This document shows positions 1 to 64,000 of a stretch of DNA of 64,000 nt, piece after piece. Under the pieces are notes generated by a model that had not been told where the DNA came from, searched no databases, and was given only the letters and a program-made list of their open reading frames with translations. The stretch is from NCBI GenBank assembly GCA_051294375.1, contig CM119263.1, positions 24,966,688-25,030,687 of the forward strand. The letters run 5' to 3'. Both the position numbers and the translations under genes were made by a program. Within the stretch, counting starts at the first letter, position 1. Every line of letters begins with the position of its first letter. Source of the stretch: Paraspadella gotoi (Eukaryota > Animalia > Chaetognatha).

Positions 1-25
1 TTTTTGTTTTTTTTTTTTTTTTTAT

Positions 26-64
<39 letters not shown>

Positions 65-256
65 TTCCCCTTTTTTTTTTTTTTTTTTTTCTTTTTTTTT
101 TTTTTTCTTTTTTTTTTTTTTTTCCTTTTTTTTTTTTTTTTTCTTTTTTTTTTTTTATTTTTTTTGTATTCTTTTTCTTGTTTTCTTTTTTTTTTTTTTT
201 TTTTTTTTTTTTCTTTTTTTTTTTCCCTTTTTTTTTCTTTATTTATTTTTTTTTTT

Positions 257-292
<36 letters not shown>

Positions 293-498
293 TGTTATTT
301 TTTTTTTTTTTTTTTTCATATTTTTTTTTTTTTTTTTTTTTTTTATTTTCTTTTTCCCATTTTTTATTTTTTTTTTTTTTTTTTATTTTTTTAGTTTGTC
401 TTCTTTTTTGTTTGTTTTTCTTTTTTTTTCCCATATTTTTTATTTTTTTTTTTTCTTTTTTTTTTTTTTTCTCTTTTGTTCTTTATTTTTGTTTTTTT

Positions 499-540
<42 letters not shown>

Positions 541-687
541 TTTATTTTTTTTTTTTCTTTTTCTTTTTTTCTTTTTTTTTTTTTTTGTTTTTTTTTCTTT
601 TTGATTCCTTTTTTTGTTCTTTTATTTTTTTTTTTTATTTTTTTTTTTTTTTTTTTTTTCTTTTTTTTTTTTTTTTTGTTTTTTTTT

Positions 688-719
<32 letters not shown>

Positions 720-968
720 TTTTTCCTTTTTTTTTTTTTTTTCCTTATTTTTTTTTATTTTTTCTTTTTATTTTAGTTTTTTTTATTTTTTTTTGTTTTT
801 TTCTTTTTTTTTTTTTTTTTTTTTTTTATTTTTATTTTTTATTTTTATCTTTGTTTTTTATATATCTGTTTTTCTTTTTTTTTTCTTTCTTTCTTTTATT
901 TTTTTTTTTTTTTTTTTTTTTATGTTCCCTCATTCTTTTTTTTTTTATTTTTTTTTTTCATTTATTTT

Positions 969-1000
<32 letters not shown>

Positions 1001-1573
1001 TTATTTATGTTTTATGATTTTTTTTTCTGTGTGTTTTTTTTTTTTTTTTTTTTTCCTTTTTTTTTTTTTTTTCTGTTTTTTTTTTTTTTTTTTTTTTTTT
1101 TTTCTTTTTTTTTTCTCTTTCTTTTTTTCCTCTTCTTTTTTTTTTTTATTTTTTTTTTGATTTTTTGTGTTTTTTCCTTCTTTTTTTTTTACTTTTTTTT
1201 TTTTTTTAATTTTATTTTTTTTTTTTCCTTTCTTATTATTATTCTTTCATTTCTTATTTTATTTTTTTATTTTTTTTTTTGTTTTGTTTCTTTTTTTTTT
1301 TTTTTTTTTTTTTTTTTCCTTCTTTTTTATTTGTTGTTATCCTTTTTTTTTTCTTTTTTTTTTTTCCTTTATTGTTTTCTTTTTTTTTTTTTTTTTTTTT
1401 CTTTTTTTATTGTTTTTTTTTTTTTTTTATCTTTTCGTTTTTTTTTTTCTTTCTTTCAATGTTTTTTTTTTATTTTTTTTTATTTTTTTTTTTTTTTTTT
1501 CCCTTTTATTTTATCTAATCTTATTTTTTTTTTATTTTTTTTGTTTTTTTTTTTATTTCCTTCCTTTTGTTTT

Positions 1574-1604
<31 letters not shown>

Positions 1605-1643
1605 TCTTTCTTTTTTTTTTATTTTTGAATTTATTTTTGTCTT

Positions 1644-1679
<36 letters not shown>

Positions 1680-2364
1680 CCTTTTTCTTTTTCGATTTTT
1701 TTTATTTTTGTTTTTTTCCTTTCTTTTTTTTTTTTTTTTTTTTTTATTTTATTTCTTTTTTTATTTTTTTTTTCTTTTTTTTTTTTCTTTTGTTTATGTG
1801 TTTTTATTTTATTTTTGTTTTTTTTGTTTTTTTTTTTTTTTTGTTTCTTTGTTTTTTTTTATATTATTCTTTTTTTTCTTTTTTTTTTTTTTCTTTTTTT
1901 TTTTTCTTTTTTTATTTTTTTTTCTTTTTTTTCTTTTTTTTTTTTTTCCTTTTTTTTTTCTTTTTTTTAATTTTTTTTATTTTTGTCTCTTTACTTTTTC
2001 TCTTTTTTTGTTTTTTTTTTCTTTGTTTTTTTAATTTTTTTTATATTGTTTCTTTTTTCTCCTTTCTTTGTTTTTTTCATTTTTTCCTTTCTTTTCCTTT
2101 ATCTTTTTTTTTGTTTTTTTTTCTTTTTTAGTTTGGATTTTTTTTTTTTTTTGTTCTTTTTTCCTTTCTTTTTATTTTTTTTTTGATCTTTTTTTTTTTC
2201 TTTTTTTTTTCCTTTCCCCCTTTTTTAAATTATTTTTTTTTTTTTTTTTTTCCCTTTTTTTATTTTTTTTTTTTTTTTCTTTTTTTTTTTCCTCGTGATT
2301 TTTTCTTTTTTTTTTTTTTTTTATTTTTTTTTTATTTTTTTTTTTTTTTTTTTTACTTTTTTCT

Positions 2365-2411
<47 letters not shown>

Positions 2412-3227
2412 TTTTTTTTTTTTATTTTTTATTTTTTATTTTTTTTTTGTTCTTTTTCCTTTTTTATTTTTTCTTTCTTCTCTTCTTTTTATTTTTCCCT
2501 CCTTTTTATATATTTTTTTTTTTTTTTTTCTTTTTTTTTTTTTGTTTTTTTTTTTTTGATTTTTTTATTTTATTTCTTTTCTTTTTGTTTATTTTTTCCT
2601 TTTTCTTTTTTTATTTTTTTTTTTTATTTTTGTTTGTTTTTTTTTTTGTCTTTTTTTTTTCTTTTCTTTTTTCTTTTTTCCCCTTTTTTTTTTTTTTTTT
2701 GTTTATTTTTACCTTTTTATTCTTAGTTTTTTTTTTTTTTTCTTTTTTTTTTTCTAATTTTATTTTATGTTTCTTTTTTTTTTTTTTCCTTTTCCTGTTT
2801 TTATTTTTCTTTTTGTTATATTTTGTTACTTTTATCTTTTTGTCATTATTTTTTTTCTTTTTTTTTTTCCTTTTTTTTTTTTATTTCTTTCCTTTATTTT
2901 TTTTTTTTTTTTTTCTTTTTTATGTTTTCCTTTTTTTTTATCTTTGTATTTTTGTTTTTTTTTTCTCCTTTTCTTTTCTTTCTTTTTTCTATGTTATTCG
3001 TTTCCTTCTTCTTTTTTTTTTTTTTTTTTGTTTCTTTTTTCTTTTTTTTATTTTTTCTTTTTTTTTTTTTTTATTTTTTTTTATTTTTTTTTTTTTTTTT
3101 TTCTTATTTTTCCTTTATTCCCTTTTTCCTTTTTTTTTTTTTTTTTTTTTTTTTATTTTTTTTTTTTTAGGTTTCTTTTTTCTTTTTTCCATTCTCCCTT
3201 TATTTTTTCATTTTTTGTTTTTTTTTA

Positions 3228-3260
<33 letters not shown>

Positions 3261-3349
3261 CTTTTTTTTTTTTTTTTTATTATTCCCTTTTATTTTTTTT
3301 TTTTTTTTTTTTTTTTTTATCTTTTTTCAATTTTTTGTTATTTATTTCT

Positions 3350-3383
<34 letters not shown>

Positions 3384-3430
3384 CATTTTCCTTTTTTTTT
3401 TTTTTTCTTTCTTTCTTCTTTCTTTCTTTC
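1..3430. repeat. Degenerate poly-T low-complexity tract, likely sequencing/assembly artefact
   Basis: Overwhelmingly T with scattered A/C/G and no periodicity. The poly-Phe ORFs are spurious. It lies where the last Ddc exons should be. Confidence 0.85.
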
Positions 3431-3545
3431 TTTCTTTCCTCTTTTTATCCGCTAAGGTTAAGAAAGTAACTGGCCAACAACAATGACTAAAACAACAGAC
3501 ACGAAGAAACAATGACAAAAAAAAACCGCCTCGACAATAACTGAC

Positions 3546-6227
3546 CTTTCTCACGTGAGCCTGCAATCGCTCAACGCCGAACGTTCGAACGACGAACCAG
3601 ATCTTGAGCGATCTAAACCGTCGACCCAACGGGATCTGCCAGTGACGATAGTCGGGAACGATCCCCTGGTGGGCGTGGCGTAAGTAGACCGGGTTGACGT
3701 CGAAGGCCGACGCCATCTTTGACGCGTCGCGGAGCCAAAGTGCGGAACAGTCGAAGTTGACCAGGAGCCACTGGGTTGATTGAACGGAAAGTTTGGAGGG
3801 AGCATTATCTCATGCTACTAAATCGAACCAAATAATTTTTAGTTGGTTATTGGAAACATACGTACTGTATTCGTCATTTAGAATAATACATATTTGTTAT
3901 GAAAAATTTGATTTAATTCATCTGTTACTGTGATTGTTGACCCATGGTTTATTTATTATTTTTATATTATATTATTTCTATATTTTTTAAAAGATGTTTA
4001 GAGTATATCACCTTGTGCGGATTAAAATTGAAAGAGTCAGCCATTTCCACGCCTTCGAGAAGATAGCGGAACTCCTCGCACACGAGGGCGCAACCGGCGT
4101 AAGCGGCGTCGACGTGGAACCAAACGCCGGCGTCGCTACAGACGGCTCCGATCGACGAAAGCTGAAAAAGACAAAAGAGCAACAGACTAAAAAAATAACA
4201 TTCTTTTAGAATGTTAGTAAGATATTGTTGTATTGAATTTTGGAAATAAAGAAAAGAAACGACAAGATTTAATGTGAAAGAAACCATCCTCCACCGAGTC
4301 ACCGACTGTGATCTCAAAAAAAGGGTTACTTAATCTCCTTAACGGTTAACCCCCTTTCACCCTCTTCCCGACATTGCGATTTCACTTCCACGCCCCCTAC
4401 ATGGTCAAATGCGCAAGAGGAGGTGGTGCCCAGGGTGGCGACGACGCAGAAGGGACGCAAACCGTTGCTGACGTCCGACTCCATCGCCGACCGCAACGCC
4501 TCGCCCGTCATTTGACAGGCGGAGTTGCTCGCTACTTTATTCACCGTCACGCCTGATGAAAAAAATATTTAGAATGAGAGTAAGATAGATAGAAAGAAAG
4601 CGGAGAGAAAGAATGAAAGTAGGAAAGACAGAAAGAATCAAAGAATTCATCAAATAGAGAATTTACCGGCCATCATGCCGGCCCTTTCGACAGAGCAATG
4701 CGCTTGATCCGAACAGTAAAGAATCATTTTGGAGAAGGGACACTTGTCCTTTCGGTTCGATTCGCTCCTGGCGGCCAAAACCGCCACTAGAGTCGCTTCC
4801 GAAGCCGTTCCCTAATATTGAAAAAAATTTTACTTACATAAACGGTTTTAAAAATCAAAATATAAAAAACGGACTACCATATGGTAAGCAACAAAAAATA
4901 AGTTTTTATACCTATGATAAATTAATTGATTGATTTACGAAAGCCCAAAGGACACCTGAATGACACCGCCGCCCTTTGACGGACGGCCCTCCGCGCCTTC
5001 CTCGAAAAGGAAGTGTTCCGGGAGTCCGAGCATCTTCGCCAGCCAGTTCATCATCCTCATCTCCAGCTCCGTGCAGCTCGGGCTCGCAATCTGACAAGTT
5101 ACCAAAAACACAATGCTACGAAAATTTTCTTTCTTTTTGCTACGCCGTTTAATTTCAGGAGCGTTGGAGAAAAATTTGTGAGTACGGCAGTATCGAAATA
5201 GTTTCTGTTTTAATTCTTTCTTTTCTTTGCGTATTGTGCATTAAATGACAAAAAAAATTGTTCTGTTTAGAGACAACGAATTCATTTTATTTTATTACTA
5301 ATGATAAAATGAATTAGTTATCTAAAAACAAACAAATTGTTCTCTTTTAATGTTATAATCTTCAAAAAAAGGTGGAATGTGGCGGTATATTCATTCACAC
5401 CGCCTCACCTCCAGCTTCCTTCTGTCAATCCTATTAGCTCTGAGGGGGAACGCACCATCCTAATTGTTACAGTCCTAACGACTTCTCTCGGTGTTGGCAA
5501 AGCGAGACCCTCCTTGTGTAACCGCGCCAGTGGCTTACGGCGTCACTGAGGGTCGGAAGCCTCTATGCCAACAGTGAGATGCACCATCCCAATGGGCTTC
5601 GCAGGACACCCGGCTGTTGCTATAGGAGCTGGATTAAGTTAAGTAGATTCAATTGTTCGGTTCGAAATCTCCCCTTTCCTAATCCGCCCACCCAAGAAAA
5701 TCCCACGCATCCGATGACGTCGCTCAACATGTCCGCTAAAATCGAAGGATAAGAATTTGCCGTTGGGAAGTAGGCGTGGAAGTTGGGATGGTGCCACTGC
5801 GTCACCCCCGGCACGATGACGTCCTCAACGTCCGACAAGATGGTGTCTAATGACTCTCCTTCCTGCGGGATAAGGTAAAGATTCAGTATACATAAAAGGT
5901 AAACGATACGACTGGAAGTCCGAGGATAAAAAATATAACAAAAGTCAATCTTCCGTGATTGCTATTAATTGATTTCCCTTCGGATATTTAATCATAATAA
6001 TTAATAGGGATGTAAGTCAGTAACATATAAAATATAATATCTGAAATTGGTACAACCAATATAAATATATATATATATATATAATATAAATATATGGTGA
6101 AAGGACTTTCGTTTCGTTGCGTTTTAAACTTGTGAGAGAAAACAAAGTTTATTTTTGTTTACAAACAACTAGTTTTATTTTTCAGCGCAATGTGAATTTA
6201 TCAAAATTTTGCCAAACATTATGATGA

Positions 6228-6278
<51 letters not shown>

Positions 6279-9200
6279 AGCGTCCAACAAAGAATTGTTC
6301 CCTATTTACTCTCAAATGACCTTACCTCTTTTCTCTTCACTCTCTCTCGGTCTCTCCTGTCCTTACCTTCAGCTGTCCTCACCATCAACGCTATCTCTCT
6401 CTCTCTTTCTTTCTCTTCATCATAATGTTTGGAAAAATTTTTATATATTCACATTGCGCTGAAGAAGACTCGAAAAAAGAGTCGAAACATGACGGTTTGA
6501 AAAATAAAACTCGTTGTTTTTAAACAAAAATAACTTTGTTTTCTCCCTCAATACATATAAATATATAAAAAACGGGGGAGCTTAAGCTTAGCGATAAAAA
6601 AACTCTGAAAGTCTGAAGGACTGAGTCCCCCAACACCAAAAAGTTAGATGCCAAACGCAGTTGGCGTCCCCAGTAACCCTGATCTTACGCTCTGAATACA
6701 CTCTTTTCACAGGAAGGTTTCAAGCTTTATTTTCAAATGCACAATAGTTGAAAGAAGAAAGAAAGAAATGCCATTTTACTTCTTTACAGTTTACGGGTTA
6801 AATAGTGCAGTTCGCAAAAGCTACATACTATTTACCATACTTATTAAGCCTAAGCAATTAAGCCATGAAGCATTCGTGCTATTGTGATTAAACGCTTCCT
6901 ATACATTTTTTTATTTTAATAAAAATATTATTTTGCATTATATTCAAAAATTTAATCAGAGACAGAGAATGAAAATTTTTTCTTAACATTATTAAAAATA
7001 AAATTGAGTAACAGGTTCAGACAATATACATAGACTCATCACCTAACTTTAGAAGATAGATTTTAATACACAACTCAACACAATACAAGAATTACGACAA
7101 GAAAGGCTGTATAATCGTCAAACAGTCCATAAACGAGAAAGAGAAGAAAGAGAAATGTTGATCAAAAAATCAGTGTCGTTTGACTTCTTAGTGAATGTAT
7201 AAGTAATAGTTGAAAATAATTATTTTTTGAAACCGTTTAAAAACCATATTCCTGACTAAAACCATACTTCGTCGGCAGAACTAGAAGTATAGTGCTCACT
7301 GCTCAGTATATATTAAAAAAATAAGCAGTCCTGTACAAGTTTACAAAAAATCGATTTATAGAAATTAGATAAAGATGTAATTTAAAGGCGGCTGTTTAAA
7401 ACCGCATACGTACATTAGTACTGAATATCCATGTTGAATTCCAAAAAAAACTAGTTTAGTTCAACAAAATTAGGATACATTAAATTCTCAACATTTTTTT
7501 AGATTTTTTTGCTTTTTAGAAAGTTAAGCATTTCAATACAAATATTTAATTTGGACACGAAAAATGTATACACAATGCGTCTACTACTTCAGCCAGAAAT
7601 ATTGTTATATTTGTTTTCGATTTTAAATAAAAAAAATCAACAACGAAGGAACAATTACAACGACAAACTGCAATGCATAAATATTATGCGAGTCCTGACC
7701 TGCGATCATTTTCATATTATCGGTTAATTTTTGAGTGAAATTTTGTGAATATTTTGATAACTTTAATTGTCTAAATTCACCCAGAGTTCCAAGCTGCTTA
7801 TGTAGACACGATCCTATAACCCAGCTAAAAAACTGAATATAGAGAAATTCCGGAGAATGTAGTTGATAACTATACTCAAACATGAAATTTTTTTGGGGAC
7901 TGAAGTAATACGGCCCTGATCTTGGATTAAATGCTCCATTAGAGATTCGAGATATCTTTGTCAATTTATCATTAGAAAGAATTTCAAAAAATAAATAGAG
8001 GAAAAAATAAAAACTTGAAACTAATAAAATAAAAAAAACCTTTTTTTTATACTCCAAAGCCTTTTTCTTAATCAACAGGCCATGAATCAACAACGATATG
8101 GGAACAAATAAAATAATGGTCAGAAAAATAAAATTATCCCAAATAAATTTCATTTCGATATGTTTCGTATGAATTTTTTTAAACAAGTTAATTGACCGAA
8201 ATTTAGTCTGATTTGAAAAACAAAGTTGATTTGAAAAATTCTGTATATCTTGTTTATTGCTGCTTTTTGAATTTAACACGATAACTAATAGAAATAAACA
8301 AATAGCTAAAACAATAATCGAGAAATAGTATTTAAATTTGTATCCGTTGTGCTTTCCAAAATTCGCAAAAAATGAAGAAAAGCCTACAAAAATAAAGTTC
8401 GTGATCAAATTAGTATGTTTAAAAATTAATAGTTGTAACTTCATAGACGGAGCGAGTAAGTTACGTCTCAGTAAACGCGTGACACCTTGTCCTGGAACGA
8501 TACTTTCAAACAATATTGATAGTTCAAAACATATAAACTCATAGATTATTATGCTTATCATAGATAGAATTTGAGGAGAAAATTGAACAGTTTTTTTTGT
8601 TGCTGTTGTAACAAAAAATATGTAGATTATACTGAGTAGTTGATCACATAATACAACTAGAAGCAGCAAGGAATAGTTTGGTCGGAACAGGACGTAGTTT
8701 CCCAAAGTGTACCGATAGGAGGGGATTTTGGCAATATTTTGTTTATCCTTTGGTTTCTGACACTCGGGCAGACTAATATTTTTATAATTATGAAGAACGA
8801 TACGATCCCATTTCATTCCTCTCATGTCATCGCTCACTTTTAGGCAAGATATTAAAGATGCCTTGTGGGACACGCGTACATAAAATAAAAGTTGATGAGG
8901 TTTGGCCTCTTTGATGTTTATCACCCCCGTAGGCGTAGTTTTTATTTTGTAATTTAAATGATAGTTAAAAGATTGAACAATTTTTAGTAATTCAACTGAC
9001 ATAAAAAATGACAATAAAAATAAGCTAATCAAAGATTCTTTAAAAAGCCTGGAAAAATTAAAACTTTTTTTGGTAAAAACCTTATTTTTGGAATCTCGGT
9101 TGAATATTTCATTAAAAATTACTTTTCCTTCGTTTAATTGTGAGAAATCGAAAACCCGAATTGTAATGAAAACAAAGAGCAAAAAAAAAATTTCCGAGAG

Positions 9201-9919
9201 TCTTACGCTGTAAACGAGAATGATGTACAAACAAACGGACAGTCCCACAGTGGTTTGCATAAGGTAAAAAAAAGAAGACATGCTTGCGAGAACTTTGTAA
9301 GCAATCTTGACGTCCGAGGCCTCCATGGTCCTATCCCTATAACTCGACGCCGTTTTTGCAATGCTTATTGTTGATAAAGCCAGGGAAATTATTTGCAACT
9401 TGTCCTTAAAATAGGAAAACTTTCATTTACGTTGGAAGTAGATAGTCACAATATTATCAATATAAATATCAATATTATTGATATTTATCGGGGTCAGTCA
9501 CCCGTTGCAGCCCTTTTCTTTTGCTAAGTTGAAGAGCAAAATATTTTGTTTAAATTTTAAGATTAACGGAAAAAATCGTTTTTTAACAACAATTTATTTT
9601 TATTTTTGCAAATAAAAATCGGACATGTTTCGACTCTTAGGGATTTCGAGTCTTCACTCTTCATCCACATTTAAATCATAACTAATCGGTTTCACAAACA
9701 TTGAGAGTTTAAGAGAGAGAGAGAGAGAGTGTGAGTTTGTTATATTTAGTTTTTCTCTCAATTTATCTTTGTTGTACATTATTAAATGTATTGATTTTTT
9801 TCCTCTCTCTCTCTCTCTTTTTTTTTTTTACCAATTTCACATCTTACTCCATCCTTCCTGTTTCACTTCACCTGTCCTCATATCTGACCACTGTCCTTTA
9901 CTCAATTTTTTGTTGGAAA

Positions 9920-9961
<42 letters not shown>

Positions 9962-10065
9962 TTTTACCAATATTACATCTTACTCCATCCTTCCCTGTTC
10001 TCACTTTCACCTGTCCTCATATCTGACCATTGTCCTTTACTCAATTCTTTGTTGGAAACTCTCTG

Positions 10066-10097
<32 letters not shown>

Positions 10098-13009
10098 CCA
10101 ATTTCACATCTTACTCCATCCTTCCCTGTTCTCACTTTCACCTGTCCTCATATCTGACCACTGTCCTTTACTCAATTTTTTTGTTGAAAACTTCCTCTCT
10201 CTCTTTTTTTTTTACCAATTTCACATCTTACTCCCTCCTTCCCTGTTCTCACTTTCACCTGTCCTCATATCTGACCACTGTCCTTTACTCAATTCTTTGT
10301 TGGAAACTCTCTCTCTCTCACTCTCTCTCCTAAACTCAATGTTTGTGAAACCGAATAGTATGATTTAAATGCTGATGAAGACTCGAAATCCCAAAGAGTC
10401 GAAACATGTCCGATTTTTATTTGCAAAAAATAAAAACAAATTGTTGTTAAAAAACTATTTTTTCGTTAATCTCCTATCAAACTTTGTAAATAACAACAAA
10501 AGAGAAAGTCGAAATACAATTTTAAAAATATACATATTTTGCGCTAATGATAGAGACTTCGAGTCTCGTATTAGCCAATGTAGTAATTTCGTAGTTAAAT
10601 TATTCATTTACAAGAGAATCTATGGTTTCGACTCTTTTATATTTAATTAATTTAATTTAATTTAAGCAGTATTACTAATTTTCATGACTATCATGAATTT
10701 ATTATTTTAGCAATGTTTTTATTATTTTTGTCAAAATTATCTGACAGTTCTGAATGAACATTATCACAATACTATATCAATTTAGTCCGCGCCAACACCA
10801 ACCACCTCTAACGATAATTTGTTGATTTATTCTGTGTTACATTGCAATCAATACAATGGCTTCAAAGCGTCAATTACCTGGATCTTCCATTTACAAAAAA
10901 TAGTTCTTTTCTCTGTCCAGCAATTGCAAGTTATGATGGGCTGAATTTTTATGACTGACCCATTTTCATAGACCTTAAATAAGTGAGGTATCAAGCGGTA
11001 ATTAATATGGAGGAGATCTTTAATCGATCCATCACTTGTCAAACACAGATGCGAGGTACCGCTCGTCCACAATGTGATAAGCGAAAAATATTGAATGATT
11101 ACTTGGGGCAAAGCTTCCAGGATGCAATGAATCAAATTGTGAAACAAAATTAGGTCGCTTTTAATTTTTAAAGTACTGAGACGATCAGGTGTTTTAAAAA
11201 AGTTGTGAAACTAGGTAATTAGGGAAATAGTTTTTCATAATATGCTCGATTTTGATTTTACTTTTAATATAACCATAACATAAGCTAAATAGTCACTTGT
11301 TGCCTTGTCGATGAAATGCAGCCGGAAAAACGATTTTAACTTTTTAACTGTATTAGTGATACTTAAACTAAACTATAAGATTTTTTTTTAAAGCGACTGA
11401 TATTTTTAATAATATATAACTCATTTTAAAAACCTGATTTTTTGATTTGTAAAATTATTGTCCATAAAAAAATCTGTAGTTAGAGGACATATACTTAAAC
11501 CTAAGCAGTGAAAAATCACAGTTAGGAATAGGTACCGTGACTGGTTAAAAAGTCTTGGATATAGGCGCCGATTAATTTGCAAAGCTGTAAGCCCAAAAAC
11601 TGTTGTGATGATACAATTGGCCAAAATGAAACCTACACTTATCCATCCCAGAATATTCAGTTTCAAAACGGGATGAGTTACGTAGAGTTTCGTCGTCTTA
11701 AGATCAGTTACAAGGTCCACAATTTGTAAAACATTGATTCCAATGAGAATCAAGATCTGTAAAAAAGTTTCCATGTCTTGGGTAAACTTTAAACTCTACA
11801 GGATACGCGCGACGAATTTTTCTTTATATACTCTGTTAGGGCCCCGAGCGACCCCGCCCATTCGTCTTTGTCGCTTCCGTCAATGACGTTACTTTCGTAG
11901 TTGCACTTTTTTTAATCAATTCTTTCATTAATCTTCTGTCAACTAAACAAAAATTTCTGAAGCGATTCGATTAGTAGAAGAAAAAAACTAACTAACAAAC
12001 GTTGTTTATTAATCTAAAAGAAAAAAAATACGAAAACGGGGAAAAAACAAACAAGAATTAATTGAGCAGGAAGCAGGTAGAAAATAAATAATATTTGATA
12101 AATTTGACTACCCTTGAAAAAAATTACAAATTTACACATCCGGATATAGATATTATTTGAAATTTATAATTTCATATTTTTTTCCTTACATAATACATAA
12201 ATTTTTACATTAATTTTTAAATTTTAATATAAAATTTTAAAGTGTAATATAGTAAAAGAAGTAATCTTGCAATTTTTCATAAATATCAGAACTTTCGTTT
12301 TTGTTAAAAATGTACTTTTTTCCTTAATTCGTCGACGAAATAATAGTGAGATATCTCGAAAGATTCAATCAACAAAAGAAAATATAATTTTCTAAACAGT
12401 TCTTGCAGGAACTTAATTAATCAAGACATACGAAAAAAACAAATGCAAGAGTTAAAGACAAAGAAGAAGATTAAGAAGAATACTAAAAAAAAAACTTTCG
12501 ATGCTAGAAAATCTTTCTTTATAATTAGTCAACGTTCGGAATTGACACTAGCAGTTTAAAAGAAGAAAAGACGAGAGAGAGAAAAAAATTTTAGAGATTG
12601 AGAATATATGGTCATTGGTCAATGACCTATTGGCCATACCATTGCGCCCTAACCAATTATAACCAATCTATTAAACATAGATGTACTACGGGATTAAATG
12701 TCCTTTTCTCTCCTTCGATTTCATACCTTTTCTTGTCCCCCTGGAATACATTTAAATTGCACTCAACTGTTATTGAAACATGATAAAAAAAAATGAAAAG
12801 TTAGCCCGTTCATCTGCCCAAAAATGACGATTTGTAAAATATTGCGGACGCAACAATCTTTTTACCATTGGGGGATCCTCAGGCAGCATCCGGAACACGT
12901 CGCCCGGCCGAACATCGGGCACAACCGGTCGACTCTCGATTGACTCCATGTAGTCGGCGAGGAAATCCACCATCTTCTTTCCGGCAACGCGGAAAGTCTT
13001 CGGATCCAT
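3546..13009 (-). CDS. Ddc: Aromatic L-amino acid (DOPA) decarboxylase, PLP-dependent group II; 3' end missing
   Basis: GT-AG exons approx. 13009-12866, 5862-5692, 5090-4956, 4811-4667, 4552-4401, 4161-4012, 3770-3546. Motifs: [89 protein letters not shown] (PLP Lys), [14 protein letters not shown] (DDC-type rather than the TDC/HDC IPLSRR). Confidence 0.93.
5372..5622 (-). repeat. GC-rich structured intronic repeat fragment, related to 32459-32660
   Basis: Shares ordered motifs with 32459-32660 (GCAAC, GCCC, GCATCTC, GGCTT..GACC..CAGYGAC..GCCACTGGCG). Ends in a GC hairpin followed by a T run on the minus strand. Confidence 0.5.
6130..6551. mobile_element. Fold-back (inverted-repeat) element, probably Penelope-like pLTR-derived, with (AG)n inner ends
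   Basis: 6130-6240 is the reverse complement of ~6400-6551. The right arm carries CTGAAGA-A-GACTC..GAGTC-GAAACATG. Shares sequence with the 9561-10471 element. Confidence 0.65.
7623..11774 (-). CDS. XK-related multi-pass membrane protein (scramblase family), nested in Ddc intron 1
   Basis: Exons approx. 11774-~11430, ~11210-10878, ~9404-7623 (exon 1/2 junction uncertain). XK-like motifs [23 protein letters not shown] and [13 protein letters not shown]. Many hydrophobic segments. Confidence 0.65.
9805..10330 (+). repeat. Tandem minisatellite, 4 units of ~120-135 bp
   Basis: Unit TTTTACCAATTTCACATCTTACTCCATCCTTCCCTGTTCTCACTTTCACCTGTCCTCATATCTGACCACTGTCCTTTACTCAATTCTTTGTTGGAAAC(TC)n starts near 9826, 9962, 10094 and 10211. 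Confidence 0.9.
10366..10417 (+). ncRNA. Candidate minimal type I hammerhead ribozyme
   Basis: CTGATGA (10372-78), extra A, helix II GACTC/GAGTC, GAAA, palindromic CATG, then TC (predicted cleavage after 10410). Helix I is only weakly paired. Confidence 0.55.
11823..11890 (-). promoter_or_regulatory. Putative core promoter of the nested XK gene
   Basis: TATATAAA on the minus strand at 11830-11823 (~50 bp upstream of ATG 11774), GC box CCCCGCCC at 11852-59, and a CRE-like TGACGT near 11884. Confidence 0.5.
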
Positions 13010-14221
13010 GGGTGGGCGTGGCTGTTAAGTATCAGGCGTCAAGAACCGTGGATGTCGGACAAGATTCCCTCGTGAAATCGTCCCTTCGGCTTCGTTGACC
13101 TTTGAGTAGATCACAGTTTGATTTATCACGACTTTATGAGTGGGAGTACCAGACGACTTAAAAAATATTAATTATTTTTATAAACAAAGCGTTGAATGGG
13201 CGTCTAAGGGCGACGTCGAAAAAAGGTTTGACGCAAAAAAACGAGCGGCGCTTGACGACGACGTCTACGACGCCGCCGAGGACGACGACGACGGCGTCCA
13301 ATCGGCTTCGCCCATCTTTCGCCCCCATCTCACCCATCATCAATTCCTTTCACCGTCATCCTTCTCGCGCGACGTCGCGTCACGCGTCGCTTCTTCCCGC
13401 TGATATATTTGCCGTCTTAATTGATTTCCGGTCGTCGGGAGTGCGACCGCGCATCTCGATCGCTCCGGCGCCATTTCCGGCGTCGAAGGAAAATGGGGAG
13501 AACGTCGCCGAGTTCGATTGACGTTGGAATGACCTCGGGAAGTTCTCGTTCAAGGAAGAGTCTTATATTATCAGTTAGATTCATATTTTTTACGATATCT
13601 GCAAAGCTATGAGTCGGTCCCTGATTTTTTATATATAACTTTGTTCGACATTAAACAATCAAAGTTATGATTATAGTCATGTTTTTATTGAAGAGCTTTT
13701 TCATTCTTAGTGTATGTATAAAAGGAAAGTATATTTTTTCTTCATTGACCCGACTTCTATTTCTGAGACTTTAGCGGATTTATTTGTTAATTTGTTCTTA
13801 ACTTCGACTCGTTTCCTGAAGGCGATAAAAAAAAATTCAATCAACGATTGCTACGTGTTTTTACTACCAACGTGGCAAATAACGATGAAACAGATTCACT
13901 GTTCGCATTCCCTACGACGCTAACTTCGATGGTTCAGCTATGTTATTCAAAATCAGTAAGAAATTAACAAAAATGCTTCTTACGATTGCTGACATTACTT
14001 GTCATAGGCGCCTATAATATTAGGTATTATTACTATTTTATTATAGCGTCTATTATTAAGACCCGAAAAATCAGAAACTGGCAGATACGCCGAGAATTCT
14101 CTTTTGGGAACAAAAGTTGTACGTTCACGCTTTTTATCTTAGGACGGAATCCGATTTTTACTTTTATTAATCTCACTCTGTTAATTAATCAAAGTAATCA
14201 GATCGTGATTTTTACTGAGTG

Positions 14222-14332
<111 letters not shown>

Positions 14333-15232
14333 TTCTAATAAATCCCCTCAATTCTCCATTTCCTCACCGCCGTCCAAGCGCTTAATTCGTAAGTGTACAA
14401 CGGGACGAAATTGTTACAAAAAGTAAATTAAGTCCATCATCGGCACACGCTCGAAATATTTATTCCTTTTCTTGTACGTCTCTTAGTAATTATTGTTTTT
14501 AAATTTTGCGACAACAATTTTTTTTAGTACTATCTCGCCAATAATAATTTTGTTTTTACAAACCTTTGTTTCTTCTTTTCTCTCTCTGTCTCTCTTTTTC
14601 CCACTCTATCGCTCTCGATTCTTCGAGGTTTTCTGGCACAAAACTTTGATTGGACGGGGTCCAGTAATCGGCACTCTCTTTTTGTCTCAAGCCTCCAATC
14701 GTAACGGAATTCTTCCTTTTCCGGCGTTACACGACGCCATTTTCTATCCATCTCCCTAATAAACCGTCGACGGGCTGGACTGGTCAAGAAAGGGGCAAAA
14801 AAATCCACGAGAAAATGACTCAGAATCTAAAGAATCTTCTTGAGGTCGCGATCGGCGCCGATGGGAAACAATGAAGCAACGGCGACCTTCGTCGGGTCTC
14901 AAAATATCAACCGCTTCCCTTTTGTTTTTAAAAGTTTTACATTTTCCTCGCAACGCGGGGCTCTTGTCTCTCTCCCCTCCTCTTCGCGGTTGGCGTCATT
15001 CCGGACGACAATCTTATTTTTTCTCTTTCCGATTTCCCGACGCGAACTTTCTTTTTTACTTTTCCTAGAAATTCTCCCTCTTTTTTTATAGGGGGTCTCT
15101 TTTTTTTCAAATTCGAAGCCCGACAAGAAATTTGGGAACAAATTCGGATCAAAAACCGCGAAAAAAAAAATCTCGAAAAAAAAAGTCGGGGGGAGATAGG
15201 GGGTTAGGGAAGAGACGACGAGGTTGGTGTGG

Positions 15233-15651
<419 letters not shown>

Positions 15652-16469
15652 TCCTTTCACGCACTCATTTTTTGTTAACGCCTTTTTCTCAAACTGTTTT
15701 CTTTTTTATTTACGGCGAACCCCGTATGTTTTGAAATTCCGTATGAAGAAAAACGGGGTGGAAAAGGCGGACTTTTCGTTTTTGGTTGTTGTCATCAAAA
15801 AACTTATTTTCATTGGCCGCCCTATTTTTCTCGAAGAAATGAATTTGGTGACTATTTAGTATTCAGTACATTGAGTAATGAGTATGAAGCTTCAGGATAT
15901 TGTCATAGGTCTACACCAGAAGTTGATTTAAAACGGTGTACGTTAATGGAATGAGGATTGAGGAATTCAATAAAGCGTGACTAATTCTCAGGACTGTAAA
16001 TCAGTTTCAGAAAAATACCCATCTTTGCGTTGACACACCGGCACATTCTGTATATATGCCATTGCTGGATGCTGCCGAAGAGCGGGTTATTAACCCCAAG
16101 TTCTCTCTATACGAGCGGGCTCGGTGATCCTTTTTTAGGATGGCGTGAAGTGAAATCACAAGTTGGGAGATTGTGAGGTCCTATCCGTTGTTGGGAGGGC
16201 ATTAGGACTCTAGGCGGGGTGGGCGTAAAACCATGAGGTGACGAGTTTTGGAGGTTTCGCCGCGTGTCGTCCGTCCGGTGTTTTCCTCGCCGACTCATCG
16301 TCAAATTTGACGCTTGCTTGGAGGTTCCGAGAGAGTCGTCGTCGTCGTCGTCATTGTCGTCTTCGTTGTCATCGTCGACTTTTCATATCCTAATTTCTTT
16401 TCTATCTTTTCCTCCACTTTCTGCGCTGCTCCCGTTTCTTTCCGGGAAAATTTTGCGGTTGAAACCGTA

Positions 16470-16604
<135 letters not shown>

Positions 16605-17896
16605 CCATCTGTGCTTTTTCGAAGGATATTTTCCATCCGAAGACACGTTTGAAGATATTATCGAATATCTCCAAGACGCCACAACATAAACATGCGGTTA
16701 CGTCCTTTTTTTTTTTTTGAACTACGTAGATGAAATTTAATCGCTGACCGGATTGAAACATTTCCGCATCCAAAATAAAACACAACCCATTATAAATACA
16801 ATTCCTTTCATTTGTTTACTAAAATTTTAAATCTGTTTGAATTACAATTTCATTTCTCGCAAACTTTGTTCAAAAATACTCGCCTCTCCGATTTTTTTTC
16901 CCCCTGACTTTACTCCCCACGAAAATTCCAAATCGCAAACATTTGTTTTCGAAATATTTCGCGACATCAACAATCCTTTCCGCAAGTAAATTGCCTATTA
17001 CGAAAAAAAAAACAAAACAAAATGTCAAAAATATTTTGTCATCGAAATGATCTTTCAACTTTTTTTTTAACCAAAGAGAAAATCTCCCGCTGCCCGCAAA
17101 GACTTACTACAATTTTCGTTGTCAACTCTTGCCAAATTCTCTCCACGTTTCTGGCCTCTAAAGGGAAGAGCTGGACCAAAAGGGGAAGAGTAGAAAATAT
17201 TTTCGTCAAATCGTTTTTGTTCATTCGCGGTTCTCCTTTACATTAGCCGATATTTTTTTAAATATGTAATTATGTATGTCGGTGAATAATCCCTTATCAA
17301 TTTTCATTGATCTCGACTCAAATTCTGATTTTTTATTTAAAAGTTTTTAATGAAGCTTCGATTTTTAACTAATTAAAAATCTAAAAAAAATCAATTTTAA
17401 AATTCCTACATTTACAACTAATTTTCAGGGAAGCATTTAATTCCCCACGATGAATTATCATGCAAATTAGTAAAAATATATTTTTTTGTCTATAACTATT
17501 ATGTTTTCCAAAAGACGGTGATCTTAGTACTCTCAAACTGGAAACAATCTTTTTGGCAAGAAAGTGAAAATACAAAATTTCTTTCTCTATTTTTTTTTGG
17601 TACCAAAATGTTTGAAAAAAAAATACGAAAATCTTTTCTACATTTTTATTATTTAATTTTCATTTCTTCAGTTTAAACTTTCCGTTTCGTAAATATATCG
17701 TTTTCGTTCAACGAGCTTTTTTCTCATCCCCAGTTATCGCTATGACTTTTCACATTTGGATAAAATGTCGTCGAGTGATATCAAACGAGGCCGAGAGGCA
17801 ATTTGGACAGTAATCCTAGGAGCATTTAACTCCAATTTTGGACATTGACAAGAGCGCCCATCTATCGAGAACGCTTAGATACTCGAATGACGTTTT

Positions 17897-17906
17897 NNNN
17901 NNNNNN
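17897..17906. other. Assembly gap (10 N)
   Basis: Run of n characters. Confidence 0.99.
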
Positions 17907-18045
17907 GCCCTAAACGCAGCAAGAAAAAAAAAACAACGACGTCAATTAAAATCTCTTAGCCGACGGAGCTTCGCCAGCGATACGCCGCGCTGCGTGGACG
18001 TTATCTCCGGCTCGTGATGCGAGCGACTCGTCCGGACGTCACTTG

Positions 18046-18486
18046 ATGGCCTTCGACTTTCAAGAGGAGAAAATGAATTTATTTTCCGCGGGAGATTTCG
18101 TAATTTTCTCAGTTTTCATTCTTCACTCGATGCAACTGATTGACTTAACCGCAGGCGAAGTGAGTCTTTATTTGTGAATTGTCGATAACAATTTTTTTAA
18201 AATTTCTTCAGTGCACCATAAAACAACCTAAATCAGGTGTAAGGAAAAACAATTCAGAGATTTAGTTTTACATTTTTTTTTTCTTTCATTCTTGCCTTCT
18301 TACTTTCTTCTTGTCTTAGTTTCTTTCTTTCTTTTCTTTTTTTGTTTTGCAAGTTTTTCTCTTTTCTTTTTTTCTTTTTAGATATCTTTCAGGTTCTCTT
18401 TTCGTTCTCGTCATTTCGGCGTCAGATTCAAAAATAATTCGCGCCTTGGTTCTCTCCTTCTCGCTCTCCTTCCCACTCATTCCATC

Positions 18487-18576
<90 letters not shown>

Positions 18577-18749
18577 CCAGTTTCACTCTATTTTTTGCCT
18601 TTCTTTTCTTTGTTGTCGTGACGAGAAGAAAAGAGTGAAAGAGATTCACACTTAGCGTGAGAGAAAAGAAAAGGAATCTTTGGTTGACTTACGAAAGGCG
18701 CGTCACCACTGGCCCAAAACTCTTTAACCCTCTATCGTCTTCGATACGC

Positions 18750-18807
<58 letters not shown>

Positions 18808-21800
18808 CAGACAGAGACAGAGAGAAAGAGTGAGAGAGTTACTTTTTTTATTTACAAGTATTCTTTTTATTAGGTAGTAAAACTATTTTTTTATAATTAT
18901 AATTCCGATCTATAATGAGCTCGTCTTACTCTTAGTTTCGATGAAGAGCCATACGAAATTGACATTTTTTGTATGGTTATGACATTGTTTGCCATTCTAG
19001 ATTCCCCTCAGCGTCTGGATCAGCCTTTCCAACGTGACATCGACCGAACTTTTTATTTCTCGATTTCTGCGCGATAAACCGGCGACGCAAAAGGATGAGG
19101 CCAAGAACGAAGTCGGTGAGGCTTCCTCATTGTTTCGATTATTAATGTTTTATTACACTCCTTTATTTATTTATTCAATCATTCATGCATACTTTTATTC
19201 ATTCATTCATCAGTGTTGATCCATTGATTGATTGATTGATTGATTGCTTCATTCATTGATTCATTGATTCATTGTTTCATTGATTCATTGATTTATTCTT
19301 TCATTCATTCATTCATTCATTCAAACCAGTCAAATTACTACTCTGCTACGAACTATCCTTCCATTTCCTTTTCCTCAGGACCCCAAACAAAGTTGCCCAC
19401 TCACCCGAAACTCCCGATCGAGTCTCAGCAGCTTCAGCAGCGGCCGGTGCAGCAGCATAAACCCGCGCCGGCCTTCGCCTTCCCGTTTTGGCATCCGGCG
19501 TCGGCGTCGACTTCCTCGTCTTATTCCGGAGCCGGACGATATTTTCCCGGCGACGCCGGCTGGAGCTTCGCGTCGAACGGTTTCTTTGGCGGACCCGGGA
19601 TTTCGTCGTCGTCGGCGACGAGTATTGAGGGTGAGACAGACCTTTCGTTAGATCTGACTAAATTTCATGGTGCTCTTCCCGTCAGTTATTATTTGTTGTA
19701 TTTTCGTTTGTTACTTGGTGATGGTATTTTTTATTTCCAACATCGCATTGTAAATATTATTCTTGGCTTTCAAGCTGGTTAAATCGAAAGAATCCGCAAT
19801 ACTAAAGTAAATTCCCACCTTTCAGAAATTTTCTGTCATTGTCTCATTGCTTTATCGCACCCCTATGTATTTCCCATTCCGGACTCTCACTTTCCTGCCA
19901 CGGTCGGTGACTGGTTTTCTGAGGGGATCACAGATCGATATTTTTCCTCCCCAGAGCACATCGGTGTAGGGATCAAGACGCGCGTCTTTTCCGAACAAAA
20001 GGTTCAAAACAAGTTGACTCCACTTTCCAAATCTACTCAAGGTATTGGAGAGTATCGCAGCTACTTATTGTACAATATCATTACAATCATTACAAACGTT
20101 TAAAAAGTATTCCTTTTTTTATTCTACATACTACATACTACTACTATAGTACAGAGAGGGGTTCAAAATAAACAATTCAAAATTAGACAAATCGAACATT
20201 TCCTCCTATTCTTCCTCGTCCTCATCCTCCAGCTTTAATGATGTCCAACTTGGCGCAACCGTCCCAAGGCTGCCGTCCGTCTCCCACCTGCGTCCAGCTG
20301 GCGCCGCCCAATCGCGACCCCGACGTCATCTTTTGGCCAATCACCACCGAAGTGGACAGATGCGCCGGATGCTGCAATCACGAGTCGTTGCATTGCGTGG
20401 CCAAGGATTGGGACTTGAGAAAGATCAAGGTGAGTACGAGATCAATTATAATGACAACAAAATATTGATACAGTGACACACGGTATACTGTGACGCACAA
20501 TAGGTAAAGCAAAATTTGTACCATAATTTTTTTTAAAAACTGTAAAAACATGAGATCCACATTTGCTTTTTTTTTTTTAAAGTAAACAAAATCCGAAATT
20601 AGTATGAGGCCTTCTCGATAACCATTTGTTGGCTATTAACTTCCGTCCTTCATTTTCATCGTCCCGCGTCGACGAGCCACTCGGCGGCCCGATCTTCAAG
20701 ACATCGACGAGACGCTAACTCTAGGCATTCGGCGCCCGAAGCAGCTGAGGCACAACCTTCGCAACTCTTGGCGAAACTTGTCGACGAAGACGAAGTAGAC
20801 GAAGAAGTTGACGCCGTTGTTGAGGCGAAGGAGAAGGTTACAGATTTTGTATCCCGTCGACGACTTCTCCTGAGGTTCGCCCGAGATTCGGAAGATGCCG
20901 AAGGGCAGCGTCAACGCCGTGAAGGAGACGCAGAGCGCCACCAACATGGAGGCCGTTTGACGCTGAATGCGGGCGCCGAACCGACGCGGAGGGGGCGAGG
21001 TGGGGGTAGCTGGGGAAAGGGAGGGAGATAACGTCTTAGTGGTCGTCATTGTCGTCGTCGCCGTCGTCGTCGCCTCATCCACTGCAGAATGAGAGCGAGC
21101 GACGATACGTTTGGAGCGCGTCGGCAGAGGCGGAGATGGTTCGTCGTGGCATGGAGAAGTTTCTTTCGTGATTCCGCCATTAGAGTTTAATTGTTTATTC
21201 GTTGGCACGGCGTCATTTTCGATGGAGACGGTCGTCAATGGCTGTGGAGAAGATATTTTCGAGGTGGAGGAATCGACGAAAGAAGAAGAAGAAGGGAGTG
21301 ATTGAGGAGTAGGAGCAGCAGGAGAGATTGGAGGTGGAGCTGTCGGTGGGAGAATAGTGGGTGGTGTGGTTGAAGCAGGTGGAAGTGGATGAAGAGTAGA
21401 AGAAGATGATGAAGGATTGGAAACTCCAGCTGCTCGGAGCGGCGAGAGCAAAGTCCACGGACGACTGTTCGCTCCTGGGGAGGAGACTTTGATTATTTTA
21501 CTACCTTTCCTGAAATCGCACGACGGGTTGTCATCATCCCATACCGCAAACGTCGTGCCATCCGGATCTGAAACCTGGAGGCTTCCATTTGAAGAAGGCG
21601 TGGACCAAAATGTAAACAGTGGATGCGGTGACGATTATGATGGGAACGAATGTGCAACCGATGGTCATAAGTAGCATTTCTGTCGTGTAGGTCTGGATGA
21701 CAAAGTATGTTGTTTAATAGCTCTCGCTCTCGCTCTCGCTCTCTCTTACCATCGCAAAAGTTCCGTTCACGTTGAAATGGCACCGGAAGATTTTAAGGTC

Positions 21801-24800
21801 CTCATCCTCAAAGCATCCAGTGTAGTAGGGAATCTTGTAAGCGGCGGCGAGGAAACTGAGGGACACTAGCACCGCCAAAAACCGCAGATGACGCGGCCGG
21901 CTTCGATGTTGAACCCAGTAAGGAAATAGAACAGAGGCGGCGCGTTCAAAACTCAATAGCGCCACCTGGAAATATTAAGATATCGAGAAAGAGAGAAAGA
22001 GAGGGTGAAAAAAAAGAGAGATATAAAACTACCTTACTATGAAAGTAAAATACTTTGTACTTACCAAGTAATGAGCGATAATGAAGAGAGTTTCATGAAG
22101 GTAAGTCCTGATTCCACAGTAGAGATCCACGTTTTCTTTTTTAAACATCACCCCTAACGGAAAAAAGGGAAAAGTCACAATCGGTGGAGTATCTCCTACG
22201 ATTTCAACATAACAAAAAAAAAACAAAAAACAACTCATGTGATCATTCTCACTCCACACACAACTATAACCTCCACTAGCATGTTTCCCCCCGAGATCGA
22301 GAGCGTCTATGACGACGTCTTGCAGCTCCGGCCACGTCAGCAGCACTAGGGCGTCGAAGAGAGACACTGCGCGAATGAGCAAGGATCCCGCCAGCGCCCC
22401 AAGCTGTCCGCGGCTCCAGACGATGACGGAGACGACGCTGAGAATGACGCCGACGACGCTGACGAAAAAGTGGACGACGACAAGGAAAATCTCGGACTGG
22501 TCCATCGTCCGAATCCTAGTTAATCACTTCAAAGGGCTTCGGTTTTCCGCTAATTTTGCGCTCAAAATTGATTCCGTGAATTCAGGAAAACTCTCCTTCG
22601 ACAAGCTGTGGTGCGAATTTTACAACACATTTGTGATTCAGATTTTTTTTAAAAATCTGTCTGTTTAAACGATTGGTTTTTTGGGCTGGAGAAGTTACTT
22701 TAATCAGCCTATAATTGTCATTCACTTCCAATTTACATCAAAGACAAATACGCAAATGGTCGAATCTTTGTCGATGCACCGGGGATTTTGCGGTCGGTTG
22801 ATTCGATATAAAGAAAGAAAAAAGAAAAAGAAATAAAGCATCAAATCCGCCGGCGACATTTTTTTAAAAAAGGTTTGTCGGTGTGAAAATTGGAGCAGAT
22901 ATCAGGAGTCCGGATTCTTTGATAAGATTTCATTCGTACGTCAGCCGCTGGTCGCCAAGTTCTGATCAGGAGATCAATGGTTAACTTCTAAAGTTTACAA
23001 TGTCGATGAAGAAGTAAAAAATTGTTGATTGGTCGTTTGAAGTAGTCATTAATCGATTAACTTATTGTTTGACTGTTAGATTATTTGAAAAAAAACAAAC
23101 TTATTAACAAGAATTTTAATTCATTTCAATATTAAATAGAGATTATTATGATGTATCAAAATGTATTCGATTGATTGATTGAATTTCCAGGCGATCAAGG
23201 CCCGCTACTCGAACGACAACCGGGATCTCTTCATCTTCGAGGGCGAAGTTGACCTTGAGGTTGTTCGCCACAAGAAATGCGCCTGCGAGTGTCGCGTCAA
23301 AGCTTCCGCCTGTAATCCCAATCAGGCAAGTTCGAACAGTAATAGTAATATCTTCCAAAACGCCGAATCTCTTAGCCAACACTAACAGTATAACTGTTTC
23401 TTAGTTTAATAATCATAATAATGTAGCGGTAGTATTTCGTACCCCGCAACTCGTCCTATGGCGCCGGAGGTAGCACCAACACCTCCCAACCCAAAGGACT
23501 CTTGTTGGCGCCCTGTTGATTCACGGCAAGTAAAAGTGGGACGGGGCGTCTAACCCACCTGCTGTGACGGATTACAGCCGGATCGCTCGGGGCATCGTCT
23601 TCCACAATTATATTAAATTATCAATAATAATTTTTTTACTTTAATACTTTGTTGGGCGGCAAAGGCTTAGAATCATCATCGGTTCGTGTTCGTTTTTTTT
23701 ATGTCAAACAAGTTAAAAACATGCTAAAAATTTATTTTAAACAAATCAACAGATTTACGTTCCCGACAAGTGCGCCTGCGAATGCAAGAGAACTCCGGCG
23801 ACGCGATTTTGTCGGAGCAAACAGGTTCCCGGTCTTTTTTTTCCCTTTATCCTTGTTTCGTTTTTTGTTTTCTTTTAGTCGTTTTGTCAGAGAGAAACAT
23901 TCCTGGATGTCGTTGTTAGTCGTTATTGTTTTTGAAAAAACAAGAACGGAGATTCCAATGTGTGTTGTGCCGCAGTGACTCTATTATTATGTGTATTTCT
24001 ATGTATTTTCGACATGCACCGCATCTGAAAACGTTTTTTATTCTTCAATATGATAAATATGCACGTTAGTTCACATGGTGCCTTACCTTAATACCAAATA
24101 TAAACTTAATTGATAAAGCATTAACCAAGTTATAAGTAATTTTAACGTAGGTGGGACAGACTGACGGACAAGACATATCGACGGACAGACCGACCGAAAT
24201 GTGACTTATAGAGTTGCACCGCGAGTATTCACGGCGCGACTAAAAACGGATTCAACCACATTCGAACGGCCTTGAACGTTTTAAAAAAAGAATTTAGCTT
24301 CGCAAATATTTACACTGGGCGGAAGTCTGACGCAATAATCGTTAAACTTTTTTTTTTCACGAAAAGATTTGGGATTCAAAAGTTTGCGCGTGTCGTTGTG
24401 CGTCTAGAACGCGATGCACGAACGACGAGAGTTGGGACGAGGACAGGTGCGCGTGTAGGAGGAGGTGCGACTGCGAAAACGGCATCTTCACCTCCTACAA
24501 CGCTTATCTCGGTTGCAGGTGCCATTATGGGGTTAAATAATTTTTGGGTTTTGAATTTGCCGATTCGGATGATGATGACGATGATGATGATGATGTTGAT
24601 GTTGATGTTGATGATGATGATGATGTTGATGATGATGATGATGATGATGATGCAGTTTAATGTTAATGTTTATCTTCTTTACGCCATCCGCAAGATGCTC
24701 CTCCATGAGGAATCGCCGCCCGATCTACGGTCGTTTCCGGTCGCCTCTTTCCGGCGGCGCCACGTCTCGATTCCCCGTCGGCGGCGCCCACTTTCCCCGC

Positions 24801-25091
24801 GGCGCCATTTTCTCTCGCGGCGTTCTTCCGCCCGGCGTCGTTTATTCTTCCGCCATCGCCGACGACGACAACGATGTCGATTTCGTCTCCACGGCAACGA
24901 GAAACGACGATCCTGGCGGACGATCGAGAAAGCTCGGAATCAACGACGACGATTCGCAAGAAACGACGACGACAGGAACGTCGATGACGACGACGACGAC
25001 GACGACGACGACGCCGAAACAAGAAAGAATAACCGAAACTTTTCCCCGCGCGATGAAACGAGAGAGAAACGTGGGTTATGGTCTCTACTGA
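18046..25091 (+). CDS. PDGF/VEGF-family growth factor (PVF) with C-terminal CXCXC repeats
   Basis: Exons approx. 18046/18073-18159 (signal peptide), 19001-19115, 19379-19630, 20233-20429 (CRP..WP...VDRCAGCCN..LHC), 23191-23325 (HKKCACEC; GC donor), 23753-23824, 24367-24518 (WD...CACRC repeats), 24695-25091. An alternative unspliced stop lies at 24538-40. Confidence 0.85.
18492..18805. repeat. (CT)n (~18492-18570) and (AG)n (~18752-18805) microsatellites in PVF intron 1
   Basis: Visible complementary dinucleotide runs. Confidence 0.9.
20696..22505 (-). CDS. Rhodopsin-class (class A) peptide-type GPCR nested antisense in a PVF intron
   Basis: Exons approx. 22505-22271, 22153-22065, 21965-21750, 21692-21575 and 21474-20696 join in frame. 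TM2 SLFDALVLL, TM3 LLSFERAASVLFP, TM6 FTALTLPFGIF, TM7 LNNGVNFFVY, helix 8 KFRQEL. Confidence 0.85.
24045..24246 (+). mobile_element. Helentron/HINE-like non-autonomous element fragment
   Basis: GACAGAC/GACGGAC/CCGACCGA microsatellite, then GTGACTTATAGAGTTGC..CGCGACTAAAAA terminal hairpin, a layout typical of invertebrate HINE/DINE-type repeats. Confidence 0.55.
24569..24652. repeat. (GAT)n trinucleotide repeat in the last PVF intron
   Basis: Visible repeat. Confidence 0.9.
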
Positions 25092-25737
25092 TATTTTATT
25101 TTACTTTTTTAATTTATATCGTTTATTCAAATTGACGATTACTTGCGTTTATTTTGTACATTTGACACTTTATACTTATAGCGGTCGGAAGGAAAAAAAA
25201 AAACAGCATCCACAAAGACTTTAATATGCGCTTTCTTTTGTAGGTTCTCCCTTCAGCCCCATTGATAAATAATTAACAATGCTGCTTTTTTTTACAATTG
25301 CAGACTTTCCCGTTTATTTTTTTTTCTCTAATAAATTTTTAATTTATTTCCGCAGAGGCACGTTTTTTTTTCAAACGTCAAAAATTAATCGTCAGAACCA
25401 GACAGTTACGATCCTGCGAATCTCGACCAAAAGGAAAAACGTTTCACGCGCCGATTTGGCGGGAAAGAGGAAAAAGAGGAAGATCCCGTCTGTCAAGTTG
25501 TCCGTCAATTGATCGAGTAAATCGATTCGAGTGGACCATTAATTTCAGATCGGTTATCAGTTCTTAAGAAGGGGTTGGTGGGGCTTGCCCCGGTTGGTGT
25601 AATTCCCCAGGGTTTGGGGGGTTCTAATTGGCAGGATGGTTTGGGGGTTTGAGAGGGAAGAAAGTTCGCCCAATGCTAAAGAATTTAAATTTAACGATAT
25701 TGTTAAATCGAGCTTTTCATTTCGTTGCGTTTGAAAT

Positions 25738-25846
25738 TAGAATTAAGCGAAATTGTTTGTTTTGTTGACAGACAACGAATTTGTCTCCTTGAAAATAAAA
25801 ACAAATTCGATGTCTGTTAACAAATAAAAAATTTCGCTTAATTCTA
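25738..25846. repeat. Short palindrome / MITE-like hairpin with ~45-bp arms
   Basis: TAGAATTAAGCGAAATT..TTGTTGACAGACAACGAATTTGT pairs with ACAAATTCGATGTCTGTTAACAAA..AATTTCGCTTAATTCTA. Confidence 0.75.
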
Positions 25847-27621
25847 AATTTAATGATTAATAAAATGATAGTTAAGTCAATAAATAGAAGTTTTTATTCA
25901 AATATTAAAGAGAATTAAAACTCCGATTCCCAACGCTCGGCTCAGACACAAAAATCGTGACTTGGAAATCGATCCAAGACGCGAAACGTGAAACCTGATC
26001 CGTTGGGTGGGAAACCTCGGGGGTGGGACGCGGTTGGGGGTGGTGAAAGTTGGCGGGAATTGATGTGTTGGTCAGAAAACGATAGATTGGTCTGACGTCT
26101 ACCTGTCGGACCCGTCAGGTTTATCTCCCGTGGATAGAGAGAGATATCTGGAGTAGTGAATGAAAGCGAAAATAAAAATGAAATTGTGAAGATGAAAGTT
26201 CCCGAAGGCTTTTTTTAATTTTTAAAGAATAAGGGAAAATGGTGAAACTTTTTTACATGCTCGGCTAACTATTTTTTAAATTGACCGGTTTGGTATCGTT
26301 ATATTTATAATCGGTGAATTTTTAATTTTTTTACGTGTTTGGTCCATTTTTTTATCAGAGCTTAGCAGATATGTTCTTTAAGATGTTTTTTTTTATTATA
26401 TTTTACATTTTAGTTTTGAGATTATCGATAATCAATCATCGGACGATAAGATCTTAGCGATAACCGATATATAACCTGCCTAATGAGTTTTCGAATATTT
26501 TTGGTCCAAAACAAAAACGAAAGCATAAATACAGCAAAAACGCTTAATGAGGGCTTGAGGGTTGGTAAATGGATTTTCAATATATTTTATTAGAAACTTA
26601 ACAATTGAGGACACGCGGTCTGCTCCAGCGATGCTTGCTTGTCGATTTTTGATTGTTTAAGATCAGCGCGGTCGGGGACAGACTGAGGGAAGAGTGAAGG
26701 TGGGGAAGTCGATTGTAAAACCCTGAAGGGAGATAGGGATTAGGGGTGGGGATTCTAATGAGGGAAGTGGGTATCGAAGCCCCGACGAAAAACGATTTTC
26801 ATTGTTTCTGGTTTCGACTCAGGGATTAAAATCGATTAAAATCAAACCTAGTTATTTTTTTTTTCCTTTCTTTCTTTTCGCTTTTCAGAATCCATCTCGT
26901 TTCCTTTTCATTTCGCTCGAAACTTTTATCATTGTCTTAAATTTTTTTTTTACCTCTGGGCTAAATTCGTTTGTTTATTTGTTTTAGACAATTTATAGCT
27001 TTCGTCCAGGGTTCGAAAAAATTAATCTTCCGCGATCTATTGTTTTTTTTTCTTTGGGACAAATTAAAAACAACAACGACGACGACAGCGACGACATGAA
27101 TTACGTGGATGTTATCTTCGCCCAAATACGTAAATGTAAATGGATGCGATTACCTCTAGTCGAACGTAAAACTTTGAATTTATTATCTGATTATTTTTGT
27201 CCTTTTTTTTTATTACGAGCTTCAAATTGCAATAAAAAAAAAAGTTGTATTTAACTCGGCGAGGCGCTTCATTGATTATTCATTATAATATTATCTCGCT
27301 TTGCATCTTTTTTTCATTTCGAAACCGAAGGATTGCGCCCGAGTTTCACCTACCCTCTCCAACCCCTTCGCCCACCTACCACCACCGGCCACCCCTTCCC
27401 CACGATCTTAAAAGAGAAACCGATATGTTTTTTCACTTTTTCTTTGCGGGGATTTCAAGATTCACAGAAACTTATCCCCTTCTCCTCAGAGGAACCCGAC
27501 TCTTTTCCCCGAGATCCGTAAAACGCGGAAGAAACTCCCAAGAAATGGGCTTTTGAAAAAAAAGCATATATTTATCAAATTAGAATTTTATCAACCAAAA
27601 GTCTCTCTCTCTCTCGTCGTG

Positions 27622-29067
<1,446 letters not shown>

Positions 29068-29466
29068 GTTAATTGGTTTCCGGCCATCTGTGATCTAGTT
29101 TTTATAGATGGATGTAGATGGATGGACTGTTTTTTTTTACTAGTCTTATTGTTTTGTATTATGGCATGGTTTACTTTATTTTTTATGTTTTTATGAAGTT
29201 ATTTTTTGCAGTTTATTGCGTTTTTTAAGTTAAAAATGTTTGCATAATAAAAGATTGATTCGAAATAAAGGTAGTTTATTAGAAAAACGAGAGTGTAGAA
29301 TAATTGAAATAAACGACCGGAAATTTTTATATGTATTCAGGCGATTTGCACATAAATACTACAGACTATGCACTTATGCAGAGGGCATGCAACAATATGG
29401 CAAGGAAAGACAGAGATCAGAGTACATGATAATCAGATACATATGAGCGTACTTCAACGCCCTCTT

Positions 29467-32400
29467 TCACAACAAATTCATTCGTGATTTGATGAGTTGG
29501 AGTTGCGCCGACGCCGACGCCAAATTCGGTACGAGTCTTCGATCCAGCGAAGCCACCCTGCCCGGCGCCGAGACCGAAGGCGCGTAGGACGCCGCTCGCG
29601 CCGGAGGCAGAAGAGCGAGAAACGGCGCCGGGAAGTTGGGATGAAAAGGAGCGAAGGGAGGGAGAACACTGGCGGCGACGAAAGAAGACGCTGATAAGGG
29701 CGGCGCCGGTGGGATAAGAGATGGCGCCAGCGAGCGAGTCGATGCGTGCAACGCCGACTGCGCTGCTGAAAACGCGGCAGACTGCGAGGTATGTGACGTC
29801 GAGGGCGAAGGAATGTTAATGTGCAGCGGATCTTGGGCGCTGACGACTCGTGGCTGCTCCGCGGCGGCGGAGAGCGACGTCGGAAGAGAAATGTGTTGAG
29901 GATGATGAAGACGCATAGCCGCAGCTGCTGCAGCCGCCGCGGCGGGGGAAGAGTTTGAGCGGAGATAGTCGAAGTCGGGGTCTTTGGATTCTGTCTCGCG
30001 AAATCCCTTGGCGAAAGGATTGGACGCAATCTTCAGTTTAGTCACCTGCAGGAGTGTAAACAAAAAAGGTATGATGAGATATAATAATTAACTGAAAAAA
30101 ATATAAAAGGTACGATTTTTGGCTAAAAAGTTACGTATGATGTCGTATCTTGTAAAAGTTTTTTTTTTCTTTCTTAATACCTGATAAAAAAATTACTAAG
30201 ATTAACCTTACCTCGTGATTTTGATAAGCGGTGACGGTGTAAAAGACGGTTTGTGGAAAAGCCGCCCTGGCGACGAGTTTCGGTGAGTCAACGGCGTCGA
30301 CTTCCACGTCGATGTCGTCGCCGATGTCGTCGTCCTTGTCAACGTCGTCGTCGACGAAAGACTCGAGGTCCAACGTTTTGATGTCAAAGTTTTTAGACGG
30401 AATTCTAACGACAGAAACGCGAGGTTGATATTTTTGCATTGAATGCACCCGGATCTGAAATTTAAACGTATATGTGTGTGTATATAAATATATTCATTAA
30501 TGTATATTTATTAAAAGTGTTTCTTTAACAATTTATAAAATATTAATGATTTTTTAATTGTCGTCTTAATCCGCAGACGCACAAAAAAAATATTGTAATC
30601 GCTCCTAACCGCCATTAACGCGACGGATTTGGCACCGAAATCGATCTTATCGCCCTCAAAGCCAGTTGACTCCGTTTACTTCCAGGTCATTGAATTCTTA
30701 TCGATCGATCCGTCCCAACCTTCCGTCAATCCGTCTCCCATCTCCGAAACGGCGCCTCCGAATCGATCTTATCGGAACCGATGGACGACAAAAAAGCCAG
30801 ACGGCCGCTCGATGGAAACCGAATGAAACCGAGGACCGAATGTATATGGAACCGCCTAGCGGCCGGGGGGGGGGAACAGTGGAACCACGAATCTCGAAAA
30901 GCGGGTTTTAGTTCATTAGGTGAAACAACATCGATGCTATCGCGGTCTCCTTTTTTTTTCCGAGTGGTTAACCGACGAAGCGAAACGCAAAGTCAGAAGG
31001 ATCGGACCGTTTCCGTCAAGAGGCGGCCATGGGTGACGTTTGATACCATCGGTAGTGGCGCTCGGGGTGCCAGGAATGTCGGGTTCTCTCCGCGCCATCC
31101 TCGTCGAGCGTACCAACGCCAGTTATATTATTTTATTCTATTCATAAAAAAATTAACTTACTTAGTTATGAGATAAACTTTATTGATAGATTATTGTAAA
31201 TTTTGTATATAATACTTGTATAATAAGAATGCTGTTTTATAGTTAAGACAATAATCAAAAAACGATACCGTTCATAACGACCACGCACTTAATGAACCAA
31301 ATGAACCGAAGCAAACGACTCAATTAATGCCTTAACTCATTCGACCGTCACCAAATCCTATCTGGCCTAAACCGATACCTTCTTCCGCTTTCGAAAAGAT
31401 AACGCTCTCGCCTTTATTTGTCTGTTAGACAAAATGAATTTATTGTTCTTAAAAGGGCCAACTGAAGAGAGGAGTGAAAATGGGCAAGCAGAGGAGAGGA
31501 GAGAAGAGCAGAAAAGAGGAAAAAGAAAAGAGAAAACGAAAAGATGAGAAAAGGAAAAGTAAAGTAAAGAGAAAGGAAAAGAAATTCTAAAAAAGAAAAA
31601 AAGTAAAGAAAGAAAAAGGACCGACCGACCATGATTTCCAAAGCCGTCGGCGAGGCGTTCACGAGGATCGTATGTCCACTTCCTTCTTTAGCCTTTGACG
31701 CGCGCTCATGCGTCGCCGTTGACCAAAACGCTTAAAGGGACTGAAGTGAGTGACCACTCACATCGATAACGAGGAGATGAGGAGGAGGGGGAAGAAGAGG
31801 AGAATGAAGAAATCACCCCGAAATGGGTTAACGAGACTAGAAACGTCGATTCGCCCGAGATGATGAAGGAGAAAGGCTTTTTATCTTATTATCCTTTTTG
31901 CGTTGATCTCATTATCTCCCTAAGCTAATTCAGCCGAAAAAAAAGGGGGGCTTTTTTGCGCCTGACTTTTGTTTTTCTATGACGTTCTTCGTTGAGGTTT
32001 AATATTAAGATTGACGTTAAAATCTAAATAATCAATGATAATAATAATAATATTAATAAACTACTCCGATACCGAAGATCGAGAATGACGCAACTAACCT
32101 GTCCCGATGGCACGGTCTCCCTGGCTGCGTTAGTGAGCTTCACTTTGTCGAAAGAGACGATCTGTTTTACGAGGTTTTCGCCTTTGATCGGAATCGCGTA
32201 GAGATTTCGGTCCGGCAGCGTCTCCCCGTTTCCGGTGGCGACCCAACTTGAACTTGGAATTGGAGAAAAGAAAGACAAATAAATAACATATGTAGACAAA
32301 TTTGTACTATAGTGCTAAATTTTATAATTCTAATTCTATAAAAATTTGCCGAGGCCTAATTTAAGGCGATAATGAAATCTTCCGAGTGGACGTTCGAGGT

Positions 32401-33750
32401 TAAATGACTATATGTTAATTAGAACCAGATACAAATATAAATTCAAACCAGACTATTATGGCAACGGGGAAACATGTGTGATGCCCGGGGTGTGAGGCAT
32501 CTCTCGATAGCTGGCGCTAAGGGCTTTGGACCTGCAGCGACTAGCCCATGCCACTGGCGTTTTTATGCCGTCACCATCACACTTTTTACTAGCGTGACCG
32601 TGAGGGTATTGAACTCACAAGCTATACGGGAGGCGAATTTAGGATTCGCCACTCTGTATATCCATCGCCTTACAATTTTAATCCAAATTTTCCAAAAAAT
32701 TAATAGTGTACTTAGTAAAAATACAGAACTTACTTTTGATAAACGTAGCGGTAGCGATACTTGTCCGTCTGGATAAGATCGAGGGCGATAGCATAATAAG
32801 AATCCGGATCGATTCCCGAAACTTTGACGCGAAGCGGAGGAAACATGCGTCTGTGTGAAAATAAAGTTCGAAACTTCACCGAGTGCCACATTTCATCGAT
32901 CATTCAGTTGTATAACAGTATCAGTAATTATAATGATAGAATTTGCAAGCATTTTGATTTTCAATTAAGCAATTGAACAAACCGGCCGGAATTGGTCACG
33001 ATCATCTCTGTGCCAAATTTGTGAAAGGAATTCCAAAGATCCAAATCCACAAGGGATAGTTGCGTCTTTCGTCCAGTGACGCAGACGGGTGAGTCACTTC
33101 TCGAAGCCGGGACGTTGGGTGAGGCTTCGGACGGGGACAAGGGATGAGGCGGCGGTGTCGCCGACGGAGAGTAGGGAATGTGAGGTAAGTGAGGCGGAAG
33201 GGCAACCTCTTGAGAGCAGAGGCGGTTAGCTGGGTGGAATGGAGAAAGAGTAGACGTGTGTAGCGGCAAGGCTGTGGAGAGAATGGCGGGAAACTGCCGA
33301 TGATATTCGGGAGGCGTCATATATGTAACGAGTATGACGTATAGTACTCGTTTTTGTAAGTTTATTAGTAGAAGTCAAAAAGGTAAGTTTCAATCAGTTC
33401 CTACCTCTATTTTCCTCCGGCGTGGGCGTTTTCCTTTTCGGCGACTTTCTCAAAATCGCTTCGATCGAAAACGAGGTCAAACCTCGAGACAAAGTCGGCG
33501 TCGGCGTCGACGCGTCCGGCGTCACCGAGGATCGACCGGGCACGACATCCGGAGACGCCGACGACAAACTTCGAGGCGACGAAGCCGACGACGAAGAGAA
33601 AGTCGATTCCGGCGTCGAGGACGACGACGACAAAGACGACGATTCCGAAACGGAAAAAATTCGACGGGAATATTCTTCCATGAGACGTTTCGGCGAAGCG
33701 GAGTAAAGGCTCTCGCGATCCGGAGATATCGCGGGACTTTTGCGTTTCAT
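29467..33750 (-). CDS. T-box transcription factor, Tbx1 subfamily (Tbx20/Tbx1-like), with N-terminal eh1 motif
   Basis: Exons approx. 33750-33405, ~33346-32983, 32850-32734, 32252-32099, 30454-30212, 30045-29467. Motifs [82 protein letters not shown]; eh1 FSIEAIL. Confidence 0.9.
32459..32660 (+). repeat. GC-rich structured intronic repeat fragment, related to 5372-5622
   Basis: Shared ordered motifs with the Ddc intron 2 island; terminal hairpin GGCGAAT..ATTCGCC. Confidence 0.5.
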
Positions 33751-34690
33751 TGTTTTAGCTTAAAATTATTTTATTTTATTTAGTTTTTGGCGACTTACTT
33801 TTTTGTTAATTCCGATATTAAAAAAGTAGAGAATAAGTCTTGTGTACGTAATTCGTGAACCAAAAAAAAATACAATTTTGGTCAGTTCACCGAAGTAAAC
33901 GACGACGAGAACATGAGCAGAAAGTACTTTCACAGTTTACGATCGTGAGTTGAATTTTCGCCGTTGTGGTGTTGGATTGAGTCACCAAATTAGAAAAGAT
34001 AATGACGAGATTGTAAACTATTCCTTGAAACGAATCCGGAAGTTGAGCTCGCAACTCGTGAGCCGAAAGTGAAACCTCTAAAAGTGGACGAACGAAAACG
34101 ATCGAGAACAGAGCGAGCGCGGAAGGTCAGATCCAACTCGAGCACTCGCCGTGAAAACTGATATAAAAAATGGTCAAGCCGGTGGCTGACGAAGAAAACT
34201 CGCACCATGGAGCGAAAGAGCTCGGGGTTCGGGGACCCACGACGAGCGACTGAGGAATATTTCTCATTGGTCGGCGGGTGGCGGCTTCGATCGCCGATTC
34301 GTCGGAAGTTCGATTGCAAGAGGGCGAGAACCACGAATCCTCGAAGGACGACCGCGTTGCCCTTTCGACGGCGCCCCGCCGGTCCCGCGAACACGTAGCG
34401 GGGCAGAGGACGAGGGGGCGCGGCGGGAGGGGAAGGAGGAAGAGGAGGAAAGAGGGTTTACGGGGAGAGTGAGAAAAGGAGAAGAGAGGTTATATATAGA
34501 CTCTAGAAGGTTGAGAGATGAGAGTGGAGGAAGGAGGAAGAGGTAAAGCCATATCATGTTAAAAGATTGGAGGCAGTGAAGATAAACGGTTTAGATTCCC
34601 CAATGAAATTTCGCGAAATCTCACTAATCGATTCCAACTGACATTTTAAAAGCGGTCATCGATTCTTTGGCTTTTATCGATATCCATAAA

Positions 34691-34757
<67 letters not shown>

Positions 34758-34856
34758 ACGAGTGGCTTTGTTGATATATATCCGCCGGTCGGTTTTCGCG
34801 TCTCCCGTGGCGCGGTCGAAACTTTCCTGGCTCGCTTCACTGATTCATTCTGAGTC

Positions 34857-34927
<71 letters not shown>
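34691..34927. repeat. Two (CT)n microsatellites between the divergent T-box and TRP genes
   Basis: Visible runs. Confidence 0.95.
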
Positions 34928-34930
<3 letters not shown>

Positions 34931-35880
34931 CCTCCCTGGCATTCTCCGCTTCTTTTTCCTGTACTAAGTAAAAACAATTTACAAAAATTTTCATTCATTC
35001 CACCCAAAACTTTTTTCATTTTTTTCACTCTCCGTCAAATCCTCACCCCCTCTCCCACGCAGAGACCTTCGACAAACTCAGATTGCTCAAACCGGTCGAC
35101 CATCTCTTGGCGAGCTGCTGAACGCCCGCGCAGCAGCGGGGCGTCGAAGGGGCAAGAGATCCACCGCGAGACCAGAACCTGCGCAGAGGAAATGTTGACT
35201 GGTCAAATGTTAATCAATAATCAACATTGTTATATCATAACTTTCGACTTGAAATAAGATAAAAGTGTTTTTCACGAATGCAATGCGATATATTAAAAAT
35301 TACTACAATATTTAAGTGCTTTTTCCTTCAAATACACGCAATCAATAGTCATGACAAGAGCAACAAACAGGAAAACAACAACAAATTCGGAGACCTCAGA
35401 TTTTCCCACAGAATCACTCGATTCCCGAGAATCTTTCTCTTTCCCATGGGCGCATCCCCCTTTCCCTAAAAACCCGTTAGCCGGCCATAGCCAAGGAACG
35501 AGAGATTTTCCACACAATCCCCAATTGAAAATCTCTTCCCGACGGCTTTTCGTTCTTCATTGTCCCAAGCTCTCGCAAACTGACCGAAGGCTTCATCGTT
35601 CCGCTTCGGTGGTGATTTTCCGCGGTTACTTTAGTAATTGGCTCTCGGGAAGGCGGCGGAAGTCAAAGAGGGTTAATCTTATGAGGGGGAGGATGGATTG
35701 AATTTAGTCTGCCATGTGTAATTTGATAAGGAGTTTTTTTCGAAGCTGAAGGAGGAAGAAACGAGAGACGTTCGGGAGAAGGAGAAAAGAGATTATTAAC
35801 GCCGAAGGAAAGAGCGATAGAAACTCTAGCTAGAAATAATACATAAAGGAACATTAAACAAATTCTGAATTTAACTCAAC

Positions 35881-38800
35881 ATGCCCCTAAAGTGGAAAAG
35901 TATGAAGTCGCACAAGCTCGGACGAAACAACCGCGGATATCAGCCCATTCCTCAGAGCGAGGAAGAATTCTTAAACGTGAGCTGTGGGTTTTGATTGTTT
36001 TATTGCTTAATTTTTTATTGTACATTTATTTTAAGGATGAAGCACCGGTGGAAAATAAAAAAGCTCGAAGAAGCACCAAATCTCGAAACAAAAACCAGGA
36101 GGATCCCACTAAATCGATGATACCGGAAGACGATTGGCTCAGCAATTACGTTTTTCGAGTCAGTCATCACGCACCACGTGTTTGAATGGCTTTAAGTTTA
36201 ACCGTTTTTTTTATAAAGGTTATTTTGTTTTAAAATAAAGAATCTCATGCCGGAATTGGACAAACTGGAAGAAAGATTTTGGAATTTAGTCGAAGAGGAT
36301 AACGTCGAGGAAGTAAGTTATTTGAAAACTGAAAAAAAAAAAAAGAAAGGAAATATTGAGATGACTTTTTACGTTTTTCAGGTTAAACGCTTTCTCAAGG
36401 AAAAACGAACGGATCCGAACGGATTCAACATTAATTGCAAGTCGTACCTAGGAAAAACCCCCTTGACACAGGCCGTGTTGCAAAACAATATTGACATGGT
36501 ATACGTACACGAAAACTACTTAACAAACTGTTTCCCTAAAAACGTAAACCACTCTTTCGTCACTACAAGGTAGAGGTCTTTCTGCAATATCCAGAGGTGG
36601 AGATCCGCGAAGCCATCTTGTACGCCATCGACGCGGGAAACTTGAGGATGACGCGGAAGCTCTTAGACTTCGCCCGTAAATTTCGAACCTCGCGAGAAGT
36701 GGACCCGAAGGCCATCCCCGCCGGGGAGTGGGAGTTCCCGGGTGAGGAGGCGACGACGCATTGCCATTGGAGTCGCGGAATGACGCCGTTGATATTAGCT
36801 GGACAAAAGAACAACTACAGGTTGGATTTCGTACTCGTAGGTGTATTTAAAAACTATTTATAGACAGAAGACACCTCTTTTTGCAAAATAGTTTAAATAT
36901 ATTACCTTCTCAAGCTTAGTTAAGATACTAAATATGAATAAAAATAATAATATAATAAGCCAGGTACTCTGGGAGTGAACAAACGAGACTGTGAGAGAGT
37001 CTTGATTGTCATTATCTTGTAAGAGTGATGGAGGCCTGAAAACACCAAAGCCTGTCCAAAGTCAGGGACAAGATAGCTTATTTATTAAATGAATCGATAA
37101 TTTTAATAGTAATAATAAAAGTAAGGAGAAGGTGAAGAATTGTGACGATGTAAGAGAAGTAGAAAAGAAGTGAGACGAGCTCTCTCCTGATCCACTTTTT
37201 ATTTATCCAATTTCATAATAATATTATATGATAAATTAAAAAAAGAAGTTCTGTATTTTTTTCCTTTATTATAATTATTACAAATTGTATCGTTCAGCTG
37301 GGAGCTATTTAACGATTTTTATAACTTTTGCGTCTCATAGCATGATAAAAATGCTTCTGCGCCGCGGCCACGTCATCGAAATGCCACATACGCCGTCCTG
37401 CGTTTGTAAAGAGTGTGCCGCTTCTCAAGATAAGGGATTGGATATGTCACGTGCTCGGGTGAACGCCTTCAAAGCCATCTCTTCGCCCGCCTATGTCTTT
37501 TTAACTTCTCGAGATCCCATCATCGCCATGATGAGGCTAAAGCGTGACTTGGAACTGGCCGCCAAAGAAGACCCTACCTTCGACATGGTTTACCAAGAAA
37601 TGGCCGACACCGTGGACCAGCTCTTGGCTGATTTCATCGACTGCTGCGAGACGACGGAAGAGGTGCAAACGATTTTGCAGCACAAAAGCACGACGGAGCA
37701 AAGAGGGTTTCACAACAGCGTCGTTCCGCGGCTGGAATTGGGAGTTTTCTACGAAATGAAACGATTCGTTGCTCATACCTCCTGCCAAGTCGTGTTAATG
37801 CGCGGCTGGTGCGGCGAATGGAAGTCATGGCGGCAAACGAGCAACTACATGGCAGTAATTCATATCCTATTGAGAATTGTCTTCATGCCGCTATTCGCGT
37901 TGCTGGATCTGTTTCTCCCGTTTTCCGGGTGGGGAAAATGGAATCAGTCGCCGTGCAATAAAATGCTTTTGTTTTTCGCTTCGTACGTCGTGTTTTTGTG
38001 CCTGATCGTCACCCACATTGAGGAAACGAAGAACGTGTTTGTTCGCGGGCCACCGCAATCCAACGTCAGGTTTATCGTCGTTCTTTACGTTTTCGGTCTC
38101 GGTCTAAACCTGCTCCGGAGGTTGAAAATTTTTGGATTCCGCCATGCGTTCGGTTACTACCATTGGAACAAATACGACACGATTATGTTGTCACTGTTTA
38201 TGGGAAGCTTTGGTTGCTGGGTTTTGTCCTGGTTCGAAGTGCAGCAACACGATCACAGATGGCGCTACCAGGCTCGTATGTGTTGGACGCCGTTTGAGAC
38301 GACGCTGTGGGCGGAGGGTTTATTTACTCTCGCGGCTTGTATGGCGTACGTTCGCCTGATGTACTGGTTTCAATTGAGCTCAAGATTCGGACCGATCGGC
38401 GTCTCACTCCGTTCCATGTTCGACAACGCACTGAGCGTTTTTGCCATCACAATTTGTTTACTCTGGATATCGTTTGCTCATGCCCTCAGCGCCCTCTTCC
38501 CTTACTATTACGGTCAACGATGGGTCATAAACGGGATGGTGGCTAAACGACAAGATCCAGGATTCACAACCTTTGAAACGGCTCTCAAATCTTTGTTTTG
38601 GGCCATTCTGGGCATGATGCCTTTCAGCGCTGCCGACGTGGTGATTGACAATCTCGACACGAATCCCGAGTGTGGCTTTTCTTCCCATAACACGAGCCAA
38701 TCCGTTATCAACCAGCACAAGCCGACCGAATGGACTTCTCACTTGCTCTACGCGATCTACCACATTCTCACCACAGTAATAACGATGAACATGCTCATCG

Positions 38801-39321
38801 CCGTCATGTCCAACACCTTCACCGAAATTTCCGCCTCTCGAAGCCGAGAATGGAAATTCAATCGGACTAAGTTTTATTTGGAATTCATGAACAAACGGCA
38901 AACGCTGCCCCCGCCGTACAATTTAATTCCTTCGCCCGCTACCTTTTTTCGCGTCTCTTCGTGGCTCGTAAAGAAATGTCAGGGAAGCGCGGAAGCCAAA
39001 TGCAATGCCGAGCAATGCTGCTACACCGCGGACGAAGTCAAGGTGAAAGAGGAATGGACGAAATACACGAGGATCCTCGCGGAAATGGTTCAGCGCTACT
39101 TTGCTCGTCACGCCGTCATCGAGGCGAAGGAAAGAGGAGGCGAGGAGCGCCTCAAACATCTCTTCAAAAATCTAAGGGCAGAAGTTAAAGAATTGAGGAG
39201 AGTGTCGGAGGACCTGCTGGAAACTCTAACTCAGGGAGGAAGTCAAGCTAACTACGATAAAGAATTCGAATTTACCGTTCATCCTTTCGAAGCGGTAAGG
39301 CACATGATCATTGATCAATGA
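35881..39321 (+). CDS. TRPC-subfamily (trp/trpl-like) cation channel
   Basis: Exons approx. 35881-35976, 36036-36158, 36241-36312, 36382-36498, 36570-36820, 37341-39321. Ankyrin repeats, PHTPSCVCKEC, AISSPAY..SRDPI, FVAHTSCQ, pore LFWAILG, S6 MNMLIAVMSNTF, TRP box EWKFNRTK, LPPPYNLIPSP. Confidence 0.92.
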
Positions 39322-39769
39322 TTATACTCAATTACTCATAGGTTATATTTTCTAATCGAAACATAAATAATCATTATCATCTCTTGATTTTTTAAAAGTT
39401 GAACGTCGACTCGCAGATGGGAGAGAGCGATGTCAAACCGACGAGTAGTGTAGAAGCTCAGCCTGATGTAGAGAATGAGGAATTCACAGTTTTCATCAAC
39501 CCTCTGAATGGAACGCAAACAGATGCTGAACAAGTAGAAAAGAGTTAAACTTCGAGCGTGAGGAGAAATCTCAAGGTCAATGAAGATGTATATTTATGTT
39601 GTCCTTGCTTTTTCCAGTTCATCTTTTTTAAATAGAAAGTTGTTTCAATTAACGTCAAATTAACAATTCAATTCAATTCACATCAACAATTCAATTCAAT
39701 TCACTTAACATCAAATTTACATTTTAGATTTAATTTTATATGGTGCATTTACGGCGTGAGTGATAGAGT

Positions 39770-40375
39770 TAGGGGGAAACTAACTCAGTAAGGTGGTTAA
39801 GAAATTTGAATTAAGCACCTGCTCAAACGAAAATTCAAACATTTTTTTAAAAAATTGAATAGATAATTTTTTTTAATATTACTCCATATATTATTTTTTT
39901 AATATTTATTTATAAATAGGAAAGGCTAAAAAATTTTTTCGGATTTTTTTAATTTTAAGATCAGATTCGGGTAGCTTGCAAAAAGTTGTCTACACAAAGT
40001 ATAATTTTTTTTTCAATATTTTGATCATAAGTGTGTGAAAAATATGAAAAACTATTTATAATCATCATCATCATCATTTTTCGATTATTTTATTACTTTT
40101 TCTTAATTTTGACCAAGAAAACCTAAATATTTTTGAAAGTTGTAGTTAAATTTTTTATTTAACTTTTTATGCTCTATCAGAATCCATCAAAAACAGTTAA
40201 GATTGATTAAAAAAAAATGTTATCATTATATAGTAATATTGTAATTTTAATAGCAACAATAAAAGCATTAAAATCTAACTTTTTTAAAATTCTTTTTTTA
40301 CCTAAAAGTAGACTTCAAGACTAAAGTTTTGAACCCCCGCCCCTATTGAATTTAATTTCATAGTAGATTTCTAAT
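39770..40375 (+). mobile_element. ~600-bp AT-rich repeat, copy 1 (inverted partner at 59883-60390)
   Basis: Begins TAGGGGGAAACTAACTCAGTAAGGTGGTTAAGAAATTTGAATTAAGCACCTGCTCAAACG and ends CATAGTAGATTTCTA. Colinear with the reverse complement of 59883-60390, with indels. Confidence 0.85.
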
Positions 40376-41303
40376 AGAGTAAATTGTAAGATTATCAGCA
40401 ACAGGCGTTTTAAAATTGTAATAAAAAATATTAAAATAAAATGCAACAGTAGAATAGTGTAGTTTTAATAAATGTTTTCCCACTTTATTTTTAACTAATA
40501 TTATTATTTATTAATTCGGGAGTTCTACGATTCAATGACGATGTTCATTTGATGATTTGACTTATCGGGCGGAGTGGCCGACGCTTCCTCCATCTCTCCG
40601 CCGGAGTCGTCTTCAATGTCGGCCAGAAAAAGAAAACTCCCCCGTCTCGTCGGACACGTCAAATTTTAGCCCTTTGTAATCGACATTCTCAATTAAAACA
40701 TATTATTAAGACTTATTGTTTCTCAAAACATTCATCCCTTACAATTCTCGCCCAAGGAAATCGTGGAAACCTTTGGAGGATGGGACAAGGGAAGCCCTTC
40801 CTCTTCTCACACCCAAATGCGAGACGATGGGGAAAAATAAACTCCATGGAATCTAAACATTTCTTTCAGCTGCTTTCGGTTGCATTGCAAATCAACTTAT
40901 TAACCGGGACCGTTGTCAGGCCTAACGACTTTTTCCTCGCGTTTAACGGCATCTTTCCTAAAATAAATCGTCCATGCTACATTGAATATTAATATTATGG
41001 AATCTTAAAACTTCTCTATACAATTGCTGTACCTTTTATTCTTTCAGAAAAAAACCCATAAAATTGTTATCCTTTTCTTTTCTTTCAAGAAAAACAATTC
41101 ATATTAATACTCGTTTGCGGACTGTTTGTTTACCCCAATTTTTTTTTTCTTGGTTCATAATTTCAAATCTCGGTGGCTTTTAGTTCAACTTTTTAATATC
41201 AAGTTTTATTTTGACATCTAGACGTTAAAACAAGTTTGGAGTGTGGGACGACGGATTCTTATTTCTACTTTTTCGTTGCAGATCATTAATAATAATTATT
41301 AGA

Positions 41304-44096
41304 ATGTCGAACGCCTTAAGTGCTAACGAAGTGCGCACTGACAGAGGGGAAAATGGCGAAGAGAAACCGACGCCGGAAGCGACTTACTCGTTGACGATAG
41401 TCTTGGTGTTTCACCTTCTCGTGTACGTGTTGGTTAGAAACTTGAACGACCGGTTCCCAAATCCACTGACGACTAAGGATATGGAGACAAGTCCGTCCAG
41501 GTTTATCGAGGAAAACGCGGTGCGACATCTTCGGGCATTGACTTCGTTAGGAGATCGAATGACCGGAAGCGAAGCCAACGAGGTCCATGCCGTGGCCTCC
41601 CTCCTTGCCGAAATCGAAAGCATTCAAAAAAGTGCGCGCCCCGTTCATCAGATTGACGTGCAGCTTCAGGAAGTTTCCGGATCGTTCAGCTTAGGATTTT
41701 TGAAACATTTTTCGCATTCCTACGAAAACGTTAAAAACTTATTAGTACAATTCAAACCGAAAAATGTAGAAAACGTTAAATACTTGCTCATCAATTGTCA
41801 TTTTGACACGGTATGTCAAAGTCCCGGCGCTAGCGACGATGGAGCGAGCTGCAGCATTATGTTGGAGACTCTTCGAGCTCTCTCTCAAGCGGAAAAGCCC
41901 TTCGCACACGGACTCATCATGAATTTTAACGGAGCCGAAGAAAATATCCTTCAAGCTAGCCACGGCTTCATCACTAAACACCCCTGGGCCAGAGACATCA
42001 AAGCATTCATCAACTTGGAAGCCGCCGGTGGAGGAGGCTGGGAATTGTTGTTTCAATCGGGTCCTCAACACCCTTGGCTTCTAAAAGCTTACGCGGAGTC
42101 TGCCCCATACCCATTCGCCCACGGCATCGCCCAGGACATTTTCCAAAACGGTCTCGTTCCTTCCGATACGGATTATCGCATTTATCGCGACTTCGGAAAA
42201 TTGCCGGGTCTCGACATCGCCTACATTTCCAACGGATACATATACCACACTCAGTGGGACGACATGAAACAGATTCCCCCAGGGTGCCTCCAACGTGGCG
42301 GCGAAAACGTCCTGGGCCTTTTGACGAATCTGCTCAACTCACCATACTTAATCAAACCGGGCGGCTACAAGTTCGGCAGCGTCGTTTTCTTTGACTTCCT
42401 CGGACTGTTTATGGTGACCTATTCTGAACAAATGAGTCGAATTTTAAACGTGGGATTCGGGATCCTCGCCTTGTCTGCCATCGCTTGGAAAGTTGCGGGA
42501 AAGAAGTCACGTCTCTCTCACAGATTCGGTGACCCAACCAGTCCAATCGGAGTCGAGTATTTCATCTTACTTACCAAGCAATTTGGAATTTTTCTGTTGG
42601 CGGCTTTGTTGTCCGGGTGCGTGCCCGCTTTGGTAGCTAGTCTTTTGAGCGGGTTTATCTTCGAACCCACGTCGACGCTCGGATCCTTATTTTTTCGACC
42701 TATGTCGTGGTATGCGAATCCGACGAACGTTTTCGGTCTTTATTTTCTCCCATCGATGGCCACGTTTTTGTTCGTCATCGCCAGATTTTCCTCGGAGGCT
42801 CAAACCTCTTGGATCCGAAACAAGTTTCACTTGGAGGACGCGTGCGCCGATGGAATTCAACTTTTGTTTAGCGTCGTCATGCTCGTGGCCACCTTCTACC
42901 GCATCATATCCGCTTACTTGTTGCTCCTTTTCATTGCTATTCCATTTTTTTGTCGCTACCTCGTTGGCTTGTCTCCCAAAAGCTTTTACGAAAACCCCTA
43001 TCGATGCCTCCTGCTCAAACTGATTCTCTACTCTCCCGCCGTTTTGTACCTGACCAAACTCGTGTGCATAATGTTTCAATTCTTTGTGCCCATCATGGGT
43101 CGTGTTGGCTCTTTCCTTCCTTCGGAACTGGTGATCGGACTTTTTTCTACTGTCATGGTCGTCGGATTCGCTTCAGTTTGGTTCGGATTGATATTCGTCG
43201 TCGGGCGTCGGGCAGTGGACCGGGTCGCCGCCTTCATGATGTTGGCGCATATCGTCTTTCTCGCCGCAGTGCTCTTCACGCCTTTAGGATTCGCCTACCA
43301 CGGGCAAAAGCCGCATCCTCGAGCGCAGCGCTCATTTTTGCATCACATTAATTTCGTTACCTACGACCGAAGCGGAAACCAGCTCAACCGCACATCACGA
43401 CTGTGGTTCATACCTTTCGACTTTTACGGCCACCGCGCATTGCAACCGTTTGTGCCCGAATTGCGTGGACCCGCGTACGAGCTTCCCGACGTTTCGTTGC
43501 CAATCAAGCTTTCCGATGAAGAAGAATTCCCGGCTGCGACATCAAGACCTTTTATGCGAATGCCTTTCTACTTCCCAATTCATTTCTTGATGAGAAAATC
43601 ACTTTTGTTGCCAGAGGTTGAACCCTTTGAGCCGCCGACTAAAATCCATGTCTCCCTGATCCAAAGATTGGAAGTCAAACCGGGAGTCACAAAAATTTCT
43701 CTGTCGGTTAAGACCCACGATCACATGTCGGTGATGATTATGCCTCGTCCAGGTCACGCCCTTTCTCATTGGTCCGTCGGGGATGGCCGACCGAAAGTCT
43801 CAGATTTTGTTTCAGGGAAGACACCATCTCAAGATCGATACGGGTACTTCATTTTTTACGGTTCCGGTCGTCGTCCAGACGAGGAATGGAAATTGGAATT
43901 CGAGGTGACAAGGTTGTTTCCGCTCGAGACTCTAGGCATAAAAAATTCGGACGTTGTGGTTGACCTCAACATTAATCCTCATTTCGTTATCGGTGATAAA
44001 AGGAAATCCAAGGCTACTGAAGCATTCCTAGAAAAACTTCCTTCGTGGTCTTATTGTGTTGCTTGGACGGCAGAGCAACATCTCATGATGTTTTAA
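41304..44096 (+). CDS. ERMP1: Endoplasmic reticulum metallopeptidase 1 (M28 family); intronless CDS
   Basis: LINCHFDTV, PGASDDGASCSIMLE, FNGAEENILQASHGFIT, FINLEAAG.GG, PSDTDYRIYRDFG, GLDIAY, YHT. Multi-TM middle region and luminal C-terminus. Confidence 0.92.
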   Translation: MSNALSANEVRTDRGENGEEKPTPEATYSLTIVLVFHLLVYVLVRNLNDRFPNPLTTKDMETSPSRFIEENAVRHLRALTSLGDRMTGSEANEVHAVASLLAEIESIQKSARPVHQIDVQLQEVSGSFSLGFLKHFSHSYENVKNLLVQFKPKNVENVKYLLINCHFDTVCQSPGASDDGASCSIMLETLRALSQAEKPFAHGLIMNFNGAEENILQASHGFITKHPWARDIKAFINLEAAGGGGWELLFQSGPQHPWLLKAYAESAPYPFAHGIAQDIFQNGLVPSDTDYRIYRDFGKLPGLDIAYISNGYIYHTQWDDMKQIPPGCLQRGGENVLGLLTNLLNSPYLIKPGGYKFGSVVFFDFLGLFMVTYSEQMSRILNVGFGILALSAIAWKVAGKKSRLSHRFGDPTSPIGVEYFILLTKQFGIFLLAALLSGCVPALVASLLSGFIFEPTSTLGSLFFRPMSWYANPTNVFGLYFLPSMATFLFVIARFSSEAQTSWIRNKFHLEDACADGIQLLFSVVMLVATFYRIISAYLLLLFIAIPFFCRYLVGLSPKSFYENPYRCLLLKLILYSPAVLYLTKLVCIMFQFFVPIMGRVGSFLPSELVIGLFSTVMVVGFASVWFGLIFVVGRRAVDRVAAFMMLAHIVFLAAVLFTPLGFAYHGQKPHPRAQRSFLHHINFVTYDRSGNQLNRTSRLWFIPFDFYGHRALQPFVPELRGPAYELPDVSLPIKLSDEEEFPAATSRPFMRMPFYFPIHFLMRKSLLLPEVEPFEPPTKIHVSLIQRLEVKPGVTKISLSVKTHDHMSVMIMPRPGHALSHWSVGDGRPKVSDFVSGKTPSQDRYGYFIFYGSGRRPDEEWKLEFEVTRLFPLETLGIKNSDVVVDLNINPHFVIGDKRKSKATEAFLEKLPSWSYCVAWTAEQHLMMF

Positions 44097-44770
44097 GATC
44101 GGATTTTATATTGTATTTAAATGGAAATTAGTTTAAAATGCAACACTCCTTGATCTCTATTCCAGATTTTTAAAATTTGTTATTTGAAATGAAGAACTTA
44201 TAAGGTTACTCGTAAGCTAGTTTTGAGTCATATAAAATATGCAATCATTTTTTTAATCAATTAGCACTAAACTAGTCTTTATTGCACCCAGATTCCAGAC
44301 GTTATTCGGGAGTTTGAGAAAAAAAGTTTGGTTGGTATCACTTTCAAAATAAATTTAAATTATGCTATTTGTTAATAGTTTTCCTCAATTACACATTAAG
44401 CTAACTGAAGCTATTCTGCATTTTTAATATTGCGCATTTATAATTATATCTATCTTTTAAAAAAGCTTTACACAATGTTTATAAAAATAGCAAGTTATAC
44501 AAGTTAAAATATTCTCACAAAACCAAAAAACGACCTAAATAAATAACTTTTGGCTTTGTCGGAATTATGAATTATTGAAATATTTTTACCGTTAACGATG
44601 TCAAAGTACAGTATTATTAATTTTTTTTTTAAAACATCTATTTTAGCATCAGTTGATAATTTGATTTTTTATTTATTGCCTGAACCAATTTCTTTCTCAA
44701 CTTTTTTACCAACAGATCCGGTTTGAATATTACGGCGTCTGGTTTGCCAAATCTTGTCAACGCTTTAAAA

Positions 44771-47053
44771 ATGTCTGCCATTCTCAACTGCAGTCGTGGC
44801 GTCCTCGCCCGGCGTCAATTTGTTCAGCGCCTCTTCGGCGTCTCGTCCGTGGCTCAAAGCAAAATCATTTACACGGAAACTGATGAAGCTCCGATGCTTG
44901 CCACGTATTCTCTTTTGCCGGTCATCCAAAGATTCGCCAAGCCCATGGGAATCGAAGTGGAGAAGCGTGATATTTCGGTTGCCGGTCGACTCCTCGCTCA
45001 TTTCTCTGACCGTTTGAGGCCGAATCAGCGCATCCCCGACGAGCTGTCTTACCTCGGGGAATTGGCCAAGACCCCCGAAGGAAACATCATCAAGCTCCCG
45101 AACATCAGCGCGTCCATCCCTCAACTGCTCGAATGCATCGAAGAGTTGCAGAAAAAAGGCTATGACATTCCCGATTTCAATCCGAATCCTAAGACTGAAG
45201 AGGAAAAGAAGATTCGTGAGCGATTCGCGAAGGTCCTCGGCAGCGCCGTCAATCCCGTCCTCCGTGAGGGCAACTCCGATCGCCGGGCAGCACCTCCCGT
45301 AAAGAAACACGCACAAAGCATTAAAAAGCGCAACCCGCAGATGCGTCCTTGGAGTCAAGACTGCCGCGCCACTGTGTCCCACATGGACGAAGGAGATTTT
45401 TTTGGCAGCGAGCAATCGCACATAATGCACAAAGCCGGAAGCGTTACTATCACTCTTAAAACCTCACAGGGCGACGTCGTTTTGAAAGATAACCTCAAGT
45501 TGTCCGAAGGAGAAGTGATCGACGCATCCCGTATGAGCATTAAGCATCTCGTTCGGTTTTTCGAGAAAGAAATCGCCGACTGCTACGAAAAAAAACTGAT
45601 GATGTCGCTTCACATGAAAGCTACGATGATGAAAGTCTCTGACCCAATTATTTTCGGTCACTGCGTGAAGGTCTTTTACAAGGACGTGTTTGCCAAGCAT
45701 GCCGCTCTTTTCTCTGAGTTAGGAGTTAACCCCAATAACGGCCTAGGTGATGTTTACGAGAAAATAAAAGGTCACGCAAAGCAGGCTGAAGTAGAGGCCG
45801 ACATTAAGGCAACGTACCAAAAGCGCCCCGGTTTAGCAATGGTTGACTCTGATAATGGCATCACTAATCTTCACGTCCCAAGTGACGTCATCATCGACGC
45901 TTCGATGCCAAACGTCGTCCGTGACGGTGGAAAAATGTGGAACAAAGACGATAAATTGGAGGACGTTAAATGCGTGATACCCGACCGTTGCTACGCGGAT
46001 ACCTACGGCGTCATTTTGGAGGACTGTCGCAAAAACGGCCAATTCGATTGGATGTCCATGGGCCACAATTCAAACGTTGGGCTCATGGCTCAAAAAGCCG
46101 AGGAATACGGCTCTCACGATAAAACTTTCGAAATTCCATCCGACGGAACAGTTGTCGTTACTGATAACGACGGTAAAACCATTTTCAAGCACGATGTTGA
46201 AAAGGGGGATATTTGGCGCATGTGTCAAACCAAGGATTTGCCAATTCGGGATTGGGTTAAGCTTGCAGTTTCTCGCGCCCGAGCAACAGGAGCAAAAGCG
46301 GTCTTTTGGTTAAATGCTGACCGCGCCCATGACGCCAACGTCATGAAGCTTGTGAAGAAATATCTGGCTGATCACGATACAGCCGGCCTCGATATTATAT
46401 TTGCCAAACCAGCCGACGCCATGAAGATAAGTTGCGAGCGCGCTCGCGTTGGTCTCGACACCATTACTTGCACCGGGAACGTACTAAGGGATTATCTGAC
46501 AGATCTTTTCCCAATTTTAGAGCTCGGCACTTCGGCTAAAATGCTTTCGGTTGTTCCGCTCTTGTCTGGGGGCGTATTGTTGGAAACCGGCGCTGGCGGT
46601 TCCGCGCCCAAGCACGTTCAACAGTTTCTAAAAGAGGGGCACCTTCGGTGGGACTCGCTCGGCGAATATCTGGCGACAGCCATTGGATTTCAAGAGCTCG
46701 GCATGCGATCCAAGAGCGACAAAGCCAACCTGCTCGGGGAAACCCTAATGGAGGCAGTGGGCAAGTGGTTGGAGGAAGACAAAACGCCCGGGCGCAAAGT
46801 TAAGCAAATTGACAACCGCCTGAGCAATTTTTACGTTGCAATGTATTGGGCCGAGGCTTTAGCCTCGCGCGACTCCTCCTGGTCATCTTTGGCGAAGAAG
46901 TTGAGGGAAAACGAGGAAATTATCAGCAAAGATCTCATTGAATGCCAAGGCCCGTCCGTCGATATCGGGGGTTATTACAAGCCAGACCCTGACAAGGCCA
47001 ATGCTGCTATGAGGCCGAGCAAGGTGTTCAATCAATTGATGGATAACTACTGA
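44771..47053 (+). CDS. Monomeric (bacterial-type) NADP-dependent isocitrate dehydrogenase with putative mitochondrial presequence; intronless
   Basis: 760 aa. [146 protein letters not shown]. Arg/Ser-rich, acid-free ~30-aa N-terminal extension. Confidence 0.95.
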
Positions 47054-47628
47054 TAGATAACTGTTCCGGCGTAGTTGGTTTCGATTTTTACAAACTCGCG
47101 GGTAACAACTTATTAACTCATTTGTATTGAAATTCTTTACGCTCAAAACCAGTGTTTTTTGATAAAAAGACATTTGGCCCGCAACTTTTCAAGATCTGAT
47201 CATGCGATCTATTCGTTAAGTTTGTAGTTTTGATAATCATCTCGTGGGCTAATTTGACATACTTTCACCACTGCAATCTACATATCGTTATTTATTTGTT
47301 ATTATTTATTCTGAATTAACGGTTTGTTCAGATCATTGAAATGGTTTGTTCATTTTGATGTAAATCGAACCATAACGAAAGCCGGTTATGAATCAAGCTT
47401 TTTACCACACAGTACTTTTAGTGCTCCAGTTTTTTAGAAAATCTTTGTCAATAGTTGTTGACATTTTCTTCTTTTTGATCACCTTATTCTAGTGTATTAG
47501 GTAACAAATGTTTTTTCCCAAAAATGCAGATTGCAAATAATTGCCCTACTGCTTATACCATTAAAACTAATTAGAATCTTAAACTAAGTAGTATATTTGT
47601 TTCTCAGTTAGAATGTACCTCAGATATA

Positions 47629-50600
47629 ATGGGTACTGATAATTCCGAAGTAAACAAACTCAAAAATCATCTCTCCCTATTACGTGAGGAGTACGTGAAG
47701 CTCCAAGGGAAGCATAATGAATTGGAAAGAAAGTACGCCATCGCCGTCGCAGCCTCTGGTGGAGTCGTCGACGAACAGTCTCCCGATTCGGACTCGTTCG
47801 TCGCTAAACTCCTTAACACTGTTTCAAACCTGTTTGATCAGGAGGACTATTCCGATATTATGATTAAACTTCCTGAGAACAAAGAATTAAAGGGTGAGCT
47901 TTTTAATTTTTTTTTTAAGCAGGGCGATTTTAATTAATTCAGATTCTAACTTTAATTCTTAATGGATTTTTATGACAGGTCACAAGTTCATTCTTGCGGC
48001 GCGGTCGAATGAATGGGGATCAGATGACCTTGCTGTCGCTTCCTCCATTGATTTGTCAGCCTTCAAGACAGACGTCGGCATCACGCTTATGCGCTGGGTC
48101 TACACAGATGTTATTCACATGCCCGATGATGTCATTGACGTCGACGGCTTCACATTGCAATTGATGAAAGCCGCGTCCGTTTTTAAGCTTAACGGTACCG
48201 TTATGAGTGACTGGTCATGTTTTAAATGCATATTCATAAAAATATTTTCACAGCTCTCAGAAATCGTTGCGAAAAATCATTGATGTCATCCATCACTGTG
48301 GCCAACTGCATCCGTTTTTATGAAGTGGCGGACGAAATATCCGCCACAGTGTTACGTGATCACTGCTCAAACCTCATCTCCGCACACTGGAATGACTTCA
48401 CCGCCAAGGATTTCGCGGCCATGGGCGCTCCACTTCTCTTCACTGTGTTCAAGGTTAGGAAAGAGGCGAACTTCTTCGATCTTCTCCCAATCCCGTCTCT
48501 AATTCTAACGCTACTCTTATTTTTTTCTTATTTTTCGCCGCAGTCGAAAACGTCGCATCCTCTCCATCAAGCCATTCGTGCCGAAAGGGAAGACGTTGTT
48601 TTCCTTTTCCTCTTGGAGAACCAGAAACGGCTTCCGGGAATTCTCAACGACGTCGACTCTCGCGGCGACGTTCCGCTCGACCTCGCGTTGCAACTCAAGC
48701 TCGATAGCATTGCCGAATCGCTCATTTCACATGGTTGCGATCTTAACTGCGTCCTGGATCCAACTGGTCAGATTTAGCATTATTTTTCTCGGGTTTTTTT
48801 TTTTTTTTTTTGTCGTTGACTTTTTTTTTTCCTCTAGAAAATCGTCGTTTATTACATCAATCGATCATTCGTGGCGACGAACACGCTGCGACTTTTCTCG
48901 TTAACCATGGTGCCGACGTTAATCTCATAACGTCTCTTGGACACGAAACTCCGCTTCATTTGGCCGCCGCGTTTTTTTCCGAGGGTATTTAAAAAATAAT
49001 AGAATTTGGAATGGCTTTTATTTTGAAATATGGCCAAAAAAATTATCTAATCTCTTTCAGAGGCTTCAAAGACCGCGGGTATGGGTCGCGTCGCGGGACT
49101 CTTGTTATCCAAAGGCGCAAATCCCAATATTTTTGATTCCGCGAACCATCAGACTCCGCTGCACCGCGCCGTCGCCAGCGACAACGAACCCGTCTTTCGA
49201 ACTCTTGTAGTTGACCACAAATCATCTGTGGATCTTGACGCGCGCGACGCCGAGAACCGCGTATCGTTGTGGTTGGCATTAGAGGTCGCTCGCAAACGCT
49301 ATTGTAGCGAGGAAGAGATCGAGGCCGGAAGTTTCGCCGCCTTGTTGGTGGAGAATGGCGCCTCCTCGCAAATTATCCAGGTTTTCCTCTTTAAATTTGA
49401 ATTTTTAGTTTCGACTTGATTTTTATAAATCTGAATTCTACTAGTGTGTACTCTGTAGTAATTCTGTATTTTCTTTTGTAAGGATCTTGGTACAAGCGAC
49501 TCTCTCCTTCACCTGGCCGTTAAATCCTCATTCCAAGCCGGCGCCATGTTCCTCGTCAATCACGGAGCTAATCTAAATCACGTCAACGTTCGTGGAGAGA
49601 GCGCTCTTCACCTCGCCGCCTTCAAGGACATGAGCCTCTTAGTTGAACTCATGCTGCGGAACAAGGCGAATCCAAACCTTCAGACCAAACCGCACGGCGA
49701 TGTCGTTGCGCGCGAAAACCATCGACCGAGAATGACCGAGTCGAAGAAAACGAATGCGAAAAAGAAGAGAGATCCTGATAACCCTTTTGACGAGGACGAA
49801 GATAACGAGGAAGAAAAAAAATTTCATGTCAATCAGATCGAGTACAAAGAAGAATCAAGTTCGTCGGAAGTCTACGGAGAAACGCCCCTTCACGTTGCTA
49901 TCAGGAAAGTTTGGAATAGGGCGTAGTAGTCTCCTTCGTATCTAAATCTAAGTATTATCAATTCGAAATTTATTCGATAAAGGATGCCACCCACCAAGTG
50001 ATTAAGTGATTGATTAAAACTTAAATGAAAATTAAAGAGTGACATGAGAGATATTGAGAGATTACAATATTAAAAAATAACCTGTCGAATTTTTTTTATT
50101 ACAGGCAAAGCAGCGTAAGCGCTATCGAGGTTCTTCTCAGTTGCCGCGCGTCGCCCTCTGATTCTGGTCCTACCATCGACTTCGACCTTTCCGATTCGAA
50201 GGGCCAAACTCCGCTCGGCCTTGCCCTCTGGGCCGGCCTGAGGGACGTCGCCCTGAAGTTGCTGAATTATGGCGCCGACGTTGATCAGTGCGACGCGAAA
50301 GGATTTTCCCTTTTACATCAGGTATTTTTTTAGCCGGATCTGCTTACAGCATATCTCAGCTCTATAATTCACTTTGTCAGTAAATCATTTAGATCATCTC
50401 AGAACATCTATTTATGATAAATTAGGTAAAAAAACGAAGTCCGTCCGTCCGTTCCCCCTTAGCTTTGAACGCCGATTTCTCATGTGTAGAAACCTGACCT
50501 GAAAATTTTGTGTGTGGGTTGAGAAACATGTGATTAAGCTGGAAATAAAGTTTCGATGGAATCGTCCGAGCGGAAAATAGTTTAAGTGGAAAAAACCCAA

Positions 50601-52952
50601 ATAAATTGACCTCGATGTTAAACTGGATTTTTTCTAGGCCATCGAACGAGAAGACGTTATTAGCGCCCTGTTTCTCATCGAACACTCTGCAGATGTACAG
50701 CGTCTTACCGTCGCCGACGGTCGCACTCCATTACAGCTCGCAATCCAGCACTGCCTCGCTGAAGTAGTGGACGGCCTTTGCCTTAACGGTGCCACCCTAA
50801 ACACCCTCGACGCCAACGGCGATTGTCCGCTTTGGCAAGCCCTGGAATCTGGTCAAGAAGACATTGCCTCGATCCTCGTGATCAACGGTTGTGACCTCAA
50901 TATGTGGGGACCAGGGCCAGGGAAATGTCAGCAAACTCTTCTGCACAGGTTAACTACCGGCGTCACCCATTGGAATCCTAACTTTCCCAGCTTATTTCAT
51001 TTTCGTTTTAACAGAGCCATTGACGAGAACAACGAAGCATCCACCTGTTTTCTCATTCGGAGCGGCTGCGACATTGACGCCACAAGACGACCTGGACCGA
51101 ACGGAGAGGGAAGCGAGGAGGCGGCTGATGGGCAGACTCCCCTTCATATGTGCTGCGCTTGGGGTCTAGATCAAGCTGTTCAGACTCTTGTAGAACACAA
51201 CGCCCAGGTTTGTTGAATGAGTTAAAAAATAAAATAATGATACAGTAATGAATTCAAAATATATACTTTTTCTTTAAATGTTATCTGAGTTTGACTGTAA
51301 ATAAAATTGAGTTTAAAATTTTATAATATCAGATTTTGATTTTTTTTTTACTTCAAGGTCAATGCGGTTGATGCTGATGGGAAAACCCCTATTCACATTG
51401 CCATCGAAAATTGTCATCCTGTCATAATATCTCTTCTGATGTCTCATCCTTCTCTTGATCTGACAATTAGAGACAAGGTACGGGAGTTTAAAACAACTGG
51501 CTTCTAAAAAAAATATTTTATGTGTCAAATTACTTTTTATTACAAGACCGGTTTTACTCCTTTTGCCGCCGCCATGACTACTCGCAACAACAAAGCCGCG
51601 AGTGCTATACTTGATCGAAAGCCAGATGCCGCCGAACAACTCGATAAGAAGGGTCGAAACTTTCTCCATATCGCTGTCCAAAAAAGCGACATTGAGAGCG
51701 TTCTCTTTCTTATATCCGTCCAGGTTTTGTTTCTTAGTGTTTTTTGTAGTTTTATTTTCGTTTAGCTATATTTTGTGCGTGTATAGGTTAACGTGAACAG
51801 CGCCATTCAAGACGGATCAAGGACAACTCCTCTTCATATTGCAACCAACACAGGATCAGAAATTATCGTCCGGAACATGATACTAGCTGGTTAGATATAG
51901 AAGCTGAATAATGAACGTTCAATGATTAAACGTTACGTATATTTGGGGAATTTTTCATCAGGTGCCGACATAAATGCTATTGATTCAGAAAAAAAAAACG
52001 CCTTACACCTCGCCTCAAGTGGTGATTATGCCTCCATCTCGTCGGGTAAGTTTTTCATTGATTTGTTATGAAAGTAAACCAAAACAGAATGCGGACTTCT
52101 CTACAAATTTTAATAATATTCATTTAATAATATTCATTTAATAGTTTTGATCCAAGAGGGAATCGATGTGAACGCCTTGGATGACAAACTTAACAACGCC
52201 CTTCACCTGGCGGTCAAAGAAGGAAACATTGGCGTCGTAAGAGTTCTTTTAACTGAATCCAACATTGACGCGGAAGCAGTAAACATGAAAGGTCAAACCC
52301 CTATGCATTGTTTGGGCCAATACGGAAAAGATAACGCCGCCGCAATCTTTGATTTATTTTTGGAATGCATGCCGAAATATCCTCTTGACACTCCTGGTTT
52401 GTTTATATTGAACGAGATTTTACCATCAGGGGATTTGATATACTATTTATTTATTCGTACTCTCACAGACGGGGAAGGAAACACCGTTCTTTTACTCGCG
52501 TATCAAAAAGGCAACACAAATTTGTGCAAATCTGTGGTGCGTTCTGGTGCATGCATGGGAAAAACAAACGCAGCTGGCCTGTCTATTTTCAATTATCCCG
52601 TGGCCACGAAACAGTTGCTGTTCAAATTGTTAGACATGCTTCCCGTAGAACCTCCTTGGGTTACAGGTTAGTAGAATTGGCTTATTTATACGTTATACCT
52701 GATATCTAAACATTCAAATTTAAATATACTTATTACTTAATCGCGAAATTGGTTTCAGAAGGCGACAACTGCCTCGAATGCGGCGCTCGCTTTTCTCTGA
52801 CGACCCGGAAGCATCATTGTCGTCATTGCGGGCGGCTGCTTTGTGCCAAATGTTCAGAAAAAGACATGCCAATCGTTAAATACAATCTTACGAAGCCTGT
52901 TCGCGTTTGTGACACGTGCTTTGACGTCCTAACTCTGGGATCCGCTCTTTGA
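47629..52952 (+). CDS. ANKFY1: Rabankyrin-5 (BTB + ankyrin repeats + FYVE)
   Basis: N-terminal HLSLLREEYVKLQ, BTB (HKFILAARS), many ankyrin repeats (GQTPLHMCCAWGL), C-terminal FYVE (RKHHCRHCGRLLC..VRVCDTC). About 17 exons. Confidence 0.93.
50426..50575. mobile_element. DINE/HINE-like repeat fragment in an ANKFY1 intron
   Basis: GTCCGTCCGTCCG microsatellite followed by CTGAAAATTTTGTGTG, typical of Helentron-associated elements. Confidence 0.4.
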
Positions 52953-53513
52953 TCGTCCTCACGGGGCCCAATAAGCGAATCGCGCCAAATATTTATATCG
53001 CCAAAACTACATTCCTCCAGTCATTGTTTTTTTTCTGTCACGGATTCTATTTTTAGGGGAGATTACATTTTTTTCTTGACGCTTACCGATGTCGCACACA
53101 CCATCTAGTCTCATTTACCTTTGTTTATTAACCCTTCTTTGAAGCAGTTTCTGGTGATGTAACGGAGATTATTATCACATCGTTATTTTTCTTTAACAAC
53201 AGGTTCATTGCTTTTTTCGCTTTCATCAGTAGATAAAATCCTTTGAAGTTACCCATAATGCTGGTTAATTGTCAGCATTCACGATCGTACTTTGAGAGAT
53301 GAAATCAACTAAACCAAATTGTGTCTTCGTTTCTTTATTTGAAACTATTAGCAGTATTTGCTTTTGCAGGTATTTTTTTAAAATCCTATTCATCCACCTA
53401 TTCTACCACTATAGATAGTTTAACGTTATTAGAAATATAACTTTACGGTTTACCGTGTCATTGTTTTTCATTCATCCCTTTTGTTTTGTTAGGTGAGCCT
53501 TCGGTTCTTAGTA

Positions 53514-54485
53514 ATGGCTTCGAGTTCTAAAAGCCGAAATCCAGATACTGCTGCGGACAGTCCAGGCGACACTTTGGAGGCGTTAGCCTTGGCCGAGTTG
53601 CTCGACGAAACGAAACGAGCCGAAGATCGGACTCAGACGATGGGGGCACTCGGTTGGGTCAAACCACCGCCGCAGACGAGCGTAAACAAAAATTTTCTGG
53701 CCAACTCCCTCGTCACCACTCGAAGAGACGTTGCGCCGCCTAAAATTCCGCAAAGCGAACGCCTTCGTCGACTTTCGGTGAGCCCTCCTCTTCCGATGCC
53801 CGGCAGCGGACTCGATCTTAACGCGAGCCTCGAGAGGGAAAAGCGACGAATCGATGAAGCGAGGAAGAGGAGGAGAAGGGAGGAAGAGGAAGAGAGAGAG
53901 AAGGATATCGAACAAAGGAGGCGGGATAGAATAGAGAGGAGAAAAAGGGATCGAAAAGAGGAGTCGCGAAGAAAAAGGAAGAGATCGTCTTCTGGCGAGA
54001 ACCGATCTCTATCTCGTTCAGGGTCTCCGCGACGGCGAAAGACTCGGGACGATTCCCCAAAACGCGACAGTAATCGCTCTATATCTAGCAACGGCCGAGT
54101 AAACGGAAATACTAATCGAGGGACGAAATCGAACGAGCGCGAAGACAATTCTCACGGAAAAGAAGTCATTGGAGATCGTAAAGAAAAGGAGCGCAAGCGA
54201 AAGAGGAAAAAAAATGACACAAACTCCGATTGCGAGGAAGGGCGTAAAACAAATAAGAAACACAAGAAGCACAAAAAGCACAAAAAGAGCAACAGACACA
54301 AATCTCACAGAGAAAAAGAAAAACGCGATGACGATGAAATCGAGGCTAAGGCGGCTGACGTCACAACTCGAACTGTCAGTCCCCATTCTTTATTGGCGAC
54401 TCCCAAACGACCTCCCTCAAAAGATGACGAGATCGCCAATGGAGAAATGCTTTGGAACTCTGTTGATGCCGAAAATCTAAAGTGA
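53514..54485 (+). CDS. POLR1D isoform-2-like protein with an R/K/S-rich low-complexity tail
   Basis: LEALALAELLDETKRAEDRTQTMGALGWVKPP..VNKNFLANSL resembles, from memory, human POLR1D isoform 2 (AIEELLKEAKRGKTRAETMGPMGWMKCP..TNKRFLINTI). Has an RS-like and KKHKKHKK tail. Confidence 0.7.
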   Translation: MASSSKSRNPDTAADSPGDTLEALALAELLDETKRAEDRTQTMGALGWVKPPPQTSVNKNFLANSLVTTRRDVAPPKIPQSERLRRLSVSPPLPMPGSGLDLNASLEREKRRIDEARKRRRREEEEEREKDIEQRRRDRIERRKRDRKEESRRKRKRSSSGENRSLSRSGSPRRRKTRDDSPKRDSNRSISSNGRVNGNTNRGTKSNEREDNSHGKEVIGDRKEKERKRKRKKNDTNSDCEEGRKTNKKHKKHKKHKKSNRHKSHREKEKRDDDEIEAKAADVTTRTVSPHSLLATPKRPPSKDDEIANGEMLWNSVDAENLK

Positions 54486-54728
54486 CTTCAATTTTCTTCT
54501 TGTTGGTCTCATTATGACAGAATAAAAAATAGTTAAGAAAGAAATGCATTATTGAAGTAAAAAACATCTAAAAATTAGTTGTTCAACATTTTACTGAGTT
54601 ATGTTTTATTGAGCCCTGACAGTTTGGCATTTGTTCTGTTGTTTTTGTATCAGTTTCATTAAGTTTTATTTCAATTTTTAGATGCATTGCATAATGTCTA
54701 CTTAGACGCTTGGAGGAATAAACACAAA

Positions 54729-57632
54729 ATGAGTTCAGAATCTGACACCGATTCGTCGCTGACTCACTCCGACCCTCCCACCCCATCGCCGACGGTGAAA
54801 CATTTGGTCCATAAGTTTAATCCTCCCAATCACCCAAATCATGAACGCCTACGCCCTCATCCTCGCTGGTTCTCGGCCGAAGAGGATTTTAAATACGACT
54901 CTACGCTGGCCGTCGCTTTCGCGCCTCCCGCCCTCGTCGCCCTCAGCCTCGTCGGAGAGACAATCCTCGTAGCGCTGGGCCTCGGCGTCCTCCTGTGCCA
55001 CCTTTTGATGGAATCTGGATACGAGAGACGAGCCTTTGCCGTTGCCGTTGCCACCTTTCTTATGGTACAGTTCTCTCTCGTCTTTTCCATCTTTCCTCTG
55101 ATCTGGACGTCTGTCTCGTACGTTCTTTTTCTACTTTTGTTCAACAGCTTCACCGTTTCCTCCGCCCTCTGGTTCTTCCTTCACTTTCGAATCTTTCGCG
55201 CCTACGACCCAGAATTCACTGTTGTCACCGAAAGGCTGTTAATCGGCGTCTTTCCCGCGATCTCGTTGGCGATTCAAAGTTGGACGTTCGCCAGCTTCGC
55301 CTCTGTCACGTTGCTGCCCTACTACGTGCTCGTCGTGGGATTCGTCTTCTCCTCGATCTTTCTTCGAGTTCGGCCGTCGTCCTTCTGCCGAAGGGAGTAT
55401 GAAGACTCGCTGTGTCTACCTCCACTGGCGCTTCCTGCGGAAGCCATCGTAGTCGCATCGGCGTTTTTCGCTCTAATACCAGCATCTGTCTTTCTTCTCG
55501 TCTTCATCTCATCAGGATTATTCAACGATTGGATATTTTACCTGCAATTTTGCTTTTTGCTCAGTGTTGGCATATTTCTCACCGCGACGATTTTTGGCGT
55601 TCAAGATGTTACTTCCTACTTGACCCACTTAAACTTGACAACCTTCCAGGTCCAAATGGTCCGTGGAATTGCTGGTGGGAATTCGTTGCTCTGCGGATAC
55701 CTGTGGCTGGTCAAAGAACTTGGAGGCGGAAGCGTGTGGCTCGCCTGGTTACCGCTGTTCGTTTGTGTGCACGTAGGCGTCGCGGCAGCCGCCAAGCAGC
55801 GCTCGCGTAAAATTGTATTCGTCGCCTGCTTTCTCTTCGTGTTGGCCTACGCAGCGTTCTTCATTCAACTTCCACTGCTTCGACGCGCAGGAGGTCTCCA
55901 TTTCTCACTCGGCGAATTTCGTCTCTCTGCTCGCATCTTGGCGTTTCTAATGTTTCTCTTGGCAATCAGTGGAATGGTAGCATTCGTCCATCTACCGTCG
56001 CTACGAACTCCGGCCAACATTCTTCCCCTCACCTTTCACTCCGCCCTTTTTGCAGTCGTCGAGCTTTGCCTGTTCCATTCGAGACTCTATCCAGTAGCAT
56101 TCGGTCTCGTCAGTTCCTTCGCAGCGATTTTAGCGCATGCGCGCATGATGCATCTGGATTTGGCATCGCGGACCGGAACTTCGGCGAGTCTTGGCATAAT
56201 CTGCGCGAAAACCTACGCTTTAATGATGAGCTTTTTCGGCGAATTCGGGGACATCTTCTCAACCTTCGTCATCGTTTGGTTGGTAACTATGGGCGCCCTG
56301 TGGATACATTCCTGGGTTAAGAGCGATGGTGATAAAAAACTAATACTCACAATACTCGCGGTTTTACAACTCATCATTCATTTCGTCTTCATCCGGCCTC
56401 TATGGTTGATCGCCTTCGATCTGGACATGTCTCTCGGCGATTGCATTTTTGCTCATATCCTAATCGGCGGATTGACGCTGCGCCGCATAGAACCGGAAAA
56501 ATTTTCGCCGCCTCGATACGCTGGAACGATTTTTTTAGCAATCGCCGTCTTTCTCGTCCAACCGAGTTTGGAGCCGAACTTTCATTCTATCTTTTCCTGG
56601 ATTCGTTTGATCGGAATAGCGGGATCGCTTCACTTCTTTCTCTTCGGTGTCGAGCTCGTTTCGCAATCGAGAAATCTTATCCCTTATGCCTACGCGACGG
56701 GAGTGCCGTTGGCCACCGAAGTGCTGTATCGAACCGAAAACAACTTTGTTTTCGACGGTTCATTTTTTCTCTACGGTTTGACATTGGTGATATCCTCTGC
56801 GCTGGTTTTAGGATTGGTCTCTCCGCTGCTTTCTCGGACGAAGGCACAAAACCGATTTTTGGCTTCCGTTGCGCCGAAGCTACTTGCGACTTTGGTTGCG
56901 ACGGTCGTCTTGACGTCAGCGATCGAGAAGAGAAAAACAAAGGCAGCGAGGCGTTGGGATTATGATGGTCTCGTCGCCTACGACGCCCCTTCGATCCTTA
57001 GCGTCGCCGCCATTTTTTTCCCCTTAATAGCAGCTTTGGTAAAGCTTCAGCAAGCGGATAAAGACATGATTGAATCCGGATTGTTCGATAAAAAGCTCAC
57101 CGCGTTCGGTCGGTATTTCAATGCGAAAAATCTGTCAAACTGTCTCGTCGCCATTACCATAATTATTGACGTTTTGATTGTGGACTGGTCACACTTAAAC
57201 CTATTATCCCATCATTTGGTTTATCTAATAGTGGCACTCCATGCCATGTTAATTCAACCAGAAAATGTTATTTTTAAAGCATTACCATTAAATTTAGGCA
57301 GCAGTAAATTTATAATTTTTCTTTCAACATTTTTGTATTGCAGTCTTTGTTCATATTCAGCGATTCGTGAATCGTCATTTTGGCACGCGAAAGGCTCTAT
57401 AAGTGCAATGGTTGGGTTTTGTGAGTTGTCATTTATTACTTTGTCCTTTCCTTTAGTTTTTTTAATATTCTTTTTTGAAAATGGGAAATTTTTATTTGTT
57501 TTACCATGTGCCATCGTGTTATTTTTTCTTTCATCGTCGTCCTGGGCGAAAATTATCTCCCTCGTTGAACTCGGTTCCTTTTTTATTTTTGTTGGTTTTC
57601 CAATGATAATTAATAATTACATGTATCGTTAA
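54729..57632 (+). CDS. Polytopic membrane protein homologous to plant NO EXINE FORMATION 1 (NEF1); intronless
   Basis: FKYDSTLAVAFAPPAL..LVGETILVALGLG, WFFLHFRIFRAYDPEFTVVTERLL and RPSSF parallel the remembered Arabidopsis NEF1 segments FAYNGRIAIALVP..GGTPVVATLTIG, WTSLQFKWLQLENPSIVVALERLL and PRVSSF. Hydrophobic segments run along most of its length. Confidence 0.7.
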   Translation: MSSESDTDSSLTHSDPPTPSPTVKHLVHKFNPPNHPNHERLRPHPRWFSAEEDFKYDSTLAVAFAPPALVALSLVGETILVALGLGVLLCHLLMESGYERRAFAVAVATFLMVQFSLVFSIFPLIWTSVSYVLFLLLFNSFTVSSALWFFLHFRIFRAYDPEFTVVTERLLIGVFPAISLAIQSWTFASFASVTLLPYYVLVVGFVFSSIFLRVRPSSFCRREYEDSLCLPPLALPAEAIVVASAFFALIPASVFLLVFISSGLFNDWIFYLQFCFLLSVGIFLTATIFGVQDVTSYLTHLNLTTFQVQMVRGIAGGNSLLCGYLWLVKELGGGSVWLAWLPLFVCVHVGVAAAAKQRSRKIVFVACFLFVLAYAAFFIQLPLLRRAGGLHFSLGEFRLSARILAFLMFLLAISGMVAFVHLPSLRTPANILPLTFHSALFAVVELCLFHSRLYPVAFGLVSSFAAILAHARMMHLDLASRTGTSASLGIICAKTYALMMSFFGEFGDIFSTFVIVWLVTMGALWIHSWVKSDGDKKLILTILAVLQLIIHFVFIRPLWLIAFDLDMSLGDCIFAHILIGGLTLRRIEPEKFSPPRYAGTIFLAIAVFLVQPSLEPNFHSIFSWIRLIGIAGSLHFFLFGVELVSQSRNLIPYAYATGVPLATEVLYRTENNFVFDGSFFLYGLTLVISSALVLGLVSPLLSRTKAQNRFLASVAPKLLATLVATVVLTSAIEKRKTKAARRWDYDGLVAYDAPSILSVAAIFFPLIAALVKLQQADKDMIESGLFDKKLTAFGRYFNAKNLSNCLVAITIIIDVLIVDWSHLNLLSHHLVYLIVALHAMLIQPENVIFKALPLNLGSSKFIIFLSTFLYCSLCSYSAIRESSFWHAKGSISAMVGFCELSFITLSFPLVFLIFFFENGKFLFVLPCAIVLFFLSSSSWAKIISLVELGSFFIFVGFPMIINNYMYR

Positions 57633-57904
57633 TGTTGTTATAGATGCTTTTAAGTTATGTTTTTATGCGTTTTACATAAAAGGGTAAAAACTGATACTTG
57701 TTATACTTAAAATAAACTTATTATTTAAACAATTTCTTAAGCTAGATATCTTGCTCGATATATGTAGTGTTAATCATTCGTCACATATTTTAGTCAAGCA
57801 GGCTCAGAAAGTAACGAATAAGCAAAAGAGCTTTTTGCTGAATGCGTACCGTCGCTGAAGGCATGGAAATTAGAAAGTAGGCTTGTCCGATGCAGCCCTA
57901 AAAG

Positions 57905-58756
57905 ATGAGCGATATGCCGCCAGGGAAGAACCAGGTTGACCGTCAAGTATTGATGGGTCCCCACGGGGATGTCAAGATGAAGCTTGACAAATCGGCCAAG
58001 ATCCACGATGACGGGGAGAGAATGTGCGACGAAAGTGGATACGAATCGGATCGAAAGTCATCGTCGTCGCCCGGCCTAGTAGAGATGCCGCCGCTATTCG
58101 GTTCGGTGGGACCCCCGGCACCGATCGCTACTCCCTGCTCCGGTCCTTCCCCTATGCAGGCACCTCCAAGTCTGTTACCGCTTCCCGAAACCAAAAACGA
58201 GGAAGGACTTTTTGCCGGGGAATCCTACCTAAAATTTTTGGAACTTCGGTCCCAGAATCAGATGGGATTTTGGAACACCACCAAATCAGGTCCTCTTCCA
58301 CCGGTAGTTCTTCCTCTACCGATTTGCTGCAAGGCATCGCCGCTCGGTCCAAAACAGGTTATTTCGAAACATGACAAATAATTATCTGTGCATATTTTTT
58401 TCATATTGATAATTTGTACATATTGGTTTTAGTGGTTTTACTGATAGTTGTTTCTTGACTCTTCCAATGCTTTTTGTAAGGCAAGAAGATACTCCATTCC
58501 TAAGTACGCCGTCGGTTTCGTCATCGGACCCAACGGTTATCGCATTCAAGCTTCACGCGACGTCAGCGGCGCCAACATCCTCCTCCTCGGAGATCAAGAC
58601 GTTCACCACGCCTACATCGGCGTCTTCGGTACCGAAGAACAGATACACGACGCCGTTTACCTCATGAAGCTCAATATCCTCCGTCACTCGGGGATGTTTA
58701 TTGGCGATATCGACGGCATGTTGAAACTAGTCCCAGATTCGGACCCGATACTGTGA
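57905..58756 (+). CDS. Small single-KH-domain RNA-binding protein
   Basis: Exons 57905-58357 and 58481-58756 (GT-AG, phase 0). KH motif IPKYAVGFVIGPNGYRIQASRDVSGANI..FGTEEQIHDA. Confidence 0.8.
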
Positions 58757-59882
58757 AAGCAACTCCTGTTGAAGATATGTCTCAAAGATGAACAAAATAA
58801 GTGTAGCCTTAGTGTGACGAAGACACTTTAGATTATTTATGTTTCCCGCGAACATATATGTTAATCATTCGTTAATATTTTTCCCCTCGCAATAGAGCAT
58901 GGGCAAAGTTGCAGACGTCAAAATCACCCTTGGCGAAATGATTTTATGATTGATCAAACATTTAAGAGCTTTTATAATTTTAATCATTTTAGACTTAAAT
59001 GGTAGATTGGTTGAGTATTTTCAAATATGAAGCTTTTTCAGATATTTTGAAAATGCGTTTATAACCGAATTGTTAAATTGCTACCTGCCTTCTTACGTTC
59101 AAGGTAAGAAGTCTTGACAAAATTATTAATATTTATTTGTGTGGATCAAAAATTACTATGAACAACTGGATAGTATTTTAGTTGCTATATCGTCTTCGTC
59201 TTCTGATATTTTATTGGTATTTTTTGCATTCTTGAGAGACTGAGTAAATAAACTTCAAAAAGTACTTGTAAACACAGGTAAAACATTTTTTGAAGGTCTG
59301 TGAGAATTTATTTGTATAATAAAAATTAATGTTAGTGATGGTTATTATAGGCTTTTTTGTGGTTTTAAGACATTTTTTAAATTTTTTGATAGTGAGATAT
59401 TTAAATAAAAAAGTCAAATAGTTTAGTTTAAGAGTCCAGAATAGCAGTTATCGCAGAGTTTATAGAATGCTGTCTTTTGATTAGCCTTATCACTTCCGTT
59501 TGGAATAATGGTTTTTAGATCCTCGTCACTTATAAAGCAAACGATTCGGCCATATTTACTTTAAAAATGATTTTATCGAAACGTATTTTTTTAAAATTTA
59601 ATTATTCGGCCTTTATAGCCGTGCAACATTAACAGAAGCGATTGTCTCGACATCATTCCTGTGCCAACAATATTATTATCATATGATAAATGTCAAAGTA
59701 TCATTTATACCTAATTATTACGTCAGATCTTTTGAAACAATTCTCAAATGTATGCAACCAGGATTATTTCGGGCCTTATATGGATAAAATTTTTGTAATA
59801 ATTAAGAAATTAAATTCGAGGTCTCACAAAATATTCTAATTTATTATTATTTATTAAGTCTATAAGTTTTTTTAACCTTTAA

Positions 59883-60390
59883 CTAGAAATCTACTATGAA
59901 ATTAAATTCAACTTTAGTCTTGAAGTCTACTTTCAGGTAAAAAAAGAATTTTTTAAAAAAGTTCTATTTTAATGCTTTTATTGTTGCTTTCCAAATTACT
60001 ATATAATGAAAAATTTTTTTTTAATCAATCTTAACTTTTTTGATGGATTCTGATAGAGCATAAAAAGTTAAATAAAAAATATAATTACAACATTCAAAAA
60101 TTTTTGTTTTCTTGGTCAAAATTAAGAAAAAATAATATAATTATCGAAAGATGATGATGATTATAAATAGTTTTTCATATTTTTCACCCACTTATGCAAG
60201 CTACCTGAATCTTATCTTATTTTTAACCTTTCCTATTTATAAATAAATATTTACAAATTAGTATATGGAGTATGGAGTAATATTAAATTTTTTTGTCTTT
60301 TCAAATTTTTTAAAAAATGTCTAAATTTTCGTTTGAGCAGGTGCTTAATTCAAATTTCTTAACCACCTTACTGAGTTAGGCTCCCCCCTA
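59883..60390 (-). mobile_element. ~500-bp AT-rich repeat, copy 2 (inverted relative to 39770-40375)
   Basis: Reverse complement of copy 1 with the same two termini and internal deletions. Confidence 0.85.
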
Positions 60391-60614
60391 CTTTAACCTA
60401 GCATCCTTATCCTAGTCAAAAAAATAAAGAAAATACGGTAAAACGATTTGTTATAATATCCTATTAATTTAAACTAGCTACAAAATTATTAGTTAAAGAA
60501 TATTCTATTGGGACATTTATATTCGACGCAATCGAAAATTTAAAATCATTTAGCGTTATAATTATCCATGATCGAAAGTTAACATCAATTGTACACTGCA
60601 TAGAAATGAGAGCG

Positions 60615-63600
60615 CTAGTAATCAAATTTCGTAGTTAGATTGTCGTTGCCTCGATTTCTTTGCCTTTTGTTTTCTAAGACTTTGTGAAGAACCTTCTCTT
60701 TGTATAATTCGGCTTTAATTCTGTTTTCGTATTTGAGTTTTCTCGCCGATGCCTCTGCCCGCTTTTTGTTCAGATAGTTCTTTTTGAGTTCCGAAGTCTG
60801 TGAAAGTCATATCTGATGAGCACAATCTTTTTATTGGCAGAGGGAATTTTTTGTATTCTTAATCACCTTGATAAGGTCTCTGCTCTTTTCCTGGAGCGCT
60901 TTCGCCTCTTCAGGAATCTGCAGTTGATGACTGAAGGGATGGGATAGTTGGTTCGTGGATAAAACGTCCGAACCTCCATGTCGTCGGTTGTGATGGAAAA
61001 AGATTGCCGCTTCGTCGTCAAGAAGACCGGATTCCTAAAAATGGTCATATAATTTTTTAATTTTTAGCTTAAAATTATAGTTTTTCTAAATTTGGACCAA
61101 TTGAATGATATAATTTTAGAATAAAAATTAGATTTTCTTATATCAACTTTTTGCAAGGAATATAAATCCAGGAATAAAATTTGGAAATTATTATTTAAGT
61201 CTTTATTTTTATATTTTAAAAGCTCATGTAAATTTTATAAAATTTTAATAATTTGATTTATCATAACTTATAATTTTTATTTTTTATGACAATAATATAT
61301 ACATTAAAAATCGTCATTTTCGACAAGAAAGATAAAATTATTTAAAAAAAAAATGGTCATCACCATCGAATTCTAGATTTGTTATTTTTAAACGCCCTAC
61401 TAACCACCCCTAATCCTTAACCACCTTTAACTTAATTGCTAACCGTTTAAAAAATATAACATAAAAATATTATTTTTCCTTTCATTTCGTTGCATTATTT
61501 GTTTGAGGTAGAAAATGAATTATTTATGTACAGAGTTTTATTAAGAAACATATTTATAATTTGAAGAGAGTCTGTAAAAATATTTTTTTCACAACTAAAT
61601 TCGTTTTTGCACTGAAGGCTTACATTGAAGCCGAAACATATCCAAAATTTGTTTTCTTTATAGAACTTAACAAAAATTTATATTACTGTGTAAAAAAATA
61701 TGTATTAATGAGGCAAACTAAGATTCGATGTTAGAGGGAAAACAAAATATAATGGATTAACAAACCACCGACCGTTTGTAGCTAAGGTTGGTTGCGGACG
61801 TCGAATAGAAAAGTTTCCCTAACAAAGTTTATCATTAAAAACGACCCAGACTTTAAAATTCGTGCCACCTGTCGATATGAGGCCATAATTTGGAGCTTTC
61901 GCTGTCTTTGAGCACAATTGTAGATAAAATCTTTTCTCTTCATTTCGCACGCCGTTTGAAGACTGAGGACGTCTTGAAGATTTCTAGGCGTAGTTAAATG
62001 AGTGCAGCCGCAGGACCGGAGTCCACATTGACCGCAGGGGATTCCGGGACAAGCGCAGGGGCACGAGTTGCAAGAGGAACAAGTTGTATCCGAGAAGGGC
62101 AGGAACCAACCTAAACCTGAATCAAACAGGACTTGCGTTGAATGGATATACCGTAGATTATAGAACGAATGAGTAGTCTAAATAATGAAAATTGCTATGT
62201 TGTCAACTTTTAGTTTTTAAACACTATGTATATTAAACCTCTGGGAAACTTTTGTTGAAGAACGCCGATGCGTTCTTCGGAGTTTTCGTCCTTATGCTCC
62301 GCTGGTGATTCCATGATTTTGGGCGCTTTAAATTGACAGTGTACCAAGGAGGCATCAAAATTGTTATTCGCAGATGTCACTTTATAATTATTCCAGTTTT
62401 GGTTTAATTCACGAGAACTTAAAAAAAAATCATAAAATATTTAATACAAGTCAATACATTACATAGGATGCAAATTTCTTTATCGTACGAACCTTTCGTC
62501 AAAATGATTAATTTCTGACCCTGCGGATGAAAATCCCGATGATTCCATATCGTCATCTGACGTAGAATCCCCTCGTAACTGGCGTTGAACTTCTTCGCGC
62601 CAGCCCTTCCGTGATCTGACGCCATGCTTTCGGCGTCTTACCCGCTCCCGCCGAAACCATTTTTCCTTTCCCAAAATACGGTTCCACGTACGATCCTCAG
62701 TCGAAGTGTCGGAATCGCAACTTTCCGATTCAGTCATCGGCTTCATGATGAAAGGTTCCGTACGGACAAGATCCTCATTCATCTGCCGCGCTTCCCTGCT
62801 TTCTATCATTCTTTCTACTCTCTCTAAAGTTTTTTTTAAATCTTCCACAGTTTCGAAGTTGTCGTCATCGATGATTGGGGCAGAACCGGTTAATGATTTC
62901 ACTGTGTATTTTACTAATAGAAAGGATTTAGAGTAAGTTCCGTTTGACCGTAGGTATTTTTAATGTCCATCTTCATGGCTTTTCTTACCTGCTGAAGTTG
63001 AGTTATTAATATTCTGGTTTTTCTCTTTATTTTCTTTTGTTTTTTCATCGTGAAAGGCTTTACCGTGACATGAACGATTTTTGCCACAATAATTGTCTTC
63101 GCATTCGGCGTGTTGGGTTATTTTGCAGCATTTTCCTCGGCTATTCTGGCAACACCCCGTGCACCCTCTTCCCTGACCTCCGTTACAAACCGTTTGGTGA
63201 CCCCCATTACAGTTGTTTCCGCAGTTTCTATTATGCTTCGACCGTCTCTGACATATGCAGCCTGAAATAGTGTCGGGAACGACTATTTTCTTACAATCTT
63301 CTACTTGCCAACCGTATTTTCCCCGTACCATGATCATTTTTTCGGCGACAAAGAGCTTTGTGCCGCCCCCTGGTTTGCATCCTTGCTCGGGTGTTTGCCT
63401 TCACATCCGTCATAAAGTTTTCGAAGTAAGGACAAAATCTAGGAGGCTTTCCGCAGCAGGGCGTCTTCCAGGCGCCGTCAACGACCTCGTCGCAAACGCA
63501 GGATTTTCCGCCACGTCTTACGGAGACTGCAGTGTCTGTGCCGCACCTCGTTAAGGGCTCGTCTTTCTCGTCTAGGAGACGCTTTAACTCTCGCCAGGCG

Positions 63601-64000
63601 TCATCGCAAGCGCAGCGTTCACCGTCGCAATGTCCGCCGTAAGAATACCCTTGGCCGTGGACATGAGGGTTCGCCAAGGACAGATGATCCTTTCCGTTAT
63701 TACCCGCTGTTTTAGACCCTGTAATTATTTTAATTGTCAGCTTACTGTATCGAACTTAGCATACCACTCTCTCATAAACTGATAAAGATGTATATAAACT
63801 ATACCCTCACTAACCCTCACCTCTCCCGTCGTCTCTATCATCCACAGCATCCGCCTTTCCAGTATTAACAGACTCCTGCGCGTTGACGTTATAATCTATC
63901 CGTTTCCGATCGAGAAAAACATCGATTTGATTCTGAATATAGTCTTTGATCCAGGCCATGTTCTTCCTCCATTCAAAGCCGGACGCCCATCCACTGGTCG
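60615..64000 (-). CDS. Uncharacterised multi-exon Cys-rich protein, 5' end outside the window
   Basis: Open frame from the window edge splices in phase (GT-AG) into the ORF segments at 63291-63677, 62960-63337 and 62480-62902. A further Cys-rich exon lies near 62117-61870 (CSSCNSCPCACPGIPCGQCGLRSCGC). 3' exons are approximate. Confidence 0.5.

Follow-up and report, generated by a model that had tools for sequence, protein, structure and literature searches.

The nuclear genome of the arrow worm Paraspadella gotoi (Chaetognatha) carries and transcribes an intact gene for a type III, or monomeric-type, isocitrate dehydrogenase (IDH), which lies between ERMP1 and an ANKFY1-like gene in an operon layout. 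Its nearest relatives occur in calanoid copepods and other plankton, not in bacteria, so the gene likely moved between plankton lineages; our preferred reading (probability about 0.6) is of spread through transfers between eukaryotes of the marine plankton and not of direct acquisition from a bacterium. In the available part of PMC8287583, type III IDH is restricted to prokaryotes and some microbial eukaryotes; the diatom enzyme is called the first eukaryotic member, and 17 microbial eukaryotes and no animal are listed. We found no report of an animal type III IDH in the literature searched, whose coverage stopped short of subscription journals and bioRxiv supplements. The chaetognath genome paper (main text and three supplements) makes no mention of isocitrate, IDH or HGT, and type III IDH is not mentioned in the accessible portions of two choanoflagellate gene-family papers (PMC6040629, 12 of 16 supplements; PMC6792448, supplement only). 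A calanoid with two EC 1.1.1.42 genes has been described, their type not named in the accessible portion of the source (PMC7700397). We analyzed a window of 64,000 nucleotides (contig CM119263.1 of assembly GCA_051294375.1, positions 24,966,688 to 25,030,687 of the forward strand); coordinates below are window positions, and the ERMP1, IDH and ANKFY1-like features lie on its plus strand.

The IDH gene is a single uninterrupted open reading frame (ORF) of 760 aa (44771-47053). Pfam PF03971 spans residues 31-758 (1153 bits) and NCBIfam TIGR00178 matches at 1102 bits (cut-off 950); its length (family ~740 aa) and its profile scores above cut-off place it in type III. Every monomeric-IDH motif named in an earlier sequence-only reading of this DNA was found, which bears out its description of an intact gene of this family. 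The AlphaFold model (pLDDT 87, pTM 0.84) has the two-domain monomeric-IDH fold and superimposes on the Azotobacter vinelandii structure 1itw with TM 0.93, rmsd 1.8 and 57-58% identity. Profiles, alignment and fold delimit the type III NADP-IDH catalytic chain to residues 31-760 (44861..47053). Alignment to Azotobacter IDH, with the Azotobacter numbering of its ten substrate and metal ligands, places these ligands at S158, N161, R165, R171, K283, D376, Y446, R573, D574 and D578, and they are kept in 141-142 of the 142 members scored of the plankton clade defined below. The NADP-type residues K614, H615, R626 and R675 are also present. Cofactor specificity is ascribed to His589, Arg600 and Arg649 in Azotobacter numbering (PMC8287583, available part), which in our own reading of the alignment correspond to H615, R626 and R675; their equivalents are conserved in 142/142 clade members. 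The sequence-only reading had correctly called the His/Arg/Arg set intact but assigned its third member to the motif DNR: Azotobacter R649 equals P. tricornutum R664 and, here, R675 in PGRK, the DNR arginine being conserved too. From the conserved residues and the model, we predict that the 730-aa chain adopts the Azotobacter IDH fold, that each chain holds a single active site of NADP type, and that it would oxidise isocitrate with NADP+ and Mn/Mg to 2-oxoglutarate, CO2 and NADPH.

The A. vinelandii monomeric NADP-IDH (1ITW/1J1W) shares the fold, the ten ligand residues and the His/Arg/Arg equivalents, whereas the arrow-worm gene is an animal nuclear gene in a trans-spliced cluster, with a 30-aa presequence, a 3-aa insertion and a 6-aa deletion. 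PtIDH2 of Phaeodactylum tricornutum is likewise a eukaryotic type III enzyme that has a targeting peptide at its N-terminus and keeps the NADP-type His/Arg/Arg, but it is predicted to be plastidic and is a homotetramer; both dimers and tetramers are known within the family (available part of PMC8287583). Animal mitochondrial IDH2 (type II, homodimer) has the same predicted reaction, cofactor and compartment. The arrow-worm enzyme may supplement or replace IDH2, as the sequence-only reading proposed. Type II enzymes are structurally distant (human IDH1 and mouse and pig mitochondrial IDH, TM ~0.3, 12-15% structural-alignment identity), and none appeared among the sequence matches to solved structures.

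The first 30 residues (44771..44860) form a basic presequence with 4 Arg, 0 Asp/Glu and a net charge of +4, matching the acid-free, Arg-bearing extension of mitochondrial type recognized earlier. Composition, low model confidence (pLDDT < 50 over residues 1-25) and the relatives point to a mitochondrial targeting peptide: Met-started extensions of at least 20 aa occur in 109/138 close relatives, with acidic residues at only 11/3547 positions. Its hydrophobic moment does not exceed that of shuffled sequences (2913/5000 reached it). The product is thus predicted, from its presequence, to enter mitochondria, where the 30 residues would be removed upon import. Mitochondrial-type extensions were found in most of the 120 protist copies from a profile search, and since presequences are this common among protists, targeting probably need not have been gained in the arrow worm. 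Four proteins of the calanoid group (P0083, P0087, P0115, P0117) start just before KIIYT, and calanoid-group locus L082 (1-200) has an in-frame stop upstream; judging from these sequences, copepods may also have a presequence-free, possibly cytosolic form.

Both flanking genes agree with those named by the sequence-only reading. The ERMP1 transcript (41282..44716; X8 contig and Pfam) receives a leader at 41282, contains a single 930-aa ORF (41304-44096; Peptidase_M28, ERMP1_C and ERMP1-TM domains) and is polyadenylated after 44716; its X8 contig bears a 23-nt foreign leader and a 27-nt A-rich tail. A polypyrimidine tract with AG (44690..44715) forms the trans-splice acceptor of IDH, whose X8 contig starts at 44716 with a 25-nt leader, runs through a 5' UTR lacking any upstream ATG (44716..44770) and ends at 47607, so covering a 3' UTR (47054..47607) that extends to the next acceptor. 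The ANKFY1-like gene (47608..52952; leader, spliced joints and Pfam), named from our own reading of its domain order (ankyrin repeats, then FYVE), starts in X8 at 47608 with a 23-nt leader and has 15 listed joints, 14 of which read as GT..AG. X8 thus divides the region into three contigs, one per gene, X6 contig breaks agree with these boundaries, and a polypyrimidine tract plus AG precedes each leader-joining site. Compared by eye with the chaetognath SL2.0 leader (PMC2481426 Table 3, available part), the ERMP1, IDH and ANKFY1 leaders match at 20/23, 23/25 and 23/23 positions, which identifies the X8 host as a chaetognath. The leaders at 41282, 44716 and 47608 differ slightly from one another within this one run, and two of them depart from the listed SL2 variants.

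In the contigs of this run, the downstream genes carry leaders and the ERMP1 poly(A) site falls at the IDH acceptor, and ERMP1-IDH-ANKFY1 is therefore laid out as an operon. A single polycistronic precursor is likely; it would be cut at 44716, with ERMP1 polyadenylated there and the spliced leader joined to the IDH message. Published chaetognath operons show the same SL2-type leaders, and in them too the poly(A) site of one gene adjoins the acceptor of the next, at a distance of three bases in the RP S14-PCNA operon (available parts of PMC2481426 and PMC12460157); unlike them, this cluster has as its middle gene an enzyme of a family undescribed in animals in the literature searched. Contigs from three studies join IDH to its neighbors, as expected of a locus that is not chimeric: X1 (possibly the source sample, 40940-46463) joins ERMP1 and IDH, X5 (second study, 41282-47892) spans all three genes and continues through spliced ANKFY1 exons, being a contig and not a transcript, and X9 (third study, introns retained, 44679-47692) joins IDH to the ANKFY1 start. 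Expression, another check proposed earlier, is evident from the leader-bearing IDH message in RNA-derived contigs (X5, X6 and X8 were judged such by spliced joints, X8 also by its leaders and A-tail). Two other organisms (X10, X11) each have a colinear IDH copy on one 2.6-kb contig, ~80% alike in blocks and with a similar presequence end, along with short ANKFY1 pieces at ≥80%.

The best 120 of 8000 scored proteins comprised seven at 82-84% and 113 at 74-77% identity to the arrow-worm IDH. Proteins P0001-P0007 group with it and are assigned to chaetognaths solely by tree position and presequence likeness. Calanoid hosts are indicated by the named record P0313 (Neocalanus flemingeri) and by L081 and L083, two of the 80 metagenomic loci collected, which begin with the published calanoid spliced leader (PMC4664967 Table 1). 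Neocalanus is the only named animal among the matches listed and the 30 clusters looked up. Chaetognath and calanoid copies share 74-78% identity, and two calanoid copies share 78% with each other. A further pair, L084 (also metagenomic) and L158, is AT-rich and reads TAA/TAG as Gln, as in the ciliate-type code: across ten reference proteins, these codons align most often with Gln (67 and 88 times, respectively). These copies are ~74% identical to the window IDH and 70-76% to the animal copies; no named ciliate occurred among the 120 best matches to L084. The profile search for protist copies returned at least 120 proteins at 58-65% identity, from hosts including Spumella, Ochromonas, Mallomonas, Ectocarpus, a diatom and the choanoflagellate Salpingoeca urceolata. 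Bacterial copies reached 55-63% (best 80 of 598 confirmed GTDB matches, from 7/64 parts scanned), and in another comparison identity was 62% to bacteria and 60-63% to protists. A protein atlas search returned generic diatom and bacterial clusters only. Fragments of genomic sequence suggest that calanoid copies and further chaetognath-like ones contain introns, so the gene has probably long been resident there; an intron at residue 720 shared by calanoids and the P0085 group was considered and rejected, as the fragment start proved to be an exonic Met. A viral vector was likewise unsupported (one locus at 54% among 11 pattern matches).

We built trees of 62, 85, 44 and 28 rows thinned by identity, most with only 4-8 bacterial rows; the careful tree used LG+G4 on 28 rows chosen from the 85, and the C20 model was applied to a quick tree only. 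In the careful tree the window IDH and P0001-P0007 have the calanoid group as sister (97/97). Together with the ciliate-code pair and several further groups they form a plankton clade (100/100) on a long stem, which falls among protist type III IDHs; eukaryotes and prokaryotes are split at 100/100. The other three trees recover these groups as well, and all trees unite the plankton clade with protists at 99-100. Forcing the chaetognath group to join bacteria (p-AU 8e-34) or choanoflagellates (p-AU 4e-53) was rejected. Forcing the whole clade was not rejected with either the choanoflagellate group (p-AU 0.84 quick, 0.15 careful) or bacteria (0.71 quick, 0.43 careful), the quick values being weak because the free search scored worse than the constrained ones. 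In the C20 quick tree, the clade and the choanoflagellate group share an open fork (support 87). Mean path length is 0.36 among calanoid copies; measured from the chaetognath copies, it is 0.65 for calanoids, 0.78 for the ciliate-code pair and 1.42 for the choanoflagellate group. An indel census provided two further markers. An insertion of 3-4 aa within residues 172-205 (45284..45385) marks the plankton clade, being present in 143/143 members and 0/120 protist matches, with 75/77 GTDB copies at -3. A 6-aa deletion within residues 693-733 (46847..46969) is common to protist copies: it occurs in 143/143 clade members and 112/120 protists (the other 8 at +1) and in 0/74 scoreable GTDB copies, the six residues being present in 73/77.

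The sequence-only reading had taken the gene for a bacterial one that this animal domesticated. The closest relatives are instead eukaryotic (74-84% identity versus 55-63% for bacteria), and direct passage from a bacterium to the arrow worm is rejected by the AU test on bacterial grouping and is at odds with the deletion common to protists. Being intronless does not point to transfer at this locus, since the window has other single-ORF genes, namely ERMP1 (930 aa) and a TRP channel (693 aa). We also find it improbable that the whole clade goes back to its own transfer from bacteria into a single plankton eukaryote or animal, followed by spread. The clade's long stem, the bacterial constraint left standing by the AU tests and an identity to bacteria (62%) like that to protists (60-63%) fit such an event; the deletion seen in protists and lacking in 74/74 scoreable GTDB copies, and the grouping with protists at 99-100 in all trees, speak against it. 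Contamination or a chimera, from a bacterium, prey or symbiont, deserves next to no weight: the animal's prey group is among the nearest kin, but bridging contigs come from three studies, the IDH message bears a chaetognath leader, two other organisms have copies, and GC3 (0.59) resembles that of the neighbor genes (0.56 and 0.60). Codon usage could not tell host from foreign loci (r 0.56 against the pooled host ORFs; up to 0.68 for some of 149 foreign loci, median 0.22).

The contigs and leaders uphold a non-contaminant animal gene. The trees show neither direct bacterial kinship nor, among the matches listed, a broad, vertically inherited metazoan clade. Inheritance could nonetheless have produced the observed pattern if a holozoan ancestor had a mitochondrial type III IDH that persisted in chaetognaths, calanoids and a handful of further plankton animals, disappeared elsewhere, and escaped once into ciliate-code protists; we judge this unlikely, yet a serious contender. 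It stays live because the choanoflagellate S. urceolata has the enzyme and because Sphaeroforma, which we take to be an ichthyosporean, is listed as having it. That list files Sphaeroforma under Alveolata (PMC8287583, available part). The AU tests did not reject the plankton clade with choanoflagellates; in one quick tree, a branch (support 18) sets the clade minus the rows reading TAR as Gln apart from all else, and the implied introns suggest long residence. Identity of ~75% is ordinary for a conserved mitochondrial enzyme across protostomes, which also favors inheritance. To our knowledge, however, many independent losses in well-sequenced animals would be needed, and Neocalanus stands alone as a named animal among the matches listed and clusters looked up. 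Moreover, chaetognath-calanoid identity overlaps that between calanoids, and ciliate-code copies are about as close.

Transfer among plankton eukaryotes is favored because the chaetognath-calanoid path (0.65) is under twice that within calanoids (0.36) and near the ciliate-code path (0.78), and because the only named animal among the matches listed is a calanoid. If the ciliate-code hosts are indeed ciliates, the non-animal genetic code inside the clade means that the gene crossed between kingdoms at least once. The plankton clade, now in chaetognaths, calanoids, ciliate-code organisms and several other hosts, would have sprung from a protist-type type III IDH that was already targeted to mitochondria. 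Chaetognaths eat copepods and copepods eat ciliates, which makes a food-chain or symbiont route plausible. The fuller scenario is speculative and, taken whole, rather improbable: a core mitochondrial enzyme would have climbed the food chain of the plankton, reaching calanoids from ciliates or another protist group and then arrow worms from calanoids (animal to animal, across phyla), where trans-splicing drew the gene into a housekeeping operon and the enzyme assumed the role of IDH2. Type III IDH is now found in two abundant zooplankton groups that belong to different phyla. Either a gene of central metabolism passed between the lineages of a predator and its prey, which is rarely documented for animals, or an additional IDH of ancestral animals was lost in most lineages. 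If the gene did arrive by transfer, the locus exemplifies how trans-splicing can give an incoming gene expression without its own promoter. Transcriptome annotation of copepods and chaetognaths may miss this IDH or discard it as bacterial.

Elsewhere in the window, three more plus-strand genes follow ANKFY1 at 53493-58756: a Lys/Arg-rich ORF, a hydrophobic single ORF of 989 aa with no Pfam match, and a KH-domain gene. Acceptor-like sequence lies upstream of the first two, and the X5 contig is 16604 nt long; the operon may continue beyond ANKFY1. Upstream of ERMP1, a single-ORF TRP-type channel gene (PF08344 and PF00520; 693 aa stop to stop) occupies 37240-39321. The stretches 39680-40400 and 50350-50560 are high-copy repeats, over which the summed contig depth is very high, and positions 1-3500 form a very T-rich, repeat-like stretch of ~10% GC.
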